This document shows, piece after piece, positions 1 through 64,000 of a DNA stretch of 64,000 bases. The stretch covers positions 51,137 to 115,136 of the forward strand of contig NZ_BIXY01000010.1 in NCBI RefSeq assembly GCF_008326305.1, in the 5' to 3' direction. Within the stretch, counting starts at the first letter, position 1. Each line of letters opens with the position of its first letter. A program made the translations under genes and the position numbers. The stretch is from Dictyobacter arantiisoli (GTDB taxonomy: Bacteria > Chloroflexota > Ktedonobacteria > Ktedonobacterales > Ktedonobacteraceae). The notes under the pieces were generated by a model. The model made no database searches, had not been told where the DNA came from, and saw only the letters and a program-made list of their open reading frames with translations.

Positions 1-45
1 AAATCCCGCACACCCAGATCACATGCCCCATACGAACCACTCGAT

Positions 46-1938
46 GTGGATGAAGAAGATCCATTCACCTATATGGAAGATAAGCAATTTTCTGCATCAA
101 TCGAGCAACACGGCAATGCGCTATTAGATGAGGATGATCACTATGAGCATGTAATCCAGGATGTCGCAGATGCACCAACCAGCATTATTGGTCAGCACAC
201 TATCTATGGGGATGATCAGGACGAACTGAACTCGCCAGCACCAGCACCCCGAACAGGACGTGGCAACAACAAAAACGCTTCCTATCCTGATCCTGATACA
301 GCCAGAGCACGCAAACGTGAGAACACACAAACAAAAAGCCAGCGTCCAGCGTCACGGCGTTCAGGACAGATCGGTCCCCGATCCGCATCGACCATTTCGC
401 CCATCTCGCGCCTACGTCAAGAGGATCTCGATGATGCGGATCTGTTGCCGGTAGAAGACCGCCCGACCCGTGTGCAGCAGCACAACGAAATTATTGAAGA
501 GCAGCCCTCACGCTCCAATCGCCGGGACCCAGAGGCAGTACCGCTGGCATGGAGCGGACAAAATAGACCAAATCCGCGCCATAGTCCCACCCAGCGCCCA
601 ACAGCGCAGGTTCAGACAGGTGCAGGAAGCCGTGGCACAGGCTCGTTACGACCATCAACTGCAACGCTACGGGGAGAGCGAGCATCCCAGGACTTGCGCC
701 AACGCAAACCTACGCCATTGCCAGTTAAACGCAATGCAGGCCAGAAGCGCAGTCGGCGTGGTATGTGGATCGCGTTAGTAATAATTGTGTGTTTGCTGAT
801 TGGACTGGTCTTTGGTATCTATGCCATTCCGCAGACAACAGTCAAACTGACCTTTTCCACACGCAACTATACGCATCCCGTCAGCCTGACCGCCAGCCCG
901 AACGCACAGGCAGGAACGGTTCCAGCGCAACTGGTGGAGCATACTTTTTCACAAACTGGCAATGGGAAAGCAACTGGTAGCCGCGAAGTCGGGACCGCGA
1001 AAGCCCTGGGAGAGGTCTGCTTTAGCAATGCCAGCAATATAGTCGTCACCGTGCCCACAGGCAGCATTGTCACTGCCGCAGGTGGGAATGGGACCCAATT
1101 TATCACCACAGCGGAAGTCTCGCTGGATAAACAGTCATCCTGCGCCAATAATCCGCCAGTTCCGGTTCAGGCCGTCAATCCCGGCGAGAGCGGCAACCTG
1201 CTCGCCCAGAGCGTTACCGTCGTTCCGCCCAGCACGCTGGATACTATTGCCAAATACAATAACACAACCGCAGCCCAACTCAAACTGACAGTCAGGAATA
1301 ATGCTCCGATGAGTGGGGGCGGCATGCAGCCTGTACCCGCAATCACAGCAAACGATCTGACAAATGTGAAAACGGCGCTGCAAGGCCAGCTAAAAAACGC
1401 CATCACAGCCTGGACCAAAAGTCTGCCCCAGGACGGCGTTTACGGAAATTTGAACACGACTGATACACTGATTAATACACCTGCGGTAAACTCCACTATC
1501 ACAACCGGCCAGACATTCCCGGCCGAGTTACAGGTCAAGGCGACCCTTATCTATGTCAAAAACAGTACCATCCAACAGGCAGCCAAAACACAGTTAAATA
1601 CGGCCCTCAAGCTGGATAAAGCCTTCGCCAATGATGTGATCTTGAATGATACACCGCAGCCGATTACCATCACAAAGCTCAAACAAACGAATACCGTAGC
1701 CAACATACTCAAACTGGATTTCACAGCCACCGCTCACACGGCTGGCACCTTTGATCCTGATAAAATCAAAAGTGAGATTATCGGTCACTCGCCTGCGGAC
1801 GCCCAGCATATCCTGGAAACACAGATCGTCGGCCTCAAACAGGTCAACATTCATCCTGATTTCTTTCCCTGGGTAAGCTGGAACAAGGATAACATTACAA
1901 TCACTGTGGTTTCAGATACAGCCATAGCAACCAGATAA
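46..1938 (+). CDS. Hypothetical single-pass membrane protein. The N-terminal ~230 aa are Pro/Arg/Gln-rich and disordered, followed by a TM helix and a Thr/Asn-rich extracytoplasmic domain
   Basis: 630-aa ORF, no recognisable catalytic motif. Hydrophobic segment WIALVIIVCLLIGLVFGIYAI, then a T/N/A-rich region. Start is close to the window edge, so the true N-terminus is uncertain. Confidence 0.5.
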   Translation: MDEEDPFTYMEDKQFSASIEQHGNALLDEDDHYEHVIQDVADAPTSIIGQHTIYGDDQDELNSPAPAPRTGRGNNKNASYPDPDTARARKRENTQTKSQRPASRRSGQIGPRSASTISPISRLRQEDLDDADLLPVEDRPTRVQQHNEIIEEQPSRSNRRDPEAVPLAWSGQNRPNPRHSPTQRPTAQVQTGAGSRGTGSLRPSTATLRGERASQDLRQRKPTPLPVKRNAGQKRSRRGMWIALVIIVCLLIGLVFGIYAIPQTTVKLTFSTRNYTHPVSLTASPNAQAGTVPAQLVEHTFSQTGNGKATGSREVGTAKALGEVCFSNASNIVVTVPTGSIVTAAGGNGTQFITTAEVSLDKQSSCANNPPVPVQAVNPGESGNLLAQSVTVVPPSTLDTIAKYNNTTAAQLKLTVRNNAPMSGGGMQPVPAITANDLTNVKTALQGQLKNAITAWTKSLPQDGVYGNLNTTDTLINTPAVNSTITTGQTFPAELQVKATLIYVKNSTIQQAAKTQLNTALKLDKAFANDVILNDTPQPITITKLKQTNTVANILKLDFTATAHTAGTFDPDKIKSEIIGHSPADAQHILETQIVGLKQVNIHPDFFPWVSWNKDNITITVVSDTAIATR

Positions 1939-2245
1939 TGCTACCTTAGCAGTACTAACTGGACAGAATAAACAGTGCTTCGCTACAATGCACTATGTTG
2001 GTGCAATATATATACCAACAGAGTGTATGCAAAAAGCATGCACAATATCATTAGAAAGAAATAGTATCTATCGATGAGAGGCCTATAACAGGGAATAGGG
2101 AATGTGGAGGGCCGCAATCCCTCTGCGGGGTGTGGGGCCATCCCATACTTTTTCTCTTCTCTTTCCTGCCAAAGGCGACAAAAGAGAAGGCCTCTCTGTT
2201 GCCCATCAAAGATAAAACACTACAGGTCAGGAAATAGGAATTTAT

Positions 2246-2716
2246 ATGGCTCGCTTGATAGCATTGGATGTAGGGGATGCACGCATTGGAGTAGCATCCT
2301 GCGATTCAACAGGTTTTTTGGCCTCACCGCATAGCACCATCCACGTCACACGCAACGAACAACAAACCTGGGAGTCGATCCAAGCCGTCATCGAAGACAT
2401 TGAGGCTGAAGGGATGATCGTGGGGTTGCCAATCAGTCTGGATGGGCAGATTCATGGGCAAGGGCAAAAGGTTCAAGCCTTTGTGGAACGCTTAAAAGCC
2501 CATATCTCTATTCCCGTCACCTTCTGGGATGAGCGCCTCTCAACAGTTGAAGCCCAACGCCTTCTTTCACAACGCACCCAGGGTAAAGGGGAGAAACATG
2601 CCCAACGCGGTGGTCGGCAACGCGCCCAGGGGAAAAAACGTCGCAGTAGTCAGGAAATTGATGCGCTGGCCGCAGCAGTGATTCTGCAAGACTACCTGGA
2701 TCATCTGGGAAATTAA
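2246..2716 (+). CDS. ruvX: YqgF/RuvC-like Holliday-junction-resolvase-family nuclease (pre-16S rRNA nuclease)
   Basis: N-terminus MARLIALDVGDARIGVASCD is the classic YqgF signature. Good RBS AGGAAATAGGAA upstream. Followed by mltG, the conserved yqgF-mltG pairing. Confidence 0.85.
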   Translation: MARLIALDVGDARIGVASCDSTGFLASPHSTIHVTRNEQQTWESIQAVIEDIEAEGMIVGLPISLDGQIHGQGQKVQAFVERLKAHISIPVTFWDERLSTVEAQRLLSQRTQGKGEKHAQRGGRQRAQGKKRRSSQEIDALAAAVILQDYLDHLGN

Positions 2717-2736
2717 CACATAAGGGATAATGACGC

Positions 2737-3837
2737 ATGAGACGACGACCTAATTCACGAGCAGCTATTCTCTCAGTCCTGGTTGTAGGATTGATTGTTT
2801 TTATTGGAGTCATTCAGGTCTGGAATATTGCTTCGGATATTTTTCAACCCGCCAGTTCGAACGCCAAAAATGTCTCTATCAATATCCGGCCTGGAGAGAC
2901 CACGACCGAAATCGCCAATGATCTGCAACAAAAAGGGATCATTCGCAACGCTCTCGCCTTTACAATCTGGACACGCATTAAGGGCACTAACCTGGAAGCG
3001 GGCGTCTATAAAAAGATCAATGCCAGCATGACCATCAGCAATATTATCGATACCCTGCAAAATGGACAGCCTGATGAGCTATTGGTAACGATACCCGAAG
3101 GTAAGCGGCTGGAAGAAATTGCCAGGATTGCGGCTGCTTCAAATCTGCCAAATTTCAAAAAGGCAGACTTTTTGAACTATACCCGCAATATCAAAAACTT
3201 TCCCGATGCCAGTAAGTATCCTTTGCTTCTCAGCAGCGTGCCCGCTGGCAAAAGCATGGAAGGACTGCTCTTCCCCGATACCTATGAATTGTTACCCACA
3301 ACGACTGCACGCGGCCTCATCAACGTCATGCTGACAGAGATGACAACCAGTATTACTACCAATCATCTTGCCCAGCAAGCTAAACAGCACAATATGGATC
3401 TGTATAGTTTCTTGACGCTGGCCTCAATCGTGGAGCGTGAAGCAGGCAAGCACGACGATAAAACAAAAATTGCCAGTGTCTATTGGAATCGACTCTATAC
3501 TGATGTAGGACAAGCAGCAACCAGAAATCTTCTTCAGGCTGATCCAACTGTGCAATATGCCCGTGACACAGAAAGTCCTCCCACTGGCGCATACTGGCAA
3601 CCGTTAGCGAATTCCGGTGGCAATATTGCAAAGGATAGTCCCTGGAATACCTATGTTGCAACAGGACTGCCCCCGACCCCCATCTGTAGCCCTGGCCTTA
3701 AGAGCTTAATGGGTGCCGCAGATCCTGCGCCAACTCATGATCTCTATTTCTTTGCCGCCAATGATGATGGGAAAACCTATTACTTCTCGGACCTGAATGC
3801 TTTCAACGCAGCTTTGCATCAACATGGCAACAACTAA
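2737..3837 (+). CDS. mltG: Endolytic murein transglycosylase MltG (YceG family)
   Basis: N-terminal TM anchor, then a YceG-like domain of ~366 aa. Conserved neighbourhood downstream of yqgF. Confidence 0.75.
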   Translation: MRRRPNSRAAILSVLVVGLIVFIGVIQVWNIASDIFQPASSNAKNVSINIRPGETTTEIANDLQQKGIIRNALAFTIWTRIKGTNLEAGVYKKINASMTISNIIDTLQNGQPDELLVTIPEGKRLEEIARIAAASNLPNFKKADFLNYTRNIKNFPDASKYPLLLSSVPAGKSMEGLLFPDTYELLPTTTARGLINVMLTEMTTSITTNHLAQQAKQHNMDLYSFLTLASIVEREAGKHDDKTKIASVYWNRLYTDVGQAATRNLLQADPTVQYARDTESPPTGAYWQPLANSGGNIAKDSPWNTYVATGLPPTPICSPGLKSLMGAADPAPTHDLYFFAANDDGKTYYFSDLNAFNAALHQHGNN

Positions 3838-3873
3838 GAGCACTCGATCAAATATTAAAGAGAGAAACATAGA

Positions 3874-4776
3874 ATGGACTTAATGAAAATCATCCAGACG
3901 CTGGTGCTGGCACTCCTGCAAGGGGTGACCGAGCTCTTTCCCATTAGTAGTCTGGGTCACACGGTGATTCTACCTGACTTAATCGGTTGGGGTGATTTGA
4001 CGGGGGGTACGGCCTGCGGCGGAAAAAGTTGTTTCTTGCCGGTGGTCGTGGCCCTGCATCTGGGCACCAGCATCGCGCTGATCATCTATTTCTGGCGCGA
4101 CTGGCTTCAGGTCATCAGGACTTTACTCACGACTGCACGCACACGCAAGGTTAGCAAAGGGACCAATGAGTGGGTCAGTTGGATGATCATTATCGGTACC
4201 CTGCCCGCTGGCATCTTGGGAGTACTGCTCAAAAGCAAGCTTGAGGCGTTATTTTCCTCACCCCTGCTTGTTTCTGCCTTCCTGATCATGAATGGCTCGC
4301 TTCTCTTCATTGGCGAGGCCCTGCGCCGGCGTGCTGAAGCCAACTTGCTTACGTTTTCAGCCAAAGAGCGCGAATCAAAATTCCGTTCACTCTCCTCACT
4401 CTCAATTAAAGAGGCTTTACTGATCGGTCTGGCCCAATCAGTAGCCTTGATTCCTGGCTTCTCACGCTCCGGCTCAACGATTGTGGCTGGCCTGGCTGTC
4501 CGTCTGACACATGAGGATGCTGCTCGCTACTCATTCTTGTTAGGCACACCGATCATTTTGGCTGCCGCCGTACTCGAAGTGCCCGCTCTCTTTCATCAGA
4601 CCGCATTTCCATTCTGGCTGATCATCCTGGGTATGGTCGTTTCGGGCATTGCAGCCTATGTGAGTACCGCTTTCCTGACCAAATATTTTGAGAAGGGACG
4701 CCTCGATCCATTCGCATACTACTGCTGGATCGCCGGTATTATTTCCATCGTTCTCTTCCTGACAGTACGTGCTTAA
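3874..4776 (+). CDS. uppP: Undecaprenyl-diphosphate phosphatase (BacA/UppP)
   Basis: Motif LQGVTELFPISSLGH and GFSRSGSTI. Multi-TM protein of ~300 aa. Confidence 0.85.
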   Translation: MDLMKIIQTLVLALLQGVTELFPISSLGHTVILPDLIGWGDLTGGTACGGKSCFLPVVVALHLGTSIALIIYFWRDWLQVIRTLLTTARTRKVSKGTNEWVSWMIIIGTLPAGILGVLLKSKLEALFSSPLLVSAFLIMNGSLLFIGEALRRRAEANLLTFSAKERESKFRSLSSLSIKEALLIGLAQSVALIPGFSRSGSTIVAGLAVRLTHEDAARYSFLLGTPIILAAAVLEVPALFHQTAFPFWLIILGMVVSGIAAYVSTAFLTKYFEKGRLDPFAYYCWIAGIISIVLFLTVRA

Positions 4777-4796
4777 TTACTAGCTTCCGATCCTCC

Positions 4797-4852
4797 AAAA
4801 GACCAGGAAGGCCATCAATGCATGATCACATTGATGGCCTTCCTGGTCTTTT
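4797..4852. terminator. Bidirectional intrinsic terminator: 24-bp perfect inverted repeat flanked by A/T runs, between the convergent uppP and fmt
   Basis: aaaagaccaggaaggccatcaatg / catgatca / cattgatggccttcctggtctttt. Confidence 0.7.
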
Positions 4853-4901
4853 CACCTATTTGAATACTCTAGCTATGAAAATTTCTGCTAGGGTTGAAAC
4901 C

Positions 4902-5876
4902 CTATTCCAGAACATCGCCGACAATCTGGCCGTGCCCGCGCAGAAACTCTTCGGCATTGAGCGCCTTTTTGCCTTCGAGTTGGAGCTGCTTGATGAGCAA
5001 AACCCCTGAGCCGGTGGCGACGGATAGATAGCGATGCCCACCATCTTCACGTGCCCCGGTTGAGCCGGGTCGAATCGAGGCATCCAACTCGACGCTCAGG
5101 GGACGCGCCGCGATGATCTTGAGCAATTTGCCGCGCCAGTGGGTATAGGTTCCAGGCCAGGGCTGGTAGGCACGCACTTTACGGGCCAGCACCGCCGCCG
5201 GGCGCGACCAATCAATGATGCCATCCTCTTTATGGAGCATATGAGTGTGAGTAGCGCTGCCATCTTCCTGAGGCTCCGGGGTAATCTTGCCGGCAATCCA
5301 CTGTGGTATGGTTTCGACCAGGGCCTGCGCGCCTAGCTCAGCCAGTTTGACGGTCAGGGTACCAGTCGTGTCATCAGGAGTGATGGGAATGCTCTTGCGC
5401 GCCAGCACAGGGCCAGTATCAATCCCTGCATCCAGTAGCATAATCGAGACGCCCGTCTCGCGGTTCCCCTGCACAATGGACTCGGTGATAGGATCTGGCC
5501 CACGATATTTGGGTAGCAGTGAAGCATGAATATTCAAGGTACCATAGCGCGGCTGATCCAGGACTTTTTGTGGCAAGATTTGTCCAAAGGCGGCCACAAT
5601 ATACAGATCGGCTTGATAGGCGGCCAGGGCATCGCTATTCTCAGCCTTCTTGAGTGAGCCCGGCTGCCAGACTGGTATACCATGCTCAAGTGCTACTTGC
5701 TTTACAGGCGCAAAGGCCACACCGCGGCCACGGCCAGAGGGCTTATCCGGGCGCGTAATCACAGTTACAATTTCATATCCCGCAGGCACGATAGCCCCTG
5801 GTGCAGCCCCATCAATTAAGGCCTTTAAAGCCGGCACCGCAAACTGCGGCGTTCCCATATAAATAATCCGTAACAT
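4902..5876 (-). CDS. fmt: Methionyl-tRNA formyltransferase
   Basis: MLRIIYMGTPQFAVPALKAL N-terminus. Formyltransferase core of ~324 aa. Confidence 0.85.
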   Translation of the reverse strand: MLRIIYMGTPQFAVPALKALIDGAAPGAIVPAGYEIVTVITRPDKPSGRGRGVAFAPVKQVALEHGIPVWQPGSLKKAENSDALAAYQADLYIVAAFGQILPQKVLDQPRYGTLNIHASLLPKYRGPDPITESIVQGNRETGVSIMLLDAGIDTGPVLARKSIPITPDDTTGTLTVKLAELGAQALVETIPQWIAGKITPEPQEDGSATHTHMLHKEDGIIDWSRPAAVLARKVRAYQPWPGTYTHWRGKLLKIIAARPLSVELDASIRPGSTGAREDGGHRYLSVATGSGVLLIKQLQLEGKKALNAEEFLRGHGQIVGDVLE

Positions 5877-6015
5877 ACGCTATCCCCTCAACTTCAATAG
5901 ACATCTCTACAAAAAGGCTCAACTTACACTAGCACTTTCTGGCTATTTTATCACCTCAAGCCATAATTCGGTTATGCTATAGTTGCATTTATCTGTTTAT
6001 CAGAAGGAGTTTCTT

Positions 6016-8280
6016 ATGCAGCGGGGGGATCAACCAGGCAATCACTCTGCCGAGCCAATCGCGAGCTCACAAGCAACACCATTACCCTTGGCACAGGGCA
6101 ATACAAGTGGCGTCAACAACTACAACAATAATTACAATACCCATAGTGCTTATAATACATACAACACGGTTCTTTCGCCAACGCCCATAGCAGTTGAGCC
6201 AGCGCGGGATCAATCAGCTCGGGTTGCTTTTGGTATTAACGCGACAACGCCACCGCTGGCGAACCCCCAGACGACAATGCAGCGTGCTGATGAGATTAAT
6301 ACAATTCAAAGGATGTTTGGAGATGTCCATACGAGCGCGGTCTTCTTGATTGGCACGCCGGGCACCGGCAAGTCAACGCTCGCCGCGTTACTCTATCAAC
6401 GTTTACAGCTAGCAAAACGTACCGGTATGTCCGCGCCAAAGTATATGGTCTGGCTGACCATCGGAACCTATACAACCCTACCAGATATTATCGCGGCCAT
6501 TCTCGAAGGGCTGGGCGTACCAGATAATGGACTCTTCCTTTTGCGACCTGAACAACAGATATCCGCGCTACTACGTGCATTGCGCCGACCAGCCGATAAT
6601 GCATTGATCGTATTGGATCAGTTTGAATTGTTACTCCATCCTGAAACCAACCAGGGTGTAGCTGGCCGTGGCGTGCTCCCTTTGTTCCTGGAAATGCTAC
6701 AGACCGATCTGGGAACCAGCCGTATATTGCTCACCAGCTATAATTCTCCTTATAATGAGGAGAAAATCACCGATCCCCATGTCCGTTCTTATCTGGTAAC
6801 ACGTATCAGTGTGCCAGAAGGAACCGCCTTGCTGCAACAGCGAGGTATCCAGGGGCGGCCCGAAGAAATCACCTATATCTGGCAACGCTGCGCTGGACAT
6901 GCCTATGCACTGGTACTGTGTAGCGCCTTGATCCATCTCAGCAAATTTTCACTCGACCATCTCCTCAACTCACCCGATTACCGTCCACTCTGGTCAGGAG
7001 ATGTCACAGCTAACCTGATTATCGCCATTCACTACTTTCTGAATCCTACCCAGAATGCCATCGTGCATGCCCTGAGCCTCTTCTATGAGCCAGTGCCCAA
7101 AGAAGGCATATTTATGACTATCACAGGCGAGGAGCTACAAAATCAAAGGAAAAGTGGGCATGCTGAAGTGGTTGCGGCTTTTGAACAGGAGATGCAGCTG
7201 CTGACTCAATATGGATTAATACAGGCAGTCATGAATGCTTCTAACCATCCTTGCTATACTCTGCATCCGATTTTACGCCAGTATACCCTTGAGCATTTTA
7301 TGGAAGATATGAGTCAACGTGGTCAAACAGGTCACGTTCCTCCCTGGCCGGGCAAAAACGGGAACAAATCAACGTCTGATGATGACAAGCAGCTAAAAAA
7401 TGCACTGGTGGCTGGTCATGTACAGGTCGCCACCTACTATGAACATGTCATTCAGGAGGTTTGCCCGCCGCGTGAGCAACGGCAGGGACTCCAGGACATC
7501 GCGCCTATCATTACGACTTTACGTCATCTCTGCCTCGGCCAGCGCTGGCAACGCGCCTGCAATCTCTTATTCAATGAGGGGCTGCATGAATATATGGTGC
7601 AATGGGGGGCCTGGAGTACGTTGATTGGACTCTATACCGCCATGCTTCCTCCCTTTGGCGTCTTACGTCCCCAGGATGAAGGGCTGGTCGCTAGCCATGT
7701 CGGTATGCTCTATGGGCGTATCGGCGAACAGCAACAAAGTAAGGTCTACTTTGATCAGGCTGTGGCACTCCAACGCAGTATTGGCGATCAACATGGCGAG
7801 GCGATTACGCTTACGAACCAGGGCGAACTCCTCCGTCTGCATCGGGATTATAAGCAAGCACGCCAGAATTTTGAACATGCCTTATCCTTGATCACGTCAT
7901 TACCGGACAATCAGACGAAAAGCGTCATTTACCACAATCTTGGATTACTATCGCAGCAGGAACACGACTATACGCAAGCCTATACCTATTATGTGGATGC
8001 GCTCAAGCTCGCCATGCAGCTACAGCAAGCGCAAAATACAGGTATGATCTTAACTAATCTGGGCATGCTCCTCTACGAACAGCGTCATCATCAAGAAGCC
8101 CTGGCCGTCCTGTTTTCAGCTCTGCAAATCCGGCAGACGGCGCAAGATCCCACGACCTCGCTGCTTGAACGCTTCCTCGTCGCCATCGAACAAAAAATGG
8201 GCACAGAACAATACACAAAATTATGCGTCGAAGCCCTGGAGATCCAACCCCAGGTCCTGGCACGCTTTACCAACCCATAA
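6016..8280 (+). CDS. STAND-class NTPase: N-terminal Asn/Tyr-rich low-complexity region, NB-ARC ATPase, C-terminal TPR array
   Basis: Walker A GTPGTGKST, Walker B ALIVLDQFE, GxP-like CAGHAYAL, C-terminal TPR-like repeats. The ORF track starts at TTG 5983, but ATG 6016 has a strong RBS (AAGGAG-6nt-ATG). Confidence 0.75.
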   Translation: MQRGDQPGNHSAEPIASSQATPLPLAQGNTSGVNNYNNNYNTHSAYNTYNTVLSPTPIAVEPARDQSARVAFGINATTPPLANPQTTMQRADEINTIQRMFGDVHTSAVFLIGTPGTGKSTLAALLYQRLQLAKRTGMSAPKYMVWLTIGTYTTLPDIIAAILEGLGVPDNGLFLLRPEQQISALLRALRRPADNALIVLDQFELLLHPETNQGVAGRGVLPLFLEMLQTDLGTSRILLTSYNSPYNEEKITDPHVRSYLVTRISVPEGTALLQQRGIQGRPEEITYIWQRCAGHAYALVLCSALIHLSKFSLDHLLNSPDYRPLWSGDVTANLIIAIHYFLNPTQNAIVHALSLFYEPVPKEGIFMTITGEELQNQRKSGHAEVVAAFEQEMQLLTQYGLIQAVMNASNHPCYTLHPILRQYTLEHFMEDMSQRGQTGHVPPWPGKNGNKSTSDDDKQLKNALVAGHVQVATYYEHVIQEVCPPREQRQGLQDIAPIITTLRHLCLGQRWQRACNLLFNEGLHEYMVQWGAWSTLIGLYTAMLPPFGVLRPQDEGLVASHVGMLYGRIGEQQQSKVYFDQAVALQRSIGDQHGEAITLTNQGELLRLHRDYKQARQNFEHALSLITSLPDNQTKSVIYHNLGLLSQQEHDYTQAYTYYVDALKLAMQLQQAQNTGMILTNLGMLLYEQRHHQEALAVLFSALQIRQTAQDPTTSLLERFLVAIEQKMGTEQYTKLCVEALEIQPQVLARFTNP

Positions 8281-8378
8281 AACAATCGATTATGTAGGCA
8301 TCGACCTGTGCTACGCTTCATGCCGTTCCTACATCTTCCAACATTTATATCACCCTGGTATTTTTCTCATTTTGATGA

Positions 8379-8421
8379 ATGCCGAATAATGTTGTGCGGC
8401 CCCGACGTTTTCGGCATTTTT
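8379..8421 (+). terminator. Putative intrinsic terminator (9-bp stem gaatgccgaa/ttcggcatt, large loop, then T-run) downstream of the STAND gene
   Basis: Hairpin followed by ttttt. The loop is long, so confidence is moderate. Confidence 0.4.
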
Positions 8422-8488
8422 GGTAGGAGGACAAACATGGTACACTTATGAGTAATGTTTTATTTACAATGAAAGAGAGTTTCACTGT

Positions 8489-9208
8489 ATGTCCACCACT
8501 ACAGGTTCTCGGGAGACACAGGCCACTGTGGAGTCGGGGGCGACGATCAGCCGTACGGGATTACAGGGCTGGTTGTTGATGCTCCTGGTTTTTATCGCTG
8601 GCGCTGCTTCGCTCTCGATTGAGATGGCAGCCTCACGCCTGCTCGCGCCATACTTCGGCGATTCTTTGTTTGTCTGGGCCAGTATCATTGGCTTGATCTT
8701 ACTGTATCTCACGGTCGGCTATTATGTGGGTGGATTGCTCTCTGATCGCTATCCCAGACCAGCTCTACTCTATTGGATTACCGCCGCTGCCGCACTTCTG
8801 ATCGCACTGGTTCCCGTCATCGCTGGCCCGCTATTGAGCTGGGCCCAACTTGCCTTTGCTGGTTACGACAATGGAGTATTTTATGGTTCCTTGTTGACCG
8901 TCATTCTCCTCTTTGCGCTTCCCACGATCCTCCTGGGTTGTGTGTCGCCATTCTCGATTCGGATACGTATGCAACAGGTCGGTAGCGCGGGACGCGTCTC
9001 CGGGATGCTCTACGCCATTTCAACTGCCGGCAGTATTATTGGTACCTTTCTGCCCACACTAGTGCTTCTGCCCGATCTGGGTACCCGACAGACCTATCTG
9101 GTGACGGCACTTGCCCTGCTACTGATTGCGATTGCTGGCCTGCTCTTTGGAGGCCGGATAAATACACAATTGGTAATAATGCAAGATTCCAGCGAGCTTC
9201 CCGTCTGA
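8489..9208 (+). CDS. Polytopic membrane protein resembling only the N-terminal membrane domain of fused MFS/spermidine-synthase proteins; catalytic domain absent
   Basis: At least 6 hydrophobic helices. The ORF stops at 9208 and no continuation exists in any frame before the next gene. Confidence 0.45.
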   Translation: MSTTTGSRETQATVESGATISRTGLQGWLLMLLVFIAGAASLSIEMAASRLLAPYFGDSLFVWASIIGLILLYLTVGYYVGGLLSDRYPRPALLYWITAAAALLIALVPVIAGPLLSWAQLAFAGYDNGVFYGSLLTVILLFALPTILLGCVSPFSIRIRMQQVGSAGRVSGMLYAISTAGSIIGTFLPTLVLLPDLGTRQTYLVTALALLLIAIAGLLFGGRINTQLVIMQDSSELPV

Positions 9209-9350
9209 ATGGCTAGCGGCCAGATTAAACGGTAGAATATTCGACACAGGCAGCAGGACATTTAAAGCATATGGTCTTCGCGTTGTGATATACTACCTTT
9301 GTTTCCATCTGCGGCCTTCGCTCCTGTCGAAGAAAGGAATTTTTCAATAG

Positions 9351-10637
9351 ATGAGTAATCAACAAGGGTTACCCCCTAACTATTTCTATCATAAATTGCC
9401 GAATGGTATTGAGCTTATCGGTCAACGTATGCCCAGCCTGAGCTCTATTAGCTTTGGTTTCCAATTGGATGCAGCGGTTGTCCATGAGCCAGAGGAGCAG
9501 CAAGGGCTGGCTCATCTCTTTGAATATATGCTCTTCCAGGGTACAAAAACCAGGGATGCACGCGCATTGAACGAGGCGTTTGAGAGCCTGGGCGCACGCA
9601 AAGGAGCCAGCACCAGTCTGGAAACAGCGATGGTCTGGGGCCAGATTGTCAATACGAAATTCGATGCTACGCTCGATCTTTTCCGAGATATCTTGCTCAC
9701 ACCGACCTTCCCACGTGATGAGCTGGATCAGATGCGCAATCTTATCCTCCAGGAGATTCGTCGCCGTGACGATGAGCCGATGAGTAAGATCTTTGAGCTG
9801 GTACGCGCCGATTTCTATAAAGGGACAGCCCTGAGCCGTCTGGTACTGGGCACCGATGAGAGCGTACGTCAGTTAAAACAACAGGATCTCCGTAATTTCT
9901 GGCAAGCACGCTATCATCCCAATAACATCCTTTTCTCTATCGCTGGCAAATTCGAGTGGGATCAAGTGGTTGAGAAGATAGGTCATCTTTTCGGAGATTG
10001 GCAGGGGGAGGCCGCAGCATCGGCCGAGCAGACGCCCAATCCACAAACCAGCGTCTCGCTGGAGTTCCGTGAAGGCAAGCAGGAACATATTGGCCTGATG
10101 GTGCCATTTCCAAATTATAATGATCCAGACTACTATGCCGCGATGGTGATCGCGGAGGTACTGGGCGGCTCAATGGCCTCACGACTGTTTGTTGAGGTAC
10201 GTGAGAAGCGCGGTCTGGTGTATAGCGTTTCAGCCGGTCTGGCCGGAAACAAACACATCGGAGCCCTGCGCATCTACGCTGGTACCACTCCTGAGCAGGC
10301 CCATGAGTGCCTTGAAGTGATCATTAATGAGCTGCACAAATTAGAACGTGAAGGCATCACTGCCGATGAACTGGATCGCACCAAGGTTCAGTTGAAGAGC
10401 GAGCATGTGATGCACGGTGAAGGCTCAGCCTCACGTATGAGTGCCATTATCCGCTCCTGGTGGTATGAGCGCCAACTCAAAACAATTCAGGATGTCAAAG
10501 ATGGTATCGACGCCGTCACGCAGGAACAGGTATTGAGAGTGCTCAAACGTTACTCACCCGTTCAGCCTATGACAATCGCCGCCATCGGCCCCCTGTCCAA
10601 AGAAGAACTGGTAGGCACTACGCTTCCCAATTCCTAG
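9351..10637 (+). CDS. M16 (pitrilysin/insulinase) family peptidase, possibly a non-catalytic subunit
   Basis: M16 N-terminal signature GLAHLFEYMLFQGT. The inverted zinc motif reads HLFEY instead of HxxEH. RBS AAAGGAA. Confidence 0.75.
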   Translation: MSNQQGLPPNYFYHKLPNGIELIGQRMPSLSSISFGFQLDAAVVHEPEEQQGLAHLFEYMLFQGTKTRDARALNEAFESLGARKGASTSLETAMVWGQIVNTKFDATLDLFRDILLTPTFPRDELDQMRNLILQEIRRRDDEPMSKIFELVRADFYKGTALSRLVLGTDESVRQLKQQDLRNFWQARYHPNNILFSIAGKFEWDQVVEKIGHLFGDWQGEAAASAEQTPNPQTSVSLEFREGKQEHIGLMVPFPNYNDPDYYAAMVIAEVLGGSMASRLFVEVREKRGLVYSVSAGLAGNKHIGALRIYAGTTPEQAHECLEVIINELHKLEREGITADELDRTKVQLKSEHVMHGEGSASRMSAIIRSWWYERQLKTIQDVKDGIDAVTQEQVLRVLKRYSPVQPMTIAAIGPLSKEELVGTTLPNS

Positions 10638-10651
10638 CCTATCTTCAGCAT

Positions 10652-10708
10652 AAAAAGAAATGCGGCTGCTCCTTTTCATATATGAAAAGGACTGCCGCAT
10701 TTCTTTTT
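10652..10708 (+). terminator. Intrinsic terminator hairpin after the M16 gene
   Basis: aaaaagaaatgcggctgctcctttt ... aaaaggactgccgcatttcttttt. Confidence 0.6.
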
Positions 10709-10774
10709 CGCCTATTTATAATTACCACATCCATTGATTGGTACAATGAATATATTTAATCAGGAGAGCATCAA

Positions 10775-11062
10775 ATGAGCACAAGCAAAGATATCTTTAA
10801 GGATCAACAACCACATTGGGAAAGCATCTCAGGAATATTGGCCTTTCTGTGCAAATCTATCCATGATCCTCTCTATGGTCAGGGTGAGGAAATTGAACAG
10901 GACATGTTTATTAGAGACGGTCATGTCAGGCATTTTTTTAGCGAAGACTATGCAAAAGCTTGCTTAGGAAATAACTTCACAATAGAAACGCTCCAGAGTG
11001 GAACAGCAAAGTTCTATAGTCAACAGTCTGAATTTGTAAAAGTCATTGCACGAAAAATATAG
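10775..11062 (+). CDS. Hypothetical small protein (95 aa)
   Basis: ORF with good RBS (AGGAGAG 7 nt upstream). No recognisable motif. Confidence 0.4.
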   Translation: MSTSKDIFKDQQPHWESISGILAFLCKSIHDPLYGQGEEIEQDMFIRDGHVRHFFSEDYAKACLGNNFTIETLQSGTAKFYSQQSEFVKVIARKI

Positions 11063-11161
11063 AGCTTCGATCCTCTCACTCTCTTGTTACAATTGTGGAC
11101 TTACTAATCCCCCTCAAGTGGACATAGCGAGAACTTGCTTCATTCTAGAGATAGCTGTACT

Positions 11162-12625
11162 TCAGTCTCCTGACGCGAGAAAGCGTGCGTAACGCCTGGT
11201 ATAGAGCTCCCTCAATTGTGTATCAGGCAAGATGCGGCTCACTGGTCTGGGGGCCAGAGTATTCAAGGAGGCGATATCGGGCCAGGTTCCATTCGCCAGA
11301 CCGCCCAGTAGCGCCGCGCCTCGCGCGGATGCATCTGGAGCCTCAAGCAGAATGAGTTCACGTTGCAGGATGGTTGCCAGCATTTTTTGCCAGGCGGGAT
11401 GCTGTCCACCTCCTCCAGCTAAACGTAGCGGGATTGTCTGATCCGAACCAGGCAGAGCCGTTAGTGCCTCACGTATCCCAAAAGCGACGCCTTCGAGAGC
11501 CGCGTGTAAGAGGTGCACCCGCTGCTGATCAATACGCAGATGCAACCACGCTGCCTGACTGTGAGGATTAGCATGATGGGGGCGTTCGCGTGTGACATAG
11601 GGAAGGAAGAAGCCATGTTCCAGATCAGGAACGATCTGCTCGGCACTGGCATAGAGTTCATCCCAGCTCGCATGCAGGACGCGACAGACCCAATCCAGTG
11701 CCAGTCCAGCATTTTGTACTGCCGCCATGGCATACCAGTGAGAGCCATCCGCCGCACGATAGAGATGGGTGAGCAGGTTTGGATCAGACTGTGGCTGCTC
11801 ACAGATCTTGATAAGCTGTGCACCGGTGCCGATGGTCAGTTGCATCGTACCAGGAGTCAACAGTCCTGTCCCCAGGGCGGCAGCGGCGGTATCAGCCGCA
11901 CCGGCGGCAACGGGCAAGCCAACGGGTAAATCCAATTCACGCGCGGCCCGGGTGGTCAATGTACCAGCCGAAGCTGAGGATGCCATCAGAGTGGGAAAGA
12001 GCTCTCTGCGTAGTTCTAACGCCTCAATCACATCATGCGCCCAATTATCGGCGGGAAGATCATACAGCAAGGTGCCAGAAGCATCGCTGGCTTCAGTTAT
12101 GATCTTGCCAGTCAGCCGCAAACGTATCCAATCCTTGGGCTGCAGCGCCCAGCGGGCCTGCTGATAAGAGGCAGTCTCATGTAATGCTAACCAGCGCAAC
12201 AAGGGACCGGCCATACCGGGAACCAGAGGATTCGCCAGACGTTGCAGGGTCGCGGCTGGCAATTGTCGATAGAGATCCAGTTCCGCTGTCGCACGCGTAT
12301 CGGACCATAAAAGCGCCGGGCGTACTACTTGCTCATTCGCCGTTACCAGCACCACCCCATGCATTTGTCCAGAAAGACCCAGTGCAACGATCTGCGTCTG
12401 CGGAACCTGAGCCTGCACAGCATGGACCGCCGTCACCGTCCCTCGCCACCAGTCCTCAGGATCGCTTTCAGACCAGCCTGGTCGAGGCGATGCAACTGGA
12501 TACGCAGCTTTACTCACAGCCAGCGTATGTCCTTGCAGGTCCAGCAGTAAGGCTTTCACCGAACTTGTCCCTATATCGATGCCCAACATGGCACCGCCAG
12601 ATCCCTGTATCTTCATGCTACCCAT
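11162..12625 (-). CDS. FGGY-family carbohydrate kinase (xylulokinase-like)
   Basis: N-terminal MLGIDIGTSSVKALLLD actin-fold sugar kinase signature. About 475 aa. The true start is probably at the internal Met, near 12589. Confidence 0.8.
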   Translation of the reverse strand: MGSMKIQGSGGAMLGIDIGTSSVKALLLDLQGHTLAVSKAAYPVASPRPGWSESDPEDWWRGTVTAVHAVQAQVPQTQIVALGLSGQMHGVVLVTANEQVVRPALLWSDTRATAELDLYRQLPAATLQRLANPLVPGMAGPLLRWLALHETASYQQARWALQPKDWIRLRLTGKIITEASDASGTLLYDLPADNWAHDVIEALELRRELFPTLMASSASAGTLTTRAARELDLPVGLPVAAGAADTAAAALGTGLLTPGTMQLTIGTGAQLIKICEQPQSDPNLLTHLYRAADGSHWYAMAAVQNAGLALDWVCRVLHASWDELYASAEQIVPDLEHGFFLPYVTRERPHHANPHSQAAWLHLRIDQQRVHLLHAALEGVAFGIREALTALPGSDQTIPLRLAGGGGQHPAWQKMLATILQRELILLEAPDASARGAALLGGLANGTWPDIASLNTLAPRPVSRILPDTQLRELYTRRYARFLASGD

Positions 12626-13086
12626 GCCTTTCTAGAATCCACCTGAATCCATGTCTAGAATTCCTATACTCCCACAATAAACTATATTCATTTTGTGAGT
12701 GTAATGATATACTCTACCATACAACAAAAGGCTATGATTATGCTCATCTAATCTTAGTTCTCCCATATGAAAAATCAAAATGACGCAAAATTCATAGAGA
12801 AATCACCTCGTTATTTAACGCAGATGCTATACAATAGAAGCAATAGTTATTGCATAGTGGGCACGGGAACAGCCTCCGAAAAGGGTTCAGATAAAACACA
12901 TAGAAACCGGCCTGCGTCCAATCGCTGACAACGAAGAGCAACCGGGAATGTATGGCAAAACAATATACTGTACTCAACCACTTTTCGTACGTATAAGAGA
13001 TAGTAGATAGATGATCATTGTAACCATGGTCCGTCAATGCAGACGATAATACTAGAAAAGGCAACGAAGCAAAGGAGCAAACAAGT

Positions 13087-14484
13087 ATGGCAGATAAACG
13101 GGGAGACCACACCCTCTACGAACAGGTCATGGCTACCATTAAAAGCGAACGAATCAATTTCGTTAATCTGGAATTCACCGATGTTGTCGGCGTGGCAAAG
13201 TGTGTCACGATTCCAGCGGAACAGTTTGCAGATTGTGTGCGGCACGGCAAATGGTTTGATGGGTCCGCACTTGAGAATATTGCCCGGGTGGCCGAAAGCG
13301 ATATGTACCTGTATCCAGATCTCGCTACCTTTTCCATTCTACCGGGTCACGTACGCCCCCCATCAGGTACACGAAAAAATGACATTCATAATGATGGTGA
13401 TAATGTTATAGCCCGTGTTATTTGCGATGTACGCGAACCAGACGGCGAACGCTTCGAGGGTGATCCACGTGCTGCCTTATTCCATGTTCTGGAACTGGCA
13501 AAGGAGATGGGCTTCAAATACCAGGTCGCTCCTGAACTCGAATTCTTCCTACTGCGTTTTGATGACAAAAAACCCATGCCCCTGCAGGATGATCCAGGCA
13601 GCTATTTTGATCTTTCTACACAAACGACAATCAATATTCGCAGTGAAATGGTCCATGCTCTGCAAAGTATGGGGATGAAGATCGAGGGGAGCCATCACGA
13701 AGTCGCCTCTGGCCAGCATGAGATTGATTTTGATACCGGCGATGCGCTCCGCATGGCGGACAATCTATTGACGGCTAAATATGTTATCAAGGCCATTGCG
13801 GCCCAGCATCAACTTTACGCCACCTTCCTGCCTAAACCCTTTTATCGCATCAATGGATCAGGATTACATATCCATCAACAGCTGCTGCATCGTGACACCG
13901 GCCAGAACGCCTTTATCGATGACCATAGTGAATACGGCCTGTCGGAAATTGGACGCGGTTTTATTGCAGGACAACTGGCACATGCGCGTTCAATGTGTGC
14001 CATCCTTGCCCCACTGGTCAACTCCTACAAACGTCTGGTACGTGGCTATGAAGCTCCAGTCTTCATTAACTGGGGACGCGTCAATCGGCAAGCACTGATC
14101 CGGGTACCTCGTCCAGGGACCGATCCGCAAGCATCCATGCGCATCGAATTGCGCTGTACTGATCCCAGTTGTAATCCTCATCTCGCTCTGGCAGTGATGC
14201 TACGCGCAGGACTGGACGGCATCCAGCGCAAGTTAACGCTGCCGCCAGCCATGGATGAGACAATCTTCCTGCAAGATGATAGCGAACGCCTGCGCCCGCG
14301 CTCCCGTCTCTTACCAGCTACCCTGGGTGAGGCACTGGATAGTATGCGCGAAGATAGTCTGATCCGCGATGTATTGGGTGATACGATCTACGAAGGCTTC
14401 ATGGATGCCAAAAGCATTGAATGGACCGAATATCGCCAGCAAGTCCATCAATGGGAAATTGAGCGTTATCTGGCTCAGTTCTAA
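13087..14484 (+). CDS. Glutamine synthetase family protein (GS-I-like; could be a gamma-glutamyl-polyamine synthetase paralogue)
   Basis: 465 aa. N-terminal beta-grasp INFVNLEFTDVVGVAKCVTIP plus catalytic domain. Strong RBS AAAGGAG. Confidence 0.7.
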   Translation: MADKRGDHTLYEQVMATIKSERINFVNLEFTDVVGVAKCVTIPAEQFADCVRHGKWFDGSALENIARVAESDMYLYPDLATFSILPGHVRPPSGTRKNDIHNDGDNVIARVICDVREPDGERFEGDPRAALFHVLELAKEMGFKYQVAPELEFFLLRFDDKKPMPLQDDPGSYFDLSTQTTINIRSEMVHALQSMGMKIEGSHHEVASGQHEIDFDTGDALRMADNLLTAKYVIKAIAAQHQLYATFLPKPFYRINGSGLHIHQQLLHRDTGQNAFIDDHSEYGLSEIGRGFIAGQLAHARSMCAILAPLVNSYKRLVRGYEAPVFINWGRVNRQALIRVPRPGTDPQASMRIELRCTDPSCNPHLALAVMLRAGLDGIQRKLTLPPAMDETIFLQDDSERLRPRSRLLPATLGEALDSMREDSLIRDVLGDTIYEGFMDAKSIEWTEYRQQVHQWEIERYLAQF

Positions 14485-14509
14485 ACCCAGTTTTAACTGT
14501 GCTGAGAGG

Positions 14510-15649
14510 CTACAGCGGTTGGGCCGCAGGGACGCGCCCAACCGCTGTAGCCCTATCCATAGCCAGTGTATACACTTGCTCATGGGCATCCAGCATACGT
14601 TTGAGTGAAAAATTAGCTACGACATGGGCTCGACAGGCGCTCCGCTCGATAGTTGCCAACCGGGCTACGGCGGCGGCGGCCTGTGCGCAGTCCCCAGCGG
14701 GAATCAAAAATCCCGTCTGCTGATCGCGGATAACCTCGGTCACGGCTCCACGCTGGAAGGCGATCACGGGCGTGCCTGCAGCCATGGCTTCAACGGGCGT
14801 CAGGCCAAAGGGTTCGTCCCAGGCAATCGGAAAAAGTAAGCCTTGCGCCTGCCCCATCAGTTGCCAGAGCGTTGGATGGTCAAGCTGACCAAGATAGTGA
14901 ATGCGCCCCTGCCCGACTTCCAGGCGTGGGACAATGCGTTCGCTATAATAAGACTGATCATAAATGCCGCCAGCCAGCAATAGTTGACGCCCGGCCTGCT
15001 CGGCGATCTCAATCGCCTCCTCGACTCCTTTCTCTGGCGTGATCCGGCCAGCGAATAGGAGCGGAGCATCGTCGGCTACCTGTAGCACAAAGGGAATGGC
15101 ATCCAGATCCAGGCCATTGTAGATGATATGATCGAAGGTGGTATAGGATGCATAATCGCGTGCGCAGGCTTGCGAGACGGTGATCAAGGTGAATGGATGT
15201 TGCTGACGCTGTAGAATCCCTAGGACTGCATTAATCTCTGGCGAGACGGCTGGCAGATGAATGGTATGCAGTACCGGAAGCGTGGTGAGCAGGGCACTGG
15301 CAGTAAAGCAGGGCCAGTCAAAGGCGTGAGCATGCAGGATATCAAATTCACTGGCACGCTGGCGCAGCTGTAAAAAGAGCTCAAAAAAGACATTCGCCTG
15401 GATCATAAATCCTGGATCAGCGGATTGGGCGGTACCGGGCTCGGAGAAGCGTGAGGGAATCACGCTGTCAGGTACTACAACCGGCTCGATCTTAACGCCA
15501 GGAATAGATGAACCTTCGCGTGCAAACAATGTCACCTCATGACCACGTTGAACCATACCCAGAGCCAGATCAGCCACTAACGCCTGTGAACCTCCCACAA
15601 ATGGTTGCGCTATCGGAGTCACCAGTGGAGCAACCAGCGCGATCCTCAT
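14510..15649 (-). CDS. GT-B glycosyltransferase, family 4-like; candidate pteridine glycosyltransferase
   Basis: N-terminus MRIALVAPLVTPIAQPFVGGSQ...RGHEVTLFA, C-terminal EPFGLTPVEAMAAGTPVIA motif. Start overlaps the upstream PTPS stop by ATGA. Confidence 0.8.
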   Translation of the reverse strand: MRIALVAPLVTPIAQPFVGGSQALVADLALGMVQRGHEVTLFAREGSSIPGVKIEPVVVPDSVIPSRFSEPGTAQSADPGFMIQANVFFELFLQLRQRASEFDILHAHAFDWPCFTASALLTTLPVLHTIHLPAVSPEINAVLGILQRQQHPFTLITVSQACARDYASYTTFDHIIYNGLDLDAIPFVLQVADDAPLLFAGRITPEKGVEEAIEIAEQAGRQLLLAGGIYDQSYYSERIVPRLEVGQGRIHYLGQLDHPTLWQLMGQAQGLLFPIAWDEPFGLTPVEAMAAGTPVIAFQRGAVTEVIRDQQTGFLIPAGDCAQAAAAVARLATIERSACRAHVVANFSLKRMLDAHEQVYTLAMDRATAVGRVPAAQPL

Positions 15650-16083
15650 ACCTGACCTGCTTTCGACACGCTCTCACGATCTCCATGGTAGGTTGCAATA
15701 TTATTCTCTGTCTCATGCAACTTTACCTCATATAATAATCCTTCCGGAAAACCGCGCTCCAGGCGCTCCCAGAACTTGATTGCCAGCATCTCCGCAGTCG
15801 GGATCACCCCTTCCAACCAGGGAACATCGTAGTTGAGATGCTTATGATCCACCCAATTAACAACCTGCTCATTGGTAATCCGCTTTAAATCGGTTAAATT
15901 GATGACCATACCCGTATGCTCATTGGGCTCCCCACATACCGTCACCTCCAGGACATAGTTATGACCGTGACCATTGCCATTGGCACATTTATCATAGATG
16001 CGATAATTTTCTTCTTCAGTCAGATGATTGCTCCATAGACGATGTGCCGCACTAAAGGTGACACGCCGGGTCAGATAGACCAT
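15646..16083 (-). CDS. 6-pyruvoyl-tetrahydropterin synthase family (PTPS/QueD)
   Basis: 145 aa from the internal Met (MVYLTRRVTFSAAHRL...CANGNGHGHNY). The ORF-track extension up to 16347 runs into a repeat element and is not credible. Confidence 0.8.
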   Translation of the reverse strand: MVYLTRRVTFSAAHRLWSNHLTEEENYRIYDKCANGNGHGHNYVLEVTVCGEPNEHTGMVINLTDLKRITNEQVVNWVDHKHLNYDVPWLEGVIPTAEMLAIKFWERLERGFPEGLLYEVKLHETENNIATYHGDRESVSKAGQV

Positions 16084-16126
16084 GATCCTATCTCCTCTAT
16101 CATAATCGTAATAGTAAGCGTAGCAA

Positions 16127-16404
16127 CCACCCTTCACGGGCAATACCGCTTCAACAAGAGGAATCTCGACGAATACGGTAGGTGCGTGCCGAGGTCGCAA
16201 CCAAGGTGCGCTTGCCCATTCATCGTACGAGCATCCCGCCCATAGGCCATTCCTACCCCGACACCCATGCCGGAGAACAGTGCAGAGCGTTGGGGTGAGA
16301 GAGTCGTACGCGCAAGGGAGCATTGACCTGCGCTGCGCTCCGTGCAATGCCTACGTTTTGTTCATAATGCTCCGTATTGAAGCGGTATTGCCCGTGAAGG
16401 GTGG
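16127..16404 (+). mobile_element. Full-length MITE-like element (~278 bp) with 28-bp perfect terminal inverted repeats
   Basis: TIR-L ccacccttcacgggcaataccgcttcaa at 16127, TIR-R ttgaagcggtattgcccgtgaagggtgg at 16377. The internal core tgtaggtgcgtgccgaggtcgcaacc...cctacgtttt is shared with copies at 20647 and 57752. Confidence 0.7.
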
Positions 16405-16433
16405 TTACTACGATCTACGATCCTTTCTTTTCG

Positions 16434-17141
16434 CTAGGCGTTAGTGAACAGCTCGATGTTGCTGCCGCTGAACATGCTTCCAGAGTCATCGGCCAGGAAG
16501 CGGATAATTTCGGCTAACTGTTCAGGGGACATGGCTGCATTCAGATGCGGGGCCGCTTGCCGCAACATCTCGGTATCAATAGCACCGGGACTGACTGCCG
16601 TGACACGAATGTTATAAGGTTTGCCTTCGACAGCCAATATTTCAGTCAAGCCTGCTACACCTGATTTTGAGACGTTATAGGCACTCATTCCGGGGAATTT
16701 CTCTACTCCTTTGACGCCTGAAAGCGAGGAAATATTGATGATTACTCCCTGCTTCTGTTCCATCATCAGCCGGAACGCGGCATGGCAGCAGAGAAAGGTA
16801 CCACGCAGATTGATCCCCATCACTTGATCCCAGGTTGCGATATCCATATCGGCAAATGGCTTTACCGCTACAATAGCAGCACAATTCACCAGAATATCCA
16901 CGCGACCATGCGTCTCTTTGACACGCTGAAAAAGCGCCTCGACATCTGCTTCACGTGCAACATCACCAGCCATGGCGAGGACACTTCCAGCCGATGGCGC
17001 AATGTCAGCCACCAGCTCATCTAACTGGGATTGGGTGCGGCTGAAGAGCACAAGTTGTGCTCCAGCTTGCGCGAATAAGCGGGCTGTAGCGCGGCCTACG
17101 CCGCGACCAGCACCAGTAATAATTGCTACTTTATTTTTCAT
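16434..17141 (-). CDS. Short-chain dehydrogenase/reductase (classical SDR); candidate sepiapterin-reductase-like
   Basis: MKNKVAIITGAGRGVGRA Rossmann motif, YNVSK catalytic dyad. The start is set at the internal Met at 17141. Confidence 0.8.
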   Translation of the reverse strand: MKNKVAIITGAGRGVGRATARLFAQAGAQLVLFSRTQSQLDELVADIAPSAGSVLAMAGDVAREADVEALFQRVKETHGRVDILVNCAAIVAVKPFADMDIATWDQVMGINLRGTFLCCHAAFRLMMEQKQGVIINISSLSGVKGVEKFPGMSAYNVSKSGVAGLTEILAVEGKPYNIRVTAVSPGAIDTEMLRQAAPHLNAAMSPEQLAEIIRFLADDSGSMFSGSNIELFTNA

Positions 17142-17437
17142 GCTTGAATTATAACAGGCAACGAGCCGCAACGTGATTGCATACAACCATCTATCTACCC
17201 TGTATCCAGAGGCGGTATGGCTATGGAGAGCAAACGTCAATCTGACCTGCTCACCCGCTTAAAATACGAAATTAAAACCTTCTTGCGCATTTACTTATTC
17301 AGCTTGTTGAATTACCTATAGCTCTGATATAATGCAATGCACAGGCCTTGATAGTAAGAACACTGAATGCTAAGATTATCTTCCACATCACCGATACATA
17401 TTGTATCTAACTGACCAAGCTGGCTCATGGGGGGAGT

Positions 17438-18700
17438 ATGAATACTAACACCGTCTTGTCCGGTAATCTAAGGGATTTTGGCCTCATAGAGATTTTACAG
17501 ATGGTAGAGCTCGGAGGCATGACGGGAGCGATTCATCTCAAGCAGAATACCGGCCGCATGGGCATCCTCTATTTCAATGAAGGCCTCTTAGCCAACGCAA
17601 CTGAACTTGATCCAGGTGCTCTGGCCCTCGGCGACGTATTACAACAACTGGGAATGACAACGTACCAGCATATTGAAGAGGCATATGCCCAACAATTACA
17701 GGACCCATTGGGCAAGCGCATCGGTGAACGTCTGGTAATGATGAATGTGATTACAGAACAGCAGTTGCATGAAGCTCTACGCATCAAGACGTTATGGACG
17801 GCACGCGAAATTTCGCTCTGGAACGATGGTCACTATGAGTTTATCGCCAGTTCTAGTGTCCAAAAATTATTACCCTATGGCGAGGCTTCACTGGATATTG
17901 AAGTGGTGCGCGCCACGATGGAGATGGTCCGTTACAGCGATGAGTGGCAGGAATTAAGCCACATTCTTCCCCATGGCATGCGCACGATGCTACAGCTGGC
18001 ACCGACAATTTCCAGTGCCATGCGCTTCGATATCCGCAGCCTGGAACTCTTTACGCATGTCAACCTCTATCGCCGCGTGCGCCGGATCGCCAGCGCCTTG
18101 CGCCGCCCGGAATTGGATGTTGCACGCGAACTTGGTCAATTAACCAAACAACACTTCCTGTTGCCTCTCTATCAAGAAGCCCCACATCTCAACGGTCGCA
18201 AAGTACGCCTGCCTGGTCCAGCAGAAAAGCTACGCATGGAAAACTTTGAGTTATTGAATCTGATCAGTCGCATGGAACAGGCCTGGGAAACCAAAAACAC
18301 GCCTACCGAACAACTTTCCGCACTGGTGATGTTTATTAACTGGACCATGGATGCACTCTCCGAAACCTGCCGCACCAATGGTATAGATCTCGATGTCAAT
18401 ACATTACAGACACTTATGCGCAATGAAAATCTCTGGCATATGGGTAGTTATGAATTTCGAGTTGACCATAACCATATCGACATTGAGAACTTCGCAGCCT
18501 TATGTTATGAAATTCTCAATGGCGATATTAAAAAAGCCGCAGGCTTCTATGATGAAGCCTCTATGGTGCTCCAACGCTTGCTTAGTTGTATCTTTGAAAT
18601 GATCAATGGGCGTGTGGCGAATCCCCGAGAACGCATCGAAAACCAGGAGGTCTGGGAGGCGATGTTCGAGCAGTTCGCCTTACAACGTGGTGATGATTAG
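17438..18700 (+). CDS. DUF4388 (PATAN-like) domain protein
   Basis: N-terminal LRDFGLIEILQMVELGGMTGAIHL motif typical of DUF4388. The rest is of unknown function. Confidence 0.55.
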   Translation: MNTNTVLSGNLRDFGLIEILQMVELGGMTGAIHLKQNTGRMGILYFNEGLLANATELDPGALALGDVLQQLGMTTYQHIEEAYAQQLQDPLGKRIGERLVMMNVITEQQLHEALRIKTLWTAREISLWNDGHYEFIASSSVQKLLPYGEASLDIEVVRATMEMVRYSDEWQELSHILPHGMRTMLQLAPTISSAMRFDIRSLELFTHVNLYRRVRRIASALRRPELDVARELGQLTKQHFLLPLYQEAPHLNGRKVRLPGPAEKLRMENFELLNLISRMEQAWETKNTPTEQLSALVMFINWTMDALSETCRTNGIDLDVNTLQTLMRNENLWHMGSYEFRVDHNHIDIENFAALCYEILNGDIKKAAGFYDEASMVLQRLLSCIFEMINGRVANPRERIENQEVWEAMFEQFALQRGDD

Positions 18701-20502
18701 TTGTCTCTGGCAACGATATTCCCGGTCAGTGGCACCTCTGTGCTGACGGTTTCTAGCTGCACATCATCAATCCAGACCTGGCCGGAGCCGCTGAGCGCCA
18801 GCCCAAACTGGATATAGCTGCTAATGGCAGATACATCCAGCACTATCTCATAGCGGGCCCAATCTCTGGTACCCACAATTGGACGCGCACTCATATCATC
18901 AACAGACAGATGCCCGTCTGCATTGCCGATATGCATCCATAAACCAGCGTAGCCTGTAACATTGCGCGCTTTCACATTCGCCGATAAGCGAATACGGCGC
19001 TGGCGATAGAGATCAGATGGAAGCATTTGTCCCAGCCAACTGGTCTCAGCAGTAAGGGTTGCAGTGGATTGTAGATAGGCACAGACATGACCGCGATAGG
19101 CAAATGTTGTTTCAATTTCACAGGTGTATCCCTGGGGCGTCTTCCACTGCCAGAAAGCCAGCCCGGCTTCAAAACGTAGATTGCGCGGCCCCTTCAAATT
19201 TTTTGCTGTAAGCTGACGAGGAGCTTCCACAGCAGGCTGGATGGCATTCAACAATCTGGATGGCGTTCCCTCCTGCACATGCATAACCGCATCGAAGACA
19301 TCCGGTAAGCACACTGTTGCCCAGCACTGTTTTTCTAGCTGAGGCGTATAGGCTGCACCTATGAGTCTGTAACAATGGGGATTTTGTATCCATTGATAAG
19401 GAACATCCGGCAATCCTTGTAAATCAATCAGCAGGCGCGGCAGACCCACGGCGCCGAATAAGGCTTCATAACTCTGTTGCGGTGCCAGACCGACAGCAGG
19501 CGTAATGATTTTTCCGGGCTGGCTACGATCCTCAGCATTAAAGGTTCCACTGCCAAGTAACAGACAAAATGAAACCAGATCATTACCATACATTTCGTTG
19601 AGATAGGAACCAAGTGTACGTGGTTGTGCATTAGCACTGGCAGCAGCGGCATGTCCATTATGCGTCCAGATACATATTCTGGCCTCATACTCATACTGTG
19701 CCAGATGCCAGGCAACATTCTCTGCCATGGAGCGACTGCGCAATGAAAAGTCATGCCGAGAATACATTTCTTCCGCCTGCAAGACAATTTGTGCGCATTG
19801 GAGAGCATAGGCAAATGCCTCATGAGATGAGGATTTCTCATAGGTCGCCCGCCGCTCCACCAATAGATCATGAACCCGTTGCAATTGCGACCAGCATGTT
19901 TGCTTAACCTGGATGGTCTCGTTACTATACAGTTCCAGATCATCGGTATATTCGCCGAAAGCTTGATAGAGGTCAGTGATTTCACTCACTGCATCCGCAT
20001 CCACATAACCGATATAATTCAGCACGTTGATCATAGCTAAAGTGCACGATTGCATATCCAGACCAAGCAATTGCAAGGCAGGCTTCTCACCCCGCTGCTT
20101 ATTATACTCCCGCATCCACTCAATCACATCCAACATCTCCTGCGTCTTCCAGGTCCAGGATAACAAACCGTTGAGGAGTTCTTTAGGATCTCCTTCACCC
20201 GTTAAAACATAGTGATTAACGCATTCCACCTCACACAGACCATCCTCAATTGCCAGCAACGTAAACCCTTGTTCCCGCACCAGAAATTCCAGGCAACGAT
20301 GCTTGAGCATAAAAAACTCGTGATTTCCACGAGTCGCTTCTCCAAATGCTACGATATGAGCATCACCTACAATATTCGCCAGTGGTTGCAGATCGCGATA
20401 ATTTCCACCAGGCATACTATTTTTCAGCCGCAGCGCGCTTTCTTTCAACAACTCAATCACATCTTCCAACTGTATAACGTGCTGTCGTTGCATATATCTC
20501 AT
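18697..20502 (-). CDS. Erythromycin-esterase (Ere/ChaN)-family protein with an extra C-terminal ~200-aa beta-rich domain
   Basis: N-terminal ~400 aa resemble the Ere family (GEATRGNHEFF...). The stop overlaps the convergent DUF4388 gene stop. Confidence 0.65.
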   Translation of the reverse strand: MRYMQRQHVIQLEDVIELLKESALRLKNSMPGGNYRDLQPLANIVGDAHIVAFGEATRGNHEFFMLKHRCLEFLVREQGFTLLAIEDGLCEVECVNHYVLTGEGDPKELLNGLLSWTWKTQEMLDVIEWMREYNKQRGEKPALQLLGLDMQSCTLAMINVLNYIGYVDADAVSEITDLYQAFGEYTDDLELYSNETIQVKQTCWSQLQRVHDLLVERRATYEKSSSHEAFAYALQCAQIVLQAEEMYSRHDFSLRSRSMAENVAWHLAQYEYEARICIWTHNGHAAAASANAQPRTLGSYLNEMYGNDLVSFCLLLGSGTFNAEDRSQPGKIITPAVGLAPQQSYEALFGAVGLPRLLIDLQGLPDVPYQWIQNPHCYRLIGAAYTPQLEKQCWATVCLPDVFDAVMHVQEGTPSRLLNAIQPAVEAPRQLTAKNLKGPRNLRFEAGLAFWQWKTPQGYTCEIETTFAYRGHVCAYLQSTATLTAETSWLGQMLPSDLYRQRRIRLSANVKARNVTGYAGLWMHIGNADGHLSVDDMSARPIVGTRDWARYEIVLDVSAISSYIQFGLALSGSGQVWIDDVQLETVSTEVPLTGNIVARDN

Positions 20503-20635
20503 CCTTGTTAAGCTATGGAACAGCTACTATGATATATACGCCGGGAAGTCTGTATTTGTTCTATCAACCTTCTTGTATATATTCTTTCTGCTATTGCAAA
20601 AACCGGAAAATATATTTGCCAATAGAGAGGAATCA

Positions 20636-20846
20636 TGATGGAGAAATGTAGGTGCGTGCCGAGGTCGCAACCGAGGTGCGCTTTCCCGTGAATCGTACGA
20701 TTCAAGCCCCGAAGCCCTGTATCCATTTCCCTGGGATCGAGAGATGATGGAAGATGTAGGCACGAAGCGCAAGCGCAGGTCCGTGCAATGCCTACGTTTT
20801 TTCTCATACATCCTCTTATTTAAACGGTATTGCCCGTGAAGGGTGG
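20636..20846 (+). repeat. Truncated copy of the MITE-like element: core plus the right TIR only
   Basis: atgatggagaaatgtaggtgcgtgccgaggtcgcaaccgaggtgcgc...cctacgtttttt, then cggtattgcccgtgaagggtgg. No left TIR. Confidence 0.65.
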
Positions 20847-20914
20847 CTACTACGGAGGGACGATGCACGCAACCTCACCGTAAAGGATGAGGTTGCGTGC
20901 ATCGTATGTTGGGG

Positions 20915-22408
20915 TTAGTGCTTGCGATGGGTAGGATAGGAGATGAAGACGCTTTTGACTTCACTGAACTCGTTGACGGCGTCCGCGCCCAATTCGCGAT
21001 GGCCGTTGCCGCTGTTCTTCAGGCCACCGAAGGGAAGCTGGATCTCAGAACCAGTGGTAGCAGCATTGATATACACCAGACCGGATTCAATATCCCGCAT
21101 GGCTCGAAAAGCGAGACGTGCATCATCAGTAAAGATACCAGTCGAAAGGCCATATTCAGTAGAGTTCGCGACCGCAATCGCCTCTTCATAGGAGTCAACG
21201 GGAAGCAGGGAGAGAAAAGGACCAAAGACCTCTTCGCGCGCAATACGCATCTCGGAATGTACATCACCAAAGATGGTGGGCTGGTAAAATGCGCCTTCCG
21301 CATAGGAATCATCGGTCAGAGCATTTCCGCCTGTCAGCAGGCGTGCACCCTCCTGTTGTCCAATCTGTGTGTATTCATGGATCGCCCTGATACGACCGCG
21401 ATTGACGACAGGACCAACCTGCGTCTGACTATCCAGGCCATCACCAATGCGCAATTGCTCGGCAGCAGCCACCAGACGATCTATAAAGGGCTTATAGACT
21501 GCCCCATGCACAATGACACGACTGGTCGCAGTACAACGCTGTCCAGCCGTTCCAAAGGCACCAAGCGTAATGTTGTTAACGGCCAGATCGAGATCAGCAT
21601 CATCCATCACAATCACAGCGTTTTTGCCACCCAGTTCCAGGGCGCAACGGCGTAAATCACGCCCGCATAGTTCAGCGACACGGCGTCCCACCTCATTTGA
21701 ACCCGTCAAAGAGATCATATTGATGCGCTTATGACTGGCCAGCGCATCACCAAGGGAGCCACCGGGGCCAGTAAGCACATTTAATACGCCCGCAGGTAAT
21801 CCAGCCTCGTGCAGGATCTCTGCCAGTTTCAAGCTCGATAAGGGGGTATCGCTGGCCGGTTTGAGCACCACCGCGTTACCTGCCAATAATGCCGGGAAGG
21901 TCTTCCAGGCAGGAATCGCCATCGGAAAATTCCAGGGCGTGATAATACCCACAATGCCCAGTGGATGCCGCAATGTCAGACACATTTTATCAGGTAAAGC
22001 CGAAGGGATGGTTTCGCCTTCCGCGCGACGACCCTCGCTAGCGACAAATTTCGCTACATCGATCGCCGTCTGCACATCGCCACGGGTCTCATTCAGAATC
22101 TTCCCCATTTCGCGCGTCATCAAGCGTGCCAGTTCTTCTTTACGCTGCTCTAACAAGAGAGCTGTACGCAACAGGATATCCCCACGCCCTGGTGCAGGGG
22201 TGGCAGCCCAGGCACGTTGAGCCTGCGCAGCAGCCTCAACCGCATCCTCAAGATCCGCGACATTCGACAATTGGAAATGTCCAACAATCTCTTGCGTATG
22301 CGCTGGATTAGTACTGGCGAATGTTTCACCACTCTGCGAGTCACGCCATTGCCCGCCAATAAAATTCTGATAGGTGGAGGGTTGGATAGAGGATGCTGCT
22401 TGTGCCAT
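20915..22408 (-). CDS. NAD(P)-dependent aldehyde dehydrogenase
   Basis: About 497 aa. ALDH motifs ELGGKNA and the catalytic Cys region GQRCTA. The likely start is MAQAASS at 22408. Confidence 0.85.
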   Translation of the reverse strand: MAQAASSIQPSTYQNFIGGQWRDSQSGETFASTNPAHTQEIVGHFQLSNVADLEDAVEAAAQAQRAWAATPAPGRGDILLRTALLLEQRKEELARLMTREMGKILNETRGDVQTAIDVAKFVASEGRRAEGETIPSALPDKMCLTLRHPLGIVGIITPWNFPMAIPAWKTFPALLAGNAVVLKPASDTPLSSLKLAEILHEAGLPAGVLNVLTGPGGSLGDALASHKRINMISLTGSNEVGRRVAELCGRDLRRCALELGGKNAVIVMDDADLDLAVNNITLGAFGTAGQRCTATSRVIVHGAVYKPFIDRLVAAAEQLRIGDGLDSQTQVGPVVNRGRIRAIHEYTQIGQQEGARLLTGGNALTDDSYAEGAFYQPTIFGDVHSEMRIAREEVFGPFLSLLPVDSYEEAIAVANSTEYGLSTGIFTDDARLAFRAMRDIESGLVYINAATTGSEIQLPFGGLKNSGNGHRELGADAVNEFSEVKSVFISYPTHRKH

Positions 22409-22505
22409 AAATATCTCCCACTTGCTTTTGTGAAATTTGTAAATTCTAAGAACTATCAAACCATACGTTCACACCTTGTTATTATATCAGAGCTACATCC
22501 CCATC

Positions 22506-22579
22506 GTAGAATCTACCCTTCACGGGCAATACCGCTTCAATAAAGAGAAGCAGTATTGCCCGTGAAGGGTAGATTCTAC
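22506..22579. repeat. Minimal hairpin derivative of the MITE family: the two TIRs abutting with an 18-nt loop
   Basis: gtagaatctacccttcacgggcaatac(cgcttcaataaagagaagcag)tattgcccgtgaagggtagattctac, a perfect ~27-bp stem. Confidence 0.7.
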
Positions 22580-22650
22580 AGGCTATACAAATAGAAACGA
22601 GAGAATAATCAAATGATTATTCTCTCGTTTCTATTTGTATCTATATGCTA

Positions 22651-22959
22651 TTAGACGCTTTCGACGGTTGGGCCGCTACTGGCCGGAGGAGTTGGAGGTG
22701 CAGGGGTCTCCTCGCTAACAGCCGGTGCGGCTGGCTCTTCGTAGTCTCCATCTTGCGCCGGGCGCTTGAACACGTAGTATGCGGAGTTGGAGGTCAGTGG
22801 TTGTACGCTGACAAGTTCCCAACTATCGCGACCAACACTGTTAAAATAACGACGTACAAATGCACTGCGCCGCTCATTCCCGATCAGGGTCTCTTCGCCT
22901 TCACAAGAAATGCGTCCACGATAGTCAACATAGACGACTTTGTATGCCCATTGTCCCAT
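22651..22959 (-). CDS. DUF4177-like small protein with a Pro/Ala-rich tail
   Basis: MGQWAYKVVYVDYRG... fits the DUF4177 pattern. Confidence 0.55.
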   Translation of the reverse strand: MGQWAYKVVYVDYRGRISCEGEETLIGNERRSAFVRRYFNSVGRDSWELVSVQPLTSNSAYYVFKRPAQDGDYEEPAAPAVSEETPAPPTPPASSGPTVESV

Positions 22960-23568
22960 CGTATGATCCCTCCTCTACCGCTAAAAAATTTGTGCATGCT
23001 TTGAGTCGTCCACCAGTATGACGCCATCCATATCATATCCGATGCTATGCCCACAGACAGTTCGGGTATGCTGTGCGTGATCGTCATGCCTCGCCCACAG
23101 ACGCTACACACATCTTCAAACCGTCTCCGAACGCTAAGGTCAACGCCGGGTTCCACAATCAGCGCATCGCTTATCGCTGGGCATCATACCAATGGTTCCT
23201 CTACACAGTCATAGTATAGTTGCGTATCGTCCCTGGCGTACCGCTATTTCCACCAGTTTTTTAAGCAGAGCAAACTACCTGTATCTCTCCTGTCTATTTC
23301 TACAGGTATCCCTGCCACGCGAAACAGCACATATCTTTGATGCATACACACGAACAGAATTTAACAGACCCTACAAACAAGATCACAACGTCATACACAC
23401 ACACGCACAACAAGAATCCGACAAATTACGTCTTGCATTCCAACAATCCGAGCAGTATAACGTAATAAGCATAGAGGTTTTCTGGACAGTGCGATGCTGC
23501 ATCAATGCCATCGCCACATACCAGATAGGATAGGAATAGTAGAGACAAGAGATCAAAGGGGGGGCGAC

Positions 23569-23886
23569 ATGGCAGAGCGTCACTTATCACTCTCTGAGGC
23601 CCAGGAGCAATTTACGGCATTGCCCCAACTCTTTCAACAAGAGCAAGATCCGATTATTGTCACACAGAACGATCAACACGTCATGGCAATTTTGCCCATT
23701 CATCAGTATGCCCATATGCGTGAAACAATTGAAACGCTCAGTCAGACTCTCGAAATTCTCTCGAATGAGAAGTTTATGGCCTCGTTTCGACTGGCACAAA
23801 GGGGTATGAAAACCGATATATTGACTTCTCTAGAGCAAATCAAACAGGAATTAGGCTGGGAGGACGAAGAGCACGATCAACCATGA
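23569..23886 (+). CDS. Phd/YefM-family type II antitoxin (orphan; no toxin gene follows)
   Basis: LSLSEAQEQFTALPQLFQQEQDPIIVTQNDQHVMAILPIHQYAHM plus the C-terminal ETLEILSNEKFMASFR motif typical of Phd-like antitoxins. RBS AAGGGGGGG. Confidence 0.6.
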   Translation: MAERHLSLSEAQEQFTALPQLFQQEQDPIIVTQNDQHVMAILPIHQYAHMRETIETLSQTLEILSNEKFMASFRLAQRGMKTDILTSLEQIKQELGWEDEEHDQP

Positions 23887-23908
23887 ACGTGATGGGCATC
23901 TCTGCCCA

Positions 23909-24406
23909 TCAACCTTGCTCAGATGCCCTCTTCTGGGCATCTTCAATCAGATCGACAATCGCCTGTAGCTTCTTTTGTGTATGCTGTACATTCCGTTTGT
24001 TGCGCTCATAACCATCGGGCGCCAATTGTTTGAACCAACTCTGAATATCTTCGTCAGAAATGTCATACCACTTGGCATCGGCTTGCAGGCGCAGGTAGAC
24101 GCGCATCTGAGGATCTTGCTGCTTACGTACAGCCTTGCCGGGTACGCCAGTTGCACCAGTCACTCCCGCGCTCTCTTGCTCATCCTCAGCGACAGCCTCG
24201 GCTAACTCACTGGCTGGATGCAACTCATTATAAAGCGCCTCAACATCGCTGGCCCGAAAAAATACATCGCGACCAACACCACTGCGAGCCTTCAGACGTC
24301 CTTCTTTGATCCAACCTTCCAGTGTGATCCGATCAACTCCCAGACGCCGGGCCGCATCACCGGCATCAATAAACGCAAAACGTCCAGTACCAGGTTTACC
24401 CACCAT
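23909..24406 (-). CDS. Excisionase/MerR-type helix-turn-helix DNA-binding protein with a C-terminal domain of unknown function
   Basis: N-terminal HTH RRLGVDRITLEGWIKEGRLKA. Strong RBS AAGAGGAG. Confidence 0.6.
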   Translation of the reverse strand: MVGKPGTGRFAFIDAGDAARRLGVDRITLEGWIKEGRLKARSGVGRDVFFRASDVEALYNELHPASELAEAVAEDEQESAGVTGATGVPGKAVRKQQDPQMRVYLRLQADAKWYDISDEDIQSWFKQLAPDGYERNKRNVQHTQKKLQAIVDLIEDAQKRASEQG

Positions 24407-24647
24407 GACGTTATCACTCCTCTTTACTTTATGCTACTTTCTCTTCAATCTGCATTATATCCTATTCCAGTGTGCCTTTGTTCTCTAATAAAACAGGCAC
24501 TTTAGGAGTTCTTTACTGCTAAGTAGCCTGAGACTTGTATAGACATTTGGAAATATGCTATGCTTACAAACAAGTCAAAATTGTTTTAACTTTGTTATCG
24601 CAAAGAATAATAATTTAATAAGTTTAGGCCATAAGGAAGAGTAAGAC

Positions 24648-25970
24648 ATGTGTAAGAGGATGCGTTGGTCATGGCTTAGTGTATTTACGCGTGCACCCTT
24701 TGCCCTACGAATAGGAGTTTGTCTCTCAATGTTTCTCGGTAGCGCAATCTTTTACTTTCTCACCTTTGAAAAAATACGCAATAGCTATGTTTTGCTGCTT
24801 CCTATGCTGGTATGCACGGTCGCTTTTCACAAGAAAGGGGCCCTGGTCTGCTTTGTTAGCACATTCACAATTATGTTCTGCCACATGCTTCTCTTCCATA
24901 GCAACCATCCTGACATAAGTATGGTACTAGTAGTCTTTGTGTTTATTCTAAATATACTGGTGCTTGCGGCAGTTGGTATAGGCATGATTTCCTTGCGCAC
25001 AAAATATATAGCATCTCTAGCAGAAACAAAATATATAGCATCTCTAGCAGAAACAAAAGATACAGGCATAACAGGTATAACAGCAGATATAGCAATGACG
25101 CCAGCCGCTATCGAGGCTGAACAGGGTGAACTTGAACGTCAGATGGCTCTGGTTCAGGATCAGTTCCGCCAGTTACAGGAGACACAGGAACAGTTTGTCT
25201 CGAATATGAATCATGAGTTGCGTACCCCACTTACGGCCGTCTATGGATATTTTGGACTGCTTCAATATATCTTTGAGAAAAATGGTACGCTCGAATACGA
25301 ATCTCATGCAAGCTATATGCGCAACGCGGTGCAATATTGTGAAGATCTCTGCTCTATTGTAAACAATATCTTGAAGAATATGGATATCGATCACCAGCAG
25401 CAACCTATCCCAGGCGAGGAATGTTCTCTCGCTCAGATGATACAAGAACTTTGTAGCTCAGGTGACCTGGACACATCCGAACAGCAACGTCTTCAGATTC
25501 AGCTTCCTGCACACGATCTGATGGCTTACACTGATAGCTCATGTCTGCGCCATGTGCTACAACAACTCATCTCAAATGCATTCAAATACACGCCGGAGGC
25601 ATCACCAGTGATGATAAGCGCCACAGCTTATGACGATGCCATGGATTACATCTGCATCAGCGTCACTGATAGAGGTCCTGGCATTCCACCCGCAGAACAG
25701 GATCGTATTTTTGAGCAGTTTGTACGTCTCAAACGCGATATTGCCGGGACAGTACAGGGAGCGGGATTGGGACTGACAACCTGTAAGCATTTAATTGAAA
25801 GTATGCAGGGGAAGATCTGGGTGGAGAGTACAGGAATTATGGGTGAAGGGAGCAGCTTCCGTTTTATCCTGCCACGGACTGCTTCAGTCAGGAAACAGCC
25901 CGTACCAGGCATACAAGATATACAAGGCATACCAGAGATCAACCGCGTGCCCTCTCAGGCACTGCGTTGA
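24648..25970 (+). CDS. Membrane sensor histidine kinase (HisKA + HATPase_c); no cognate regulator adjacent
   Basis: H-box NHELRTPLTAV, G-boxes DRGPGIP and GAGLGLT. 4 TM helices N-terminally. Confidence 0.8.
   Translation: MCKRMRWSWLSVFTRAPFALRIGVCLSMFLGSAIFYFLTFEKIRNSYVLLLPMLVCTVAFHKKGALVCFVSTFTIMFCHMLLFHSNHPDISMVLVVFVFILNILVLAAVGIGMISLRTKYIASLAETKYIASLAETKDTGITGITADIAMTPAAIEAEQGELERQMALVQDQFRQLQETQEQFVSNMNHELRTPLTAVYGYFGLLQYIFEKNGTLEYESHASYMRNAVQYCEDLCSIVNNILKNMDIDHQQQPIPGEECSLAQMIQELCSSGDLDTSEQQRLQIQLPAHDLMAYTDSSCLRHVLQQLISNAFKYTPEASPVMISATAYDDAMDYICISVTDRGPGIPPAEQDRIFEQFVRLKRDIAGTVQGAGLGLTTCKHLIESMQGKIWVESTGIMGEGSSFRFILPRTASVRKQPVPGIQDIQGIPEINRVPSQALR
25002..25055 (+). repeat. Perfect 27-bp tandem duplication inside the kinase gene (encodes KYIASLAET twice)
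   Basis: aaatatatagcatctctagcagaaaca x2. Confidence 0.8.
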
Positions 25971-26599
25971 CGATAGAACATCAAGAGTGTGCTGCCATAA
26001 CGGCGCTCATCGGTTAATGCAAAATTGTGACATTCCACAGCTGCAACACCGGGGCGCTCTTTCGGATGGATCTGTACGATGATCAGTGTCTCACCTGTTA
26101 ATAGCGTTGAGCTATCCAGCAATTGCAAGGCTCGCGCTGCCATCTCTTCATATTGAGGAGGAGCGACATAAATAATGTCATACACGCGCTGCTGGCCCGG
26201 CAAAGGGGCAGGAAAATAGGAACGCTTCTCACGCTCACGCTCACGCGCCAGTACGGATGCAGATGACTGGTGTTGCTGGTGGGATAATAAGAACTTAAAT
26301 GAATCCGCTTGTAATGCCTCTGCACGATTGGTCATGCCAGTGATCTGTAAATTCTCACGTACCAGCTTTACGATCTGGGGACTCATCTCAATAAATGTCG
26401 CCCGGGCAGCGCCACGGCTCAATGCTTCAATTCCCACGCCTCCCGTACCTGCGAATAGATCCAGAAAACGGACATCGCTAATTTCAAACGCGAGAATATC
26501 AAACAGGGCCGTCTTCACACGGTCCATGATTGGACGTGTCCCAATCGTTTTCGGTGACTTTAATTTCTTGCCTTTAGCCTCGCCGGTAACTACACGCAT
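25955..26599 (-). CDS. rsmD: 16S rRNA (guanine966-N2)-methyltransferase RsmD
   Basis: MRVVTGEAKGKKLKSPKTIGTRPIMDRVKTALFD, DLFAGTGGVGIEALSRGA SAM motif. 214 aa. Confidence 0.8.
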   Translation of the reverse strand: MRVVTGEAKGKKLKSPKTIGTRPIMDRVKTALFDILAFEISDVRFLDLFAGTGGVGIEALSRGAARATFIEMSPQIVKLVRENLQITGMTNRAEALQADSFKFLLSHQQHQSSASVLAREREREKRSYFPAPLPGQQRVYDIIYVAPPQYEEMAARALQLLDSSTLLTGETLIIVQIHPKERPGVAAVECHNFALTDERRYGSTLLMFYRQRSA

Positions 26600-26609
26600 A
26601 ACGTTCCTC

Positions 26610-27827
26610 CTATAGCACTTCTAGAACAGCTTCCACCTGTTTCATAAAATCATCCTCTAGTTTGGCCCAGGAGATCAACGCCTCTGCCTGATCAACTTTC
26701 AGCTTCTTGGGTGTCTGAATATTCCAGACACCACTAATCAGTTTGTTCAGCTCCTGCTCACTGATTTGAGAAAGTACTACATTGCCAAGCACCTGTAAAC
26801 GTTGTGGACTGACAATGGTCGGACCCTGCGATTCGCGCAATGAGTTGACTTTGTTGCGTGCCCGCTCTAATTCCTGCTCACTAAACTCATCACCCAGCAT
26901 CGGCAAATCATCCAATTCATCGAAGCTGGTCACGTCATCAGCAGGGCGTCCCAGTTCCTCGTCAGCGATCTCTTCATCAAAGCCAACACTGGGACGGCGC
27001 ACGCGCATCTCAATAATGGGTGAATCTGGTTCAGGACGCACTATATGGGGTAATGCACTCGTCGGCTGGCGTCTGGGCAGTTCCTCACCCGACATGGCAT
27101 CCTCTCCATTACTTCGTTTCGGTACCTGTAGTGAGGCGGGAGCGGGTCCTACCTGTCCCACTTTTTCTTTAAGCAGCTCTAACGCATCCCGCAGATTGAT
27201 ACCTGTAGTGAGAGAACGAACATTCAACATTTCCATCGCCTGCTTCGGCGTCAAATCTAGATTATCTTTAATATACTGGATAAATTGTGGCAATGGTATG
27301 TTGCTGCCCGGCTCACTGGATGGCAAATTTAAGCCGCTACCATGACGGGCCTGTGTCTGTGAAGTATTGGCAGGCACGTTGTGATAATTATCAATACTCT
27401 GACCTGCGGACGCTTCTTCCTGCACATCCCCGGTGGGAGCGGCGGGTTGGGTTGCCGTCTGAGGAGCAGCCAATGCTGCGGAACGATTACCGCGTTGTAT
27501 AGCCGTTGCCTGTGCTGGCGTGGTGCGTGTGTTTACTGCTGGCTGGGGAGCGGAGGAACGTCCATTCTTTGATCCCGACTGTTGAGTCTGGCTGGTACCA
27601 GAGGGAACGCGCTGATCCATATGGGCTGCTAATTGCTGCATTCCCACTTCAGCCTCACGAATCAAAGCAGCACGCTCTTCGACACTCGCCCCGATAGGGA
27701 CAGGAACACTCATCTCCAGCGTCTGCGTACGACCATCCCTGATGGTATATTGGGTCGCGTAACGCAACCAGATATATGGTCCGGACCCTTCTTGTATCTT
27801 CCTGCTGCCATCCATGGGCGCACTCAC
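26610..27827 (-). CDS. Hypothetical, largely disordered S/T/Q/P-rich protein, co-directional and 10 bp upstream of rsmD
   Basis: 405-aa ORF with a small folded N-terminal segment and a long low-complexity region. No known motif. Confidence 0.45.
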   Translation of the reverse strand: MSAPMDGSRKIQEGSGPYIWLRYATQYTIRDGRTQTLEMSVPVPIGASVEERAALIREAEVGMQQLAAHMDQRVPSGTSQTQQSGSKNGRSSAPQPAVNTRTTPAQATAIQRGNRSAALAAPQTATQPAAPTGDVQEEASAGQSIDNYHNVPANTSQTQARHGSGLNLPSSEPGSNIPLPQFIQYIKDNLDLTPKQAMEMLNVRSLTTGINLRDALELLKEKVGQVGPAPASLQVPKRSNGEDAMSGEELPRRQPTSALPHIVRPEPDSPIIEMRVRRPSVGFDEEIADEELGRPADDVTSFDELDDLPMLGDEFSEQELERARNKVNSLRESQGPTIVSPQRLQVLGNVVLSQISEQELNKLISGVWNIQTPKKLKVDQAEALISWAKLEDDFMKQVEAVLEVL

Positions 27828-28334
27828 CTACTTTCTTCATACAGTGCTGCTCATCAAACGTCTACCGGTGTTCGTGTCATCAGAACACGTTGCACGCATA
27901 CAGATAAAACGCATGCATGGGCTTCAAATAACAGAACATGGCGACACATTTTGCTGGCATGCGATACAGCCAGTAAAGCACATTTGCTCATCTAACTGAA
28001 GAGCATAAGCTCGATTGTAACCAGTATATCTTCATTATATCAAAAACACCCTCCAGGTACATCCCCAACAGGCCTGAAAGTTGTGGCAAGAACTATCGTG
28101 GCGACGAAAGTGTCCGATACATTATCTCATACAGTTGTATATCTTGATTAATACCCGGATATAAGGTATGGTACTATCGTAAAATACTCTCTTGTGGATG
28201 AGTGAGGAAAACGGCTATTCATCAAACATAGCACGCTTTTTCATAAAGTGACAGGCCCTCGTAATTCGTACATTCTTGTCCCACCGATGTAGATCTCATA
28301 GGAAGCATGAGATTTATGGTGCGAGAAAGTTGAG

Positions 28335-29039
28335 ATGAGCGATCTTATGATACCAGCACCAACTCAACCGCCACCAACGCAGATAGTACCGGCAGCACCT
28401 CAAATAGAGACTCCCAATGAAGAACGGCCAAAGGTTGCGCTGACACCGGCGCGCAGAAGGCCAGGACAAACTCCACTTGCCCGGACGATTAAAGCTATTT
28501 TTCGTCCTGTCTTTAAAATACTCTACTACATCATCAGTTGGATTCGGACCCACAAGCTCGTCTCGTTACTCGCACTGGCACTGTTAATCGGAAGCATCGT
28601 GGCAACATCTTATTTTGTGGGCAATAATGCTCCTCTGGCTTCGCAGGATAGTATGAAAAGCTCGGTCCAGAAAAATACTCAGATCAGTCCTGATGTGCAA
28701 AACTGGTTGCTGGGACTCCGCGATGGCAAGCTGAATACTATGCTTGAAGTTGAGAAGGCGATGAGTACGGTGCATCGCCCACCGGATAGCTCACTTTATG
28801 TGCTGCAATTTAGCGAAAAATACAATCAGGTGAAATGGACCAATGTGAGCGTGACCAGTATCAATGCTGCCCCTGATGGCATGATAGACACATTCATTGA
28901 AACTGATCTTACAGTGACCAGCACAAGTAGTACCAGCACATCAACCGCCCCGACCAGATTAATCGTGCTCTGGCACTTTACCACGTTAGCCAATGGTCAA
29001 ATCTATTTGATCGATTATGTGTCGGCACGGAGCGCATAA
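28335..29039 (+). CDS. Hypothetical membrane-anchored protein (Pro-rich N-terminus, one TM, extracytoplasmic domain)
   Basis: 234-aa ORF with TM LVSLLALALLIGSIVATSYFV. Confidence 0.45.
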   Translation: MSDLMIPAPTQPPPTQIVPAAPQIETPNEERPKVALTPARRRPGQTPLARTIKAIFRPVFKILYYIISWIRTHKLVSLLALALLIGSIVATSYFVGNNAPLASQDSMKSSVQKNTQISPDVQNWLLGLRDGKLNTMLEVEKAMSTVHRPPDSSLYVLQFSEKYNQVKWTNVSVTSINAAPDGMIDTFIETDLTVTSTSSTSTSTAPTRLIVLWHFTTLANGQIYLIDYVSARSA

Positions 29040-29040
29040 C

Positions 29041-29115
29041 AGAACAGAACAGAACAGAACAGAACAGAACAGAACAGAACAGAACAGAACAGAACAGAAC
29101 AGAACAGAACAGAAC
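29041..29115. repeat. Pentanucleotide microsatellite (AGAAC)15
   Basis: 15 perfect tandem units immediately after the stop of the upstream ORF and ~110 bp upstream of the ftsH-like start. Confidence 0.95.
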
Positions 29116-29224
29116 ATCAGAATACGAAAATTGCAACCTCTGATGGCGCTGAAAAACCAATAACTTCATCGCTCACTCTACACATACTCATAGAAGCAGG
29201 CACTATGCAGAAGGGATAGATGCA

Positions 29225-31192
29225 GTGGCAACAAATACAACCAATACAAAACGGCCACGCAGTAGTCTGGATAAGTCAATCGATCTGGGTATGGACCAGT
29301 TTGGCCGCTTCTTACGACGAGCCTGGATCTGGCTTGCCCTGCTCGCGCTGGTTATCTGGTTCTTTGCCTCAGGTACGACGGTGGCAGGTATTGATCCTAT
29401 CACGGCTGTGGGTCTTTTGCTGCAAATTATGTTTGCCATCTTCTTTGTGCTCGTACAATTTATCGCGATTTTCTGGTTTCTAGGAAGACCCCGTCTCTAC
29501 TGGGTGATGCCCGGTGAAACAGGTGTAACCTTCGAGGACTATAAAGGGAATCCAGAGGTGCTTGAGTCGGCACGGCGCATTGTCACGCTACTCCAGGGGG
29601 TCAAAGAATTCCAGCAGATGGGCGGAAATCCTATTCGCGGTTTGCTCCTTTCTGGACCGCCGGGAACCGGGAAGAGCTATCTGGCACAATGTATGAGTAC
29701 TGAGGCCGGGGTACCCTTTGCCTATGCCAGTGCATCCAGTTTTAAAGCTATGTTCATGGGTATGGATGTACTGATGATCAGCAATCTCTATCGCAAAGCA
29801 CGCCGCCTGGCACGCGAATACGGTGGTTGCGTGGTGTTTATGGATGAAATTGATGCAATTGGCACGGCACGCGGCGCAAACGGTCCCACGATGGGCATGG
29901 GCGGTGGCATGATGGGCGGAATGATGGGTGGCGGCACAGGTGGGCTCAATCAGCTCTTGATGGAGATGGACCCACCAAACATCGAGACAGGTTGGTTTAA
30001 GAAGATCCTGCGTACGCTTGGCCTGACGCATGGCCGCGTACAAAACGAGCCGGTTCTGACCGTCGGAGCGACGAACCTGCCTGAAGCCCTCGATCAAGCT
30101 CTACTGCGGCCCGGGCGCTTTGATCGTCAGATCCATATTGCGGCCCCAACTGATAAATATCGTCCCGAAGTGATTGAGTATTATCTCCATAAGATTGAGC
30201 ATGAGCCAGACATCTCTATCAGCGCGCTTTCCGCACGGCTGGTCAACTATACACCGGTCGCCATTAAGCACGTTATCAATGAAGCGACTATCATTGCCCA
30301 CTTTGAAGGCCGTCAAAAGGTTACCTACAAAGATCTGATTGAGGCCCAGGATGTACATGAGTATGGCCTGCGCCAATCGAGCGAACTGACAGAGATTGAA
30401 CGCCGCCGTCTGGCCTATCATGAAGCCGGACACACGGTCGCCAGTTACTATCTGATGGATCGCTACTTCCCGGCCTATGTGACGATCCATATGCGGGGGG
30501 ATGTGGAAGGTGCCGCTGCCTTTGCCCATCCACGACCAAAAGAAACGGTGATCACGCATAACCGGGAAGATATCCTGGCTCGTATACAGGTCTCACTGGC
30601 CTCACGGGCCGCTGAAGAACTCTTCTTGAATACCAAACTCAGTGGTGTGACAGGAGATTTCCAGAGCGCGACACAACAGGCAGCCCTCTATATCGGTGCC
30701 TACGGCATGGATAATACCCTGGCCTCGATTCTGGCAATGCAGAGTACCAATGGAGCCCTCGGCAATATACCACGCTTCTCAGAGCGCGTCGAAAGTTTGC
30801 TTCAATCGCAGCTTAATGCTGTCAAGCAACTCTTCCTTGAACATAGCGAGGCGCTGATCGCGGTCGCCGAAGCACTGATCGAAAAGGACGAGTTAGTCAC
30901 GGAAGAAATCAAAACGTTGATCGATAATGCGGATGCACGGCGCGTGGCGCAGAACCTCTTTGGCGAGCTCACCCCTTTACCGAGTATCGACAGTGGTCAG
31001 AATAGCAACGGCAATAGCGAGCATAATACGAGCAATGGACGTGCACAGGGAACAGGCCATCTGGCTGAACCACATATCCTGAACAATACACTGCCTGATG
31101 GGACACTACAGTTCCCGATGTCCTCGCTGAATGGGTCCGGTTTTATAGAAACATTTGATTATCCAGACAATCCTGAATCACCTGCCCTATAA
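29225..31192 (+). CDS. Divergent FtsH-family AAA+ zinc metalloprotease paralogue
   Basis: Two TM helices with only a short loop between them. Walker A GPPGTGKS, Walker B VVFMDEID, SRH LLRPGRFDRQ, zinc motif HEAGH. GTG start with RBS AAGGGA. A Gly/Met-rich insertion (GMGGGMMGGMMGGG) lies between the Walker B and SRH regions. Confidence 0.8.
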   Translation: MATNTTNTKRPRSSLDKSIDLGMDQFGRFLRRAWIWLALLALVIWFFASGTTVAGIDPITAVGLLLQIMFAIFFVLVQFIAIFWFLGRPRLYWVMPGETGVTFEDYKGNPEVLESARRIVTLLQGVKEFQQMGGNPIRGLLLSGPPGTGKSYLAQCMSTEAGVPFAYASASSFKAMFMGMDVLMISNLYRKARRLAREYGGCVVFMDEIDAIGTARGANGPTMGMGGGMMGGMMGGGTGGLNQLLMEMDPPNIETGWFKKILRTLGLTHGRVQNEPVLTVGATNLPEALDQALLRPGRFDRQIHIAAPTDKYRPEVIEYYLHKIEHEPDISISALSARLVNYTPVAIKHVINEATIIAHFEGRQKVTYKDLIEAQDVHEYGLRQSSELTEIERRRLAYHEAGHTVASYYLMDRYFPAYVTIHMRGDVEGAAAFAHPRPKETVITHNREDILARIQVSLASRAAEELFLNTKLSGVTGDFQSATQQAALYIGAYGMDNTLASILAMQSTNGALGNIPRFSERVESLLQSQLNAVKQLFLEHSEALIAVAEALIEKDELVTEEIKTLIDNADARRVAQNLFGELTPLPSIDSGQNSNGNSEHNTSNGRAQGTGHLAEPHILNNTLPDGTLQFPMSSLNGSGFIETFDYPDNPESPAL

Positions 31193-31208
31193 AGAGCACG
31201 AGCGTCAG

Positions 31209-31247
31209 AAAAAGCGAGGTATCCAGCCGTTGGATACCTCGCTTTTT
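31209..31247 (+). terminator. Intrinsic terminator after the ftsH-like gene
   Basis: aaaaagcgaggtatcca gccgt tggatacctcgcttttt. Confidence 0.75.
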
Positions 31248-31395
31248 CCTATCCGATAGGTAAATAGAGTCTTCGCTCCCTGATTACTTGAATAATATGA
31301 CTTTCTTTGCTACTGTGATAGCAGATGAAAACGACCCTATCGGACAATGTAACAGGATGTTCCCCTGGTAGAATAGAGGAGATTGTTTTACAACC

Positions 31396-32928
31396 ATGAG
31401 CACAGTGCTATCAAATGCGGCCAGTACGCATGAACCAACCCCACCTGGCATCACTACACAGCAGAAATTCTTGCTCGCGGCTGGTCTGGTGCTGCTTTTT
31501 ATTGTAGCCCTGCTGATGCGTTTGCATACTCTAGGTGTACAATTCGACCGCGATTCCTACGATGAAGGGGTATACTGGCAGACACTGCGCTCGCTTGGCG
31601 CAGGCTATGGACTGTATAAGACAACCTTTTATTCACAGCCCCCCTTATTTTTGCTCTCGGTCTTCCCAACCTATCTCCTGTTTGGACAAACCATCTGGGC
31701 TGCCCGTCTGGGGATCGCCCTGCTTTCACTACTGGGCTTGCTCGGTATCTTTCTAGCTGGCTTCGCGTTGCGCCGCTGGACAGGAGGCTTTGCCGCCCTG
31801 ATCCTGCTGCTGCTCAGTCCCATTTACCTCTCGGCCTCGCAAACCCTGGAAGCTGAAGGTCCGCAGATAACTTACTCGATCCTGGCTGTGGCCTTTGCCT
31901 ATCTGTGGTGGGAAAATCCCAATGGCTGGCGGGGCAATCTTTATGCGGCCCTCAGCACTCTTACTCTTACCCTGAGCCTCTTCAGCAAATTATTTGCCGT
32001 CGCCACTTTTGTGCCCATTACGCTGCTCGCCCTGGCGCATATCTGGCGCATTAGCAAACAGCCTGGCGATACACGCTGGCGCTCGGCCCGCTCCCTTATG
32101 GTCGGCCTCGTTGTATTGATTGCCGTGTCTGTCTTGATCATGCTCCCTTATCTTAACTCGCTTTCCGCCTTCTGGTCGCAGGTCGTTTCATTTCACAACG
32201 CAGCTAAAGTCGTTAGTCATCAGGGTGGAAACCTTGGACTGATCGCGCGCTTCTTGCTCTCACCTCTGGGTGCCGCAGCGCTCTATGGAACAGTGATAGC
32301 CTGCCTCAAGAAAGACTGGCGTGTCATTCCTCTGCTCGCCTGGGCGGGCGTATCAGCGCTCCTGCTCTGGCAACAACAACCCTTATTTCAACATCATTTT
32401 GTGATTATTGTGCCGCCGTTGATCGCTTTGGCCGTCATGGGATTGGGAAGTCTGCCACGCAATAAAGCTCAATGGATGCAACGCCCCACACTGCTCACTG
32501 GTATGAGCCTGCTCCTCATGCTCATTACATTAGCCCTCGGAGCCTATCAAATCCGAGGAAATTATAATCAACTGCAAGCGCAAGATCTTACTGGCAGCAC
32601 CAGAGGTTCTTTGCGGGTCGCGCAGGATCTTCGACAGGCCGTCGCCCCCGATGCGTTTGTGATTACAGACGGGCAATTTATCGCTGGCCTGGCCGCGCGA
32701 AATACCCCCCCCGACCTGGTTGATACCTCCAGTGTCCGTATTAATACGCACTATGTTACCGGCCAGCAGCTTATTCAAAGCGCCTCACAATCCAAAGTCC
32801 AGGCCGTCCTCTTCTATACCGGGCGCCTCACTCATCCAGCTCTGGCGGATTTTCGAACCTGGGTCAAACAACACTTTCGTGAGGTGCACCACTATGGCAA
32901 TGGCAGTTCATTATGGGTTAAGATATAG
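31396..32928 (+). CDS. GT-C glycosyltransferase of the ArnT/PMT (family 39/83-like) type; polytopic membrane protein
   Basis: About 12 TM helices and a C-terminal soluble domain. General architecture of dolichyl/undecaprenyl-phosphate sugar transferases. Confidence 0.6.
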   Translation: MSTVLSNAASTHEPTPPGITTQQKFLLAAGLVLLFIVALLMRLHTLGVQFDRDSYDEGVYWQTLRSLGAGYGLYKTTFYSQPPLFLLSVFPTYLLFGQTIWAARLGIALLSLLGLLGIFLAGFALRRWTGGFAALILLLLSPIYLSASQTLEAEGPQITYSILAVAFAYLWWENPNGWRGNLYAALSTLTLTLSLFSKLFAVATFVPITLLALAHIWRISKQPGDTRWRSARSLMVGLVVLIAVSVLIMLPYLNSLSAFWSQVVSFHNAAKVVSHQGGNLGLIARFLLSPLGAAALYGTVIACLKKDWRVIPLLAWAGVSALLLWQQQPLFQHHFVIIVPPLIALAVMGLGSLPRNKAQWMQRPTLLTGMSLLLMLITLALGAYQIRGNYNQLQAQDLTGSTRGSLRVAQDLRQAVAPDAFVITDGQFIAGLAARNTPPDLVDTSSVRINTHYVTGQQLIQSASQSKVQAVLFYTGRLTHPALADFRTWVKQHFREVHHYGNGSSLWVKI

Positions 32929-32974
32929 CAAAGAGTGTTTTTAGCATTGATGAATTCCCAAAGGGGGTAGCGAT

Positions 32975-33085
32975 ATGCAAAAGAAGAAAACTTTTAGTAC
33001 GGTAGAATTAGCCCTGGTTGGAGTACTCGTAGGATCACTCCTGCTCTCCTTCCTTCAGGCCCGCCGTGAAGAAAAAAAACAGTGA
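32975..33085 (+). CDS. Candidate small membrane protein (36 aa)
   Basis: MQKKKTFSTVELALVGVLVGSLLLSFLQARREEKKQ. Strong RBS AAGGGGG 7 nt upstream. Immediately followed by a long palindromic terminator. Not in the ORF track (under 60 aa). Confidence 0.35.
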   Translation: MQKKKTFSTVELALVGVLVGSLLLSFLQARREEKKQ

Positions 33086-33135
33086 AGAGAAGAAAAACAG
33101 CTTTCTTGCTGGCAAGAAAGCTGTTTTTCTTCTCT
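33086..33135. terminator. 24-bp perfect palindromic bidirectional terminator
   Basis: agagaagaaaaacagctttcttgc tg gcaagaaagctgtttttcttctct. Confidence 0.65.
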
Positions 33136-33146
33136 TCTGACCCTAT

Positions 33147-33485
33147 TTAGTGCATGTTATTTTTGAGTTCGCGCACGAAACCGATGGCTCCTTCTTTCCA
33201 GGTCATGCGCTGGGTGTGTCTGGCCTGCTGGCGCTGTTTGATAATGAAATCAAGCACTATATCGCGTTTCATCGCTTCCAGACGTTGAATATCATAGATG
33301 GTACGTCTGGTGACATCGCTCAAGACGGCATAAGCCTCATTGATTTGTTTGATGCGACGATCTCCCACTTGCCTGTTTAGATCTGGATGATAGATGCGTG
33401 CCAGGCGTCGATATGCTTGCTTGATATCGGCGAGAGTCGCTGTACTCTCAATCTCTAGAATGGCATAATAATCTGGTAGAGCCAT
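33147..33485 (-). CDS. J-domain protein (DnaJ-like co-chaperone domain only)
   Basis: DYYAILEIESTATLADIKQAYRRLARIYHPDLN with the HPD motif. 112 aa. Confidence 0.75.
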   Translation of the reverse strand: MALPDYYAILEIESTATLADIKQAYRRLARIYHPDLNRQVGDRRIKQINEAYAVLSDVTRRTIYDIQRLEAMKRDIVLDFIIKQRQQARHTQRMTWKEGAIGFVRELKNNMH

Positions 33486-33488
33486 AAG

Positions 33489-33938
33489 CTAATCACCTGT
33501 ACTTCCGAAGCCCCCGCGCCCCTTTCCAACGTGCTCCACTTCATTCCATTCAAAACGTCCAATGGGAAGAAAAATACCTTGCGCGACCCGCTCGCCACGC
33601 AAGACTGTGACCGGCTCGTCACGAAAGTTATAGACGGAAACCATTAATTCGTCTCCGTCCCCACAATAATCCTGATCAATCACACCCACTCCATTCGGCA
33701 TTAAGAGTCCTTTGCGACGCGCGGTACTGCTGCGCATCGTCAGGAGCAACATATAGCCGGGAGGGGTTTCTACGATCAAATTACTGGGGAGCAAGGCCAG
33801 CCCGCGTGGCGCGACCTCAGTATCTACTCGACAGAGCAGATCAAATCCAACAGATCCGACCGTTGCATAGGTAGGCAACGGCAGTTCGGAATCAATTCTT
33901 TTTATATTTATCGTGAGAGGTTGTGTTGAAACGTCCAT
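33489..33938 (-). CDS. dut: dUTP diphosphatase
   Basis: dUTPase motifs GSVGFDL, RSSTARR, GVGVIDQDYCGD. 149 aa. Confidence 0.85.
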   Translation of the reverse strand: MDVSTQPLTINIKRIDSELPLPTYATVGSVGFDLLCRVDTEVAPRGLALLPSNLIVETPPGYMLLLTMRSSTARRKGLLMPNGVGVIDQDYCGDGDELMVSVYNFRDEPVTVLRGERVAQGIFLPIGRFEWNEVEHVGKGRGGFGSTGD

Positions 33939-34005
33939 ATAGGGTATATTCTAGAGAATAGAAAGTGCCACGTCAAGGGATAATTCAGGGGTTCATTTTG
34001 TAACC

Positions 34006-34434
34006 ATGCAAACAGAAGAAATGCCAAGAAAAACCATTCAACAACGCTTCATCTTGATTAGTTTTTGTCTGCTACTGGCAATTATCGCAGCAGGAATCGC
34101 GACCAATGCCACGATCCACGAGGTCCAAACCGTCCACCAACAACAGATAATGGTCGGTCAGGGTGATGTGCGACTGATTCGCCAATGGATGACCATTCCT
34201 TATGTCGCGCATGTCTATCGTGTTCCCAGTAATCTCATCTATACATCCTTGCAGCTCAAAGAGGACGCAGTGACACGCCATTGTACCCTTCAGGTTGTTG
34301 CTTTCCAGCGCAAACAGCCGGTGGATGTCGTTATCCACCGAATACAATCATCTATTCTATCCTACCATAAAAAACATCCATTCAAACCGTATCCCACCCC
34401 GACAACAGATAGAGGGGGGCAACGAAATATTTGA
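34006..34434 (+). CDS. Hypothetical membrane-anchored protein, translationally coupled (ATGA) to the downstream DedA gene
   Basis: One TM helix then a ~100-aa domain. 4-bp overlap with the next gene. Confidence 0.45.
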   Translation: MQTEEMPRKTIQQRFILISFCLLLAIIAAGIATNATIHEVQTVHQQQIMVGQGDVRLIRQWMTIPYVAHVYRVPSNLIYTSLQLKEDAVTRHCTLQVVAFQRKQPVDVVIHRIQSSILSYHKKHPFKPYPTPTTDRGGQRNI

Positions 34435-35141
34435 GCACACTACTTCCATTGATTTTAACCTGGCTGCAAATCTACGGATATCCAGCGCTGTGGGTATGCG
34501 TCTGCATTGCAGCCATTGGTTTACCGCTCCCTATTGGATTGCTACTTCTAGCTACCGGTGCATTCGCGGCCCTCGGCGACTTCAATGTAATCCTGCTCTT
34601 CATTACCACACTCACTGCATCCGTCTGTGGCGATAGTATCGGTTATCTGATTGGTCGTAAACTGGGATCGCGTATTATCGACTGGCTCAGCACACAAAAA
34701 CGCATCCGCTTTATCTCTCCCAAAGTTGTAGTTCGTTCACAGGAGTATTTTCAACGTCGTGGCATCTGGGCCATCTTTTTGAGCCGTTGCCTTGTGCCTG
34801 CGTTGGGAGGCTCTATCAATATTTTAGCAGGAGCCGAACGCTATCCCTATCGCAAATTTCTGCTCGCGGATGCCCTGGGAGAAACTATAGGCATTATGCC
34901 TTCTCTAATTCTAGGCTTTGCCTTTGGCACAAGCTGGGAAGAAATCAATAATTTAATGACCACAGCCTCAATCCTGTTATTTTTATTACTCATTGCCGTC
35001 TATCTGGTCGTCCTATTGGTACGCACCCTCCGCCGTATGCAAGCGGCACGGGCACAAACAGAGATAACAGCGGAAACAGAGCCGAAAAAGTTACAGTCAT
35101 TGGAGGTTATGAAGGTCACGGTGAACGCCAAAAAAAGTTAG
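34431..35141 (+). CDS. DedA/SNARE-associated (VTT domain) family membrane protein
   Basis: DedA-type motif pattern (GDSIGYLIGRKLG, FLSRCLVPALGG). 236 aa. Confidence 0.75.
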   Translation: MSTLLPLILTWLQIYGYPALWVCVCIAAIGLPLPIGLLLLATGAFAALGDFNVILLFITTLTASVCGDSIGYLIGRKLGSRIIDWLSTQKRIRFISPKVVVRSQEYFQRRGIWAIFLSRCLVPALGGSINILAGAERYPYRKFLLADALGETIGIMPSLILGFAFGTSWEEINNLMTTASILLFLLLIAVYLVVLLVRTLRRMQAARAQTEITAETEPKKLQSLEVMKVTVNAKKS

Positions 35142-35618
35142 CAAGAAGAAAATTCAAATAATGACTCTATTTCTTGCCACTTTAAGAAGGGTTCAAACGT
35201 ATAAAAATACAGATGGATTACATCCCTGTTAGGTTTTCCTAAGAAAATGACGCCAAATCCAGGCCATTGGGACTAGAATGAAAGGGTGACTTGCGTTATA
35301 ATTGAGGTAGGGATCTCGTTCCCTGACTCACTGGCAACGATATTGTCTTATCCACTGGTTGGCAATTATCGGTGGCATTGTATGCGCTCCGCACAGCGTT
35401 AGCAGAAAGAGGCATGGTGTGCCATAAGAATGAGGAATAAAATTCGCTCGGGCGATGTTTCTACCAGTAGAGACAAGATGCATGTCATTGATTTTCCTCC
35501 CACTCGGTTCGGACAGAAGGGTCCGGTGAAGGCTCGCTTTCTCTGAGTGTTGGACCAAACTGACTACGAACAGATATCTTGCTGCTTAGGATATACTACT
35601 TTTCATGGAGGGCGCACA

Positions 35619-36851
35619 ATGATAGACACAAAGCGTGCCATGACGGGAACAACGCTTACCTTACATAAATCGCATAATGCAGATCTAGAGAAGCCTTACG
35701 ACATTGTCGAAAAGTTGCTGACCAAAGATCTTGACTATACATCAGAGGATGATGTGGAAGTTGACACTGGCAAAGACGATCATGAGTTGGATGACGATTT
35801 GAACGGAGTGGATACAGGTTCACTCGATATCGAGACCGGACCATTGGAATTAGAAGATTTAGTTGATTCCGAAATCCATGACGGAGCCACAACTTCTGAT
35901 CTGGAAGTCGATGCAACGATCACAACTCCTACTAGCCATGCTGATGAAGAGACACCGGCCCGCCGTACCGCTGCGCGCCGTCGCCGCTCCGAAGATCAGG
36001 ATGATAATCAAGTAAATTCTGCCGATGCCGGTGAATCCGACGCGGTGATGACCTATTTGCGTGAAATCGGTCGCGTTCCTATGATTTCCCATGAACGCGA
36101 GGTTGAACTGGCGCAACGCATCGAATCTGGTGATCGCGATGCAATGAAGCAGTTTATCCTGGCAAATCTACGCTTAGTGGTCAGCATTGCCAAACGCTAT
36201 GTTGGTCGCGGCCTGACTTTGCTCGATCTTATTCAAGAAGGCAATATTGGTCTCATTCGTGCGGTACAACGCTACGATTGGCGTCGCGGACATCGCTTCT
36301 CGACCCATGCAACCTGGTGGATTCGCCAGGCAATCAGTCGAGCTGTGGCAGATAAAGGACGCACGATCCGCCTTCCCGTCTATGTAAACACCGCCTTGAA
36401 CCGTATCCGTCGCGAACGTCAGCGCCTCTTGCAGGAACTTGGTCGCGAACCAACCGAGATGGAGTTAGCCGAAGCAACAGGACTTGATCCTATTCGCATG
36501 GTAGAGCTTCAGTCAGCTCCCGGAGCCCCTGTTTCTCTTGAGCTACCAGTCGGCGAAGATGAGGAGCAGGAATTAGGTGATGTGCTGGCAGATACCGAGT
36601 CCTCATCTCCAGAAGAACTGGCTACCACTCAGACATTAAAGGATGAGGTGCAACGCGTGCTCGAATCGGTGCTGACGCCCCGTGAACAGTTGGTATTACA
36701 GTTGCGCTTTGGTCTTGGAAATGGACAAGCCCATCCGCTAGAGCAAGTTGGTCGCGAACTGGGAATTACGCGTGAGCGTGTTCGTCAGATCGAGGCTGGC
36801 GCGCTGGCCAAACTCAGACAGCCACCTGTGTTGGAACGCCTACGGAGCTAA
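35619..36851 (+). CDS. rpoD: Primary (group 1) RNA polymerase sigma-70 factor
   Basis: Regions 1.2 to 4.2: [26 protein letters not shown], the rpoD box [18 protein letters not shown], and region 4 [13 protein letters not shown]. The start is set at ATG 35619 with RBS GGAGGG. Confidence 0.85.
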
Positions 36852-36879
36852 ATCAAACGGCGTAACAAGAAAAGCTTTT

Positions 36880-36946
36880 GAGACCCAGGTTTATCCGAGA
36901 GGGTGTGCTTCAATGAAGCACATCCTCTCGGATAAACCTGGGTCTC
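36880..36946. terminator. Very long (~32 bp) hairpin terminator between the convergent rpoD and an RSH gene
   Basis: gagacccaggtttatccgagagggtgtgcttc aat gaagcacatcctctcggataaacctgggtctc. Confidence 0.7.
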
Positions 36947-36961
36947 ATTTGTGCCATATGC

Positions 36962-39472
36962 TTATTTACGTTGTCCGAGGTCACGGGCAACGTGGGTAAC
37001 TCCTTTGATGCGCTCCAGTTTGCTAAAGAGTCGATGCAATTGATCGAGATCGTCAATTTCTAATGTCGCCATGATCACGACGGTCTGATGATTGGTGCTG
37101 ACATTAGAATTGATTGACATCAGATTAGCCCCTGCATCAGAGACGACGGTCGCAACATCCCGTATCAAGCCAGTACGATCATTGGCAGTAATGACGACTG
37201 GAGCATTATAGCGCAATGGTCCCATGCCAGCCCAATTGACGTGGATCAGGCGTTCACGATCCTTTTCCCCTAAGCGAGCAACGTTACGACAATCAGAACG
37301 ATGAACGATAACGCCTTTACCTCGACTAATAAAGCCAACAATATTGTCATCTGGCAATGGATAGCAGCAGTTGGCGAGGCGCGTCAAGAGCCCGCTGACA
37401 CCCGCCACCTCTAATTGAGCAACAGCCTGTTTGCTCGGCGTAGCGGCTGGCAGAGAGATGTTTCCTTCAGCCTCCCTCGCATCCTTGTCTTTATCTTTCT
37501 CCCGATGGTCACGCTGCCAGTATTCCTGCAATTTGACAATAACGGCACGTGGTCGGAGATCATCCGCGCCAATAGCAGCCAGAAGATCATCGAATGAGTC
37601 AGCATTCAGACTGCTACAAACCCAATTTTCAGCATCCTCACTAATCGAGGAAGCATCGCGCGTCCCCAGTGCTTTTAACTCGCGCTCCAGACGTTCCTGT
37701 CCAATCTGGATATTGATTGGTCGCTCATTGATTTTAAGATAGCGCCGAATCTTATTACGAGCCGCAGTAGTACGTGCGGAATTTAACCAGTCGCGTGTTG
37801 GATGAGCACTACGGCTGGTCACAATATCGACAATCTCACCGTTTTTTAGCTCATAGTTCAGTGGTACCATACGCGATACCAGACGATCACCGCTTCCATC
37901 CCCATCCGAAGAAATGATACGCGCACCCGAACAATGATCCCCAATCTTCGAGTGGATGCGATACGCAAAGTCCAATGGTGTCGAACCAACCGGTAGATCT
38001 TTGACCTCACCCTTGGGCGTCAAGACAAAGATCTGTTCTTGAAAATAATCATCCTTGACCGCTTCCACAAACTCGGTATCACTGGCATTGGCGATGCGTA
38101 GATCTTGCTGCCATTCCGTCAGTTGACGCAGCCAGGTTAAGAGTTCTTTCGCCGAAGCCGAAGCCGTATCCCCCACATCTTTATAGTGCCAATGCATGGC
38201 GACCCCATATTCGGCTGTCTCATGCATTTCATGGGTGCGAATCTGAATCTCTACCAACTGATCGTCCAGGCAGAAAACAGTGGTATGCAACGCACTATAT
38301 CCATTGGGTTTAGGATTGGCGATAAAATCTTTAATACGTCCTTCCTTGGGACGCCAGAGGCTGTGTACATGCCCCAGGGCCACATAACAGTCTGTAGTGG
38401 TGTCAACCAGGATACGGAATGCCAGCAGGTCATGGATCTGGCTGATATCAAAAACAGCTTTTAAGCGTTCAAAATCAGTATCATCCTCGCCAATGCGCAC
38501 AATCTTTTTATAAAAGCTGTATGGATGCTTGACGCGTCCAGAGATTTCCGCTGTGACACCCAGCGAAGCCATTTCGGACCGCAACCTATCACAGACACGT
38601 TCAACATACGAACGCCACTGCTTTGTTTCCACATCCAGCGTATTGCGTACCCAAATGTAGCGATCAGGTTCGAGAATTTGAAAGGCCAGATCCTGTAGCT
38701 CACTCTCCACCAGAGACATACCCAGACGGCCAGCCAGAGGCGCATAAATCTCACGTGACTCCTCGGCCATCGTCAACATCTCTTGTGGATCGCCATGATA
38801 GTCTTGCTGACACATCAAACGCATAGCATGCAAGCGATATGCGAGCTTCAATAAGACGACGCGAGGATCATCGGCCATCGCCACAAACATCTTGCGGACA
38901 GTTTCGGCCTGCTGGCGACGCATAGCCTCACGTACACGTGGCTTCTTACTTTCTAAAGCAGACAGCGTCCCATCATCATCACGCTCGTTATAGGCTTTCT
39001 TTGACGACGAGAGTTGTGTATTCTGAATTGCCAGTATAGCGCCAGTAGCGGCATTCTGTTTTTTGCGTTCCAGGATATTGAGGCGTAGCATGCTTTCTGC
39101 GATACGTGCTGTAGCTGCTCCCAACACATACTCAACCTGTTCAATCAATAAAAGTTCAGCGTCAACAGCCTCATATACCAGACCAGCAGCGATTCCAATG
39201 GAATCAACATGCATCATCTGTGCCATAATAGTCGTCACAGCCAGTGCATGATCCAGAGGAGCAATTGGACGAGTGGGATTGCCAGGAACATCCTGGCACG
39301 TTTCTCGGGTAAGCTGAAAAGCTTTTACCACATAGTCCACCTCAGCTGGCGTCATATAGTGACGAACCAGCGAGAGTAATTGCATCATCGCAACCGGATA
39401 AGGAGGCTCAGCAAATTGTTGTTCTACAGACCTATCTATCATAATTCTTTTACGGCCATATGACATATCCAA
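36962..39472 (-). CDS. Long RelA/SpoT homologue, RelA-like: synthetase motifs intact, hydrolase HD motifs degenerate
   Basis: Synthetase motifs GRVKHPYSFYKKI, RPKEGRIKD, HTTV, EIQIRT, YGVAMHWHYKD are conserved. The hydrolase region has PLDHALAV...GLVYEAVD in place of HP...LLHDVVED. TGS, Cys-Cys zinc-finger and ACT C-terminal domains are present. Confidence 0.8.
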   Translation of the reverse strand: MDMSYGRKRIMIDRSVEQQFAEPPYPVAMMQLLSLVRHYMTPAEVDYVVKAFQLTRETCQDVPGNPTRPIAPLDHALAVTTIMAQMMHVDSIGIAAGLVYEAVDAELLLIEQVEYVLGAATARIAESMLRLNILERKKQNAATGAILAIQNTQLSSSKKAYNERDDDGTLSALESKKPRVREAMRRQQAETVRKMFVAMADDPRVVLLKLAYRLHAMRLMCQQDYHGDPQEMLTMAEESREIYAPLAGRLGMSLVESELQDLAFQILEPDRYIWVRNTLDVETKQWRSYVERVCDRLRSEMASLGVTAEISGRVKHPYSFYKKIVRIGEDDTDFERLKAVFDISQIHDLLAFRILVDTTTDCYVALGHVHSLWRPKEGRIKDFIANPKPNGYSALHTTVFCLDDQLVEIQIRTHEMHETAEYGVAMHWHYKDVGDTASASAKELLTWLRQLTEWQQDLRIANASDTEFVEAVKDDYFQEQIFVLTPKGEVKDLPVGSTPLDFAYRIHSKIGDHCSGARIISSDGDGSGDRLVSRMVPLNYELKNGEIVDIVTSRSAHPTRDWLNSARTTAARNKIRRYLKINERPINIQIGQERLERELKALGTRDASSISEDAENWVCSSLNADSFDDLLAAIGADDLRPRAVIVKLQEYWQRDHREKDKDKDAREAEGNISLPAATPSKQAVAQLEVAGVSGLLTRLANCCYPLPDDNIVGFISRGKGVIVHRSDCRNVARLGEKDRERLIHVNWAGMGPLRYNAPVVITANDRTGLIRDVATVVSDAGANLMSINSNVSTNHQTVVIMATLEIDDLDQLHRLFSKLERIKGVTHVARDLGQRK

Positions 39473-39770
39473 GAGGGACTGTCCGGTATATTGACTCAGT
39501 ATAAAAATACCTGCTTCGAGTTGTTGATACTACCAGGCAACAACCTACAATCATCTCCCCACAGTAGTATACGTACCACAATGCATCTTGTTGGATGAGT
39601 TTGTACTTTTGGTGAACAAAATGAAACATCCATATGCGTCACTCTAATGCACACTATACATTTTCGCACATTCACAACGCGTGCTTCTCACAATAAAAGT
39701 GGAATTACATCCTGCTGTTATGGGGATGGGGGCACTCGATTGCGACGAATGCCCCCCAATGGCAGGAGCC

Positions 39771-42230
39771 TTATTTTCCTGGTGCGCGCTCAACACTGAC
39801 AACCGTTTTGACCTGGCGCAAACGCCGTAAAATACGCTCCATCTGATCCACAAATGCTCCGGCGTTCGCCGCAATCTCAAGTGTCGCGGTAATCACTGCT
39901 TTCTGCGAAGCAGGATTTGTGGTTGAGGTCACAGATACCATATTGATACCCGCATCGGTTACCACTGCGGCAACATCGCGCAAAAGGCCCGAACGATCAT
40001 GAGCCACCAGCGTAATGGCAACCAGATAGTTCTCGGGATGAATCTGTTGCCAGCTAAATTCGATCAAGTGATTGGCTGTATCTGGATTGCGATGCAATTG
40101 CTCACAATCACAACGATGAATCACAACACCTTGATCACGGGTCATCTGTCCTACAATCGCATCCCCAGGAACGGGACAACAACAGCGGCCCAGTTGCAAG
40201 GGGCTGGCCTTTTCTCCATCTTTATGTGGATAAAAACTATTCTCGTTCTCGTCACTCTCTTCACAGGGTGGAAGTTGCTCCTGTAAAGGAGTAAGGACCT
40301 GTTCGACCTGCACATCTTCGCGGCCCAGAGCCACATAGATATCTTCAAGCATACTGTATTTCTTGGAGAGCAACAATGAACGCGGCTCTTCAATATACAG
40401 TTGATATAACAGGCTTTCAACCAATTCATTTAAGCCGGCCATACCCGCTGTCTTCAAGGCGAAGTCTAACCGTTCACGTCCCAGTTGCAAGTTGATTTCG
40501 CGCTCATACGTTTTAAGATAGCGCCGAATCTTATTGCGGGCCGCCGCCGTACGCGCAAAGGACAGCCAATCCCTGGTCGGGTGAACGGTCCGATTGACCA
40601 TAATCTCGACAATTTCGCCGCCCTTAAGCTCATAATCCAACGGCACCAGACGTGTCACCAGATGTCCACTATCATCAGTATTGGTAATGATGCGTGCACC
40701 AGCGCAATGATCGCCAAGATCAGTGTGAATGCGATAGGCCATATCCAGCGGAGTTGAACCACGCGGCAAATCCTTGACCTCTCCCTGTGGAGTAAACACA
40801 AAGATCTGCTCCTGGAAGATATCACCCTTGACCGCCTCAACGAACTCATCCGCACCTTGTGGCAAGGCACGTTGCCACTCGCGCAATTGCTCAATCCACG
40901 TCATCATCTCGCGATAGGAGAGACGCCAGCTTCCTGGTTTTGCCTCATCATGCTCATTTTGTTCTTTATCGGCGTGCCCCATACGTTCTTTAAGGAACCA
41001 GTAACTGGCGATGCCATAATCCGCAGTACGTTGCATATCATAGGTGCGAATTTGAATTTCAGCCAGACGATTCTCCAGACAAAAGACCGTCGTATGGAGG
41101 GATTGATAGCCATTCAGCTTGGGGGTCGCAATAAAATCCTTAATGCGTCCATCCTTTGGACGCCAGAGGGCATGGATGTGCCCCAGGGCCAGATAACACT
41201 CATAATCCGAGTCCACCAGAATGCGGAAAGAGATCAGATCGTGGATCTGACTCAACTCATTGCCGTTCAGCTGGGCGGGCACATCTTCCAACTTGCGGTT
41301 AATACTGGCGAGATGTTTCTGCCATGCCAGCACATCGGCGTGAATGCCCGCGCGTCTCATCTCATCGCGCAGCACTCGACAGACCTCGGTGATAAATGGC
41401 ATGCGTCGTTTCACCTCTTCAGCCACCTGTTTCGCCAGTTTGACATATTTTTCAGGCTCAAGATAGCCAAAGGACAGATCTTCAAGGTCAGCCTGCACCA
41501 GGGACATCCCCAGGCGACGGGCCAGAGGGGCATAAATCTCACTGGTCTCGCGCGAAGTATTCTGTTGCTGCGCGGTAGACATCGCGCCCAGCGTGCGCAT
41601 ATTATGCAGACGATCAGCCAACTTTACCACCACCACCCGTGGATCTTCAGCCATTGCCAGCAGCATCTTACGCACCGTCTCTGTTCGAATACGGCGTTTA
41701 TCAACCAGCGAAGGAGGAACACCTGCGGTCAGAGTGGCTTGATCCTCAACTGCAGTGCTGGCGCCTTCCTGCCCTGATTTCGCGGGCTTTGTACCGGCGA
41801 GCGTATCAAACTTCGTCACCCCATCCACAATATGGGCTACAGAGGAACCAAATTGCTCACGCAGATCTTCAAGTGAATACTCAGTATCTTCAACTACATC
41901 ATGGAGGAGTGCAGAGACAATACCATCCGCATCGATACGCATTCCAGCAAGCAGTAGGGCTACCTCCAACGGATGTTGAATATAAGGTTCGCCAGAGCGT
42001 CGCAAGGCCCCCTTATGTGCACGATGCGCTAAATCGTAAGCACGCTGAATCTTCTCCATGTCTTCTGGAGTAAGGTATTGCCGTGTCTCAGTTAACAAGT
42101 CCTGGATCGTCATACGCGACTGCGTGACTTTCGCTCCCATAGTCATTGTGGTGCGTACCATAGGAACAATCGCCTGCGTATCACTGGATTTATCGGACTC
42201 ATCAGCAATTTTGTCGAAATTGGTAGCCAT
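39771..42230 (-). CDS. Long RelA/SpoT homologue, SpoT-like: hydrolase HD domain intact, several synthetase motifs diverged
   Basis: Hydrolase HRAHKGALRRSGEPYIQHPLEVA...LLHDVVEDT is intact. The synthetase GRxKHxYSIYxKM motif is replaced by AWQKHLASINRKL and AHWxYKE by ASYWFLKE, while RPKDGRIKD, HTTV and EIQIRT are retained. Confidence 0.8.
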   Translation of the reverse strand: MATNFDKIADESDKSSDTQAIVPMVRTTMTMGAKVTQSRMTIQDLLTETRQYLTPEDMEKIQRAYDLAHRAHKGALRRSGEPYIQHPLEVALLLAGMRIDADGIVSALLHDVVEDTEYSLEDLREQFGSSVAHIVDGVTKFDTLAGTKPAKSGQEGASTAVEDQATLTAGVPPSLVDKRRIRTETVRKMLLAMAEDPRVVVVKLADRLHNMRTLGAMSTAQQQNTSRETSEIYAPLARRLGMSLVQADLEDLSFGYLEPEKYVKLAKQVAEEVKRRMPFITEVCRVLRDEMRRAGIHADVLAWQKHLASINRKLEDVPAQLNGNELSQIHDLISFRILVDSDYECYLALGHIHALWRPKDGRIKDFIATPKLNGYQSLHTTVFCLENRLAEIQIRTYDMQRTADYGIASYWFLKERMGHADKEQNEHDEAKPGSWRLSYREMMTWIEQLREWQRALPQGADEFVEAVKGDIFQEQIFVFTPQGEVKDLPRGSTPLDMAYRIHTDLGDHCAGARIITNTDDSGHLVTRLVPLDYELKGGEIVEIMVNRTVHPTRDWLSFARTAAARNKIRRYLKTYEREINLQLGRERLDFALKTAGMAGLNELVESLLYQLYIEEPRSLLLSKKYSMLEDIYVALGREDVQVEQVLTPLQEQLPPCEESDENENSFYPHKDGEKASPLQLGRCCCPVPGDAIVGQMTRDQGVVIHRCDCEQLHRNPDTANHLIEFSWQQIHPENYLVAITLVAHDRSGLLRDVAAVVTDAGINMVSVTSTTNPASQKAVITATLEIAANAGAFVDQMERILRRLRQVKTVVSVERAPGK

Positions 42231-42660
42231 TCTCTAATACCTGCTACTACATGCTGTACCATCTGCCCATACCTGTTGGAGAGTTGGCGAGCTTTTTACA
42301 ATGCCTGTTACGATAAAGTGTTCCCTCTCGAGAGATTTACTCGCATAAAAGAGCGTCTCTACATCTGGGAACACTTACATCCAGGCAAAAGTGATGTTAC
42401 TTCTCTATTATAAGGAGCAAAGTGAGACTGTCAAGCAGATACTATACCACTTACGTTGAAGAAGGGGTAAAAAGAGGACATTCAGGTGTAGTGACGAGGT
42501 ACAGATTATTTACTTCATCTATTTCAGATGACAGATACAGGCTCGCTGTTATTCCCGAATCGGCAAAAGTAGACGCTTTACACATAATTCCGGATCTTTC
42601 CTGTACTTTTACCATCCGGCTAGATCGTGGCCTTATCCACCCGGACAAATGTCCAATCCC

Positions 42661-42715
42661 TTTTTCATGTGGGGGCAAAAATGGGCTCTACCCATTTTTG
42701 CCCCCACATGAAAAA
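42661..42715. repeat. 25-bp perfect palindrome with a 5-nt loop
   Basis: tttttcatgtgggggcaaaaatggg ctcta cccatttttgcccccacatgaaaaa. Confidence 0.8.
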
Positions 42716-42756
42716 TCTCCTGAGCGCTGAAGACGCGAAAACTCAGGTACGCAGCT

Positions 42757-42795
42757 AAAAAGGCTTAGCTAAGAACACACCTTAGCTAAGCCTTT
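42757..42795 (-). terminator. Intrinsic terminator (minus-strand sense) for the zinc-ribbon gene
   Basis: 15-bp stem aaaggcttagctaag/cttagctaagccttt followed by a U-run on the minus strand. Confidence 0.65.
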
Positions 42796-42926
42796 ACATT
42801 TCTTTTGGAAAAAAATTAGTTATTTTCTGTCTATCGCACAGCAGAGAAGGAATTCCGTCCCTGGTGGTTCGGAGCACCCTTCACCTGAGTCACTGTACGC
42901 ATGGACTACCCGACTACCAGGGAATG

Positions 42927-43232
42927 CTAGTCGCGAGCCACACGGACCTTGTCATAGCAAGGGCTGCAATAGACGGGGCGATCATTCTTTGGCAAGAATG
43001 GCACCTGCGTTTCAGTACCACACTCGGCACAAGTTACGGTATGCATTTCGCGCGGGGCACGCTCGCGGCTACCAGAACCACCATTCGCCTGACGACGGGC
43101 GGCACGGCATGATGGACAGCGTCCAGGCTGGTTTAATAGACCTTTTTGCTGGTAGAATTCTTGCTCTCCGGCGGTGAATACGAAATCGCTTCCGCACTCA
43201 CGACATTTTAAGGTTTTGTCAGCTAAATTCAA
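42927..43232 (-). CDS. Small zinc-ribbon protein with two CxxC...CxxC pairs
   Basis: CRECGSDF...CPSCRAA and CAECGTE...CSPCYDK. 101 aa. Confidence 0.65.
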   Translation of the reverse strand: MNLADKTLKCRECGSDFVFTAGEQEFYQQKGLLNQPGRCPSCRAARRQANGGSGSRERAPREMHTVTCAECGTETQVPFLPKNDRPVYCSPCYDKVRVARD

Positions 43233-43765
43233 CTAGGGACCTCCTGTGTGATATGTTGGTAATCCTCCAGGTCCATATCCTAGCAGTTGTCACCAGTTTT
43301 ACTCCCCCTATCAGTGTGGGATTTTATACCCTGGACGAGTACTGTATGCAAGACCGAGATTGGATACCGTTTGAAAGCATACACTATTGTTTCGTGATTT
43401 GCAAGGGTTTTTATGATAAATTGTCTCTATGGTACATATTTTTATGTATCTTTTATATGGAACAGGATTTGCTAATTTACATATGATGATTACAGTTAGC
43501 TTTTATAAGCGTATTCTTAATCATGCGTATGTAGAGTTCATACCTATCCTTTCTATAACTGCTATCTTTTTGTTATATCCTACCGTGATGGACAGTAGAA
43601 AGTATCAGTAGAATTATTACCACACATTCCCTTCTCTTGATTGCCGCCTTCAGCGGCGCAGGGAGAGCAACCCAGACCAACCCGAGTTCCAACTTGACGC
43701 TCATGAGAAAATAAAGAGAACAATGGGTAGCTATTTTATTTGTTGGTGCCCATCTATACCGCATT

Positions 43766-44962
43766 GTGTTTGGGAATTACATGTCATCATTTAACTTTAC
43801 AATTGACGCTGAATCTTCCGAGACGTGGGCGCGGGCCGGAACGATTCAGACTCCCCACGGGACCATCGAGACGCCGATCTTTATGCCAGTTGGAACACAG
43901 GCAACAGTCAAAAGCGTTTCACCTGAAGAACTACACGGAGTTGGCGCACAAATCATTCTTGCCAATACCTATCATTTGATGCTACGACCGGGATCGGCTT
44001 TGATCGATTCCTTTGGTGGTCTGCACTCATTTATGAACTGGCAGGGCCCAATTCTGACGGATAGCGGCGGCTTCCAGGTCTGGAGCCTGGCCCATAATCG
44101 CAAATTAAATGAAGATGGTGTGGTCTTTAAGTCACACCTGGATGGCTCGTCGCACGCGCTCACCCCCGAACGCGTCATGCAGATTGAGGCTGAACTGGGG
44201 GCTGACATTGTCCTACCGCTGGACATTTGCGCGCCCTATCCCTCAAATCCTACCGAGGCCCGTAAGGCGATGGAATGGACCCACCGCTGGGAAGAACGTG
44301 CGCTGGTAGAAAAAGAGAAACTCCGTCCGGAGCAGACACTCTTTGGTATTGTTCAGGGGGCCTTTGAAGCTGATTTACGCGCCCAGAGCGCCCAGGTGAT
44401 CGGGAACATGCCTTTTCAAGGACTCTCGATCGGCGGCCTATCGGTCGGCGAGCCAAAAGAGCAGATGTGGGAGATGCTCAAGCATGTAACGCCAGAATTG
44501 CCACGCGACAAACCACGCCATCTGCTGGGAGTTGGATCACCCGAAGATCTGGTCATTGGCGTCGGGTTAGGCATGGATATGTTTGATTGTGTCCTCCCGA
44601 CACGCGTTGCCCGGCATGGTGGACTCTTTACCCGCGATGGACGGGTAAGCATCAAGGGTGCGCGCTTCCGCACTGCCCACGGTCCCATTGAGGAGGGCTG
44701 CGATTGCTACACCTGCCAGCATTATAGCGCCGCCTATGTCTGCCATCTGGCACGCGCAGAAGAACAGCTCTACTATCGTCTGGGTAGTATTCATAATATA
44801 CGTTTTATGCTCCGCCTCGCTAAAGAACTACGCGAGTCGATTATAAATGGTACCTATCCAACTTTTCGCGAGACATTTCTGGCACGCTATGTGCCAGCAT
44901 CTGAGAAAGTGCGCGAAGCACAACGCGAAAAATGGATCAAAGCGCGCGATCAACGCGCATAG
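43766..44962 (+). CDS. tgt: Queuine tRNA-ribosyltransferase
   Basis: TPHGTIETPIFMPVGTQATVK, DSGGFQ, and the zinc site CDCYTCQHYSAAY. 398 aa. Confidence 0.85.
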   Translation: MFGNYMSSFNFTIDAESSETWARAGTIQTPHGTIETPIFMPVGTQATVKSVSPEELHGVGAQIILANTYHLMLRPGSALIDSFGGLHSFMNWQGPILTDSGGFQVWSLAHNRKLNEDGVVFKSHLDGSSHALTPERVMQIEAELGADIVLPLDICAPYPSNPTEARKAMEWTHRWEERALVEKEKLRPEQTLFGIVQGAFEADLRAQSAQVIGNMPFQGLSIGGLSVGEPKEQMWEMLKHVTPELPRDKPRHLLGVGSPEDLVIGVGLGMDMFDCVLPTRVARHGGLFTRDGRVSIKGARFRTAHGPIEEGCDCYTCQHYSAAYVCHLARAEEQLYYRLGSIHNIRFMLRLAKELRESIINGTYPTFRETFLARYVPASEKVREAQREKWIKARDQRA

Positions 44963-44982
44963 CACCTGACAGGAACAGAGTT

Positions 44983-45828
44983 ATGCAGACAGCACCCTAT
45001 CGTTTTGTCGAGACCGGTATTCAAGATGCCGCTTTAAATATGGCTATTGATGAGGCTATTCTTTTTCATCATATTCAGGATCAGGTGCCACCAACGCTAC
45101 GCGTCTTTCGCTGGTCCCAACCGGCAATTTCACTGGGAAGATTTCAAAGCATTGAACGCGAGATCGATGTGACTGAGTGTGAGCGTCAGGGAACGATCCT
45201 GGTACGTCGTCCAACCGGGGGACGTGCGGTCTATCATCGCGATGAGTTTACGTATAGCATCGTGATCGGTAAACGTGACGGTGTACCTTCAGGAGTCGTC
45301 GCCGCCTATGCCTATCTCTCACAGGGACTGCTGGCAGCGTTGCGTCAAATAGGGGTGGAGGCCGAAATCAGTGATGAGCGCGTCAACAAACATCCATCGG
45401 CCGCCTGCTTTGCATCATCAACCCAGGCAGATTTAACCAGCGGAGGCTTTAAACTGGTCGGGAGTGCCCAGGTCTGGAAAGATCAGTCCTTACTTCAGCA
45501 AGGCTCATTGCCATTGGATGATCGGGCCGCTGAATTTTTCAACATGCTCCGTTTTCCTGATCCAGAAACCCGCCAGGAAGCCCTGGCACTCTACAGCGAA
45601 AAAACGACACCGCTCCATACCTTTGCGCCCCAGGCTAGCTGGAACGATGTTGCCACAGCCTTCAAGCAAGGCTTCAGCACCTTCCTACACCATGAATTTG
45701 AGCCTGAAGAACTCAGTACATCCGAATGGAATCTGGCACATCAACTGGTTGAGGAGAAGTATAACAAACTCAACTGGCGCAAAGAGCGTGTGAAATTGAT
45801 ATCAGAACGCCAGGACGTAGCCCTGTAA
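44983..45828 (+). CDS. Lipoate-protein ligase / octanoyltransferase family (BPL/LPL catalytic domain)
   Basis: RRPTGGRAVYH and the surrounding BPL_LplA_LipB-type core. The start is set at ATG 44983 with RBS AGGAACAGAG. Confidence 0.7.
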   Translation: MQTAPYRFVETGIQDAALNMAIDEAILFHHIQDQVPPTLRVFRWSQPAISLGRFQSIEREIDVTECERQGTILVRRPTGGRAVYHRDEFTYSIVIGKRDGVPSGVVAAYAYLSQGLLAALRQIGVEAEISDERVNKHPSAACFASSTQADLTSGGFKLVGSAQVWKDQSLLQQGSLPLDDRAAEFFNMLRFPDPETRQEALALYSEKTTPLHTFAPQASWNDVATAFKQGFSTFLHHEFEPEELSTSEWNLAHQLVEEKYNKLNWRKERVKLISERQDVAL

Positions 45829-46194
45829 CCCGAACACAAAAACCACGTACATAATAAATAAGGATAACAAAAACATCACACAATCAATTCTCCTGCCGGG
45901 GCACAAGGTGTCTTTACTCCTTTCCTGTTCTCTCTCCACGAAGGCTGCAACAAAGAGAACAGGAAAGCCCTGGACATAAAACCAATCCATTGCACGTGGA
46001 CGGTATGTGATGTACAATGAGCAAACGTACATGTTGTTATGTTTTTTACTTTTAAGTAGAGGAATTATCCAGAAATTTTTATCTACCGGAGATATAAAAA
46101 ACGCAACAGGTAGGGAATAGACACAGGTCATGGAAATATATTTCAACCTCTACGTTGCACGCGAAGCAGTCATTTAGTAAGGAGTTATCTGGGC

Positions 46195-46839
46195 GTGAGT
46201 ATATCGATTGAGATGGCGCACAAGGTCATGGAAGCCACCAAGCAAAAGGCACGTGAACGCCGTAGCCCGGTCAGTATCGCCATTGTAGATGCCGGAGGGC
46301 ATCTGGTACTGTTTGAACGCATGATGGCCCCCTACGGGTTCGCTACAGGCGATATCAGCATTGCCAAAGCACATACGGCGGTGATGTTTAATCAATCCAC
46401 CGACGAAGTTGCCCAATGGGGACCTGGCATTCCGGGCTTTGCCGCCAGTCTGGCTGGTATGACTCATGGTCAATTCATTATGGCTGCTGGTGGCTGGCCT
46501 TTGCGTGTCAATGGCATCACAATCGGTGGTATTGGCGTCAGTGGTGGCAATGCTCCCGGTCGTGATGATGAGATTGCGAAGGCAGGTCTGGCTGCCCTTG
46601 AGAGCATGACTCCTGTGGCAGTACCCGCGCCGCCAGTGCAACCAGCCTATGCCCAGCCAGCGCCAGCATCATCGGCATCCTACTCTCAGCCGCTCTATGC
46701 CCAGGCTTCTTTCTATGCCAATGGAACAAACGGGACAAATAATGTGCCCGCTAACGCCCCATCAGCATTTGAGACACAATCCCAGGGCTCGCTCGCGCAA
46801 CAGGATGCACCAACAGGCGAGCAAAATCCCGGCCATTAA
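46195..46839 (+). CDS. GlcG/HbpS-like (DUF336) haem-binding-family protein with an Ala/Pro/Gln-rich C-terminal tail
   Basis: SIAIVDAGGHLVLFERM...GGIGVSGG pattern of DUF336. GTG start. Confidence 0.65.
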   Translation: MSISIEMAHKVMEATKQKARERRSPVSIAIVDAGGHLVLFERMMAPYGFATGDISIAKAHTAVMFNQSTDEVAQWGPGIPGFAASLAGMTHGQFIMAAGGWPLRVNGITIGGIGVSGGNAPGRDDEIAKAGLAALESMTPVAVPAPPVQPAYAQPAPASSASYSQPLYAQASFYANGTNGTNNVPANAPSAFETQSQGSLAQQDAPTGEQNPGH

Positions 46840-46891
46840 TTCCGTTCTATTCAGCCAACCCACCTGAGGTGGACCATCCAGGAGACCAAGC

Positions 46892-47671
46892 ATGAGTCAA
46901 GAATATAAAACCGCTGCGAGAAGAACCCATCGTCGCGTACCCCATAACCGTCCAGTCCTTGTCACAGGCACCGAAACCCAGGAAGAAGTGGCCCTGCTTG
47001 AGCCACAAACAGAAGATCTGACTCGCGATACTGGAACGCTGGCAGAGCCAGAAATTGGTATTACCCCTGTGAAAAGCAGCAGACGGTCGCTAAGCCTTCC
47101 CAAATTCTTCTCTAAAGTTGAGAAGTCTGAAGTGGAAGAATCGACCGATGAGGATAAAGTCGTCGAAGCGCGCATGGCTCGTGCAAAAAAGAGCTTGAAT
47201 GGCAAAAACGCTACCACCAAAGAAAACGATCCTGTAGCGAGCAGCAAACCAGCTGCCAGAGCACAGACACCGGCCAAGCCACGGCTGTTCAAAACACGAC
47301 ACATTATCGGTATGGTTGTCTACCTGTTTGGTGCTAATCTAGTCCTGCCCTACGAGCGCACCCTCACAATTGGTATGAATATCGAGAAGAACTTATTCAC
47401 GATCCCTGGCATCAACCTGCCAGTCTCGACCTCTTTCCTCTTGAATATCATCACCTTGATCGTCCTGTTGTATGTGCTGGTCGCCCTGGATTTCCTGCCC
47501 AACGGCAAACAGATCGGTAACGCACAAGTCAACAGCAGAAATAACAACAAGTCCGTTAACGCCAATACCTCTGTACCGAAAGCCCCACAGGCTACCATAC
47601 GCCAGGGAGTAAAGGGCGAGCACGACAATCTTTATCAATCCTACCGCACCAATCAACGCAAAAAACGCTAA
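46892..47671 (+). CDS. Hypothetical membrane protein (basic disordered N-terminus, 2 TM helices)
   Basis: 259-aa ORF, no known motif. Confidence 0.45.
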   Translation: MSQEYKTAARRTHRRVPHNRPVLVTGTETQEEVALLEPQTEDLTRDTGTLAEPEIGITPVKSSRRSLSLPKFFSKVEKSEVEESTDEDKVVEARMARAKKSLNGKNATTKENDPVASSKPAARAQTPAKPRLFKTRHIIGMVVYLFGANLVLPYERTLTIGMNIEKNLFTIPGINLPVSTSFLLNIITLIVLLYVLVALDFLPNGKQIGNAQVNSRNNNKSVNANTSVPKAPQATIRQGVKGEHDNLYQSYRTNQRKKR

Positions 47672-47707
47672 ACAGCAAAGCATTGCCCGCCCAGGAGGGC
47701 ATATATG

Positions 47708-47754
47708 AAAGTTGAGGAGGAAGATCGGCGTGTCCGGTCTTCCTCCTCAACTTT
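47708..47754. terminator. Bidirectional hairpin terminator between convergent genes
   Basis: aaagttgaggaggaagatcgg cgtgt ccggtcttcctcctcaacttt. Confidence 0.6.
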
Positions 47755-47788
47755 ATACAGCGTTTATCTCCTAACAGGATGGCTCGAT

Positions 47789-50380
47789 TTACTTACCAAG
47801 CCAGGTAATCTCGACAGAGGATGCATCGTAGCCTTTGACTTGAATAATCTGAGGATCATTCGGTAAGACATCGAGCATATTGTCGCTCCAGGTGAGATTG
47901 CCCGGCGCGTTCAGCCAGACACCTTTGGCAGGACGCTTGGCGGTCACGCTGATACTGTTCTCATCAATCTGTTCGATCTCGATTTCAGGATCAGGGAGGG
48001 ACAGATATTTGAATGGTTCGGGCCAGAGGGTTGCGCGAGCAACGATGGCTTTGTCTTTGAGGAGACGAGCCTGCATCACCCAGTTTTCGCCCTGAGGACG
48101 GGATAAGGTTGCCAGTTCGCTCGCCTGATTGGGCGGTAACACGATAGTCTGGCTCTGCTCATCCAACAATTCACCGGCGAGATTCCAGGTACGTAGCTCA
48201 AGTTCGAACTGGACTTCGCGCTGCTCTCCATTGACGGCCCAGGCATGCACCGGTTCAGACTCGTGTTGTGCCAATCCAACTGCATAGCGAGCCAGTTCAC
48301 GTTTGATTGTGTAATAAGCTGGCTTGGGCCGCAAATAATAGTCCACAACGGCCCAACTGGTAACTGGCCAGCAGTCATTGAGCTGCCAGACAAGTGCTCC
48401 GGCTGTATATTCACGTCCAGGTCCCTGCCAGCGTCTGCGCCAACCACGGATCGCCGATCCCAGCGCCTCGGATTGAATAAACTGAGTATTATAGATGTAG
48501 CCTGGTAGATCGGCGGCCACACGAACATTATCGACGATATACGGGGCCAGACGGCGTGGACCACCGGCATCCTTGTTATGGAAGTCAAGCGTACGGCTCT
48601 GTGGATACCATTCAGACTCGGGCGCAAACTCCTTGATGGTTTCCATGACCGGGAAGGCTTCCATACCAAACTCGCTGACAAAACGGCCCGCCAGCTTATA
48701 ATAATCCTGATAGGCCACGCCACCATGCCAGACAGTCCAGACGTGAGTATCGCCCACGGTAGTATCATCCACTTTTGACCCCTGAGGATGGTTGGGACCA
48801 TGACCAAAGGGACTGCCAGGCCAGTAGGGACGAGTAGGATCAAGCTGCGCACATACCTGCGGCAGAATCTGCTCATAAATGACGCGCGCTGGAAACGCTG
48901 TCTCCTCAAAATTCTCTGTCACAGTAGGATCATATTTCGGCCCGGCGATAGCATAGTCCTCGTTATTGCCACACCAGAGTACAATGCTGGGATGATGACG
49001 CAACAACCGAACGTTCGCCTCCGCTTCAGTGCGTACACTCTGCTTGAACCAGTCGACAGCGGGATATATCCCACAGCCAAACAGAAAGTCTTGCCAGATT
49101 AAAATGCCCATTTCATCGCAGAGCTCATAGAAAGTAGCATCCTCAAAGATACCTCCTCCCCAGACACGCAACATGGTCATATTGCCATCCACCGCCAGTT
49201 GCAACCATTGACGATAGCGGGCGCGATCAATGCTCGTCGTGAACGAATCGGCAGGAATCCAGTTCGCACCACCACAGAAGATGGGGGTATTATTGATCTC
49301 AAAATAGAAACTACTGCCTGGCTCATCCTGCAAGGCATGCTGGATCAATCCCAGACGGCGCAAGCCCAGAACCAGAGAATGCTGATCCAGTACGCCCTGC
49401 GCGTCTCTCACGATCGTCTCAAGGCGATAAAGGGGCTGCTCGCCGTAGCCATGCGGCCACCATAATTCAACCTGCTCAAGTGTGAGCTGCACGTCGGTTC
49501 TCTCACTCTGGACGGGAACCGTTTGCTCAGCCACTAGCACACCGGCTGGATTATAGAGTGCGACAGAAAGTTCCGCCGCTGTGCTACGCTCACCGTTCTC
49601 AATCTGTACGTGGATCGGCAACAGCGCGCTGGATAAGTCCTCAGCTACCTCGTAGGGACAATGCACATCAGCGATACGTACCTCATATGCCTCTAAGTGG
49701 ATAGCTCGCCAGGGACCCGCTGTCATAAAGATCGGCCCCCAATCCCAACCATAGTGATATTGTGCCTTGCGCACATAGAGGCGGCTGGAATCGCCATTCC
49801 AGAGAGGAAGCTTGCCGCCATTCTGCTCCTCAAGCTCCTTACCACGTAGTAAGGCCGACTCAAATAAGATATGTAATTCGTTGTTCCCCTCCTGGAGCAA
49901 AGCTTTTACATCCAGGCGATAGGGAACAAACATATTATCGCTCTGCAAGATCTGGGTATCATTCAACCAGACAGTAGCATAGGTATCCAGGCCATCAAAG
50001 CATAACTGAAGTGCGCCATGCGCAAGATCCTCAGCCGTCAATGAGAAAGTAGTGCGATAGAGCCAATCACATTCGCCAATCCATTGCAGCTGTGTTTCAT
50101 TCAATCCCTCAAAAGGGGCCGGAATCTTACCAGCCGCCAATAAATCTAGCTGCACAACGCCAGGAACGCTTGCCGCAATCCATGTGTCTGCAGAGACAAA
50201 ATCATCGTTTAAAGCAATTTCAGCGTTCCGTTGCTTTAATTGCCAGCCAGCCGAAAGGTCTCGATAATTCACAGAATACACATTCCTTTCAAAGAAAGCA
50301 GTAAAAAGCGCTTGCTTTTGTACAGCATACCAGCCTGAAAGTGCTTCGACAACCATAAATTCTTTCAACCTGCCTTTCAT
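47789..50380 (-). CDS. Glycoside hydrolase family 2 beta-mannosidase
   Basis: 863 aa with GH2 sugar-binding, immunoglobulin-like and TIM-barrel regions (WWPHGYGEQPLY, NEDYA..., catalytic-Glu context). Confidence 0.8.
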   Translation of the reverse strand: MKGRLKEFMVVEALSGWYAVQKQALFTAFFERNVYSVNYRDLSAGWQLKQRNAEIALNDDFVSADTWIAASVPGVVQLDLLAAGKIPAPFEGLNETQLQWIGECDWLYRTTFSLTAEDLAHGALQLCFDGLDTYATVWLNDTQILQSDNMFVPYRLDVKALLQEGNNELHILFESALLRGKELEEQNGGKLPLWNGDSSRLYVRKAQYHYGWDWGPIFMTAGPWRAIHLEAYEVRIADVHCPYEVAEDLSSALLPIHVQIENGERSTAAELSVALYNPAGVLVAEQTVPVQSERTDVQLTLEQVELWWPHGYGEQPLYRLETIVRDAQGVLDQHSLVLGLRRLGLIQHALQDEPGSSFYFEINNTPIFCGGANWIPADSFTTSIDRARYRQWLQLAVDGNMTMLRVWGGGIFEDATFYELCDEMGILIWQDFLFGCGIYPAVDWFKQSVRTEAEANVRLLRHHPSIVLWCGNNEDYAIAGPKYDPTVTENFEETAFPARVIYEQILPQVCAQLDPTRPYWPGSPFGHGPNHPQGSKVDDTTVGDTHVWTVWHGGVAYQDYYKLAGRFVSEFGMEAFPVMETIKEFAPESEWYPQSRTLDFHNKDAGGPRRLAPYIVDNVRVAADLPGYIYNTQFIQSEALGSAIRGWRRRWQGPGREYTAGALVWQLNDCWPVTSWAVVDYYLRPKPAYYTIKRELARYAVGLAQHESEPVHAWAVNGEQREVQFELELRTWNLAGELLDEQSQTIVLPPNQASELATLSRPQGENWVMQARLLKDKAIVARATLWPEPFKYLSLPDPEIEIEQIDENSISVTAKRPAKGVWLNAPGNLTWSDNMLDVLPNDPQIIQVKGYDASSVEITWLGK

Positions 50381-50563
50381 TTTACAATTTCTCCACAGGC
50401 AAAAACCAGCGATACGTAACAGGCATATTCCCAGATAGGAATAATACTATAGAGAATGGGCAGGAGTGACGGTAGTCATAAGAAGATAATACAAAGGGAA
50501 CATCATAATACATCTTCAGGAAGTGTGGAAGCTGAAAAATACCACAAGAAAAAAAATTACCTC

Positions 50564-50593
50564 TTGACAGATGGATCAATGGGTACGTATAAT
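50564..50593 (+). promoter_or_regulatory. Near-consensus sigma70 promoter TTGACA-18-TATAAT with an upstream A-tract, driving the aroF leader
   Basis: ttgaca at 50564-50569, tataat at 50588-50593, 18-nt spacer, preceded by aagaaaaaaaatt. Confidence 0.7.
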
Positions 50594-50657
50594 CATGATA
50601 AGGATCTGAGCCAACGAGATAACGTGTTCGATCCAAAAAAGAAAAGTGGACAAACTT

Positions 50658-50723
50658 ATGCTTAGCCTGCATATCAAATTCGTACAATCGAGTTTTTATT
50701 ATTGGTTTAGCCCTCCAGCATGA
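50658..50723 (+). CDS. Attenuator leader peptide MLSLHIKFVQSSFYYWFSPPA with 5 consecutive aromatic codons (ttt tat tat tgg ttt)
   Basis: 21 codons plus stop. Located 60 nt after the predicted transcription start and followed by alternative hairpins and a terminator. Confidence 0.7.
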   Translation: MLSLHIKFVQSSFYYWFSPPA

Positions 50724-50772
50724 TGGTGGGCCCTTTGGGCTGAGCAAAAACAAACCACCAGCATGCTGGGCG

Positions 50773-50800
50773 AGCAGAGGAATATATCCTCTGCTTTTTT
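50773..50800 (+). terminator. Attenuator terminator (intrinsic) about 60 nt upstream of the aroF start
   Basis: agcagagg aatatat cctctgct followed by tttttt. Confidence 0.75.
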
Positions 50801-50860
50801 GTTTCTCAAATTCCGCCCCGGCTTGAATTATTTAGTGTTTGGAACTGAAAGGATTGCACC

Positions 50861-51925
50861 ATGATTATTACCATTCAGAATGAAGCGAGCAGTGATGAAC
50901 GAGCGCAGTTAATGGCCCTTTTATGTCGTATCACCGGGAGCCAGCACCCGATAACGTCAACGCAGATGGGTGAACGTGAGGTTATCGCCCTGGACTCAGC
51001 ATCGCTTGATGCTCAGGCACACACCGCCCTCTCCGCTCAGCCCGCCGTCGCCACCCTCCACTCTCCCAAGACCAGTTATCAATTAGCAAGTCGCCTCTTC
51101 CAAACACACAACACCACCATCACCATCGGTGAAACCCATGCCTGTAATCCTGTTACCATAGGTGGAGAGCAATCCATGCCAGTCGTGATGGCCGGGCCAT
51201 GTGCGGTCGAGAGCCGTGAGCAACTCATTACAACCGCACAAGCGGTCAAACGAGCAGGAGCACGTGTTTTACGTGGTGGTGCATTCAAGCCGCGTACATC
51301 ACCCTATCAGTTCCAGGGGTTGGGCATCGAAGGTCTGCATATGCTCGCCGAAGCACGAGAAGTAACTGGCCTACCAGTGATTACCGAGGTAATGGAGCCT
51401 GGAATGGTTGAAACGGTAGCGCAATATGCCGATGTCCTGCAAATCGGCACACGTAATGCTCAGAATTTCCCACTTTTATTGGCGGCTGGACGCAATAGTA
51501 AAAAGCTGCCAGTACTCCTTAAACGAGGATTCTCCTCTACTCTGGATGAGTGGTTGCTAGCAGCGGAATACATCCTGGCGGCAGGCAATCCCAATGTCAT
51601 TCTCTGTGAACGTGGTATTCGTAGCTACGATCCACAGACACGCAACGTTCTTGATCTTACCTGCATCCCATTGCTTCATCAATTAACCCACTTGCCAATT
51701 GTCGTCGATCCCAGTCATTCCACAGGTCGCCGCGAACTAGTTCCCATCATGTCACGTGCCGCTATCGCCGCCGAAGCCCAGGGATTAATCATCGAAGCCC
51801 ATCCAGATCCAGATAAAGCGCTCTGCGATAGCAAGCAATCTATTACGCCAACACAACTGGAAAAAATCATTCAGGAAACACATATGATCGCCCGTATGCT
51901 GCGGGGCGAGGCCTATGTAGCATAG
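50861..51925 (+). CDS. aroF: 3-deoxy-7-phosphoheptulonate (DAHP) synthase, type I-beta, with an N-terminal ferredoxin-like regulatory domain
   Basis: [44 protein letters not shown] and the C-terminal KDO8P/DAHPS-family core. RBS GAAAGGA. Confidence 0.8.
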
Positions 51926-52066
51926 ATTAGGAGGGATAGAGCAGACCACCCGCGGTGTCATATTCACTATCGACGCTTGATCCAGAGTTATGATATACTC
52001 TTTGTACGTAGAAAGAGTATTTTAGAAGATGGGTGGGAATAGACCAAAGGCTTTGAGGAGACACTA

Positions 52067-52639
52067 ATGCCAACACGAATTATTATTGCCGATGACGAAG
52101 CCATTCAGCGCATGGATCTGAAGGATGTGCTTACAAAACAAGGCTATCTCGTTATTGGAGAAGCAGGGGATGGACAGAGTGCGGTCAATCTGGCTCGTGA
52201 ATTACGACCAGACCTGATCATCATGGACATCCGTATGCCTGATATGGACGGCATCGCTGCCGCCGAAACGCTTACCCAGGAAAAAATTGCACCAGTGTTG
52301 TTGCTCACGGCCTTCGGTGACCAACAGTTGGTCGAGCGTGCTAAAGAGGCAGGGGTTGTTAACTATATTGTGAAACCTCTGCGCGAGAGTGAAGTCGCCC
52401 CGGCGATTGAAGTCACGCTGGCCCGCTATAGCGAATATCGTGCGATTGAAGATGAGAACCGCACTCTGACCGAGAAATTGGAGACACGTAAGGTTGTCGA
52501 GCGCGCCAAGGGACTGTTGATGGAAAAAAACGGTCTTTCGGAGCAGGAGGCCTTCCGTAAGATCCAAAAAGCGAGCATGAATAATCGCAAATCGATGCGC
52601 GAAGTAGCTGAGGCTATTTTACTTACCAATGAGATGTAG
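52067..52639 (+). CDS. Response regulator with a receiver domain plus an ANTAR RNA-binding output domain (PdtaR/AmiR-like)
   Basis: Receiver region ADDEAIQRMDL...IIMDIRMPDMDG, and the ANTAR motif VVERAKGLLMEKNGLSEQEAFRKIQKASMNNRKSMREVAEAIL. Confidence 0.8.
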   Translation: MPTRIIIADDEAIQRMDLKDVLTKQGYLVIGEAGDGQSAVNLARELRPDLIIMDIRMPDMDGIAAAETLTQEKIAPVLLLTAFGDQQLVERAKEAGVVNYIVKPLRESEVAPAIEVTLARYSEYRAIEDENRTLTEKLETRKVVERAKGLLMEKNGLSEQEAFRKIQKASMNNRKSMREVAEAILLTNEM

Positions 52640-52704
52640 GCAGGATCAAGGGATGTGGCAATGACGCACCATCCTTTGATAGTCTAGCAAAGAATTGAAA
52701 AACG

Positions 52705-53688
52705 ATGTCACTGGCAATGCAAACCGAAAAAACAGTTGCTGTGGTTGGTATTCGCTTTCGTCCTACGGGCCGTATTTACTACTTTGATCCCGTAGAACAG
52801 GTCTTTTCGAATGGCCAGTACGTCATTGTAGAAACAGTTCGTGGTGTAGAGGCTGGTCGTGTAGTGATTGCCTCAAAGAAACTGGCAGAAGGCGACCTGA
52901 GCGATCCCTTGAAACCAATTCTACATCTGGCGACAGAAGACGAACTGCGGATGATGCTTTCCTTTAAGAGTAAAGAAAAAGAAGCATTGGTTCGCTGCCA
53001 CGAGCGTGTGATGTATCACAAGCTTCCCATGAAGCTTGTTGAGGCTGAATATACGTTCGATGGGAGCCGCCTGACCTTTTACTTTACTGCGGACGAACGT
53101 GTAGATTTTCGGATCCTGGTCCGTGACCTGGCCTCTACGTTCCGTACGCGTATTGAGTTGCGCCAGATTGGTGCACGCGATCAAGCCAAATTGCAAGGCG
53201 GTGTAGGTCCTTGCGGCAAAACCCTCTGTTGTAGTTCTTGGATCACTGACTTTGGAATCGTCTCGATCAAAATGGCAAAAGAACAGGGGCTCCCTCTGAA
53301 TCCCTCCAAAATCTCGGGTGTCTGCGGACGCTTGATGTGCTGTCTCTCGTATGAAAATGACAACTACATTCAGGCCAAACAGCAGATGCCACAAATCGGG
53401 ACCTTTCTAGATACCCCCAGTGGTCGTGGCAAGGTTGTCTCAATCAATGTGCCACAAAATTCCGTTGAAGTCATGCTTGAGAGTGGCGTCACAATTCACA
53501 CCCCGGTTGAAAGTCAACCCGTGAAAGCGGGCGGCTGTAGCGCCAAAGGTGGAAGTTGTGGCTGTAGCGCCAAAGGTGGCGGCTGTGGAAGCGGTGGCTG
53601 TGGCTCCAAAGGTGGCGGCTGTGGAAGCGGTGGCTGTAGTACCAAAGGTGGCGGCGGCTGCGGATCATGTAGTCTGAACAGGAAATAG
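52705..53688 (+). CDS. PSP1 C-terminal domain protein (RicT/YaaT-like) with a Cys/Gly-rich tandem-repeat tail
   Basis: PSP1 core with conserved Cys clusters CGKTLCCSSW and CGRLMCCLSY. The C-terminus is GGCSAKGGSCGCSAKGGGCGSGGCGSKGGGCGSGGC, encoded by DNA tandem repeats at about 53521-53670. Confidence 0.7.
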   Translation: MSLAMQTEKTVAVVGIRFRPTGRIYYFDPVEQVFSNGQYVIVETVRGVEAGRVVIASKKLAEGDLSDPLKPILHLATEDELRMMLSFKSKEKEALVRCHERVMYHKLPMKLVEAEYTFDGSRLTFYFTADERVDFRILVRDLASTFRTRIELRQIGARDQAKLQGGVGPCGKTLCCSSWITDFGIVSIKMAKEQGLPLNPSKISGVCGRLMCCLSYENDNYIQAKQQMPQIGTFLDTPSGRGKVVSINVPQNSVEVMLESGVTIHTPVESQPVKAGGCSAKGGSCGCSAKGGGCGSGGCGSKGGGCGSGGCSTKGGGGCGSCSLNRK

Positions 53689-53738
53689 TGAACAAACGAC
53701 TAACTGGTTGTAGAGATGAGAGGAAGGTGCGTGTACAC

Positions 53739-55331
53739 ATGTCGTCGGACAGGAAGGACCCCGGGGATGGCAGTCAAGATCCCCCCAACTCAGCGTCTCA
53801 TTGGCATCAACTTCCTGATGAACAGTCTCCCATAGTAGAGGGGGAGTTGGTCCAATATCAAGACGATCAAGCAGATTTTGAGGATGACTATGCCGGTGCT
53901 CTCCCACCACATGGAGGGGATACCAGTAACGCACGTGCGGGTGGCTTTTCTAGCACGACTGCTCGTACTGCATCCTCAGCCGTTGAAGCCTTGAAAAATG
54001 TCAGTCAGTATATTACATCAATAGCGATTCCTCTCGTGCTAGGTGGTCTCACCTGCTTGATTGTCTTACCTCAAATTGCCTCAGGCCACGCCGTTTTTCC
54101 CGCCATAGCTTTTTGGCCTATCTTGCTGGTGATTCTCGGGGGAACGCTCGCACAGGGCTTGATTGTCTATTATACAGGAGCCGACCATGCACAATGGATA
54201 CTGGGTACGCTAGGAGGCTTCTGCTTTTTCTTGTTGTTGATCTGTTTCACCCTGTTTAATCCCCTGGTGGGCGTGGTGACACTGCTAGCGCTGGTCGCAC
54301 TTGGCGTGGTATTGATGCGTCGCTATCTTCATCCTGTACCAGAAGGTATGGTAGATATTGTTTTTAGCTTTAAAAAGTATGCTCGTACCCTGTATCCAGG
54401 CTTTAATATCCTGCTCCCCTGGGAAGAGGTTAAGGCCCAGCTCAGCGTGGTTGAGGTCGAATGGATCAGTCCAATACAGATTGTGCAGATCTCTCGCGAC
54501 GAAGATGTAATGCTGCGTGGCGTTGTTACCTATCAGTTGCTGCCAGAGGATGCCTATCTGGCGATCACGCAGGTTCTGGATTGGCAAACAAGCCTGCGCG
54601 ATCTCTTTCAAACGATACTCCAATCTATCCCGACTGTCTTTCAGCCAGATGATTTCTTGATCTGGCCGGATGGTCGACATAGCAGTAGCTTTCAGCCTGG
54701 CGATGATGATTTCACAGCCGGGTTCGAACGCCGTAAACAGATCGAAAACTTCTTGTTTGAACAGCTCCGCGACCGGGCCGCACTCTGGGGAGTGCAAATT
54801 AGCTGGGTCAGTATCCGGGATATCGAGATTGCTCCCCATGGATCATTTAAAATTGAATCTGTAGAGAGTTCAACGACAATGGCAACAAGTACGCCCGCAA
54901 TGACGAGTGCATGGGCCAAACCTGAGCCCGTGGCAGCGCGATCAACACAATCAGTCGCCCATACAACGCTACCGGATGAACGCTCCACATATCAACCAGC
55001 CATGCAAGCGCAATCTATTACGCCGCCCGCTGAGGTCAATCCACATCTTTCGGAGGCAGTCCTGGCATCCGCTTATCAGGAAGTGCAGAACGGTAAAATT
55101 ACCGATCCTATGACCATTCGCAATATCGCAGCCAGATTTGAAGCCGTGGCGCAAAACCCCGAGCTGGCACAAACCGTCAGCTTTGATCCAGCCCGCGCCG
55201 CACTCAATCTGTATGAGCAAGCTCGACAGAATGAGCAAGAGTATCCACAGGGAATATATCGTGATGAAACGCAGCCGGAACTGGTGATACAACGACCCGG
55301 GGATGAAAGTCTACCAGCAGCTGGCAGTTAG
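53739..55331 (+). CDS. Membrane protein with an SPFH/band-7-like domain and a long acidic/disordered C-terminal region
   Basis: Three TM helices, then VPEGMVDIVFSFKKYARTLYPGFNILLPWEE...WGVQISWVSIRDIEI, which resembles the stomatin/prohibitin fold pattern. The start is set at ATG 53739 (the ORF track begins at an upstream GTG). Confidence 0.5.
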   Translation: MSSDRKDPGDGSQDPPNSASHWHQLPDEQSPIVEGELVQYQDDQADFEDDYAGALPPHGGDTSNARAGGFSSTTARTASSAVEALKNVSQYITSIAIPLVLGGLTCLIVLPQIASGHAVFPAIAFWPILLVILGGTLAQGLIVYYTGADHAQWILGTLGGFCFFLLLICFTLFNPLVGVVTLLALVALGVVLMRRYLHPVPEGMVDIVFSFKKYARTLYPGFNILLPWEEVKAQLSVVEVEWISPIQIVQISRDEDVMLRGVVTYQLLPEDAYLAITQVLDWQTSLRDLFQTILQSIPTVFQPDDFLIWPDGRHSSSFQPGDDDFTAGFERRKQIENFLFEQLRDRAALWGVQISWVSIRDIEIAPHGSFKIESVESSTTMATSTPAMTSAWAKPEPVAARSTQSVAHTTLPDERSTYQPAMQAQSITPPAEVNPHLSEAVLASAYQEVQNGKITDPMTIRNIAARFEAVAQNPELAQTVSFDPARAALNLYEQARQNEQEYPQGIYRDETQPELVIQRPGDESLPAAGS

Positions 55332-55355
55332 ATCATAGCAGGAATAGTCATTGAG

Positions 55356-55400
55356 TCAAAAAAGAAGGGCGGCTATACGAACGTAGCCGCCCTTCTTTTT
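55356..55400. terminator. Bidirectional intrinsic terminator between convergent genes
   Basis: aaaaaagaagggcggcta tacgaacg tagccgcccttctttttt. Confidence 0.75.
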
Positions 55401-55412
55401 TAGTAGAGAGAG

Positions 55413-56414
55413 CTATTTGACCGCGCTACCGCTAAATTCACGCAGTACATTATTAAACTGGGCCGCCTGCTCATCTTGTAATTGCAGGGTAGCTTTATCC
55501 AACAGACGCACTTCAATACGAGAATTGACGCGCTTAAACGCTGAACTGGCCTCGGCAGGAGTCAGGAAACCTTCCCGTCCCCAGAGCGCCACCACTGGTA
55601 CCTGGAGACGTGCCAGCGGCTCATGCACATCCAGGTGTAGATGCCCGCTCAAGAAAGCAGCTGCCGCATGGCGACTGTTGGGCTGATGGGCGGTCGTATA
55701 GATATATTCTACCAGTTCATCGGTAATCAAGCCGGGATTATGATAACCCTGACCATCATAGTAATTACGAATAGCCGGACGTGATGTCAAAGTGTTGTAG
55801 ATGAATTGACCAACAATGGGAGTCCGTAAGACAAACTTCCATACTGCATTCAAGGGACCGGGATACGCTTCCTGTAAAATCGTGGGAGGAGCAGCAACCA
55901 GCATCAGGCGCTCAAACAGTTGTGGACGACGATAGGCGGCGGCAATCACATAAGCACTGGTGAGACCATGGGCCACCACGAGCGCGGGCTTACCAACCAC
56001 CTCACGGATAAAATCATTGAGCAGATCTGTATAGGTTTCAGCATCATAATCAATCACGGGATGATCGGAGAGACCATGCCCCAGCAAATCCAATGCATAG
56101 ACACGGAACTGCTCGGATAACGTATTGATGTTTTTGCGCCACTCATATGAAGATGCTCCCGGACCAAAACCATGAATCAATACCAGCGGCTTCACCTCAC
56201 GATCGCCCTTCACCTCATAGAACATATCCCCGTATTTCCACGGATAGCGGCGCTCTTCTCCCGTTAGAACAGTGTCAAGCTCGCCTGCCATCGTTTCCGT
56301 GACTTTATTATACAGAGCCAGTGCACCCAATGCACTGCCAAGCACCAGGCTGGTGTTAAACAATTTCTTTGCAATTGTCATCTGAATAAACACTCCTACT
56401 TGCTGTTCTACCAA
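55413..56414 (-). CDS. Alpha/beta-hydrolase fold protein, probably secreted
   Basis: HGFGPG...HGLTS (GxSxG-type nucleophile elbow) with a C-terminal His. Signal-like N-terminal segment. TTG start. Confidence 0.7.
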   Translation of the reverse strand: MVEQQVGVFIQMTIAKKLFNTSLVLGSALGALALYNKVTETMAGELDTVLTGEERRYPWKYGDMFYEVKGDREVKPLVLIHGFGPGASSYEWRKNINTLSEQFRVYALDLLGHGLSDHPVIDYDAETYTDLLNDFIREVVGKPALVVAHGLTSAYVIAAAYRRPQLFERLMLVAAPPTILQEAYPGPLNAVWKFVLRTPIVGQFIYNTLTSRPAIRNYYDGQGYHNPGLITDELVEYIYTTAHQPNSRHAAAAFLSGHLHLDVHEPLARLQVPVVALWGREGFLTPAEASSAFKRVNSRIEVRLLDKATLQLQDEQAAQFNNVLREFSGSAVK

Positions 56415-56922
56415 TTTTTATTTTTGCAACGACCATTCCATCGTATACCAAAGGGCCGTCTCAACATTCTACTATAGAAATCTTACCTATAAAAATATTC
56501 ATATCTCAATTCGAATTGAACGTCTAGAGCAGAGCAGGCTCAGCAGTTACTATAGCATGTGAGAATGCGAAAACGCAAACGGTACTAGCCCAAATATCCT
56601 TCTAATGCCCTAAAAAACAGCTATTACAACCTGCCTGCAAGTGTCTTCAAACTATCATTTGATAGAGCTGCTCAATTTTCAAGCAGGGATGCAGGAGAAA
56701 GCAGTCCTACTGCCGGGGATCTGGGATGAGTACATCCTATCTCTCTTCACTCCCTCACCGAAGCTGACAAAAAGAGAATTGGAAAGCCCTGCTTCATCTG
56801 AGCAGACGTTGATTTATTCTGATATAACGACTACAATACGAATACACAAAAAGATTTTTGTGCATTCTCACTGACTAGTCCTTTTCTTGTAACATATCCT
56901 CCTCGAAAGGAGCCGTATTGCC

Positions 56923-57315
56923 GTGAATAGTCCATTGGAGATTCGTAAGGTTGTAATAGGTGTTGTCCTGGCCATCCTCTGGATGTGTTTGTTCATATTT
57001 ATCAAGGACTCCATCGTCATCGACTGGAGTGGTGATGGCTCAAACCTTACCTCTTTAAAGATGGTATTAGGGGTGATCGGGTTAATTGTTGTAGCCTGTT
57101 ATCACCTGTTCATTAATGCCAATCCCGAAACTAAAAAGTTAAGCGCGACCGCAACCCTGACCATTATCTGGCTCTCCCTCATTTTCTTTTATCCGTTTAA
57201 AGATCCAGGCAATACCAATGGTGGAGCTGTCGGCTTTTTCGCTTTGATCGGCGGCCTGGCCGTAGTGGTACTCTGGGTACGCTTCTTCTCAGATGATCTC
57301 GTCGCTTCCGCATAA
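56923..57315 (+). CDS. Small hypothetical membrane protein (4 TM helices, 130 aa)
   Basis: GTG start. Hydrophobic profile only. Confidence 0.4.
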   Translation: MNSPLEIRKVVIGVVLAILWMCLFIFIKDSIVIDWSGDGSNLTSLKMVLGVIGLIVVACYHLFINANPETKKLSATATLTIIWLSLIFFYPFKDPGNTNGGAVGFFALIGGLAVVVLWVRFFSDDLVASA

Positions 57316-57345
57316 TACGCGCACCGCAGAAACAACCAGTACTGA

Positions 57346-57405
57346 GAAAAACAATGCTGATAACAGTTGCTATGTAAATTCGCAACTATTATCAGCATTG
57401 TTTTT
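57346..57405 (+). terminator. Intrinsic terminator (24-bp stem with a T-run)
   Basis: aaaaacaatgctgataacagttgc tatgtaaattc gcaactattatcagcattgttttttgcc. Confidence 0.7.
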
Positions 57406-57701
57406 TGCCACATTACACTCTAGGATTGAACAGCCTGATTGCTATCAAACTGAACCATTTCCCGATCCCTAGCCTATCAGCAGATGCTCGCATCGTCTCA
57501 TACTGCTCCGGGTCCTTCCTCCTCGCGGCCGCAGGATTGCTTGATGGTCGCCGCGCCACCGCCTATTGGGGATCAGCAGCAGAGATGGTAGCGCGCTTTC
57601 CCAAAGTACACGTTGATCCACAGGTGCTCTACGTCGATGACGGCCAGATACTGACCGCCGCTGTTCCAACGGCGATCAATAAAATAAAAACAACGCTTTA
57701 G
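57405..57701 (+). pseudogene. DJ-1/PfpI-family gene remnant: only the central/C-proximal part, lacking the N-terminus and truncated at its 3' end by a repeat element
   Basis: IVSYCSGSFLLAAAGLLDGRRATAYW...PKVHVDPQVLYVDDGQILTAAV matches the DJ-1/PfpI nucleophile-elbow region. A terminator directly upstream and a MITE-family core directly downstream. Confidence 0.5.
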
Positions 57702-57739
57702 AAAAACCACAAATGCCCAAAAACGGAGGAAATACCCAA

Positions 57740-57930
57740 ATCACGATGGAGAAGTGTAGGTGCGTGCCGAGGCCGCAGCCGAGGTGCGCTTTCCTCGTCT
57801 CGTACCATAATCTTGCCCCAACGCTCGGTGATTTACCCAAACGCGAATATTGGGATATGGATGGGTCTACGGTTGAGTACGATGTACAGGAAGCGGGACT
57901 CACATCCGTTCTTGCCGCACCTACGTTATT
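57740..57930 (+). repeat. Core-only copy of the MITE-family element (no TIRs), closed by a terminal stem gtaggtgcg/cgcacctac plus a T-rich tail
   Basis: atcacgatggagaagtgtaggtgcgtgccgaggccgcagccgaggtgcgctttcc...gccgcacctacgttattt. Confidence 0.6.
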
Positions 57931-57944
57931 TATTTATAATATCG

Positions 57945-59513
57945 CTAATGCCTGAAGTGTCGTTTGCCGGTGAAGATCATAGCCATGACATAGCGGTTCG
58001 CCATTCGTATGGCATCTTCGTCGCGTTGGGAGCCGCCGGGTTGAATGATGGCGGTGATGCCAGCTTTGGCGGCAGCTTCGATCCCGTCAGCAAAGGGGAA
58101 AAATGCATCGGAGGCGAGCACCGCGCCACGCGCGCGCTCTGAGGCTTTTTCAACCGCCAGGTGCACGCTGGTCATACGATTCATCTGACCAGCTCCAACA
58201 CCTACCACCATGAGCTTATGCGCCAGCACAATGGCATTCGATGTCACGCCCCGCACGACCTTCCAGGCAAACATCAGATCGGTAATCTCTTCCAGCGTTG
58301 GTTCTCGATCAGATACCACACGATATTCAGCATCCCCATCCCCAACAAAATCTGGCGTCTGGAGTAATAAGCCACCACAGACGGTGCGTACCTCTATATG
58401 TCCCATCAGTAAGCGCTGTGTATTGATCAGCCGGGGCTCGATGGGACAATGGGTCGCCAATAAGCGTATCGTTTTGTGTTTACGCAGAATTTGGAGAGCC
58501 TCAGCCGAGAAATCGGGCGCGATCACTGCTTCATACGTTAACTGGCTAATTTCTTGAGCGGTTGCTTGATCAATCTGGCGATTAGAGCCAATGACGCCAC
58601 CAGCCGCTGAAACGGGATCGGCCGCATGTGCCTTCGTGTAAGCCTCTACCAGCACATCATCACAGGCCAGTCCACATGGATTGGTTTGCTTGACGATCAC
58701 AACGGTGGGCGCGGTAAAGCTCTGGACCACATTTAAGGCTGCATCCAGATCCAGGACATTATTATAAGAGAGATCTTTCCCATGTAAAATTTCGGAGTCA
58801 GCAAGCGTGGGAAGATTCACAGCTGTTGGTCTATCAGCCCAGCGATAGAGTGCCGCGTGCTGATGAGGATTTTCCCCGTAGCGTAAGACATCAATACGTT
58901 CAAGTGCCAGCGTGAGCTCTTCGGGGAAGCGCTCCGATAGTGCACCGCGCAAGTACGTGGCAACCGCTGTATCATAACTGGCCGACTGCTGGAAGGCAAT
59001 TGCCGCTAAATAGCGACGCGTTTGCAGACTTATCTCACCTTGCTCACGCCATTCCTGAAGCACGGGGGCATAATCCTGCGGGCGCACCAGTACGACCACG
59101 TTCTGGAAATTCCTGGCAGCAGCTCGTATCAACGCAGCTTCTCCGATATCGATCTGCTCCAGTGCCATATCGAGCGAGATGGTTGGTTCACCAACCGTTT
59201 CAACAAAAGGATAGCGATTGACAACAACGATATCAATTGATTGAATATGTTGTGCTTTGAGCTCTTTTTCATGTGCAGGTAGGCCACGGTGTGCTAAAAT
59301 TCCTCCGAAAATGGCTGGATGCAAGGTTTTTACACAGCCATCTAAAATCTCAGGAAATTGTGTCAATGTACTCACCGGCTGGGATTCAATACCTTCTTTC
59401 CACAAGAACTGCTGGGTATCTGAGGTGGAAAAGATCGTGACATGATGACTTCGAAGTTCCTGCGCTAACAATGGGAGTCCCTCCCGATTAGCTACACTGA
59501 GTATCGCTTTCAT
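57945..59513 (-). CDS. purH: Bifunctional AICAR transformylase / IMP cyclohydrolase
   Basis: N-terminal MGS-like region MKAILSVANREGL, the AICARFT domain and conserved C-terminal motifs. 522 aa. Confidence 0.85.
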   Translation of the reverse strand: MKAILSVANREGLPLLAQELRSHHVTIFSTSDTQQFLWKEGIESQPVSTLTQFPEILDGCVKTLHPAIFGGILAHRGLPAHEKELKAQHIQSIDIVVVNRYPFVETVGEPTISLDMALEQIDIGEAALIRAAARNFQNVVVLVRPQDYAPVLQEWREQGEISLQTRRYLAAIAFQQSASYDTAVATYLRGALSERFPEELTLALERIDVLRYGENPHQHAALYRWADRPTAVNLPTLADSEILHGKDLSYNNVLDLDAALNVVQSFTAPTVVIVKQTNPCGLACDDVLVEAYTKAHAADPVSAAGGVIGSNRQIDQATAQEISQLTYEAVIAPDFSAEALQILRKHKTIRLLATHCPIEPRLINTQRLLMGHIEVRTVCGGLLLQTPDFVGDGDAEYRVVSDREPTLEEITDLMFAWKVVRGVTSNAIVLAHKLMVVGVGAGQMNRMTSVHLAVEKASERARGAVLASDAFFPFADGIEAAAKAGITAIIQPGGSQRDEDAIRMANRYVMAMIFTGKRHFRH

Positions 59514-59703
59514 TGATCATCCTTTCGGAATGTGTCATTGACACCAAATAACGAAATGAGGAAGGTAGGCATGACCACAACACATGACAACAATAGCTAG
59601 CCGCAATACATGACATGATTAAGCTTGCTTTGTGGCTTTTACACGCTTCAAGCAGTGCAACCGATGACAGCCATGTCCAATCAGGAAGGAGAGATGAGTT
59701 ACG

Positions 59704-60651
59704 ATGCAGATACTGATAATACGACCAGGAGCTATCGGTGATACCCTGCTAACCCTGCCGCTCCTACGCTATATACGCACCCACACACCTGATCCACAGG
59801 TAACCTTCGTAGGTAATTCCGCTGTGTTACCCCTTATCCAGGCCTGGCACCTGGCTGAAAGGACCTCAAACTATGAAAACCGGCTCTGGAGCGGCCTCTT
59901 CATGCAACCCTCCATCTCTACATCCACACGTCCTGCTCAGCAACAGTTACAACAATGCTTACAACGGATTGAGCGCGCCATCTGCTGGCTTCCCGATCCG
60001 GATGACTGCGTCAAAAGGAATCTCCAGGCCACCGGAATTGCGGAGATTGCTATCGCACCTGGCCGCCCGACACAGGCAATACCCATCCTCTCCTATCTGG
60101 CTCAGAGCATCGGTATAACTGATCTGCGGGCCTGCAACTGGCAACCACCGCAGGAGTATGAATGGATCAGGGAAGAGGCTCAAGCACAACAACACCGTAC
60201 CATTGCCATCCATCCTGGCAGCGGAGGCAGCCATAAATGCTGGCCGGTGACTCATTTCGCCACTGTTATTCGCTCACTCTGGCAACAGCAGATAGCTGTC
60301 AACATATTTACAGGACCTGCTGACTATGAACGCCAGGAGGAACTACTTCATTGCCTTCCACCACCACCACAGGCCGATCTTCTGCGGCTCAGCGAGAATG
60401 TTCCACTCTTGACGGTCGCACAAGAATTACGGCACTGTTGCGGATATCTCGGCAACGATACTGGCATTACCCATCTAGCTGCCCTGCTTGGCTTACCAAC
60501 CCTGGCGCTCTTTGGTCCCAGCAATCCCACCATCTGGAAACCAATCGGTCCGCGTGTCACGGTTTTGTATGAACCCTCCCTCGCCTCCTTAGCTCCACAA
60601 CAGGTACTGCCCCAACTTCTGGCAGGCTTGCATGCCGATAAGGATGTATAG
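59704..60651 (+). CDS. Glycosyltransferase family 9 (heptosyltransferase-like)
   Basis: MQILIIRPGAIGDTLLTLPLL N-terminus and C-terminal GNDTGITHLAAALGLPTLALFGPSNP. Both are GT9 hallmarks. Confidence 0.8.
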   Translation: MQILIIRPGAIGDTLLTLPLLRYIRTHTPDPQVTFVGNSAVLPLIQAWHLAERTSNYENRLWSGLFMQPSISTSTRPAQQQLQQCLQRIERAICWLPDPDDCVKRNLQATGIAEIAIAPGRPTQAIPILSYLAQSIGITDLRACNWQPPQEYEWIREEAQAQQHRTIAIHPGSGGSHKCWPVTHFATVIRSLWQQQIAVNIFTGPADYERQEELLHCLPPPPQADLLRLSENVPLLTVAQELRHCCGYLGNDTGITHLAALLGLPTLALFGPSNPTIWKPIGPRVTVLYEPSLASLAPQQVLPQLLAGLHADKDV

Positions 60652-60909
60652 CGCAATGTGCGCGCCTCGATTCTATGCACGATCAGCAACAGGAGCCATT
60701 CTCAGGTAACTGGCTTATGCTGTTGTATGAGTGCATCTGTTAAGTAGCACTTTTTGTTAGTTCACCTCTCATAATTTTACATAAATGAGGAGATCACATA
60801 TACTGATTTGTGTATGGGTATTTTTGACCACCTGTATATGTATTGATACAAAGATGAAAAACAGCACTGAGCATACATACAAACATAGTAATATTTTGAT
60901 AAATATTCA

Positions 60910-61812
60910 TTGCCGAGAGGAGAACATACAATGAACGGAGGCCCATCAGATCCACTCTATCGCCCGGATTTACTCGGAGGAGGTGAGCCGATACAGCATG
61001 ATGCTCCAACAGAAATGTTTACCCCTGCGGCATTCACTGATCCTCATGTACAAGCGGCGGCAGGACACCACCCTCCCCTGACGCAACCACGGCCAACAGT
61101 GCGACCAGAACAACTGATACGTCCGCAAAACAATCAGGCATTACCGCCAGGAGGGCCTCATGTCAAACTGGCAGCACTCTGGAAAAGAGATCCTGCTTAT
61201 AAAGTACTTTTTGTGGCAATTGGCGTCATTCTGCTGAGTAGTATTGTGGGAGTGGCCCTGCTAGGCAACGCTTTTATGCATGGATCTTCTTCGCCTCAAC
61301 AGCAAGCTGATATACCCACCACCACCACAACGCCAACCGGTACTGCAACACCAGCAACTGGACAGGCGGCTGGCGCACAGGCCACTGCCACTATCCAGGC
61401 TACCGCCATGCCGACGCCAACACCCACACCACAGGTGACACCAACACCTGTACCGTCGCCAACGCCCCAACCTTCACCTACGGCTAATCCCAATACACCA
61501 CTCAGCGTACAGATTACCAGCATCCCTACAACAGTAAATAATCATACAACCGTTTCAGTCTCGGTCAGCAGCATTCCAGGCGCGACCGTCTGGCTAACAA
61601 TAACTACTAACGCCAATCCACCTTATATTACAACTGCAGAACAACCAACGGATGGAAATGGGAATGCAGTCATTGCCTGGCAGATCAACGACAAAGCATA
61701 TATAGGATTTATTCGTACGGCAACTGCCAGTGTCGTTGCCGTAGCCCGGGGCGCGAATGGGCAACAGCTTAACTCACAACCGCAAACTGTCAAAATTCAC
61801 CTGGGAGGCTAA
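60910..61812 (+). CDS. Hypothetical Pro/Thr-rich anchored protein (disordered N-terminus, 1 TM, PT-linker, beta-rich C-domain)
   Basis: 300-aa ORF with a TPTPTPQVTPTPVPSPTPQPSPT linker. Confidence 0.45.
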   Translation: MPRGEHTMNGGPSDPLYRPDLLGGGEPIQHDAPTEMFTPAAFTDPHVQAAAGHHPPLTQPRPTVRPEQLIRPQNNQALPPGGPHVKLAALWKRDPAYKVLFVAIGVILLSSIVGVALLGNAFMHGSSSPQQQADIPTTTTTPTGTATPATGQAAGAQATATIQATAMPTPTPTPQVTPTPVPSPTPQPSPTANPNTPLSVQITSIPTTVNNHTTVSVSVSSIPGATVWLTITTNANPPYITTAEQPTDGNGNAVIAWQINDKAYIGFIRTATASVVAVARGANGQQLNSQPQTVKIHLGG

Positions 61813-62077
61813 AGATAGATATATGGAGGCACTGGCGCGTATTCAACCCAATGCGGAGACACTGTTAGAGGAGATATTGCTCGTCGGAGATAATCCACCC
61901 TCAACACATATCTCTGGCATTTCTGTGCACTACCTGGAGGCGAAACAGTCTGGGATACATTACAACACACATATGGCTTAAAAAGGGTGGTAAAACAGAG
62001 GTTACAGAGAAAAGCGCGGGCCTATACATCTAACGATATCAGGCCCACTCACGATGAGCGGACAGGGGCCTGATACA

Positions 62078-62338
62078 TTAAAGATCAGGTACCCAGTCCC
62101 TGGCGTACGGCAGTTCAGTCGTCTCTGACGCCGTGTCAGTTACGCTATCGCTACTTGAACGCAGGCGTAAGAGGGCTTCTAATTCAGTCTGTTTATAGAG
62201 CCGTTGACGCTTGATACCCTGTTTATAGCTCGAGAGAACTCCACGGCTTACATACGTATACAACGTCGAAATCTTAACACCCAGGAAGCTGGAAGCTTCG
62301 CGACCGTTCAGATAATTTTCTCCATTTAGCTCAATCAA
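62078..62338 (-). CDS. Excisionase-family helix-turn-helix DNA-binding protein
   Basis: LNGREASSFLGVKISTLYTYVSRGVL HTH. Divergent from citrate synthase. Confidence 0.5.
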   Translation of the reverse strand: MIELNGENYLNGREASSFLGVKISTLYTYVSRGVLSSYKQGIKRQRLYKQTELEALLRLRSSSDSVTDTASETTELPYARDWVPDL

Positions 62339-62611
62339 AGCTCAGCCCTCCTTTCAATTCAATTTACTATTGTGAAATGGTCCTCAAACACCAGGAGATA
62401 CGACACTATCTTTTCATGTTCGATTCCCACCGTTTTGACACTTTTTATCTTCGCATGTTTCCGTTGAAAAATCAAGCCTTATCAATTCTGGTCGATATAA
62501 GTCGAGTCAAGTCGAGTTATATTGACATTTATAGGCATTAATGATACAACATAGAGAGAAGATACAAATTGGCTAGTAATACCTGAAAAAAAGCAAAGGA
62601 GCAGACATAAT

Positions 62612-63790
62612 ATGTCGATGACGATACCAGATACCGGAAATACCCCGCAAAAAGATACTGGCTCAATGCCAACCGTGAAGCAAAATAAAGGAGGATTGGA
62701 AGGCATCATTGCTGCAACTACTGCGATCAGTAAGGTAGATGGAACTGCTGGACGCTTGATTTATCGCGGGTATGATATTCATGATCTGGCACGCACCTCG
62801 ACATTTGAAGAGGTGGCTCACTTGCTCTGGTTCGGACATCTGCCTGACCAGAAGGAACTAGCATCCTTACACGAGAAGTTTGTTGCAGAACGAACAATCC
62901 CCGAGCTCGTTTTACATAACATTCGCGAACTCCCCGACAACTCCCAACCGATGGATGTTTTGCGGACAGCAGTCTCTGCCTGGGGCGCGATTAGCATTTC
63001 AGGAAAACCCAGTATTGATCAGGCAATTGCCGCTACGGCGCGCTTCCCGCTTTTCCTGGCCGCCTTCAACCGCTATCGTCAGGGATTAGAGCCGCTAGAG
63101 TCACGGTCAGAACTGGGCCATGCAGCGAACTATCTTTACTTGCTTACGGGCGAACTCCCTAAAGAAGAACATGTACGGGGTTTAAATTCCTACCTGGTAC
63201 TCCTGGCAGACCACGGCATGAATGCATCAACCTTCACAGCACGTATCGTTGCCAGTACCGAATCAGATATTGCCTCATCCCTGGTTGCAGCCCTGGGCGC
63301 CCTGAAGGGTCCGCTCCACGGCGGTGCCCCCTCAAAAGTACAGGACATGATCCATTCCATTGGAAGCGTCGAAAATGCTGAGCCATGGATTCGCAATGCA
63401 ATTACGACTGGCGGCCGCCTGATGGGTTTTGGACATCGTGTCTATAAAACGTTTGATCCACGCGCCGAAGAGTTACGCGAAATGGCGCGTGTGGCCGATC
63501 CCGATAATTTCCTACTGGCCCATCATGTCGAAGAAACCGCACAGCGCCTGCTAGATGAATTAAAACCTGGACGCCGTCTCTATACCAATGTCGAATATTA
63601 TTCCGCCGCATTGATGAATGCAGTTGGACTCAGCGGAGACCTCTTTACACCAACCTTCGCCGTCAGCCGTTGCGCTGGATGGACCGCCCACATCCTGGAA
63701 CAGGCTAACAATAATCGTTTGATCCGTCCCGAAGCCGAATATACTGGACCATTAAGTGAAACATTCGTTCCCCTGTCCGAACGCAAATAA
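62612..63790 (+). CDS. Citrate synthase (type II-like / 2-methylcitrate synthase family)
   Basis: GYDIHDLA, MGFGHRVYKTFDPRA, and the conserved His/Asp catalytic context. 392 aa. Confidence 0.85.
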   Translation: MSMTIPDTGNTPQKDTGSMPTVKQNKGGLEGIIAATTAISKVDGTAGRLIYRGYDIHDLARTSTFEEVAHLLWFGHLPDQKELASLHEKFVAERTIPELVLHNIRELPDNSQPMDVLRTAVSAWGAISISGKPSIDQAIAATARFPLFLAAFNRYRQGLEPLESRSELGHAANYLYLLTGELPKEEHVRGLNSYLVLLADHGMNASTFTARIVASTESDIASSLVAALGALKGPLHGGAPSKVQDMIHSIGSVENAEPWIRNAITTGGRLMGFGHRVYKTFDPRAEELREMARVADPDNFLLAHHVEETAQRLLDELKPGRRLYTNVEYYSAALMNAVGLSGDLFTPTFAVSRCAGWTAHILEQANNNRLIRPEAEYTGPLSETFVPLSERK

Positions 63791-63807
63791 CATCAAGAGA
63801 AGGCCCG

Positions 63808-63900
63808 ATCCTTGCGGTCAATACCGCTTCAATACGAGGAATGAGGACGAAATGCACTCGTCGCAGCCACCCTTCACGGGCAATACCGCTTAAATAGCGA
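63808..63900 (+). repeat. Two tandem partial copies of the MITE-family left terminal repeat, at the window edge
   Basis: gtcaataccgcttcaatacgaggaatgagg ... ccacccttcacgggcaataccgcttaaatagcgag. Confidence 0.6.
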
Positions 63901-64000
63901 GAAGCGGAGGAGATGAATTCTGTAGAGACCGACGAGGAATGGGTTGCAGGAAGTCGGCAAAGGTGGTGTTCTTCAAGGTGATGTTTTGATGCTTTGGTTT

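Follow-up and report, generated by a model that had tools for sequence, protein, structure and literature searches.

We identified, in a 64-kb stretch of the genome of the soil bacterium Dictyobacter arantiisoli (Chloroflexota, Ktedonobacteria; hereafter the window, the whole of the DNA analysed), three co-oriented genes for a short-chain dehydrogenase/reductase (SDR), a 6-pyruvoyl-tetrahydropterin synthase (PTPS) and a GT4 glycosyltransferase (GT), which probably make up a single operon serving the final part of the synthesis of a biopterin-type pterin glycoside. A sequence-only reading of this DNA had interpreted the locus as a pterin-glycoside cluster, and that interpretation is largely supported by the subtype of the PTPS, the subfamily of the GT and the synteny of the locus. 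The closest GT relative with a solved structure is a glucosylsucrose synthase, and it is the genomic context, with the SDR-PTPS-GT linkage kept in relatives, that decides for the pterin reading.

Architecture of the locus and gene order in relatives

All three open reading frames (ORFs) lie on the minus strand, with the SDR gene at 16434-17141, the PTPS gene at 15646-16083 (145 aa from its ATG) and the GT gene at 14510-15649 (379 aa). The SDR is 235 aa long from its ATG, identical to the NCBI call (P0391, 235 aa), and the mechanically delimited PTPS ORF extends farther upstream, to a TTG within the repeat element described below. The PTPS stop codon TGA and the GT start codon ATG share four nucleotides at 15646-15649, where the DNA reads '...ggtATGAggatc', and we propose from this ATGA overlap that the two genes are translationally coupled. 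Both the co-orientation of the three genes and the overlap had been described before and are borne out here by the ORFs, the Pfam families and the DNA itself. The same -4 overlap of PTPS and GT recurs in 19 of 35 related loci, with gaps of at most 3 nt in the majority of the others. Further neighbours of the GT locus are genes for a glutamine-synthetase-like and a DUF4388 protein.

The divergent intergenic region at 17142-17437 is the sole sizeable non-coding stretch upstream of the three genes and is presumed to be the promoter region of the operon; a consensus promoter scan of its minus strand gave nothing above chance, so the promoter is placed there only presumptively. A consensus promoter and terminator scan of 14300-17500 gave counts not above shuffled expectation, and a search of 14000-18000 for known RNAs and riboswitches returned a single chance-level miRNA match. 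A weak promoter-like site on the minus strand at 16126-16099, within the repeat element, was discarded as unconvincing and too near the PTPS start.

The 350-nt spacer between the SDR and PTPS genes (16084-16433) contains a non-coding, MITE-like inverted-repeat element of ~294 bp (16119-16412). Its 59-nt arms (16119-16177 and 16354-16412) show 80% complementarity, rising to 97% in a 36-nt core, and its RNA fold has an energy of -159 kcal/mol (z = -6.95). A 35-nt terminal sequence of the element recurs at 22506 and 63860, with no occurrences expected by chance, and related copies are found at four places in the window (20648-20854, which is larger, 22503-22579, 57756-57818 and 63815-63896). The element had initially been called a MITE; its inverted-repeat structure and its several related copies hold, but no direct repeat (target-site duplication) was recognised in its flanks as read, so the label is reasonable, not proven. 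We found no blastn match to the element at this place in the other loci, and in Ktedonobacter robiniae the SDR-PTPS spacer measures 21 nt.

The synteny survey was built on GT orthologues, with a genome scan using a 12-sequence alignment, and comprised 38 loci at the level of Ktedonobacteraceae (close), 26 intermediate and 10 distant loci, together with seven outgroup loci that cluster with the glucosylsucrose synthase TeGSS and the Chlorobium enzyme CtPGT. The order SDR-PTPS-GT is kept in 36 of the 38 close loci, and in 29 of 29 where the flank reaches at least 3 kb on each side. An SDR orthologue (41-78% identity) adjoins the GT in 36 of 38 close, 16 of 26 intermediate and 6 of 10 distant loci. 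In more distant Chloroflexota and in Actinomycetota, the SDR and GT genes stay adjacent in shuffled orders (SDR-GT, GT-SDR-PTPS and SDR-GT-SDR-PTPS), often with overlapping stop and start codons and often accompanied by PTPS and GTP cyclohydrolase I (GCH-I). Two Actinomycetes MAGs (L072 and L074) carry the order GCH-I-PTPS-methyltransferase-GT-SDR, with a methyltransferase gene present also in L068, and in a Limnocylindria locus (L071) GCH-I lies 14 nt after the GT and is followed by a RibD_C-like reductase, assigned by reading the sequence. Across several phyla and at least five different gene orders, the GT remains next to an SDR, PTPS or GCH-I gene. The co-occurrence of the three genes, for which a synteny check had been suggested, is confirmed, with GCH-I joining in distant relatives, and this backs the initial interpretation more strongly than had been foreseen. 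Within 3 kb of the GT, PTPS was found in none of 22 of the 26 intermediate loci, among which 12 keep the SDR, one has a GCH-I fragment and nine have none of the three genes; a PGA_cap-family gene lies between SDR and GT, with no PTPS nearby, in five intermediate loci (L056, L058, L062, L063 and L065), probably six. None of the seven outgroup loci contains an SDR, PTPS or GCH-I gene.

Candidate pathway and its product

We infer the following scheme, from the individual reactions, with their SDR substrate, GT acceptor, sugar and stereochemistry, to the physiological role. GCH-I, presumably encoded elsewhere in the genome, would supply 7,8-dihydroneopterin triphosphate, which the PTPS would convert into 6-pyruvoyl-tetrahydropterin (PTP). 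Reduction of the side-chain carbonyls by the SDR, which is probably NADPH-dependent, would yield tetrahydrobiopterin (BH4) or a stereoisomer, and the GT-B enzyme would then use a nucleotide sugar to glycosylate a hydroxyl of the side chain. The product might act as a UV-A screen, an antioxidant, a cofactor store or a signal. The operon in Ktedonobacteraceae is divergently paired with a gene for a conserved DUF4388/PatA_N protein, which has a weak match to a c-di-GMP-binding motif, and by virtue of this partner the glycoside might be less a sunscreen than a signal or a photosensory cofactor. A Pfam scan of the 36 larger ORFs of the window revealed no GCH-I, hydroxylase or other pterin genes, the only further pterin-related items being tgt and a formyltransferase.

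It is unlikely, although several observations point in this direction, that the product of the pathway is a pterin other than a simple BH4 glycoside, with the SDR reducing one carbonyl or setting a threo configuration, or with the GT using another 6-substituted pterin, of the neopterin or 6-hydroxymethylpterin type; genes for additional tailoring might then lie elsewhere. The pterin glycosides described so far differ in their pterin as well as in their sugar and include biopterin, L-threo-biopterin, 6-hydroxymethylpterin (cyanopterin) and neopterin types (PMC3546692, PMC5683033); the query GT forms a clade of its own; and the methyltransferase, RibD_C-like reductase and PGA_cap-family genes of the relatives could encode tailoring functions. 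Against this, the genes linked in the window are only SDR, PTPS-II and GT, the exact set needed to proceed from the GCH-I product through PTP and BH4 to the glycoside, and PTPS-II chemistry gives the three-carbon side chain of biopterin.

Predicted functions of the three enzymes

The GT contains the Pfam domains Glycos_transf_1 (4e-24) and Glyco_transf_4 (2e-16) and belongs to the BGluT/PgtA-CtPGT-TeGSS subfamily of GT-B/GT4 enzymes. Its only strong PDB matches are TeGSS (2e-55) and three BH4 glucosyltransferase sequences, among them 9v0l (1.3e-44) and 5ze7 (6.6e-40), followed after a gap of 24 orders of magnitude by the next GT4 protein (3.5e-16). The alignments with 9v0l, 5ze7 and CtPGT (9e-40) each span about residues 1-360 of the GT. 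The GT sides with the pteridine-glycosyltransferase subfamily, at E values of 1e-40 to 1e-55, whereas PimA, MshA and BshA match it at 1e-13 or less well, a distinction on which the initial interpretation had been made to depend. In a tree built by neighbour-joining (NJ) only, the query clade is set apart from all four references (BGluT/9v0l and CtPGT/TeGSS) in 97 of 100 bootstraps, and the GT falls outside any clade of experimentally characterised pteridine glycosyltransferases; judged from its sequence, this clade is the third, uncharacterised one in its GT4 subfamily.

The donor-site motifs GR-I-x-PEKG and W-x-EPFG are conserved in the GT, and its N-terminal domain has the A-F/Y-D-W element common to the BGluT type. 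Identity to TeGSS is 38% overall and 45% in the C-terminal donor domain; by domain-wise BLAST, identity to each of the four references is no higher than 26-37% in the N-terminal (acceptor) domain, which is too weak for acceptor assignment. In the query, Val stands at both positions that TeGSS fills with its acceptor residues Trp10 and Tyr18; in the query clade as a whole, the residue aligned with Tyr18 varies, and that aligned with Trp10 is small and hydrophobic (mostly Val, occasionally Ile or Ala). GT orthologues are named 'UDP-glucose:tetrahydrobiopterin glucosyltransferase' by JGI, a name that homology cannot settle because the nearest relative with a solved structure acts on sucrose. With the exception of TeGSS and alr1000, the characterised members of the subfamily have pterins as their acceptors (PMC3546692, PMC4133829, PMC5683033). 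We propose that the GT is a pteridine glycosyltransferase using a reduced pterin, an acceptor to which the gene linkage with PTPS-II, SDR and GCH-I and the A-F/Y-D-W element point indirectly.

We consider it quite improbable that the GT acts on a sugar or oligosaccharide, like glucosylsucrose synthase, or on another non-pterin acceptor, and that PTPS and SDR are mere neighbours making BH4 for an unrelated purpose. TeGSS is indeed the best characterised match and demonstrates that acceptor specificity is not fixed in the subfamily (PMC9909042), but the conserved 4-nt overlap with the PTPS gene, the persistent company of SDR, PTPS or GCH-I genes, the split from TeGSS in the NJ tree and the replacement of its Trp10 and Tyr18 all argue against this reading. 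Furthermore, no sucrose-phosphate synthase gene lies near the GT, whose neighbours are the PTPS, SDR, glutamine-synthetase-like and DUF4388 genes, unlike in the case of tll1591, which encodes TeGSS.

The PTPS contains the PF01242 domain (E 2.3e-33, residues 4-134) and matches human PTPS (7e-42) and rat PTPS (1e-40), with QueD (2e-10) ~30 orders of magnitude weaker. Its motif, C33-ANGNG-H39GH41, has the form CxxxxxHGH, with five-residue spacing versus three in the QueD motif CxxxHGH, and this form is present in 46 of the 46 PTPS genes found adjoining GT homologues. The query and rat PTPS are 51% identical, ungapped over 132 residues, and all seven rat active-site residues are identical in the query, namely, His23, His48 and His50, which we take to be the Zn ligands, and Cys42, Asp88, His89 and Glu133, presumably catalytic. 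CxxxxxHGH is the signature motif of PTPS-II, the biopterin type (PMC5041015), and the gene is, by its sequence features, of this type and not a QueD, in agreement with the earlier preference for a biopterin enzyme. That it encodes QueD (6-carboxy-tetrahydropterin synthase) for queuosine synthesis, in a cluster unrelated to biopterin, is highly implausible: the organism has a queuosine pathway, with tgt at 43766-44962 of the window, in some distant loci (L044) queA and the GT lie a few kb apart, and there is a sub-threshold match to the NCBIfam QueD equivalog model TIGR03367, but that match, at 69.3 bits, stays below the cut-off of 89.25, the motif is not that of QueD, solved QueD proteins match at 1e-10 versus 1e-41 for animal PTPS, tgt is 28 kb from the PTPS on the opposite strand, and neither queC, queE nor queF was found among the 36 larger window ORFs scanned against Pfam.

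The SDR is a classical member of its family (Pfam adh_short, 2e-58). Its cofactor motif of the TGxxxGxG form reads TGAGRGVG (9-16), and its Ser/Tyr/Lys catalytic residues are found in SLSG (139; Ser141) and YNVSK (Y155, K159); NCAA (86) and PGAIDT (185) are further motifs. The Chlorobium sepiapterin reductase 2bd0 matches it at 7.8e-28, ranking about 53rd behind ~50 FabG-like proteins, and is not among the best 60 matches of the profile of GT-linked SDRs. Characterised sepiapterin reductases are not known to form one clade, so this poor rank is compatible with sepiapterin-reductase function. The GT-linked SDRs form one conserved group of their own, and the database names of the orthologues are generic throughout ('SDR' or 'FabG'). 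A match to 2et6 (6e-52) that might have marked a special subfamily was rejected, since profile alignment traced the score to the sum of two SDR domains in 2et6. From the genomic context, we propose that the SDR is a sepiapterin-reductase-like carbonyl reductase acting on PTP.

Implications and comparison with known systems

Pterin glycosides are so far on record from cyanobacteria, Chlorobium and Sulfolobus alone, and what they do in these organisms is not yet understood (reviewed in PMC3546692, PMC5683033); no paper connecting Ktedonobacteria to pterins came up in the library that we searched. It is conceivable, and we suggest this tentatively, that the third GT clade is hard-wired in operons where PTPS-II and a new, dedicated SDR of the sepiapterin-reductase-like kind are joined in some lineages by GCH-I and a methyltransferase, and that pterin glycosides which have so far escaped detection, and may be new in structure, are made by non-phototrophic soil Chloroflexota (Ktedonobacteria and Limnocylindria), Actinomycetota and others. 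If the pterin-glycoside reading is correct, this chemistry would extend to new phyla via a compact, conserved operon in culturable, non-photosynthetic Ktedonobacteria, the SDRs would be a candidate bacterial sepiapterin-reductase family currently annotated just as 'SDR' or 'FabG', and the three genes would constitute a cassette for making and studying BH4 glycosides in E. coli, a host that produces the GCH-I product by itself. The case also shows a limit of homology-based naming.

Among the known systems, animal PTPS-II (rat 1B66, human 3I2B) agrees with the query in its CxxxxxHGH motif, in its Zn ligands and in the catalytic Cys/Asp/His/Glu, whereas the query, with a predicted activity, comes from a bacterial host and an operon with a GT. 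The sepiapterin reductases (the mammalian enzyme and that of Chlorobium tepidum, 2BD0) are, like the query SDR, classical SDRs with Ser-Tyr-Lys, and the query would take the corresponding pathway position between PTPS and GT, although it has no specific sequence relationship to them.

With respect to the GT, TeGSS (tll1591, 7FG9), considered here together with alr1000, is the best match of known structure. It uses sucrose or glucosylsucrose as the acceptor, is encoded next to sucrose-phosphate synthase and employs Trp10 and Tyr18 as acceptor-contact and catalytic residues (PMC9909042); in contrast to the query with its two valines, it belongs to another clade, with CtPGT, and the seven genomic relatives of that clade have no pterin genes nearby. 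CtPGT (Q8KE51, Chlorobium tepidum) is a pterin-side-chain glycosyltransferase from outside the cyanobacteria that makes tepidopterin, L-threo-biopterin N-acetylglucosaminide (PMC5683033). It is in the same subfamily as the query GT, with 30% identity, but groups with TeGSS and has YGGTE and HSH-LEY motifs in place of those of the query.

The UDP-glucose:tetrahydrobiopterin alpha-glucosyltransferase BGluT of Synechococcus elongatus PCC 7942 (5ZE7/5ZES/5ZFK) and the related enzyme 9V0L have the GT-B/GT4 fold, fall in the same narrow subfamily at about 31% full-length identity and share with the query the GRIxPEKG motif, the W-x-E-x-FG region and the N-terminal A-F/Y-D-W element; PgtA (slr1166) and the Arthrospira CY-007/CY-049 PGTs, described in the literature as pteridine glycosyltransferases, are grouped with this type. 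The query, whose activity is predicted only, is separated from the BGluT type in the NJ tree, and its host is a non-phototrophic member of the Chloroflexota. The cyanobacterial genes examined have no PTPS, SDR or GCH-I within 6 kb, whereas the query appears translationally coupled to PTPS. The reaction proposed for the query would be the same as that of the BGluT-type enzymes, namely, the glycosylation of a reduced pterin on its side chain.

Gene layout and the repeat element

Three genes on the minus strand of the window probably direct the synthesis of a biopterin-type glycoside: a short-chain dehydrogenase/reductase (SDR; 16434-17141, 235 aa), a 6-pyruvoyl-tetrahydropterin synthase family gene (PTPS; 15646-16083, 145 aa), and a GT4 glycosyltransferase (GT; 14510-15649, 379 aa). 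The co-oriented arrangement proposed in the sequence-only reading holds, with all three ORFs present and each family confirmed by Pfam, and so does the PTPS/GT overlap: at the junction (...caggtATGAggatc), the PTPS stop codon and the GT start codon share four bases. For both GT and SDR, databases contain a protein of 100% identity named from Dictyobacter arantiisoli (Ktedonobacteria, Chloroflexota).

An inverted-repeat element of ~294 bp, its arms at 16119-16177 and 16354-16412, lies in the 350-nt spacer between SDR and PTPS. Sequences from the end and the interior of this element are found again at 20648-20854, 22503-22579, 57756-57818, and 63815-63896, and these additional copies or remnants in the window are intergenic. 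The earlier designation of this element as a MITE is fair but unproven: the inverted arms and the several copies in the window agree with it, but no target-site duplication was recognised in the flanks. If transcribed, the element is predicted to form a very stable hairpin (-159 kcal/mol, z = -6.95); a scan of the region predicted no terminator or convincing promoter and yielded no match to a known RNA family. The long spacer in Dictyobacter is secondary, because in Ktedonobacter robiniae the SDR ends only 21 nt before PTPS. Other Dictyobacter species have likewise enlarged spacers (250-640 nt), in which no similarity to the repeat element was detectable.

Several other genes were noted in the window. 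A glutamine-synthetase-like gene (13087-14484, plus strand), scoring narrowly below the GlnA equivalog cut-off (427.5 vs 429.15), is convergent to GT; in 21 related loci, an orthologue with 63-85% identity follows GT on the opposite strand. Divergent from the SDR is a gene at 17438-18700 (plus strand), whose 420-aa product has a DUF4388/PatA_N domain at its N-terminus (1.7e-18) and matches the MshE-type c-di-GMP-binding motif below threshold (33.4 bits vs a cut-off of 38). Across 26 related Ktedonobacteraceae loci, an orthologue of this gene occurs upstream of the operon. A regulatory tie of this protein to the operon is conceivable because phototaxis has been linked to pterins in Synechocystis (PMC3546692), but plain synteny could equally well account for the conservation. 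Further away are a gene for a 601-aa protein (18697-20502, minus strand) with an erythromycin-esterase domain (6.5e-67) and a C-terminal extension of ~190 aa lacking a Pfam match, and a tandem pair of full-length RelA/SpoT-family genes (36962-39472 and 39771-42230, both minus strand), each with HD, RelA_SpoT, TGS, and ACT domains.

Glycosyltransferase family and acceptor

Comparison of the GT with all PDB sequences gave strong matches to five distinct sequences in two groups, namely, TeGSS, a glucosylsucrose synthase from Thermosynechococcus (7fg9 and 8x3q, 2e-55), and the tetrahydrobiopterin glucosyltransferases (9v0l, 1e-44; BGluT 5ze7 and 5zer, 7e-40). The next-best match was at 3.5e-16, and PimA, BshA, and MshA were weaker again, so that the GT groups with the subfamily of the pteridine glycosyltransferases, as the sequence-only reading had anticipated. 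It is also 30% identical to the Chlorobium tepidum pteridine glycosyltransferase CtPGT (sequence from PMC5683033). On the strength of these matches, the GT is a member of a small subfamily of GT4 to which all characterised pteridine glycosyltransferases belong. At E < 1e-30, this subfamily comprises about 1,000 representatives. Many of its orthologues carry the name "UDP-glucose:tetrahydrobiopterin glucosyltransferase" from the JGI pipeline.

The nearest characterised relative is nevertheless TeGSS, which transfers glucose onto sucrose and whose gene adjoins that of sucrose-phosphate synthase (PMC9909042), and the GT could accordingly be read as a sucrose-acting enzyme. Against this reading, in a neighbour-joining tree of 83 sequences with 100 bootstraps, the GT and 71 genomic relatives formed their own clade, apart from TeGSS + CtPGT and BGluT + 9v0l, in 97 of the 100 replicates. 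Moreover, the only TeGSS side chains that touch sucrose are Trp10, Tyr18, and Arg179 (PMC9909042), and the positions of Trp10 and Tyr18 are both Val in the GT, whereas in the TeGSS/CtPGT clade Tyr18 lies within a conserved YGGTE motif. Third, the GT clade has an invariant H-A-H-A-F/Y-D-x-P loop, the A-F/Y-D-W core of which is common to the N-F-A-Y-D-W of the BGluT type and absent from TeGSS. We infer that this loop may touch the pterin. The acceptor domain, at 26-37% identity to the references, is too divergent for substrate assignment by similarity.

PTPS subtype and the linked SDR

The closest solved relatives of the PTPS are the human (7e-42) and rat (1e-40) enzymes. It aligns with rat PTPS without gaps over 132 residues at 51% identity, and conserves the active-site residues His23/His48/His50, Cys42, Asp88/His89, and Glu133 of the rat protein. 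Its motif, C-ANGNG-HGH, fits the pattern CxxxxxHGH that denotes the biopterin-type PTPS-II in the rules of de Crecy-Lagard and co-workers, in which CxxxHGH denotes QueD and ExxHGH denotes PTPS-III (PMC5041015); by this motif, the protein is a predicted PTPS-II, and the same motif is present in all 46 of the 46 GT-linked PTPS genes. A role as QueD in queuosine synthesis, which the sequence-only reading had also considered the poorer fit, is very unlikely: the window does contain tgt (queuine tRNA-ribosyltransferase; 43766-44962, plus strand), so the organism has a queuosine pathway, but tgt is unlinked, lying 28 kb from the PTPS gene on the opposite strand, the 36 larger ORFs of the window scanned against Pfam include no queC, queE, or queF, E. 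coli-type QueD proteins match at only ~1e-10, and the score against the NCBIfam QueD equivalog model is under the cut-off.

The SDR is a classical member of its family: it has the cofactor-binding and catalytic motifs typical of such enzymes, and public annotations of it are generic. GT-linked SDRs form one well-conserved group (43-74% identity to the query, mean column identity 61%), and the linkage of the SDR is at least as tight as that between PTPS and GT. No sequence mark of sepiapterin reductase, to which the sequence-only reading likened it, was found: the Chlorobium sepiapterin reductase 2bd0 matches at 7.8e-28, ranked after some fifty FabG-like proteins, and is not among the top 60 matches of the profile of the GT-linked group. 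Solely from gene linkage, we propose that the SDR is a reductase acting between PTPS and GT.

Conserved neighbourhood and the predicted pathway

Scanning a single genome for each species yielded 80 loci with GTs 33-73% identical to the query, and exact look-up added two. Within 3 kb of the GT, Ktedonobacteraceae-level loci (GT identity 59% or more; n = 38) contained SDR in 36, PTPS in 36, and GTP cyclohydrolase I (GCH-I) in none; intermediate loci (44-54%; n = 26) contained them in 16, 4, and 1, respectively; distant loci of the query clade (37-40%; n = 10) in 6, 5, and 6; and outgroup loci clustering with TeGSS and CtPGT (33-36%; n = 7) contained none of the three. SDR-PTPS-GT was retained in 29/29 Ktedonobacteraceae-level loci that had 3 kb or more of flanking sequence on both sides, and the four-base PTPS/GT overlap occurred at 19 of 35 junctions. 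Intermediate Chloroflexota (44-49%) keep the partners in altered order (SDR-GT, GT-SDR-PTPS, SDR-GT-SDR-PTPS), several with overlapping stop and start codons, and Chlorohelix has a divergent arrangement.

In the most distant clade members (37-40%), GCH-I joins the cluster. GCH-I, PTPS, and SDR all surround the GT in two loci (L067 and L068), and in a Limnocylindria locus (L071, 7121-8598) GCH-I follows 14 nt after the GT; next there is a protein resembling, by eye, a RibD C-terminal-type reductase. Two Actinomycetota MAGs (loci L072 and L074) encode GCH-I-PTPS-methyltransferase-GT-SDR on a single strand, and the SAM-methyltransferase suggests a methylated pterin glycoside as the product. The L072 cassette (4047-7814; record "uncultured Actinomycetes bacterium") and that of L074 share the same order, with a PTPS-II and a Methyltransf_11 protein.

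The pterin product may vary among lineages, because 22 of the 26 intermediate loci have no PTPS within 3 kb, nine of these 22 lack SDR, PTPS, and GCH-I alike within that distance, and in five (L056, L058, L062, L063, and L065) SDR and GT are separated by a gene of the PGA_cap family, whose product might supply the phosphoesterase step of another pterin route. In this one Ktedonobacterales lineage (L056, 4075-7164, and the other four loci), the gene is CapA-like, and no PTPS was found within 6 kb. A response-regulator gene is next in L058, L062, and L063, and also in L059.

Partners that stay together despite repeated rearrangement are a classic signature of a single pathway, and we consider gene context the decisive evidence for the predicted pterin pathway. 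GCH-I would convert GTP to dihydroneopterin triphosphate, PTPS would convert this to 6-pyruvoyl-tetrahydropterin, the SDR would reduce the latter to tetrahydrobiopterin, and the GT would form the glycoside; so assigned, the four enzymes would match exactly the steps from GTP to a tetrahydrobiopterin glycoside. No GCH-I was found among the 36 larger ORFs scanned in the 64-kb window.

Cyanobacteria, Chlorobium, and Sulfolobus are the known sources of pterin glycosides according to reviews, which describe the function of these compounds as unresolved (PMC3546692, PMC5683033); we found no publication connecting Ktedonobacteria with pterins. Unlike the query GT, the BGluT-type genes of Synechococcus elongatus and Leptolyngbya ohadii have no PTPS, SDR, or GCH-I within 6 kb. 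This is not a new kind of system, because the logic of the pathway is familiar and orthologues already bear a BGluT name through automated annotation. What is new are the host phyla, the separate clade of the GT, the arrangement as an operon that includes a dedicated SDR, and, in distant relatives, the full GCH-I-to-GT cassettes with a methyltransferase.

Follow-up and report, generated by a model that had tools for sequence, protein, structure and literature searches.

Results and Discussion

The 64,000-nt stretch of Dictyobacter arantiisoli DNA analysed here (the window) carries, at five intergenic loci, a repeated non-coding structure of long inverted arms and a head, and four other Dictyobacter genomes lack this structure at the orthologous sites. 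We think it probable that the copies form a lineage-specific, modular, non-autonomous palindromic repeat family of the MITE / REPIN / BIME class, which enters spacers by insertion. The full copy measures 294 bp, with two inverted arms of ~64 nt around a head of ~170 nt. It would have been inserted into the intergenic spacers of housekeeping operons, often right beside an existing terminator hairpin, and the other four loci would be variants of the same modules: a head with one arm, a head alone, arms alone, and tandem arms.

A complete copy with long inverted arms

The complete copy, c1, lies between the stop of an SDR gene at 16434 (- strand) and the start of QueD/PTPS at 16083 (- strand), and has the following parts:

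16119-16412, + strand: complete element c1, 294 bp, made up of left arm, head and right arm
16119-16182, + strand: left arm of c1, with the outer GTAG (16120-16123), the 28-nt repeat (16127-16154), a linker (16155-16177) and the inner GTAG(G) (16178-16182)
16350-16412, - strand: right arm of c1, with the inner CCTAC (16350-16354), a linker, the 28-nt repeat (16377-16404) and the outer CTAC (16408-16411)

The original prediction described a full-length element of ~278 bp with perfect 28-bp terminal inverted repeats. The repeats are indeed exact: CCACCCTTCACGGGCAATACCGCTTCAA occupies 16127-16154 (+), and its exact reverse complement lies at 16377-16404. The inverted-repeat element is equally real, but its extent is 294 bp (16119-16412) and its arms are ~64 nt long. 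A repeat search delimits the arms as 59 nt each (16119-16177 and 16354-16412) with 80% complementarity, and GTAGG at 16178-16182 together with CCTAC at 16350-16354 prolongs the inverted repeat beyond these 59 nt. With arms taken at ~59-64 nt, complementarity is 80% overall and reaches 35/36 in the outer 36 nt. Each arm is bounded by an outer and an inner GTAG, which on the right appear as CTAC (16408-16411 and 16351-16354). At the right end of c1 there is also a 7-nt tandem, CTACGAT CTACGAT, at 16408-16421.

Folded as single-stranded DNA, c1 forms one long hairpin of -73 kcal/mol (z = -7.3) with ~35 contiguous base pairs, or up to 64 if imperfect pairing is included. No direct repeat or target-site duplication was found around it; the flanks read ...AATAGTAAG before the element and ATCTACGAT... 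after it.

Arms and partial copies at five loci

Relatives of the terminal repeat or core were originally placed at four further loci, and all four are real, both by counts of the 28-mer and by arm and head profiles, with none expected by chance. When up to 3 mismatches are allowed, the 28-mer occurs 5 times in the window, compared with 0 expected from 100 dinucleotide-preserving shuffles; beyond the perfect pair in c1, three 28-nt arms differ at 1-2 positions, namely 20819-20846 (-), 22513-22540 (+) and 63867-63894 (+). An arm profile run over the window with nhmmer finds six full arms and one partial arm:

16118-16164, + strand: left arm of c1
16367-16413, - strand: right arm of c1
20809-20855, - strand: right arm of c2
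22504-22550, + strand: left arm of the arms-only copy hp
about 22535-22582, - strand: right arm of hp
63858-63904, + strand: arm of c4b
63815-63841, + strand: partial arm of c4a (E = 3.6e-5)

The count for the window is 6.5 arms and 3 head 5' blocks, with 0 expected by chance. Arm identity across the separate loci is 86-100%, and the arm sequence of the family is CGTAGNANCCACCCTTCACGGGCAATACCGCTTCAATA. The outer (C)GTAG is present in five of the six aligned arms. The 3 bases on its 3' side differ among the six (caa, taa, tag, aat, aat and cag), and directly after them follows the invariant CCACCCTTCACGGGCAATAC.

All five loci are assembled from a single set of modules, namely arm, linker and head. 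Apart from c1 they are:

20621-20854, + strand: c2, with linker, head and right arm; the outer left arm is missing
22506-22579, unstranded: hp, an arms-only copy with 33-nt arms, an 8-nt loop and GTAG...CTAC at the tips
57739-57935, + strand: c3, a head only (GTAGG at 57756 to CCTAC at 57920-57924), without arms
63815-63857, + strand: c4a, a 5'-truncated left arm with linker
63858-64000, + strand: c4b, a full left arm followed by a different stem-loop, running to the end of the window

In c2, the head extends from GTAG at 20648 to CCTAC at 20791-20795, and the right-arm repeat (20819-20846) and outer CTAC (20850-20853) follow; the copy adjoins the terminator palindrome of the aldehyde dehydrogenase gene (20862-20905), with a gap of 7 nt. 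The arms-only copy hp is separated by 5 nt from another terminator palindrome (22585-22640), and as DNA it folds with -36.5/-38.9 kcal/mol (z = -15). No direct repeat surrounds it (...CCCCATC on one side, AGGCTAT... on the other), and at its internal junction, AAGAG/GAAGC, the bases GAA are microhomologous with the full copy. Long palindromes are unstable, and the arms-only copy is probably, and most simply, a full copy that has suffered a central deletion, judging from the letters at this junction.

The armless copy c3 is flanked by a truncated DJ-1/PfpI fragment (57405-57701) and by the PurH stop (57945); the adjacent gene fragment is a feature that counts against a clean insertion at this one locus. 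A candidate for a decayed right arm of c3 over the purH stop was discarded, as it consists of the conserved C-terminal codons of PurH (HFRH and the stop), which are also found in a relative. The last locus starts 25 nt past the citrate synthase stop (63790) with c4a, and c4b contains GTCG (63860-63863), the repeat (63867-63894), a linker and GTAG (63922-63925). Here GTCG, the outer tag of the second arm, takes the position expected for the first arm's inner GTAG.

Heads with shared ends and unrelated middles

A core of ~220 bp was initially thought to be repeated among the copies. In fact c1, c2 and c3 have in common only a 5' stretch of ~56 nt and a 3' stretch of ~20 nt; the middles, of 75-105 nt, are non-homologous and align pairwise no better than shuffled sequence. 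The 5' block, TGTAGGTGCGTGCCGAGGYCGCARCCRAGGTGCGCTTTCC, stands in the same register at 16161-16216, 20631-20686 and 57739-57794, always on the + strand, with identities of 81-93% (46/57, 46/57 and 52/56), and the closest partner of the c2 head at this end is c3 (52/56). A profile of this block (nhmmer) has exactly three matches in the window (16151-16232, 20620-20701 and 57730-57809), all on +, in agreement with the common orientation first proposed for the cores. Both c1 and c2 have the same 3' block, CCGTGCAATGCCTACGTTTT; in c3 it has diverged, and only CCTACGTT is retained. GTAGG/CCTAC brackets all three heads. The middles have no match by blastn or tblastx in the window or in 125 kb of DNA from relatives, and their capture from nearby DNA was rejected on this result.

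Each head begins with an interrupted hairpin:

16184-16211, + strand: head hairpin of c1, GCGTGCC-GA-GGT-CGCA-ACC-AA-GGTGCGC, following GTAG-GT
20654-20681, + strand: the same hairpin in c2
57762-57789, + strand: the same hairpin in c3

The start of the head has the form GTAG-GT-(7 bp)-GA-(3 bp)-CGCA-(3 bp)-RA-(7 bp)-TTT in all three copies, and the consensus is GTAG-GT, then GCGUGCC-GA-GGY-CGCA-RCC-RA-GGUGCGC, then TTT. Its 10 pairs are kept throughout (30/30 pair-cells across the three copies). One change, from U-A to C-G in c3, is compensatory; it is not significant, as 156/500 shuffles reach it with three sequences. Because two of the invariant pairs are G-U, the hairpin folds on the + strand only. 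Its stability does not exceed that of shuffles (z of -0.7 to -1.2).

At the other end, the view that every core ends in a stem plus T-tract holds for c2, with a hairpin and T-run at z = -3.3, but not for c1 and c3, whose 3' ends fold no better than shuffles; a terminator scan made no call at any head 3' end. Within one head, 110-130 nt of variable sequence separate the two stem-loops. When the head is treated as an inverted dimer, positional global z-scores are mostly 0.6-2.7, with one of 4.4, and local alignment does no better than with shuffles. The positional scores are no more than suggestive, and we do not claim that the head is a diverged inverted dimer, in which the left half would equal the right half reversed.

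Coding status and genomic setting

Both Pfam and ORF maps place all five loci between genes, as the original prediction had it. Nine ORFs overlap the elements, and none of them is found in a collection of 15 billion proteins in which the neighbouring QueD is present. It is hardly credible that a small cysteine-rich peptide is encoded in the head (MMEKCRCVPRSQPRCAFP in c2, and an ORF of 69-80 aa in c3), despite one reading frame that has no stop within the conserved block of any of the three copies, a good Shine-Dalgarno sequence with ATG in c2, and two of the three c2/c3 differences in the block being synonymous. There is no start codon in c1 or near its conserved head block, the ORFs end differently with unrelated tails, and besides the empty protein search a six-frame chimeric protein query for translated copies returned nothing at E <= 10. 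We rejected the peptide on the missing c1 start codon and the unrelated tails.

The aldehyde dehydrogenase, PurH and QueD (WP_149400478.1) proteins encoded in the window are 100% identical to proteins of D. arantiisoli, a member of Ktedonobacteria, Chloroflexota. Pfam annotates housekeeping genes in the window; a transposase, an integrase or a Y1/HUH protein was found nowhere among its longest non-overlapping ORFs, all but a handful of which were scanned. GC skew is negative in 15/16 bins of 4 kb, and this single sign indicates that the window most likely lies within one replichore. All four heads (c1, c2, c3 and c4) are on the + strand, an arrangement with a chance probability of ~1 in 8, and they run against the transcription of flanking genes at c1 and c2, and with it at c3 and c4. 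Other long perfect palindromes in the window, with arms of 24-43 nt, are unique sequences and do not form a family. Such long unique perfect palindromes are the usual terminators in Dictyobacter, and c2, hp, c3 and c4 are located beside terminator palindromes or in their place.

These data also bear on the possibility of a functional RNA family, in which the heads would act as small RNAs of a paralogous set or as cis-acting structures in mRNA, with a conserved hairpin domain at the 5' end, and the arms as processing, stability or termination hairpins, the whole being maintained by selection and not spread by transposition. Some paralogous small RNAs likewise keep a 5' block and a 3' end and vary in between. 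The conserved G-U pairs, the restriction of the hairpin to the + strand and the one compensatory change can be read in the same way, as can the good terminator-like hairpin and T-run of c2 and the location of copies where relatives have terminators. Nevertheless, we consider an RNA family quite improbable. Rfam 15 gives no match in the window at the gathering threshold, and at E <= 1 only generic long-hairpin (miRNA-type) chance matches to hp and none on the heads. Promoter and terminator scans reveal no pattern common to the copies, the c1 and c3 ends fold no better than shuffles and the head hairpin is not unusually stable, as described above, and the orientation to flanking genes is inconsistent. 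Moreover, the four congeners lack the element at the same sites and across 125 kb, which speaks against a conserved function of the loci. The small-RNA role that was first thought conceivable therefore fares poorly.

Empty orthologous sites in relatives

The window was compared with Dictyobacter sp. S3.2.2.5 (L003, L047), D. alpinus (L048, L050), D. vulcani (L049) and a metagenomic relative (L045). Gene order is kept in the relatives, both for the aldehyde dehydrogenase, esterase, PatA_N, SDR, PTPS and GT genes and from PurH to citrate synthase, and the 130-aa membrane-protein gene 3' of PurH is orthologous in a relative, with 86% identity. In the 125 kb of syntenic DNA from these relatives, the arm and head profiles have no nhmmer match at E <= 1, and all four congeners are without arm or head at every orthologous spacer that can be compared. 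The nearest relatives share ~77-84% protein identity with D. arantiisoli, meaning that the empty sites are a comparison of species and not of strains, and the spacers are mostly unalignable. The spacer lengths are:

SDR-PTPS spacer: 350 nt in the window (35 + 294 for c1 + 21); 64 nt in the metagenomic relative, and 250, 355 and 532 nt in the others
Aldehyde dehydrogenase-esterase spacer: 412 nt in the window; 189, 195 and 191 nt in relatives, and 351 nt in the metagenomic relative
Spacer after PurH: 243 nt plus the truncated DJ-1/PfpI fragment in the window; 95 and 203 nt in relatives, with a plain terminator palindrome
Spacer after citrate synthase: at least 210 nt in the window; 88-91 nt in relatives, with a terminator palindrome only

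In the aldehyde dehydrogenase-esterase spacer, the promoter-side ~125 nt can be aligned across all four species, and the extra ~220 nt in the window correspond exactly to c2, located between the promoter-side block and the aldehyde dehydrogenase terminator. The DJ-1 fragment is absent from the relatives' spacer after PurH. In S3.2.2.5, the 532-nt SDR-PTPS spacer contains two copies of a different palindromic repeat, this spacer having been hit independently in the two species. These spacers turn over quickly, since sister species carry different palindromic repeats there.

The absence of the element at orthologous spacers, together with the spacer lengths, argues for insertion and not for a conserved RNA or regulatory site. 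At the sites that can be compared, four Dictyobacter genomes lack the element, a pattern that fits a lineage-specific repeat family that looks to have been inserted where it is now found; the original prediction survives its own check on orthologous positions.

We also considered whether the copies might be non-mobile local duplicates, generated where long terminator palindromes, which abound between Dictyobacter genes, recombine with one another, provoke template switching or undergo gene conversion. Perfect palindromes with arms of 24-43 nt are normal terminators in the genus, and copies stand beside or replace them; all known copies are within 48 kb; and their kinship is mosaic, with the 5' end of c2 nearest to c3 (52/56) and its 3' block CCGTGCAATGCCTACGTTTT equal to that of c1. 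A genome scan yielded no further copies, which would favour local duplication provided that D. arantiisoli was in the collection scanned. On the other side, the remaining terminator palindromes are unique, the spacer occupied by c1 is internal to an operon, has no need of a terminator and measures only 64 nt in a relative, and arms that are 86-100% identical at five loci call for a copying mechanism anyway. We therefore regard local duplication as very unlikely.

Searches in other collections

The genome scan just mentioned, with the arm 20-mer ACCCTTCACGGGCAATACYG against a collection of one genome per species, in which D. arantiisoli may or may not be included, gave 2 chance matches, both within coding sequence. 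If that collection does include the rest of the D. arantiisoli genome, the family would be confined to a stretch of 48 kb, which would be odd for a transposon. An arm 18-mer has 0 matches in viral contigs, and an 18-base head motif has 1 chance match there. A head 21-mer has 40 matches in metagenomes, all of them without GTAGG alongside and without the hairpin's second half, and we take these to be chance or coding matches. The full element has no blastn match in plasmids and phages. The family is probably a new, species-specific member of the broad MITE/REPIN/BIME class and is assigned to no named family; it has no sequence relatives in the collections searched.

Possible routes of mobility

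Among the parts of the element, only the arms and the two head ends are conserved, so these are likely to be cis-acting; as candidate recognition parts, they would be bound in trans by an enzyme encoded elsewhere. The pattern was originally taken as typical of a MITE-type transposon. A non-coding, insertion-like family with inverted repeats is indeed present, but neither c1 nor hp is flanked by a target-site duplication, and no transposase or autonomous partner was found among the scanned ORFs of the 64-kb window.

A classical MITE would be an internally deleted derivative of an insertion sequence with a DDE transposase, moved by cut-and-paste through its terminal inverted repeats. The perfect 28-nt terminal inverted repeats, the small size, the lack of an ORF and the several intergenic copies all speak for such an origin. 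Ktedonobacterial genomes carry DDE insertion sequences, and an IS4-type gene lies within the syntenic region of D. alpinus; the arm motif has no match at that IS4 locus or elsewhere in the DNA scanned. Besides the missing duplications, copies with one arm or none keep well-conserved head ends, c2 looks like a clean insertion of ~220 nt without a left terminal repeat, and the interiors lack the homology that copies of a single master element would show. Together these features disfavour a DDE-type MITE, which we judge to be unlikely.

It is possible, although we put this forward with some doubt, that the copies moved by a single-strand HUH/Y1 route of the RAYT or IS200 type in preference to DDE cut-and-paste. 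We lean this way on account of the missing target-site duplication, the GTAG/CTAC at module boundaries and the same-direction heads on one replichore; the head start of GTAG, GW, stem-loop and 3-nt tail, the strand-specific imperfect hairpin and literature precedents also favour the HUH/Y1 route. Taken singly, none of these points carries much weight. The hairpin tests give no significant result, the numbers are small (n = 3-6, with the GTAG pattern drawn from 6 arms and 3-4 heads), and the copies share ancestry.

One could go further and speculate that GTAG/CTAC are the cleavage and joining sites of a RAYT-like or TIRYT-like HUH/Y1 enzyme, and that Ktedonobacteria have REPIN-like modular replicators, an idea that we would not expect to prove correct. 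Arm and head modules would then be excised and rejoined at GTAG, the head interiors would be freely exchangeable between conserved ends, and insertion would be aimed at terminator hairpins.

As for consequences, we describe a new, species-restricted family of small repeats in Ktedonobacteria, a group with poorly described mobile DNA; its general consequence is small. For annotation, the elements account for several over-long spacers. They also place long hairpins inside or beside the queD, aldehyde dehydrogenase, purH and citrate synthase housekeeping operons, with a possible influence on the processing of mRNA or on the stability of DNA. Likely effects on the host would stem from the ~35-bp hairpin in the transcript of the SDR-queD-GT operon and from those that adjoin the terminators of the aldehyde dehydrogenase, purH and citrate synthase genes. 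The observation is sound and modest, and the GTAG-delimited modular structure is its only potentially interesting angle. If the idea of GTAG modules were true, the family would offer a convenient means of studying the construction of mosaic repeats by HUH enzymes, and cleavage at GTAG would bring the REP/RAYT system into a phylum from which there is hardly any description of it, with a cargo-carrying variant as an addition.

Comparison with known repeat families

The element resembles bacterial MITEs, such as Correia/NEMIS of Neisseria, RUP of Streptococcus pneumoniae and Nezha of cyanobacteria, in its size of less than 300 bp, its non-coding nature and its long terminal inverted repeats. Multiple intergenic, species-specific copies, a long DNA or RNA hairpin and a frequent location near gene ends are further common features. 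Terminal inverted repeats, small size and lack of coding capacity are all found here, but the D. arantiisoli element differs from MITEs in having no target-site duplication and no known partner insertion sequence, and in its variants, which lack one or both terminal repeats yet keep their internal ends around non-homologous interiors. Its copies are shown to be dispersed over 48 kb of the window, at five loci; they are structurally heterogeneous, and their interiors are unrelated.

With the BIMEs of E. coli and the BOX elements of S. pneumoniae, the family shares a modular grammar, partial or tandem arrangements and sites between genes. There is no sequence similarity to either, and the D. arantiisoli modules are longer.

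PATEs and other non-autonomous derivatives of IS200-IS605 elements are alike in that conserved, hairpin-bearing ends on the left and right enclose unrelated interiors, terminal duplications are missing, the hairpin is specific to one strand and the orientation is uniform on one replichore. Passages of the IscB/TnpB literature place the IS200/IS605 family in Ktedonobacter. In contrast to the long inverted repeats of the D. arantiisoli element, the ends of IS200/IS605 elements are not inverted repeats; in addition, no TnpA, TnpB or IscB is encoded near the copies, and no conserved target tetranucleotide lies beside them.

The REP/REPIN-RAYT system differs in that the D. arantiisoli arms, at ~64 nt, far exceed a REP in length and, taken singly, are not palindromic, that variable sequence of 110-130 nt separates the two stem-loops of a head, that the stem-loop is not unusually stable, and that no RAYT gene (Y1_Tnp) is found in the 64-kb window. 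The likenesses are nonetheless several. GTAG-tagged REPs have the shape of GTAG followed by a stem-loop (Di Nocera et al. 2013, PMC3733652), REP dimers can be nested in long palindromes, and families with terminal inverted repeats (TIRtron/TIRYT) are linked to Y1 transposases (PMC3733652). As in REP/REPIN-RAYT (PMC3733652; Bertels & Rainey 2011, PMC3116915), GTAG/CTAC stands at the ends of the modules, there is no target duplication, the sites are extragenic and downstream of genes, and the arrangement is modular and clustered. The inverted doublets of REPINs, which form hairpins, have their counterparts in hp (z = -15) and in the whole of c1 (z = -7.3), and the start of the head, with GTAG, GT, an interrupted stem-loop and a 3-nt T tail, may be comparable to the GTAG-tagged REPs (PMC3733652).

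Flanks of the repeat copies

The head-only copy c3 (57739-57935, + strand) lies next to a truncated DJ-1/PfpI gene fragment at 57405-57701, in which only profile positions 93-156 of 165 are matched; on its other side, the fragment is bordered by the terminator of a conserved gene for a 130-aa membrane protein. Because the DJ-1/PfpI fragment was not found in the same spacer of two congeners, we suggest that c3 may have arrived jointly with flanking DNA.

In the complete element c1 (16119-16412, + strand), an exact 7-nt tandem repeat, CTACGAT CTACGAT (16408-16421), follows at the outer tip of the right arm, so that this tip, including its CTAC tag, is doubled.

The corresponding SDR-PTPS spacer of Dictyobacter sp. 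S3.2.2.5 holds two copies of a palindromic repeat (15874-15926 and 16089-16141 of the syntenic locus L003), which begins TGTGTTGGYGCRRCAGGGGYGC and whose two copies differ by compensatory changes; this repeat is a family of its own, unrelated to c1, which occupies that spacer in D. arantiisoli. In D. alpinus, an IS4-type DDE transposase gene is inserted into the syntenic block between the esterase and PatA_N genes (locus L048, 13527-14987); a comparison of this IS4-type locus with the arm motif revealed no similarity.

Other repeats and duplicated genes in the window

Three short tandem repeats were observed, together with a gene pair:

29038-29116: microsatellite with the pentanucleotide unit AACAG, 15.8 perfect copies, in the upstream spacer of an FtsH-like AAA protease gene (29225-31192)
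24999-25062: a 27-nt unit duplicated in tandem and in frame, with 2.4 copies at 97% identity, in a histidine-kinase ORF (24648-25970)
53549-53655: three tandem copies of a 36-nt unit, with 90% identity, in the 3'-terminal part of a PSP1-domain gene (52705-53688)
36962-39472 and 39771-42230, both - strand: full-length RelA/SpoT-family genes in tandem

The AACAG tract is possibly prone to slippage. The 27-nt duplication repeats the peptide TKYIASLAE, while the 36-nt unit encodes a Gly/Cys/Ser-rich repeat; the two RelA/SpoT-family genes share ~70% DNA identity in parts.

Long unique palindromes

Long palindromes were also noted in the window:

22585-22640: intergenic palindrome
33084-33137: intergenic palindrome
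36879-36947: intergenic palindrome
42661-42715: intergenic palindrome
57346-57410: intergenic palindrome

All are unique sequences, perfect or near-perfect, with arms of 25-34 nt, and several follow directly on the end of a gene; a role as bidirectional terminators is probable. Long palindromes of the same type, with arms of up to 43 nt, are present in the intergenic spacers of a relative.

Follow-up and report, generated by a model that had tools for sequence, protein, structure and literature searches.

A perfect pentanucleotide microsatellite between the two cistrons of an FtsH-like gene pair in Dictyobacter arantiisoli

The gene pair around the tract

Dictyobacter arantiisoli is represented by one sequenced strain, Uno17T (GCF_008326305), with a genome of 7.21 Mb, a G+C content of 49.6% and an ANI of about 72–74% to its congeners (PMC12453558). 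The part of this genome that we analysed, a stretch of 64 kb with a G+C content of 49.95% that is called the window in the following, carries a perfect pentanucleotide microsatellite, (AACAG)15.8, at 29038–29116 on the plus strand. It is located between two genes on the same strand. The upstream cistron (28335–29039, plus strand) encodes a membrane protein of 234 aa and ends with a TAA stop codon at 29037–29039 that shares the first two nucleotides of the tract, and the downstream cistron (29225–31192, plus strand) starts with a conserved GTG and encodes a divergent FtsH paralogue of 655 aa with AAA and Peptidase_M41 domains. The gene order at this site is common to D. arantiisoli, D. aurantiacus, D. 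alpinus and D. vulcani, with a RsmD-like methyltransferase and a 400-aa hypothetical protein on the minus strand, followed by the ~230-aa gene, the FtsH paralogue and a PMT_2 glycosyltransferase on the plus strand. Neither Rfam nor a tRNA search gave a hit in the window, and the tract thus does not belong to any known RNA.

The 234-aa protein is 100% identical to a hypothetical protein of D. arantiisoli and is conserved in Ktedonobacteria, and no match to it was found in Pfam or NCBIfam. In the alignment its C-terminus ends in the same column as the C-termini of its orthologues, which shows that the position of the stop is conserved. According to an AlphaFold2 model (mean pLDDT 80.9) its N-terminus is Pro-rich and disordered and is followed by long helices (about residues 47–96) and a confidently modelled alpha+beta domain at the C-terminus. 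Using this C-terminal domain as query, Foldseek returned weak hits (E ~1e-3) to a homologue of the OCP C-terminal domain (OCP-CTDH), to ketosteroid isomerase and to a VirB8-like component of type IV secretion, and the modelled domain may therefore be called NTF2-like, if only weakly.

The FtsH-like protein of the window is 100% identical to the ‘AAA family ATPase’ of D. arantiisoli, and its nearest relatives are found in other Ktedonobacteria with at most 81% identity. Both expected domains are present (PF00004 at 1.7e-25 and Peptidase_M41, PF01434, at 5.2e-24) and its HEAGH motif, with H399, E400, G402 and H403 invariant in the FtsH-like alignment, has the HEXXH form of a zinc site. Against the FtsH equivalog model TIGR01241 the protein scored 277.8 bits with a cut-off of 600, and against NF008004 it reached 168 with a cut-off of 1008. 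As both scores stay below the cut-off, the downstream gene is a divergent FtsH paralogue and not an FtsH equivalog, and the original prediction, which had called the gene at 29225 an FtsH paralogue, was right in view of both domains and of a score of 278 versus 600 bits. The start context AGTG(G/T)CAACAAATACAACC around the GTG is conserved. The protein also has a Gly/Met-rich loop, GMGGGMMGGMMGGGTGG (residues ~222–240, window ~29885–29945), which closely follows Walker B, precedes the conserved LNQLLMEMD and is itself conserved in relatives; in D. aurantiacus (locus L001, 4703–4737) and D. alpinus (locus L002, 4673–4695) this loop is coded by short repeats of 9–12 nt.

Virtually all sampled Ktedonobacteria encode a bitopic membrane protein of ~230 aa directly 5' of the divergent FtsH paralogue, and such a constant neighbourhood suggests that the two proteins work together. 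The gene pair looks like an unstudied protease–partner operon, and literature searches for FtsH in Ktedonobacteria found nothing. Independent of the repeat, the comparative work exposes a conserved and unstudied pair of an NTF2-like membrane protein and a divergent FtsH across the Ktedonobacteria.

The repeat tract and its rarity

Tandem Repeats Finder reports 29038–29116 as an array of period 5 with 15.8 copies, 100% matches and 0 indels (score 158), corresponding to 79 bp, and direct reading of 29020–29120 gives ...GCGCA TAA CAGAACAGAAC...AGAAC ATCAG. On the minus strand the tract reads (CTGTT)n. The original prediction had described it as (AGAAC)15 at 29041–29115, located 1 nt past the upstream stop codon and about 110 bp 5' of the GTG at 29225. 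The repeat was confirmed exactly by direct reading and Tandem Repeats Finder, and its location is correct on the sequence; the periodic run reaches 3 nt further to the left and 1 nt further to the right. When the unit is read in the AACAG phase, the tract starts with the second base of the TAA of ORF 28335–29039, and 108 nt lie between its end at 29116 and the GTG (110 nt if counted from 29115). Three mechanically called ORFs run across the tract (29017–29163 on the plus strand, 28978–29169 and 28986–29117 on the minus strand), and they owe their existence only to a unit that lacks stop codons in all six frames. A coding repeat was rejected, as the true upstream ORF stops at a conserved position.

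The runner-up among the perfect SSRs of the 64-kb window has a length of 18 bp, and the maximum in 30 composition shuffles was 12 bp. The tract is hence a long SSR in the prokaryotic sense, i.e. a perfect or near-perfect tandem array of a 1–11-bp unit that is significantly longer than composition predicts. A phasome would consist of a genome-wide set of such repeats at the 5' ends of genes; within the 64-kb window we found no further long SSR, and seeds resembling (AACAG)2 are not enriched elsewhere in it, with four one-mismatch matches versus 3.7 expected. In 523 kb of Ktedonobacteria DNA the tract is the sole perfect non-triplet SSR of at least 18 bp, and it is about three times longer than the second-longest SSR of any unit (27 bp).

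An exact scan for (AACAG) with at least five units was performed on a collection with one genome per species, comprising 185,579 species and 596 Gb of prokaryotic DNA. At least 120 stretches spread over many phyla were found, and the matches listed take in no genome of Ktedonobacteria. Among the 122 listed tracts 19 have 15 units or more with a maximum of 23, and about half of those listed that are not close to an edge (150-nt margin) are intergenic. The (AACAG)n motif is rare yet recurrent, and the length of the D. arantiisoli tract is unexceptional among the listed matches. The earlier statement that tracts of this length are rare in bacterial chromosomes broadly holds, as seen from the uniqueness in 523 kb and from the 19 of the 122 listed AACAG tracts reaching at least 15 units. 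No AACAG repeat in bacteria was found in literature searches. As an observation of its own, (AACAG)n tracts of 5–17 units recur in genomes of Brachyspira, Treponema and Spirochaeta, with several per genome in some of them. Some of these tracts are located 50–120 nt 5' of ORFs, and they may represent uncharacterised contingency loci in host-associated spirochaetes.

Other interpretations of the repeat were tried and rejected. Non-B DNA or hairpin-prone single-stranded DNA does not seem to be the driver, as both strands of the tract fold at 0 kcal/mol as ssDNA. The purine-rich strand is broken by a C in every unit, and an interrupted purine run does not qualify as a homopurine triplex motif. A LexA/Cheo-type box, which we take to be GAAC-N4-GTTC, does not fit either, as the GAAC copies of the tract are all direct repeats, with no inverted GTTC on that strand.

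The intercistronic spacer in relatives

To the conserved GTG, the orthologous spacers of D. aurantiacus, D. alpinus, D. vulcani, D. kobayashii and D. formicarum have a length of 108–125 bp, and no tandem repeat was found in these five congeners. The spacer in the window has 185 bp, of which 106 bp are left when the tract is subtracted. From this agreement with the congeners it follows that the whole tract is a net gain, placed at the outermost 5' end of the spacer. Additionally, 80 metagenomic loci with the same FtsH paralogue were included; the partner gene could be located in 76 of them, the remaining four lacking upstream DNA, and none of the 76 spacers contains an SSR. The recurrence in relatives that would characterise a phase-variable locus was not observed in the five congeners and 76 metagenomic loci, and the absence of the tract from every relative examined argues against an evolved switch.

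In all 79 related loci for which this was analysed, the ~230-aa gene is directly followed by the FtsH paralogue on the same strand. The spacers between them have a median length of 36 bp (n = 79, range 7–219 bp) and 66 of the 79 are not longer than 60 bp. Such short spacers consist of little more than the conserved motif GCAGAAGGGAT a few bases 5' of the start codon, and the spacers of Dictyobacter are about three times longer than those of other Ktedonobacteria.

D. alpinus shows TA-AACTG-AACTG-C at the stop codon of the partner gene (L002, 3880–3889), which is the same site as that of the tract. Its (AACTG)2 begins on the last base of the stop and the unit is one base off AACAG. The post-hoc chance of a match of this type is about 0.004, with three sister species having been examined first. 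From the sequences this can be taken as a hint that a proto-repeat existed at the stop codon and was later expanded in place in the D. arantiisoli lineage.

The comparison also bears on the question whether the tract or its copy number could result from low-complexity mis-assembly or from contamination with a eukaryotic microsatellite. The genome is a draft known from one assembly (PMC12453558) and the source contig has 115 kb. Moreover, about one quarter of the listed public (AACAG)n tracts are found at the edges of loci or contigs, mostly in MAGs (25 of the 122 not more than 60 nt from the locus edge, 32 with a 150-nt margin), suggesting assembly problems or contamination in those cases. The tract of D. 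arantiisoli, however, is internal, both of its flanks match the order of the orthologous Dictyobacter locus up to the tract edges (the stop codon on the left; homologous spacer, ribosome-binding site and GTG on the right), 79 bp can be spanned by ordinary reads, and a related two-copy repeat occupies the same site in D. alpinus. An artefact is therefore very improbable in our opinion, and the exact copy number is the only part that is uncertain.

The remaining 108 nt of the spacer (29117–29224, plus strand), about as long as a whole spacer in the sister species (108–125 nt), are poorly conserved in the alignment with the sister species except for the ribosome-binding site. In the alignment of six Dictyobacter spacers only this site and the start are conserved in all of them, with the motif GCAGAAGGGAT of the FtsH-like cistron at 29207–29217 on the plus strand being kept throughout, and consequently the site of insertion appears unconstrained. 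A block ACCAATAA at 29155–29165 of the window, about 55–65 nt 5' of the FtsH-like start, is common to D. arantiisoli, D. aurantiacus (as ACCAATAC), D. kobayashii and D. formicarum and is not present in D. alpinus and D. vulcani. This block may belong to a regulatory or promoter element that is specific to a subclade.

A consensus scan of 28000–29600 revealed no promoter on the plus strand and no terminator. With relaxed settings the best candidate within the spacer reached 7/12 (ATAACT-17-CATACT, 29160–29188, with the -10 ending at 29188), a value that refers to the sigma-70 consensus, which Chloroflexota promoters may escape. No promoter candidate is conserved in position among the spacers of the sister species, and candidates with 8–8.5/12 sit 5' of the 234-aa gene. 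Beside the 3' end of the tract a pattern search found a 7-bp inverted repeat, CATCAGA-N17-TCTGATG (29115–29145), which probably occurs by chance: at least one such match with up to two mismatches was present in 31 of 100 shuffles, and no evident counterpart was found in the aligned spacers of the sister species. An intrinsic terminator after the 234-aa gene was rejected as well, since none is predicted and since the inverted repeat has a loop of 17 nt, is not significant and is not followed by a T-run.

Judging from gene order and spacer length, transcription most likely starts 5' of the 234-aa gene, making the tract intercistronic. As the short spacers leave no room for an own promoter in most relatives, co-transcription of both genes is the economical reading, and, in view of the longer Dictyobacter spacers and of the ACCAATAA block in four species, an internal promoter specific to this genus is formally possible. 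The original prediction had linked the tract to a promoter and to phase variation via promoter spacing, and neither of these two claims is supported. There is no credible sigma-70-type promoter on the plus strand of the spacer, the 7/12 candidate being the best and none being conserved, and the spacers of relatives with their median of 36 bp hold only the ribosome-binding site. A tract of 79 bp is also too long for the spacer between -35 and -10 (16–19 bp), its context is operon-like, and it is absent in relatives. The accompanying arithmetic, one unit of 5 nt being equivalent to about half a helical turn, is correct.

This helical argument could apply if a promoter of the FtsH-like gene was located in the 108 nt downstream of the tract and if the tract spaced it from an upstream operator, activator or UP-like element. 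A slip of 5 bp would then alter both the distance and the helical face and would lead to graded or alternating expression, as at nadA with its (TAAA)n tract. In Neisseria meningitidis the nadA SSR is located 5' of the core promoter and works by distance and phase between protein-binding sites, with a documented spacing-dependent repression over the repeat (PMC2791445), and this is the only geometry in which the helical-face argument could fit the D. arantiisoli tract. The distance of 108 nt to the start also resembles that of known upstream SSRs, e.g. hmw with 69–106 bp (PMC2651432), and the Dictyobacter spacers are unusually long and contain, in D. arantiisoli, the weak CATACT with ATAACT 17 nt upstream (29160–29188). 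However, the nadA tract is flanked by mapped NadR operators and an IHF site (PMC2791445), whereas no promoter, operator or regulator is identifiable in D. arantiisoli and coding sequence borders the tract on its 5' side. The consensus scan yields no promoter, the relaxed 7/12 candidate is not conserved in position, and the short spacers of most relatives have no room for an internal promoter. As the tract is absent in 81 of 81 relatives, such a switch would have to be newly arisen and not an evolved system. Hence, we consider it unlikely that the tract acts by spacing a downstream promoter.

The transcribed tract, its slippage and known repeat systems

The RNA of the tract contains no U and is unpaired in both the MFE and the centroid structure (271-nt context). 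In a partition-function fold of 651 nt the mean pairing probability is 0.17 for the tract versus 0.56 for its flanks, and the predicted pairing probability of the ribosome-binding site is 0.41 with the tract and 0.47 without it. When the tract was paired with each 40-nt window of the putative transcript, the best duplex was obtained with CUG-rich codons at 29321–29360 (-21.2 kcal/mol), compared to -20.7 kcal/mol for the best of 20 shuffled transcripts, and the real duplex is composed of 3-bp helices split by loops.

With the tract being placed in the mRNA by its operon-like context, a 79-nt change in the spacer could affect Rho loading, RNA processing or ribosome standby. The length of the A-rich single-stranded tract might then set the output of the FtsH-like protein relative to its partner, be it through ribosome standby, through the entry of Rho or of a single-strand-specific RNase, or through a site for an RNA-binding protein, and slippage would vary the stoichiometry heritably. 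The tract is predicted to be wholly unstructured, and unstructured RNA is needed for standby sites as well as for Rho loading. Yet the C content of the tract equals its G content and it has no pyrimidine-C dinucleotides, a composition that makes a poor Rho-utilisation site by the usual criteria. Furthermore, the accessibility of the ribosome-binding site hardly shifts with the tract (0.41 vs 0.47), 90 nt separate the two, and all relatives do without the tract. Transcribed intergenic SSRs can indeed work post-transcriptionally, as described for the 5'-UTR of hmw (PMC12721329), but the long hairpin needed by that mechanism is absent here (-21.2 vs -20.7 kcal/mol; pairing 0.17). Tuning at the RNA level is accordingly regarded as improbable.

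In Haemophilus influenzae the (ATCTTTC)n tracts of hmw1A and hmw2A comprise 13–38 units about 70–106 bp 5' of the start, are located outside the ORF and are transcribed, and their control is graded and not ON/OFF (PMC2651432; PMC12721329). With its 108 nt the D. arantiisoli tract falls within a distance of ~70–110 bp upstream of the start as known from hmw (PMC2651432). At hmw the repeats together with a G-rich segment form a long hairpin in the 5'-UTR that is cleaved by RNase III (PMC12721329), whereas the D. arantiisoli tract is predicted to be unpaired and lacks a complementary partner. A hmw-type hairpin, in which the repeat pairs with a complementary leader segment, was therefore rejected, the best duplex barely beating the shuffles. 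The hmw tract is also present in several strains of a host-adapted pathogen with varying copy number, in contrast to a tract between two cistrons in one soil strain. Translational contingency loci, such as the tetranucleotides of H. influenzae and (GACGA)n in hsdM, share with our tract a non-triplet unit for which high-frequency slippage is expected, but they sit inside ORFs and cause ON/OFF switching by frameshift (PMC2651432). The D. arantiisoli tract starts in the TAA and ends 108 nt 5' of the GTG; it is outside both ORFs and a frameshift ON/OFF switch is thus impossible.

Like the prokaryotic long SSRs with units of at least 4–5 bp (PMC4060949, PMC12699852), the tract is a perfect head-to-tail non-triplet array beyond chance. 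Further features in common with such SSRs are a non-coding location and a free-living bacterial host whose genome is large (7.21 Mb for D. arantiisoli). According to these sources, units of this size escape suppression in prokaryotes and mark hot spots of indels; the tract is unique within the 523 kb of Ktedonobacteria DNA. The D. arantiisoli tract is a further prokaryotic long SSR and an ordinary member of this group. Mismatch repair deals poorly with loops of more than 3 nt (PMC4060949), SSR units of at least 4 bp are not counter-selected in prokaryotes according to the surveys of Mrazek and colleagues, as summarised in PMC4060949, and the density of pentanucleotide STRs tracks indels in bacteria (PMC12699852). 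The original prediction had seen the tract as a substrate for slipped-strand mispairing, and with 15.8 perfect units this is plausible from the expectation given in these sources (PMC4060949, PMC12699852). The tract is probably hypermutable.

We favour, with a probability of roughly 60%, that the tract is a lineage-specific microsatellite maintained by slippage, which expanded in place in an unconstrained 5' part of the intercistronic spacer and is transcribed as an unstructured, neutral or nearly neutral linker. A two-copy proto-repeat just past the stop of the first gene would have expanded in the D. arantiisoli lineage, filling the sole poorly constrained part of the spacer, and a promoter 5' of the 234-aa gene would drive its transcription as a 79-nt unstructured linker free of U. 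Replication slippage would then let the tract grow and shrink at little or no cost in fitness. As the phase T-AACAG-AACAG of the repeat overlaps with the stop codon, adding or losing complete units always restores the TAA. Since in addition both ORFs, the ribosome-binding site 90 nt downstream and the GTG are left untouched, slippage should be tolerated with little or no effect on fitness. The perfect purity of the tract would reflect ongoing turnover by slippage and not selection for a function. The tract probably has no effect or, at most, tunes expression mildly, with near-neutrality taken as the default assumption, and a graded effect on expression is possible. The phenotype to be expected from the preferred reading would be a length polymorphism, with the output of the FtsH-like cistron unchanged or shifted only a little.

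If the tract was merely the result of runaway slippage at an unconstrained spot, it would be a curiosity that might be used as a strain-typing marker. It would also be a caution for annotation pipelines in which any SSR upstream of a gene is treated as a phase-variation switch. Heterogeneity driven by SSRs is considered characteristic of host-adapted pathogens whose genomes are small. An example at an operon junction of a soil member of the Chloroflexota with a 7-Mb genome would widen this picture, if the repeat number indeed tuned the FtsH paralogue. It could also be imagined that a rheostat has newly arisen at this operon junction, with slippage heritably varying the output of the FtsH paralogue versus that of its NTF2-like partner, but we give this only a slim chance. 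Such a rheostat would imply that clonal populations of a free-living, mycelial soil bacterium of the Chloroflexota are heterogeneous in their membrane-protein quality control. The phylum would thereby gain its first contingency-type locus based on an SSR, located at an operon junction rather than in a promoter or ORF.

Longer tandem repeats of other kinds were observed within the window and in D. alpinus. In the window, ORF 52705–53688 (plus strand) contains a 36-bp repeat in three copies at 53533–53655 (90% matches), overlapping with periodicities of 27 bp and 18 bp, which encodes the Cys/Gly-rich C-terminal tail (...GGCSAKGGSCGCSAKGGGCGSGGCGSKGGGCGSGGCSTKGGGGCGSCS) of a 327-aa protein. ORF 24648–25970 (plus strand, 440 aa) carries an in-frame duplication of 27 bp in 2.4 copies at 24999–25062 (97% matches) encoding the peptide KYIASLAET, and its syntenic counterparts in the sister species have HisKA and HATPase_c domains. 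In the D. alpinus locus (L002) a 91-bp repeat in three copies (8910–9182, 97% matches) is located about 200 bp from a dUTPase gene, and a perfect 51-bp repeat in two copies (9686–9789) lies in or near the next genes.

Follow-up and report, generated by a model that had tools for sequence, protein, structure and literature searches.

Tandem long RSH genes in Dictyobacter arantiisoli and other Ktedonobacteria point to an independent duplication with a predicted division of labour between hydrolase and synthetase

[quoted passage not shown] The question raised by this locus is whether the two proteins have divided the synthesis and the hydrolysis of (p)ppGpp between them, and whether such a division arose independently of RelA and SpoT of the beta- and gammaproteobacteria, as a sequence-only reading of the locus had proposed. 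The two complete genes described there as lying head-to-tail on the minus strand, termed P1 (upstream) and P2 (downstream) in the following, are present (Table 1), and every motif string quoted for them was found in the translations. The deduced P1 protein is 100% identical to the D. arantiisoli database protein P0121. With respect to P2, the proposed length of 836 aa and the proposed spacer of about 300 bp hold for the open reading frame starting with TTG, which leaves 298 bp between the genes, but not for the probable gene product. Since the database protein P0001, which matches P2 at 100% identity, has a length of 826 aa and the start context ATGATAGATAGG is invariant across seven related genomes, the ATG at position 39442 is probably the true start of P2, and the spacer would therefore comprise 328 bp.

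According to Pfam, both proteins contain the HD_4, RelA_SpoT, TGS, AH/RIS and ACT domains that constitute the full long-RSH architecture, whereas the PF01966 (HD) model matched P1 and gave no match in P2. Moreover, both proteins pass the TIGR00691 cut-off of 499 bits (605 bits for P1 and 527 bits for P2) and are long RSH proteins of the RelA/SpoT family; they share 40% identity over the full length. A tblastn search within the window detected no RSH genes besides P1 and P2. A third, truncated RSH is located about 7 kb away in one related MAG.

Table 1. Coordinates of the P1-P2 locus features within the window
Feature	Position	Strand	Details
Candidate promoter of P1, possibly also of P2	42407..42434	(-)	TTGACA-16-TATAAT, 12/12 consensus match, ~175 nt upstream of the P1 ATG
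P1, upstream long RSH gene	39771..42230	(-)	819 aa, ATG start; hydrolase-intact, SpoT-like, remodelled synthetase site
P1 HD (hydrolase) domain, aa 64-242	41505..42041	(-)	HDVVED motif at 41886-41903; codons verified
P1 ATP-motif residues A302 and W303	41322-41327	(-)	directly 5' of the SYNTH domain
P1 SYNTH domain, aa 305-416	40983..41318	(-)	D331, E391 and Y375 kept; codons verified
P1 Y410	41001-41003	(-)	within the SYNTH domain
P1 C-terminal regulatory region	39786..40805	(-)	TGS aa 476-544, partial AH/RIS match, ACT/RRM aa 733-815
P1-P2 spacer	39443..39770	(-)	patchily conserved CCAACA...ACGTATACT block
P2, downstream long RSH gene	36962..39472	(-)	836-aa ORF from TTG; predicted hydrolase-dead, synthetase-intact, RelA-like
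P2 pseudo-HD domain	38717..39295	(-)	codons verified
P2 YEAVDA in place of HDVVED	39158-39175	(-)	pseudo-HD domain
P2 AYRLHA in place of ADRLHN	38825-38842	(-)	pseudo-HD domain
P2 SYNTH domain, aa 312-432	38177..38539	(-)	catalytic and substrate-binding residues all kept; RxKD motif
P2 C-terminal regulatory region	36983..38032	(-)	TGS aa 481-552, full AH/RIS aa 567-730, ACT/RRM aa 754-830

The residue states of both proteins were deduced from a MAFFT alignment with five reference enzymes, namely RelSeq, the Rel proteins of B. subtilis and M. smegmatis, and RelA and SpoT of E. coli. The RelSeq sequence was verified against PDB 1VJ7 and provides the residue numbering, and the counts refer to sets of 68 P1 and 77 P2 orthologues. 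A shift of the alignment was rejected as the source of the divergent motifs, which are in register with all five references and represent real substitutions with states that are constant across both orthologue sets.

In P2, seven residues of the HD domain (R44, H77, D78, E81, D82, D144 and N148) are substituted in each of the 77 orthologues, with R44G, H77F/Y, D78E, E81D, D82A, D144Y and N148A as the predominant replacements. The changes H77F/Y, D78E, E81D and D144Y occur throughout the set, D82 is replaced by alanine in 72 and N148 by alanine in 65 orthologues. The loss of the HD residues claimed for this protein is thus evident, with the exception that the histidine of the motif 'PLDHALAV', which had been counted among the losses, aligns with RelSeq H53, so that one metal ligand is retained. 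The P2 domain can be regarded as the predicted catalytically dead HD domain of a RelA-type enzyme. The synthetase signatures, on the other side, are kept as had been noted: G240, R241, K243, K251, D264, R269, R295, D298, Y308, H312, E323, Q325 and H342 are present in 77/77 orthologues, and K297 is present in 74 and replaced by arginine in three. The motif R379-I-K381-D382 is of the RxKD type, and the ExDD charge-reversal motif of monofunctional synthetases is absent. The residues of P2 thus predict a RelA-like, synthetase-only [hS] enzyme.

The opposite condition was found in the HD domain of P1, where R44, H53, H77, D78, E81, D82, K141, D144, R145, N148 and T151 are kept in all 68 orthologues. 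This set includes every catalytic HD residue, which bears out the earlier description of an intact hydrolase domain and predicts the Mn2+-dependent active site of a SpoT-type enzyme. The SYNTH domain of P1 deviates from the canonical pattern at several positions. G240, the invariant glycine of the GRxKH motif, is replaced in 68/68 orthologues (by alanine in 55), R241 is replaced by tryptophan in 60 and retained in six, and H342 is replaced by tyrosine in all 68; additional changes are Y246A, Y249N and Y345L. In the alignment, A302 of P1 corresponds to G251 of E. coli RelA, W303 to RelSeq R241 and Y410 to H354 of E. coli RelA. The exchanges H344Y and G241E in RelMtb are synthetase-null mutations, and a literature search for this pair found no relevant report. 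In E. coli RelA, G251E leads to a loss of synthesis and H354Y to a reduction, according to a passage of PMC4154780 that cites Gropp 2001. The equivalent of RelSeq R241, a nucleotide-coordinating residue, is one of those lost in the inactive pseudo-SYNTH domain of SpoT-Ab (PMC9974481). Since G240A, R241W and H342Y are located where mutations of RelA abolish or reduce synthesis, (p)ppGpp synthesis by P1 is probably weak or absent.

The reciprocal decay proposed for the pair agrees with the destroyed HD site of P2 but goes too far for P1. The SYNTH domain of P1 is altered, but it retains D264, E323, Q325, K243, K251, R269, the RxKD motif, K304, N306, Y308, H312 and R327 in 65-68 of the 68 orthologues, and the mean pairwise SYNTH identity among orthologues amounts to 0.82 in P1 versus 0.80 in P2. 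This pattern points to a synthetase site that has been remodelled, and probably impaired, rather than one that is decaying. Because the two essential acidic residues D264 and E323 and further core residues are kept in a domain as conserved as that of P2, and because G240A is milder than the null mutation G251E and H354Y only reduces the activity of RelA (PMC4154780, in the same passage), P1 may, like E. coli SpoT, still be able to make (p)ppGpp. It is quite possible, although not what we expect, that the pair represents an asymmetric specialisation as in E. coli, with a synthetase-only P2 and a truly bifunctional P1 whose synthesis would be weak but physiologically relevant. Under this reading, A240, W241 and Y342 would tune rather than abolish catalysis, and the comparison with the proven-dead SpoT-Ab and with the upstream copy of the deep lineage L083, both of which have lost catalytic residues that are still present in P1, speaks for it. 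The exchange of the nucleotide-coordinating R241 in 60/68 orthologues and the universal replacement of the GRxKH glycine and of H342, together with the three tyrosine changes, argue against a bifunctional P1, as does the further decay in lineage L038 (K251Q, K297E, D298N) and, worse, in the upstream copy of L083, a pattern that fits relaxed catalytic constraint.

A second reading of the remodelled SYNTH domain, which appears unlikely, is that P1 contains a repurposed active site with a changed donor or acceptor specificity or a changed product, i.e. a different alarmone, or a nucleotide sensor that gates the hydrolase. This suggestion is based on the combination of W241, Y342 and A240 with the retained core (D264, E323, Q325 and the Y308 G-loop) and with purifying selection that matches that of P2. 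If true, the repurposed site along with the class-wide hydrolase-first tandem would constitute a distinct, hard-wired two-gene alarmone circuit that goes beyond a replay of RelA and SpoT.

The pair is not a peculiarity of a single locus but is conserved across the class and ancient. The order P1-P2 is kept in 71/71 loci that yielded both genes, extending from Dictyobacter to Thermogemmatispora and including a deeper uncultured lineage, and the wider synteny with tgt, lplA and a sigma-70 gene characterizes a core chromosomal locus. The same tandem is carried by the deep lineage L083. Its downstream copy combines a predicted dead HD domain with an intact SYNTH domain, and in its upstream copy the HD domain is intact and the SYNTH domain is degenerate at R241H, R269T, E323D and Q325H and has lost the HW motif. 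P1 and the upstream copy of L083 look like two stages of a transition that turns a bifunctional, SpoT-like enzyme into a pure hydrolase.

The origin of the duplication was deduced from bootstrapped neighbour-joining trees with simple distance corrections. The P1 and P2 families form a pair of sister clades, with bootstrap values of 100% for full-length sequences, 92-96% for the SYNTH domain alone and 94-100% for the C-terminal domains alone, and RelA and SpoT of E. coli as well as about 25 ExDD RelA-like representatives fall outside this clade. By identity, each family is furthermore the nearest neighbour of the other in the linker, TGS, AH/RIS and ACT regions. The two families share the 'TTVFCL' motif and a TGS insertion as derived features, and an insertion in the alpha6-alpha7 loop is common to P1, P2 and P0249, a single-copy outgroup and probable Chloroflexota Rel. 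A tree of 289 sequences that included Chloroflexota Rel proteins yielded a support of 80-83 for P1 plus P2 (full-length and SYNTH plus C-terminal domains) without any other sequence in the clade. Long-branch attraction was addressed by domain-restricted alignments, gamma-corrected distances, raw identity ranks and added Chloroflexota outgroups, and the sister relationship held with full-length, SYNTH and SYNTH plus C-terminal alignments; with the nearer outgroups, drawn from matches to P2 and P0249 and not to P1, the support from the C-terminal domains alone fell to 60% (13% with the divergent L083 upstream copy). A recent gene conversion of one copy by the other is not supported, since both families are reciprocally monophyletic across genomes.

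Since the trees and the shared indels make P1 and P2 sisters and place E. coli RelA and SpoT outside, the duplication is, on this phylogenetic evidence, independent of the beta/gamma-proteobacterial event, as had been suspected. With a single-copy Rel as the nearest outgroup, the pair represents a lineage-specific Rel duplicate in the sense of Atkinson 2011, and a search of 1.84 billion representatives showed a drop from 620 to 507 bits right after the P2 family and no closer donor lineage. It is very improbable that relA and spoT, or only one of the two, were acquired from Proteobacteria by horizontal transfer. Such a transfer would agree with E. coli RelA being the best PDB match of P2 (419 bits), with the NCBIfam scores of P2 (461 bits for RelA, NF008124, versus 422 bits for SpoT) and of P1 (487 bits for SpoT, NF008303, versus 404 bits for RelA) and with the residues F, D and A that P2 has in common with E. 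coli RelA at positions 77, 81 and 82 of RelSeq. The equivalog cut-offs of 728 bits for RelA and 947 bits for SpoT are, however, missed by P2 and P1, respectively, P2 has RxKD and not ExDD, the bias in the scores is what a loss of HD-site conservation alone would give, and P1 and P2 are closest to each other in all non-decayed domains, with the FCL motif and the TGS insertion shared between them and the alpha6-alpha7 insertion shared with P0249.

In the C-terminal regions, the TGS histidine equivalent to H432 of RelA is kept in 68/68 P1 and 77/77 P2 orthologues; this residue and the complete AH/RIS and ACT domains of P2 hint at an activation that may depend on ribosomes and deacylated tRNA. That the locus is a toxin-antitoxin-like or defence module, in which a growth-arresting synthetase P2 is restrained by the upstream hydrolase P1 in parallel to the SAH-toxSAS operons, is hardly credible: the hydrolase gene lies immediately upstream of the synthetase gene as in ATfaRel-FaRel (PMC7229694), very short spacers occur in 14 lineages and unbalanced RelA activity is toxic (PMC7229694, PMC9974481), but SAH-toxSAS systems are single-domain small RSHs in patchy loci, whereas both proteins of the pair are full-length long RSHs with ribosome- and tRNA-sensing C-terminal domains, encoded in all 71 sampled loci long enough for both genes and within a syntenic core region, no mobile-element signature was noticed, and the window contains no other long RSH that could act as the housekeeping enzyme.

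We consider it likely that a tandem duplication was followed by a division of labour, with P2 as a synthetase-only enzyme and P1 as a long-RSH hydrolase with an impaired synthetase. An ancestral bifunctional rel gene would have been duplicated in tandem in the line of descent from which the Ktedonobacteria and at least one related uncultured lineage stem, and the two copies would then have split their functions. In P2, the Mn2+ ligands H77, D78 and D144 would have disappeared along with the catalytic pair E81-D82 and N148. P2 would have become a stringent factor with an intact synthetase site and intact tRNA- and ribosome-sensing C-terminal domains, and its dead HD domain would persist, like that of RelA, as a conserved pseudo-HD domain with a presumably regulatory role. 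P1 is predicted to have become the long-RSH (p)ppGpp hydrolase of the cell, and purifying selection would maintain its SYNTH domain, probably because this domain controls the hydrolase allosterically. The hydrolase-first tandem may have been favoured by coupling a potentially toxic synthetase genetically to its hydrolase. The proposed RelA/SpoT-type subfunctionalisation is well reflected in the two HD domains, one destroyed and one intact, but less so in the SYNTH domain of P1 with its retained core residues.

The view that such a split is a beta/gamma-proteobacterial innovation was overstated. RshA-D are published lineage-specific Rel duplicates, one of which, RshB, shows an HD domain that has diverged in a RelA-like manner, and SpoT[Hs]/RelA[hS] of the Moraxellaceae represents a published complete reciprocal split (PMC3153485, PMC9974481, PMC6994654). 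Jimmy et al. 2020 distinguish 13 long-RSH subfamilies, which, judging from a figure legend, probably comprise the 11 of 2011 along with RickSpo and RickRel. The Moraxellaceae pair, known from A. baumannii (PMC9974481, PMC3153485), resembles P1 and P2 in that two long paralogues have complete domain sets, one with a dead HD and an intact SYNTH domain and the other with its HD domain intact and with a SYNTH domain that is non-canonical and retained as a conserved domain. It derives from a different duplication event, since the copies of the Ktedonobacteria are sisters outside RelA and SpoT, and its RelA[hS] differs from P2 by the ExDD motif. SpoT-Ab was compared with P1 by means of the residue list in PMC9974481. 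Both proteins have lost the nucleotide-coordinating arginine (RelSeq R241, equivalent to RelTt R249), whereas the catalytic D264 and Q325 are kept in P1 and lost in SpoT-Ab (D272S, Q347T). Among the SpoT[Hs] residues RelTt D272, Q347, R249, R277 and Y329, P1 has lost the R249 equivalent alone, in addition to G240A and H342Y, and retains D264, Q325, R269 and Y308.

RelA and SpoT of E. coli would share the functional logic of P2 and P1, that is a synthetase-only factor with a pseudo-HD domain and a hydrolase-dominant partner, but they are not orthologous to them, as the missed equivalog cut-offs also indicate; their genes are about 0.9 Mb apart whereas P1 and P2 are adjacent, and the SYNTH domain of E. 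coli SpoT is canonical with G, R and H all present. Rel/RshB of the Bacteroidetes as well as RshA, RshC and RshD likewise stem from a lineage-specific rel duplication outside the beta- and gammaproteobacteria (PMC3153485, PMC6994654). Rel/RshB belongs, however, to another phylum and a separate event, and both copies of P. gingivalis synthesise ppGpp; neither PMC3153485 nor PMC6994654 mentions tandem linkage or a remodelled SYNTH domain in the partner copy. P1 and P2 thus add one example to a known pattern and leave the overall picture unchanged, because the general principle was already established. As an independent and ancient RelA/SpoT-type split in a distant phylum, the pair nevertheless provides a natural experiment on the features of subfunctionalisation that can repeat. 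Repeated with respect to E. coli RelA are the loss of the same HD residues, the F/D/A set at positions 77, 81 and 82 and the retention of the dead domain, but not the ExDD motif or the identity of the changed synthetase residues. Moreover, the conserved hydrolase-first tandem can be used to test genetic coupling as a protection against alarmone toxicity. Ktedonobacteria are mycelial, spore-forming soil bacteria rich in secondary metabolites, and the control of development by (p)ppGpp is well studied in actinomycetes; knowing which gene is the predicted maker and which the predicted breaker of the alarmone is therefore of practical use.

With respect to the transcriptional organization of the locus, no Rfam match was obtained in the whole window and the spacer is conserved only in patches, so that an RNA leader or riboswitch within the spacer or upstream of P1 was rejected. 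No terminator-like site was found on the minus strand of the P1-P2 spacer. The length of the spacer varies between 15 and about 890 bp in 71 genomes and does not exceed 50 bp in 14 of the 71 paired loci, and with a median of about 190 bp and the 328 bp found here a co-transcription of P1 and P2 would be conceivable.

The two long RSH genes, the upstream P1 and the downstream P2, are oriented head-to-tail, and their products share 40% identity over the full length. Both proteins contain the complete domain set of long RSH enzymes (HD_4, RelA_SpoT, TGS, AH/RIS and ACT) and score above the TIGR00691 cut-off for the RelA/SpoT family; both remain below the equivalog cut-offs of RelA and of SpoT. 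Database proteins identical to P1 and P2 belong to Dictyobacter arantiisoli of the class Ktedonobacteria, phylum Chloroflexota. Because the public protein P0001, which is identical to P2, comprises 826 aa and ATGATAGATAGG at position 39442 is invariant across seven related genomes, P2 most likely starts at 39442, leaving a spacer of 328 bp behind P1. No further RSH domains and no Rfam matches were found in the 64-kb window.

Features of the RSH locus and its surroundings (positions within the window)
Feature	Position	Strand	Description
P1	39771-42230	-	ORF, 819 aa, ATG start
P2	36962-39472	-	ORF, 836 aa counted from first TTG
zf_Tbcl gene	42927-43232	-	101-aa double treble-clef zinc-finger protein (Pfam zf_Tbcl + zf_Tbcl_2), directly upstream of P1
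Palindrome	42759-42795		15-bp stem, between zf_Tbcl gene and P1 promoter-like site
Spacer block	39560-39600	-	CCAACA-N(about 17)-ACGTATACT; alignment A1, columns about 240-272
Sigma-70 gene	35547-36851	+	group-1-like (regions 1.2, 2, 3, 4), convergent with P2
FtsH-like ORF	29225-31192	+	AAA + Peptidase_M41

The catalytic sites were scored in RelSeq numbering by aligning P1, P2 and 68 P1-type and 77 P2-type orthologues with five reference enzymes, namely RelSeq (N-terminal sequence verified against PDB 1VJ7), the Rel proteins of B. subtilis (6YXA) and M. smegmatis (8FR8), and RelA and SpoT of E. coli MG1655. The hydrolase site of P2 carries the substitutions R44G, H77Y (F in most orthologues), D78E, E81D, D82A, D144Y and N148A, and each of these positions is replaced in all 77 P2-type orthologues. 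Consequently, the site lacks the catalytic Glu-Asp pair as well as three of its four Mn2+ ligands, with H53 being the only hydrolase residue that is usually retained; the loss of hydrolase function appears to be complete and old. The scored synthetase residues of P2 are present in 77/77 orthologues, the sole exception being a conservative K297R exchange in three of them. P2 differs from proteobacterial RelA in that it possesses the RxKD instead of the ExDD motif. In the P1 family, all hydrolase residues are retained (68/68). These data, together with the ORFs and domain assignments, confirmed the sequence-only reading with respect to two RSH genes with divergent motifs, the lost hydrolase residues and preserved synthetase signatures of P2, and the intact hydrolase site of P1.

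That reading had also proposed reciprocal decay, which is justified for the hydrolase site of P2 but overstated for the synthetase domain of P1. Position 240 of the P1-type proteins is occupied by A in 55 orthologues and otherwise by V, P, S, F or T, but never by G; position 241 is W in 60, R in six and S in two, and H342 is replaced by Y in all 68. Moreover, Y246 is changed to A or S, Y249 mostly to N and Y345 to L or M. The residues K243, K251, D264, R269, R295/K297/D298, K304, N306, Y308, H312, E323, Q325 and R327 are retained in 65-68 of the 68 proteins. Mean pairwise identities among orthologues from the same 67 genomes were 0.72 (P1) and 0.63 (P2) in the HD region, 0.82 and 0.80 in the SYNTH region, and 0.90 and 0.81 in the TGS region. 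The SYNTH domain of P1 is not decaying, its unusual residues being fixed and its catalytic core preserved, and the pseudo-HD domain of P2 is evolving somewhat faster yet is still constrained, as expected of a RelA regulatory pseudo-HD domain.

The P1 residues A302 and Y410 correspond to G251 and H354 of E. coli RelA, in which synthesis is abolished by G251E and reduced by H354Y according to the passage of PMC4154780 that cites Gropp et al. (2001). The arginine equivalent to R241 is a nucleotide-coordinating residue and is among those lost in the pseudo-SYNTH domain of A. baumannii SpoT, which has been proven inactive; that domain also lacks the catalytic Asp and Gln, whereas P1 retains both (PMC9974481). 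P1 is probably compromised as a synthetase, and some lineages have probably lost this function. In a few lineages the changes extend further, as in the P1-type copy of L038 with K251Q, K297E and D298N. Six P1-type proteins (L021, L041, L025, L027, L035 and L052) have Arg instead of Trp at position 241, which may represent a reversal (TGG to CGG or AGG), since deeper branches have Trp; Y342 is still present in all six, and five of them, with the exception of L052, derive from loci with short P1-P2 gaps. The same tandem was observed in the deep-branching, uncultured metagenomic lineage L083 (296-2383 and 2389-4839, 5-bp gap). Its upstream copy of only 695 aa combines an intact HD domain with a strongly degenerate synthetase site (R241H, R269T, E323D, Q325H and loss of the HW motif), and appears to be one step further on the way to a hydrolase-only enzyme; its downstream partner combines a dead HD domain with an intact SYNTH domain.

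The origin of the pair was analyzed by bootstrapped neighbour-joining trees of 172 sequences, comprising 138 library representatives, 12 P1-type and 12 P2-type Ktedonobacteria orthologues, the two window proteins and, as references, RelSeq, E. coli RelA and SpoT, and the Rel proteins of B. subtilis and M. smegmatis. The P1 family with the database protein P0280 was sister to the P2 family with the database proteins P0243 and P0244, with 100% support at all three nodes, and E. coli RelA and SpoT as well as every ExDD-type representative were placed outside this clade. A grouping caused by decayed domains or long branches was rejected: P1 and P2 grouped with 92-96% support in the SYNTH domain alone and with 94-100% in the C-terminal domains alone, and by raw identity both families are mutual nearest neighbours in the linker, TGS, AH/RIS and ACT regions. 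The clade also stayed intact when the nearest single-copy outgroup was supplemented with 117 of its relatives (including Rel proteins of Thermoflexus, Limnocylindrales and other Chloroflexota), with 80-83% support on full-length and SYNTH+CTD alignments and a weaker 60% on C-terminal domains alone when the divergent upstream copy of L083 was left out.

Shared derived characters agree with this grouping. The motif TTVFCL(D/E) occurs in P1, P2 and deep P2-like sequences where the five reference enzymes have a G-P-x-G turn, and both families contain a TGS insertion of 8-11 residues that is absent from E. coli RelA and SpoT. P1 and P2 also share a long insertion in the alpha6-alpha7 loop with P0249, a single-copy outgroup protein lacking a tandem partner. 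When 1.84 billion representative proteins were searched exhaustively with P2, its own family came first, and the scores then fell sharply from 620 bits to 507 bits, where generic long RSHs begin; no donor lineage was apparent. Trees and shared characters together place the duplication inside this Chloroflexota lineage, separate from the event that produced RelA and SpoT, as the sequence-only reading had suggested. That P2 scores higher against RelA models is what a loss of HD-site conservation would produce, and the agreement with E. coli RelA at positions 77 (F), 81 (D) and 82 (A) is best read as convergence.

The same reading had cited such splits as an innovation usually ascribed to beta/gamma-proteobacteria, which overstates their rarity. 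[quoted passage not shown] 2011, PMC3153485), and the Bacteroidetes pair was studied experimentally (PMC6994654). The Chloroflexi sampled in that survey, which did not include Ktedonobacteria, had single Rel[HS] proteins only (PMC3153485). We found no literature relevantly linking Ktedonobacteria to ppGpp or the stringent response, the 2020 classification update not having been compared genome by genome. As far as this search went, the P1/P2 pair is an undescribed instance of a well-described evolutionary pattern, distinguished by a class-wide conserved tandem linkage, by the alteration of both copies, and by a hydrolase copy whose synthetase site is remodelled yet conserved.

Scanning one genome per species yielded 80 loci. 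Where the names are informative, the loci carry Ktedonobacteria labels (Ktedonobacteraceae, Ktedonobacterales or a named genus, i.e. Dictyobacter, Tengunoibacter, Ktedonobacter, Ktedonosporobacter, Ktedonospora and Thermogemmatispora), the remaining MAGs being labelled only as Chloroflexota or 'Chloroflexia'. In 71/71 loci in which both genes were recovered, the P2-type gene directly follows the P1-type gene on the same strand, the other nine loci being contig-end or frameshift cases. Spacer lengths vary between 15 and about 890 bp (median near 190 bp; at most 50 bp in 14 loci). The wider order zf_Tbcl, P1, P2 and convergent sigma-70 gene, followed farther out by tgt and lplA, is retained in 33-39 of the 42 loci with full flanks, and the site is a core chromosomal locus rather than a mobile module.

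P2 would act as the stringent factor, with its intact synthetase site, its full AH/RIS and ACT/RRM domains and a pseudo-HD domain retained as a putative regulatory module. It also keeps the TGS histidine equivalent to H432, the residue with which RelA reads the tRNA 3' end. P1 would be the hydrolase that resets the alarmone signal, its SYNTH-like domain performing little or no synthesis and being kept mainly for allosteric control, by analogy with the role shown for SpoT-Ab (PMC9974481). Since RelA-type synthesis is toxic if unopposed (PMC7229694; PMC9974481), a hydrolase-first tandem would, speculatively, keep both activities genetically coupled.

A perfect TTGACA-16-TATAAT match about 175 nt upstream of P1 represents a candidate promoter by consensus only, and consensus matching detected no terminator-like site on the coding strand between P1 and P2. 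The spacer block is conserved in Dictyobacter-group genomes, the spacer being variable outside it, and may provide P2 with an internal promoter; no sign of a structured RNA was detected. For the zf_Tbcl protein, identity is 87-94% among the five listed examples, and synteny is kept in 39/42 loci. The sigma-70 gene keeps its position next to P2 in 36/42 related loci, and its product has a long (about 160 aa), acidic, low-complexity N-terminal extension.

One Ktedonobacteria MAG contains, some 7 kb downstream of the pair, a third RSH-like ORF that encodes about 580 aa (L057:20234-21976), with a dead HD motif (…VNPPLPQ…, …LAERLYFMK…), intact synthetase motifs (GRAKHIYGIYKKM, EIQIRT, EHWRYKD), a TGS but no ACT domain and 31% identity to P1, suggesting that some relatives carry extra synthetases. 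The deep P1-like protein P0392 (L088:770-2923, 717 aa, V240/W241/Y342) is encoded on a contig of only 5.6 kb, where its 3' neighbour is a short-chain dehydrogenase gene and not a P2-type gene; in this lineage the tandem was either broken or the partner lost. Within the window, the FtsH-like ORF, whose Pfam scores are weak for the family (E about 1e-25), may encode a divergent FtsH paralogue.
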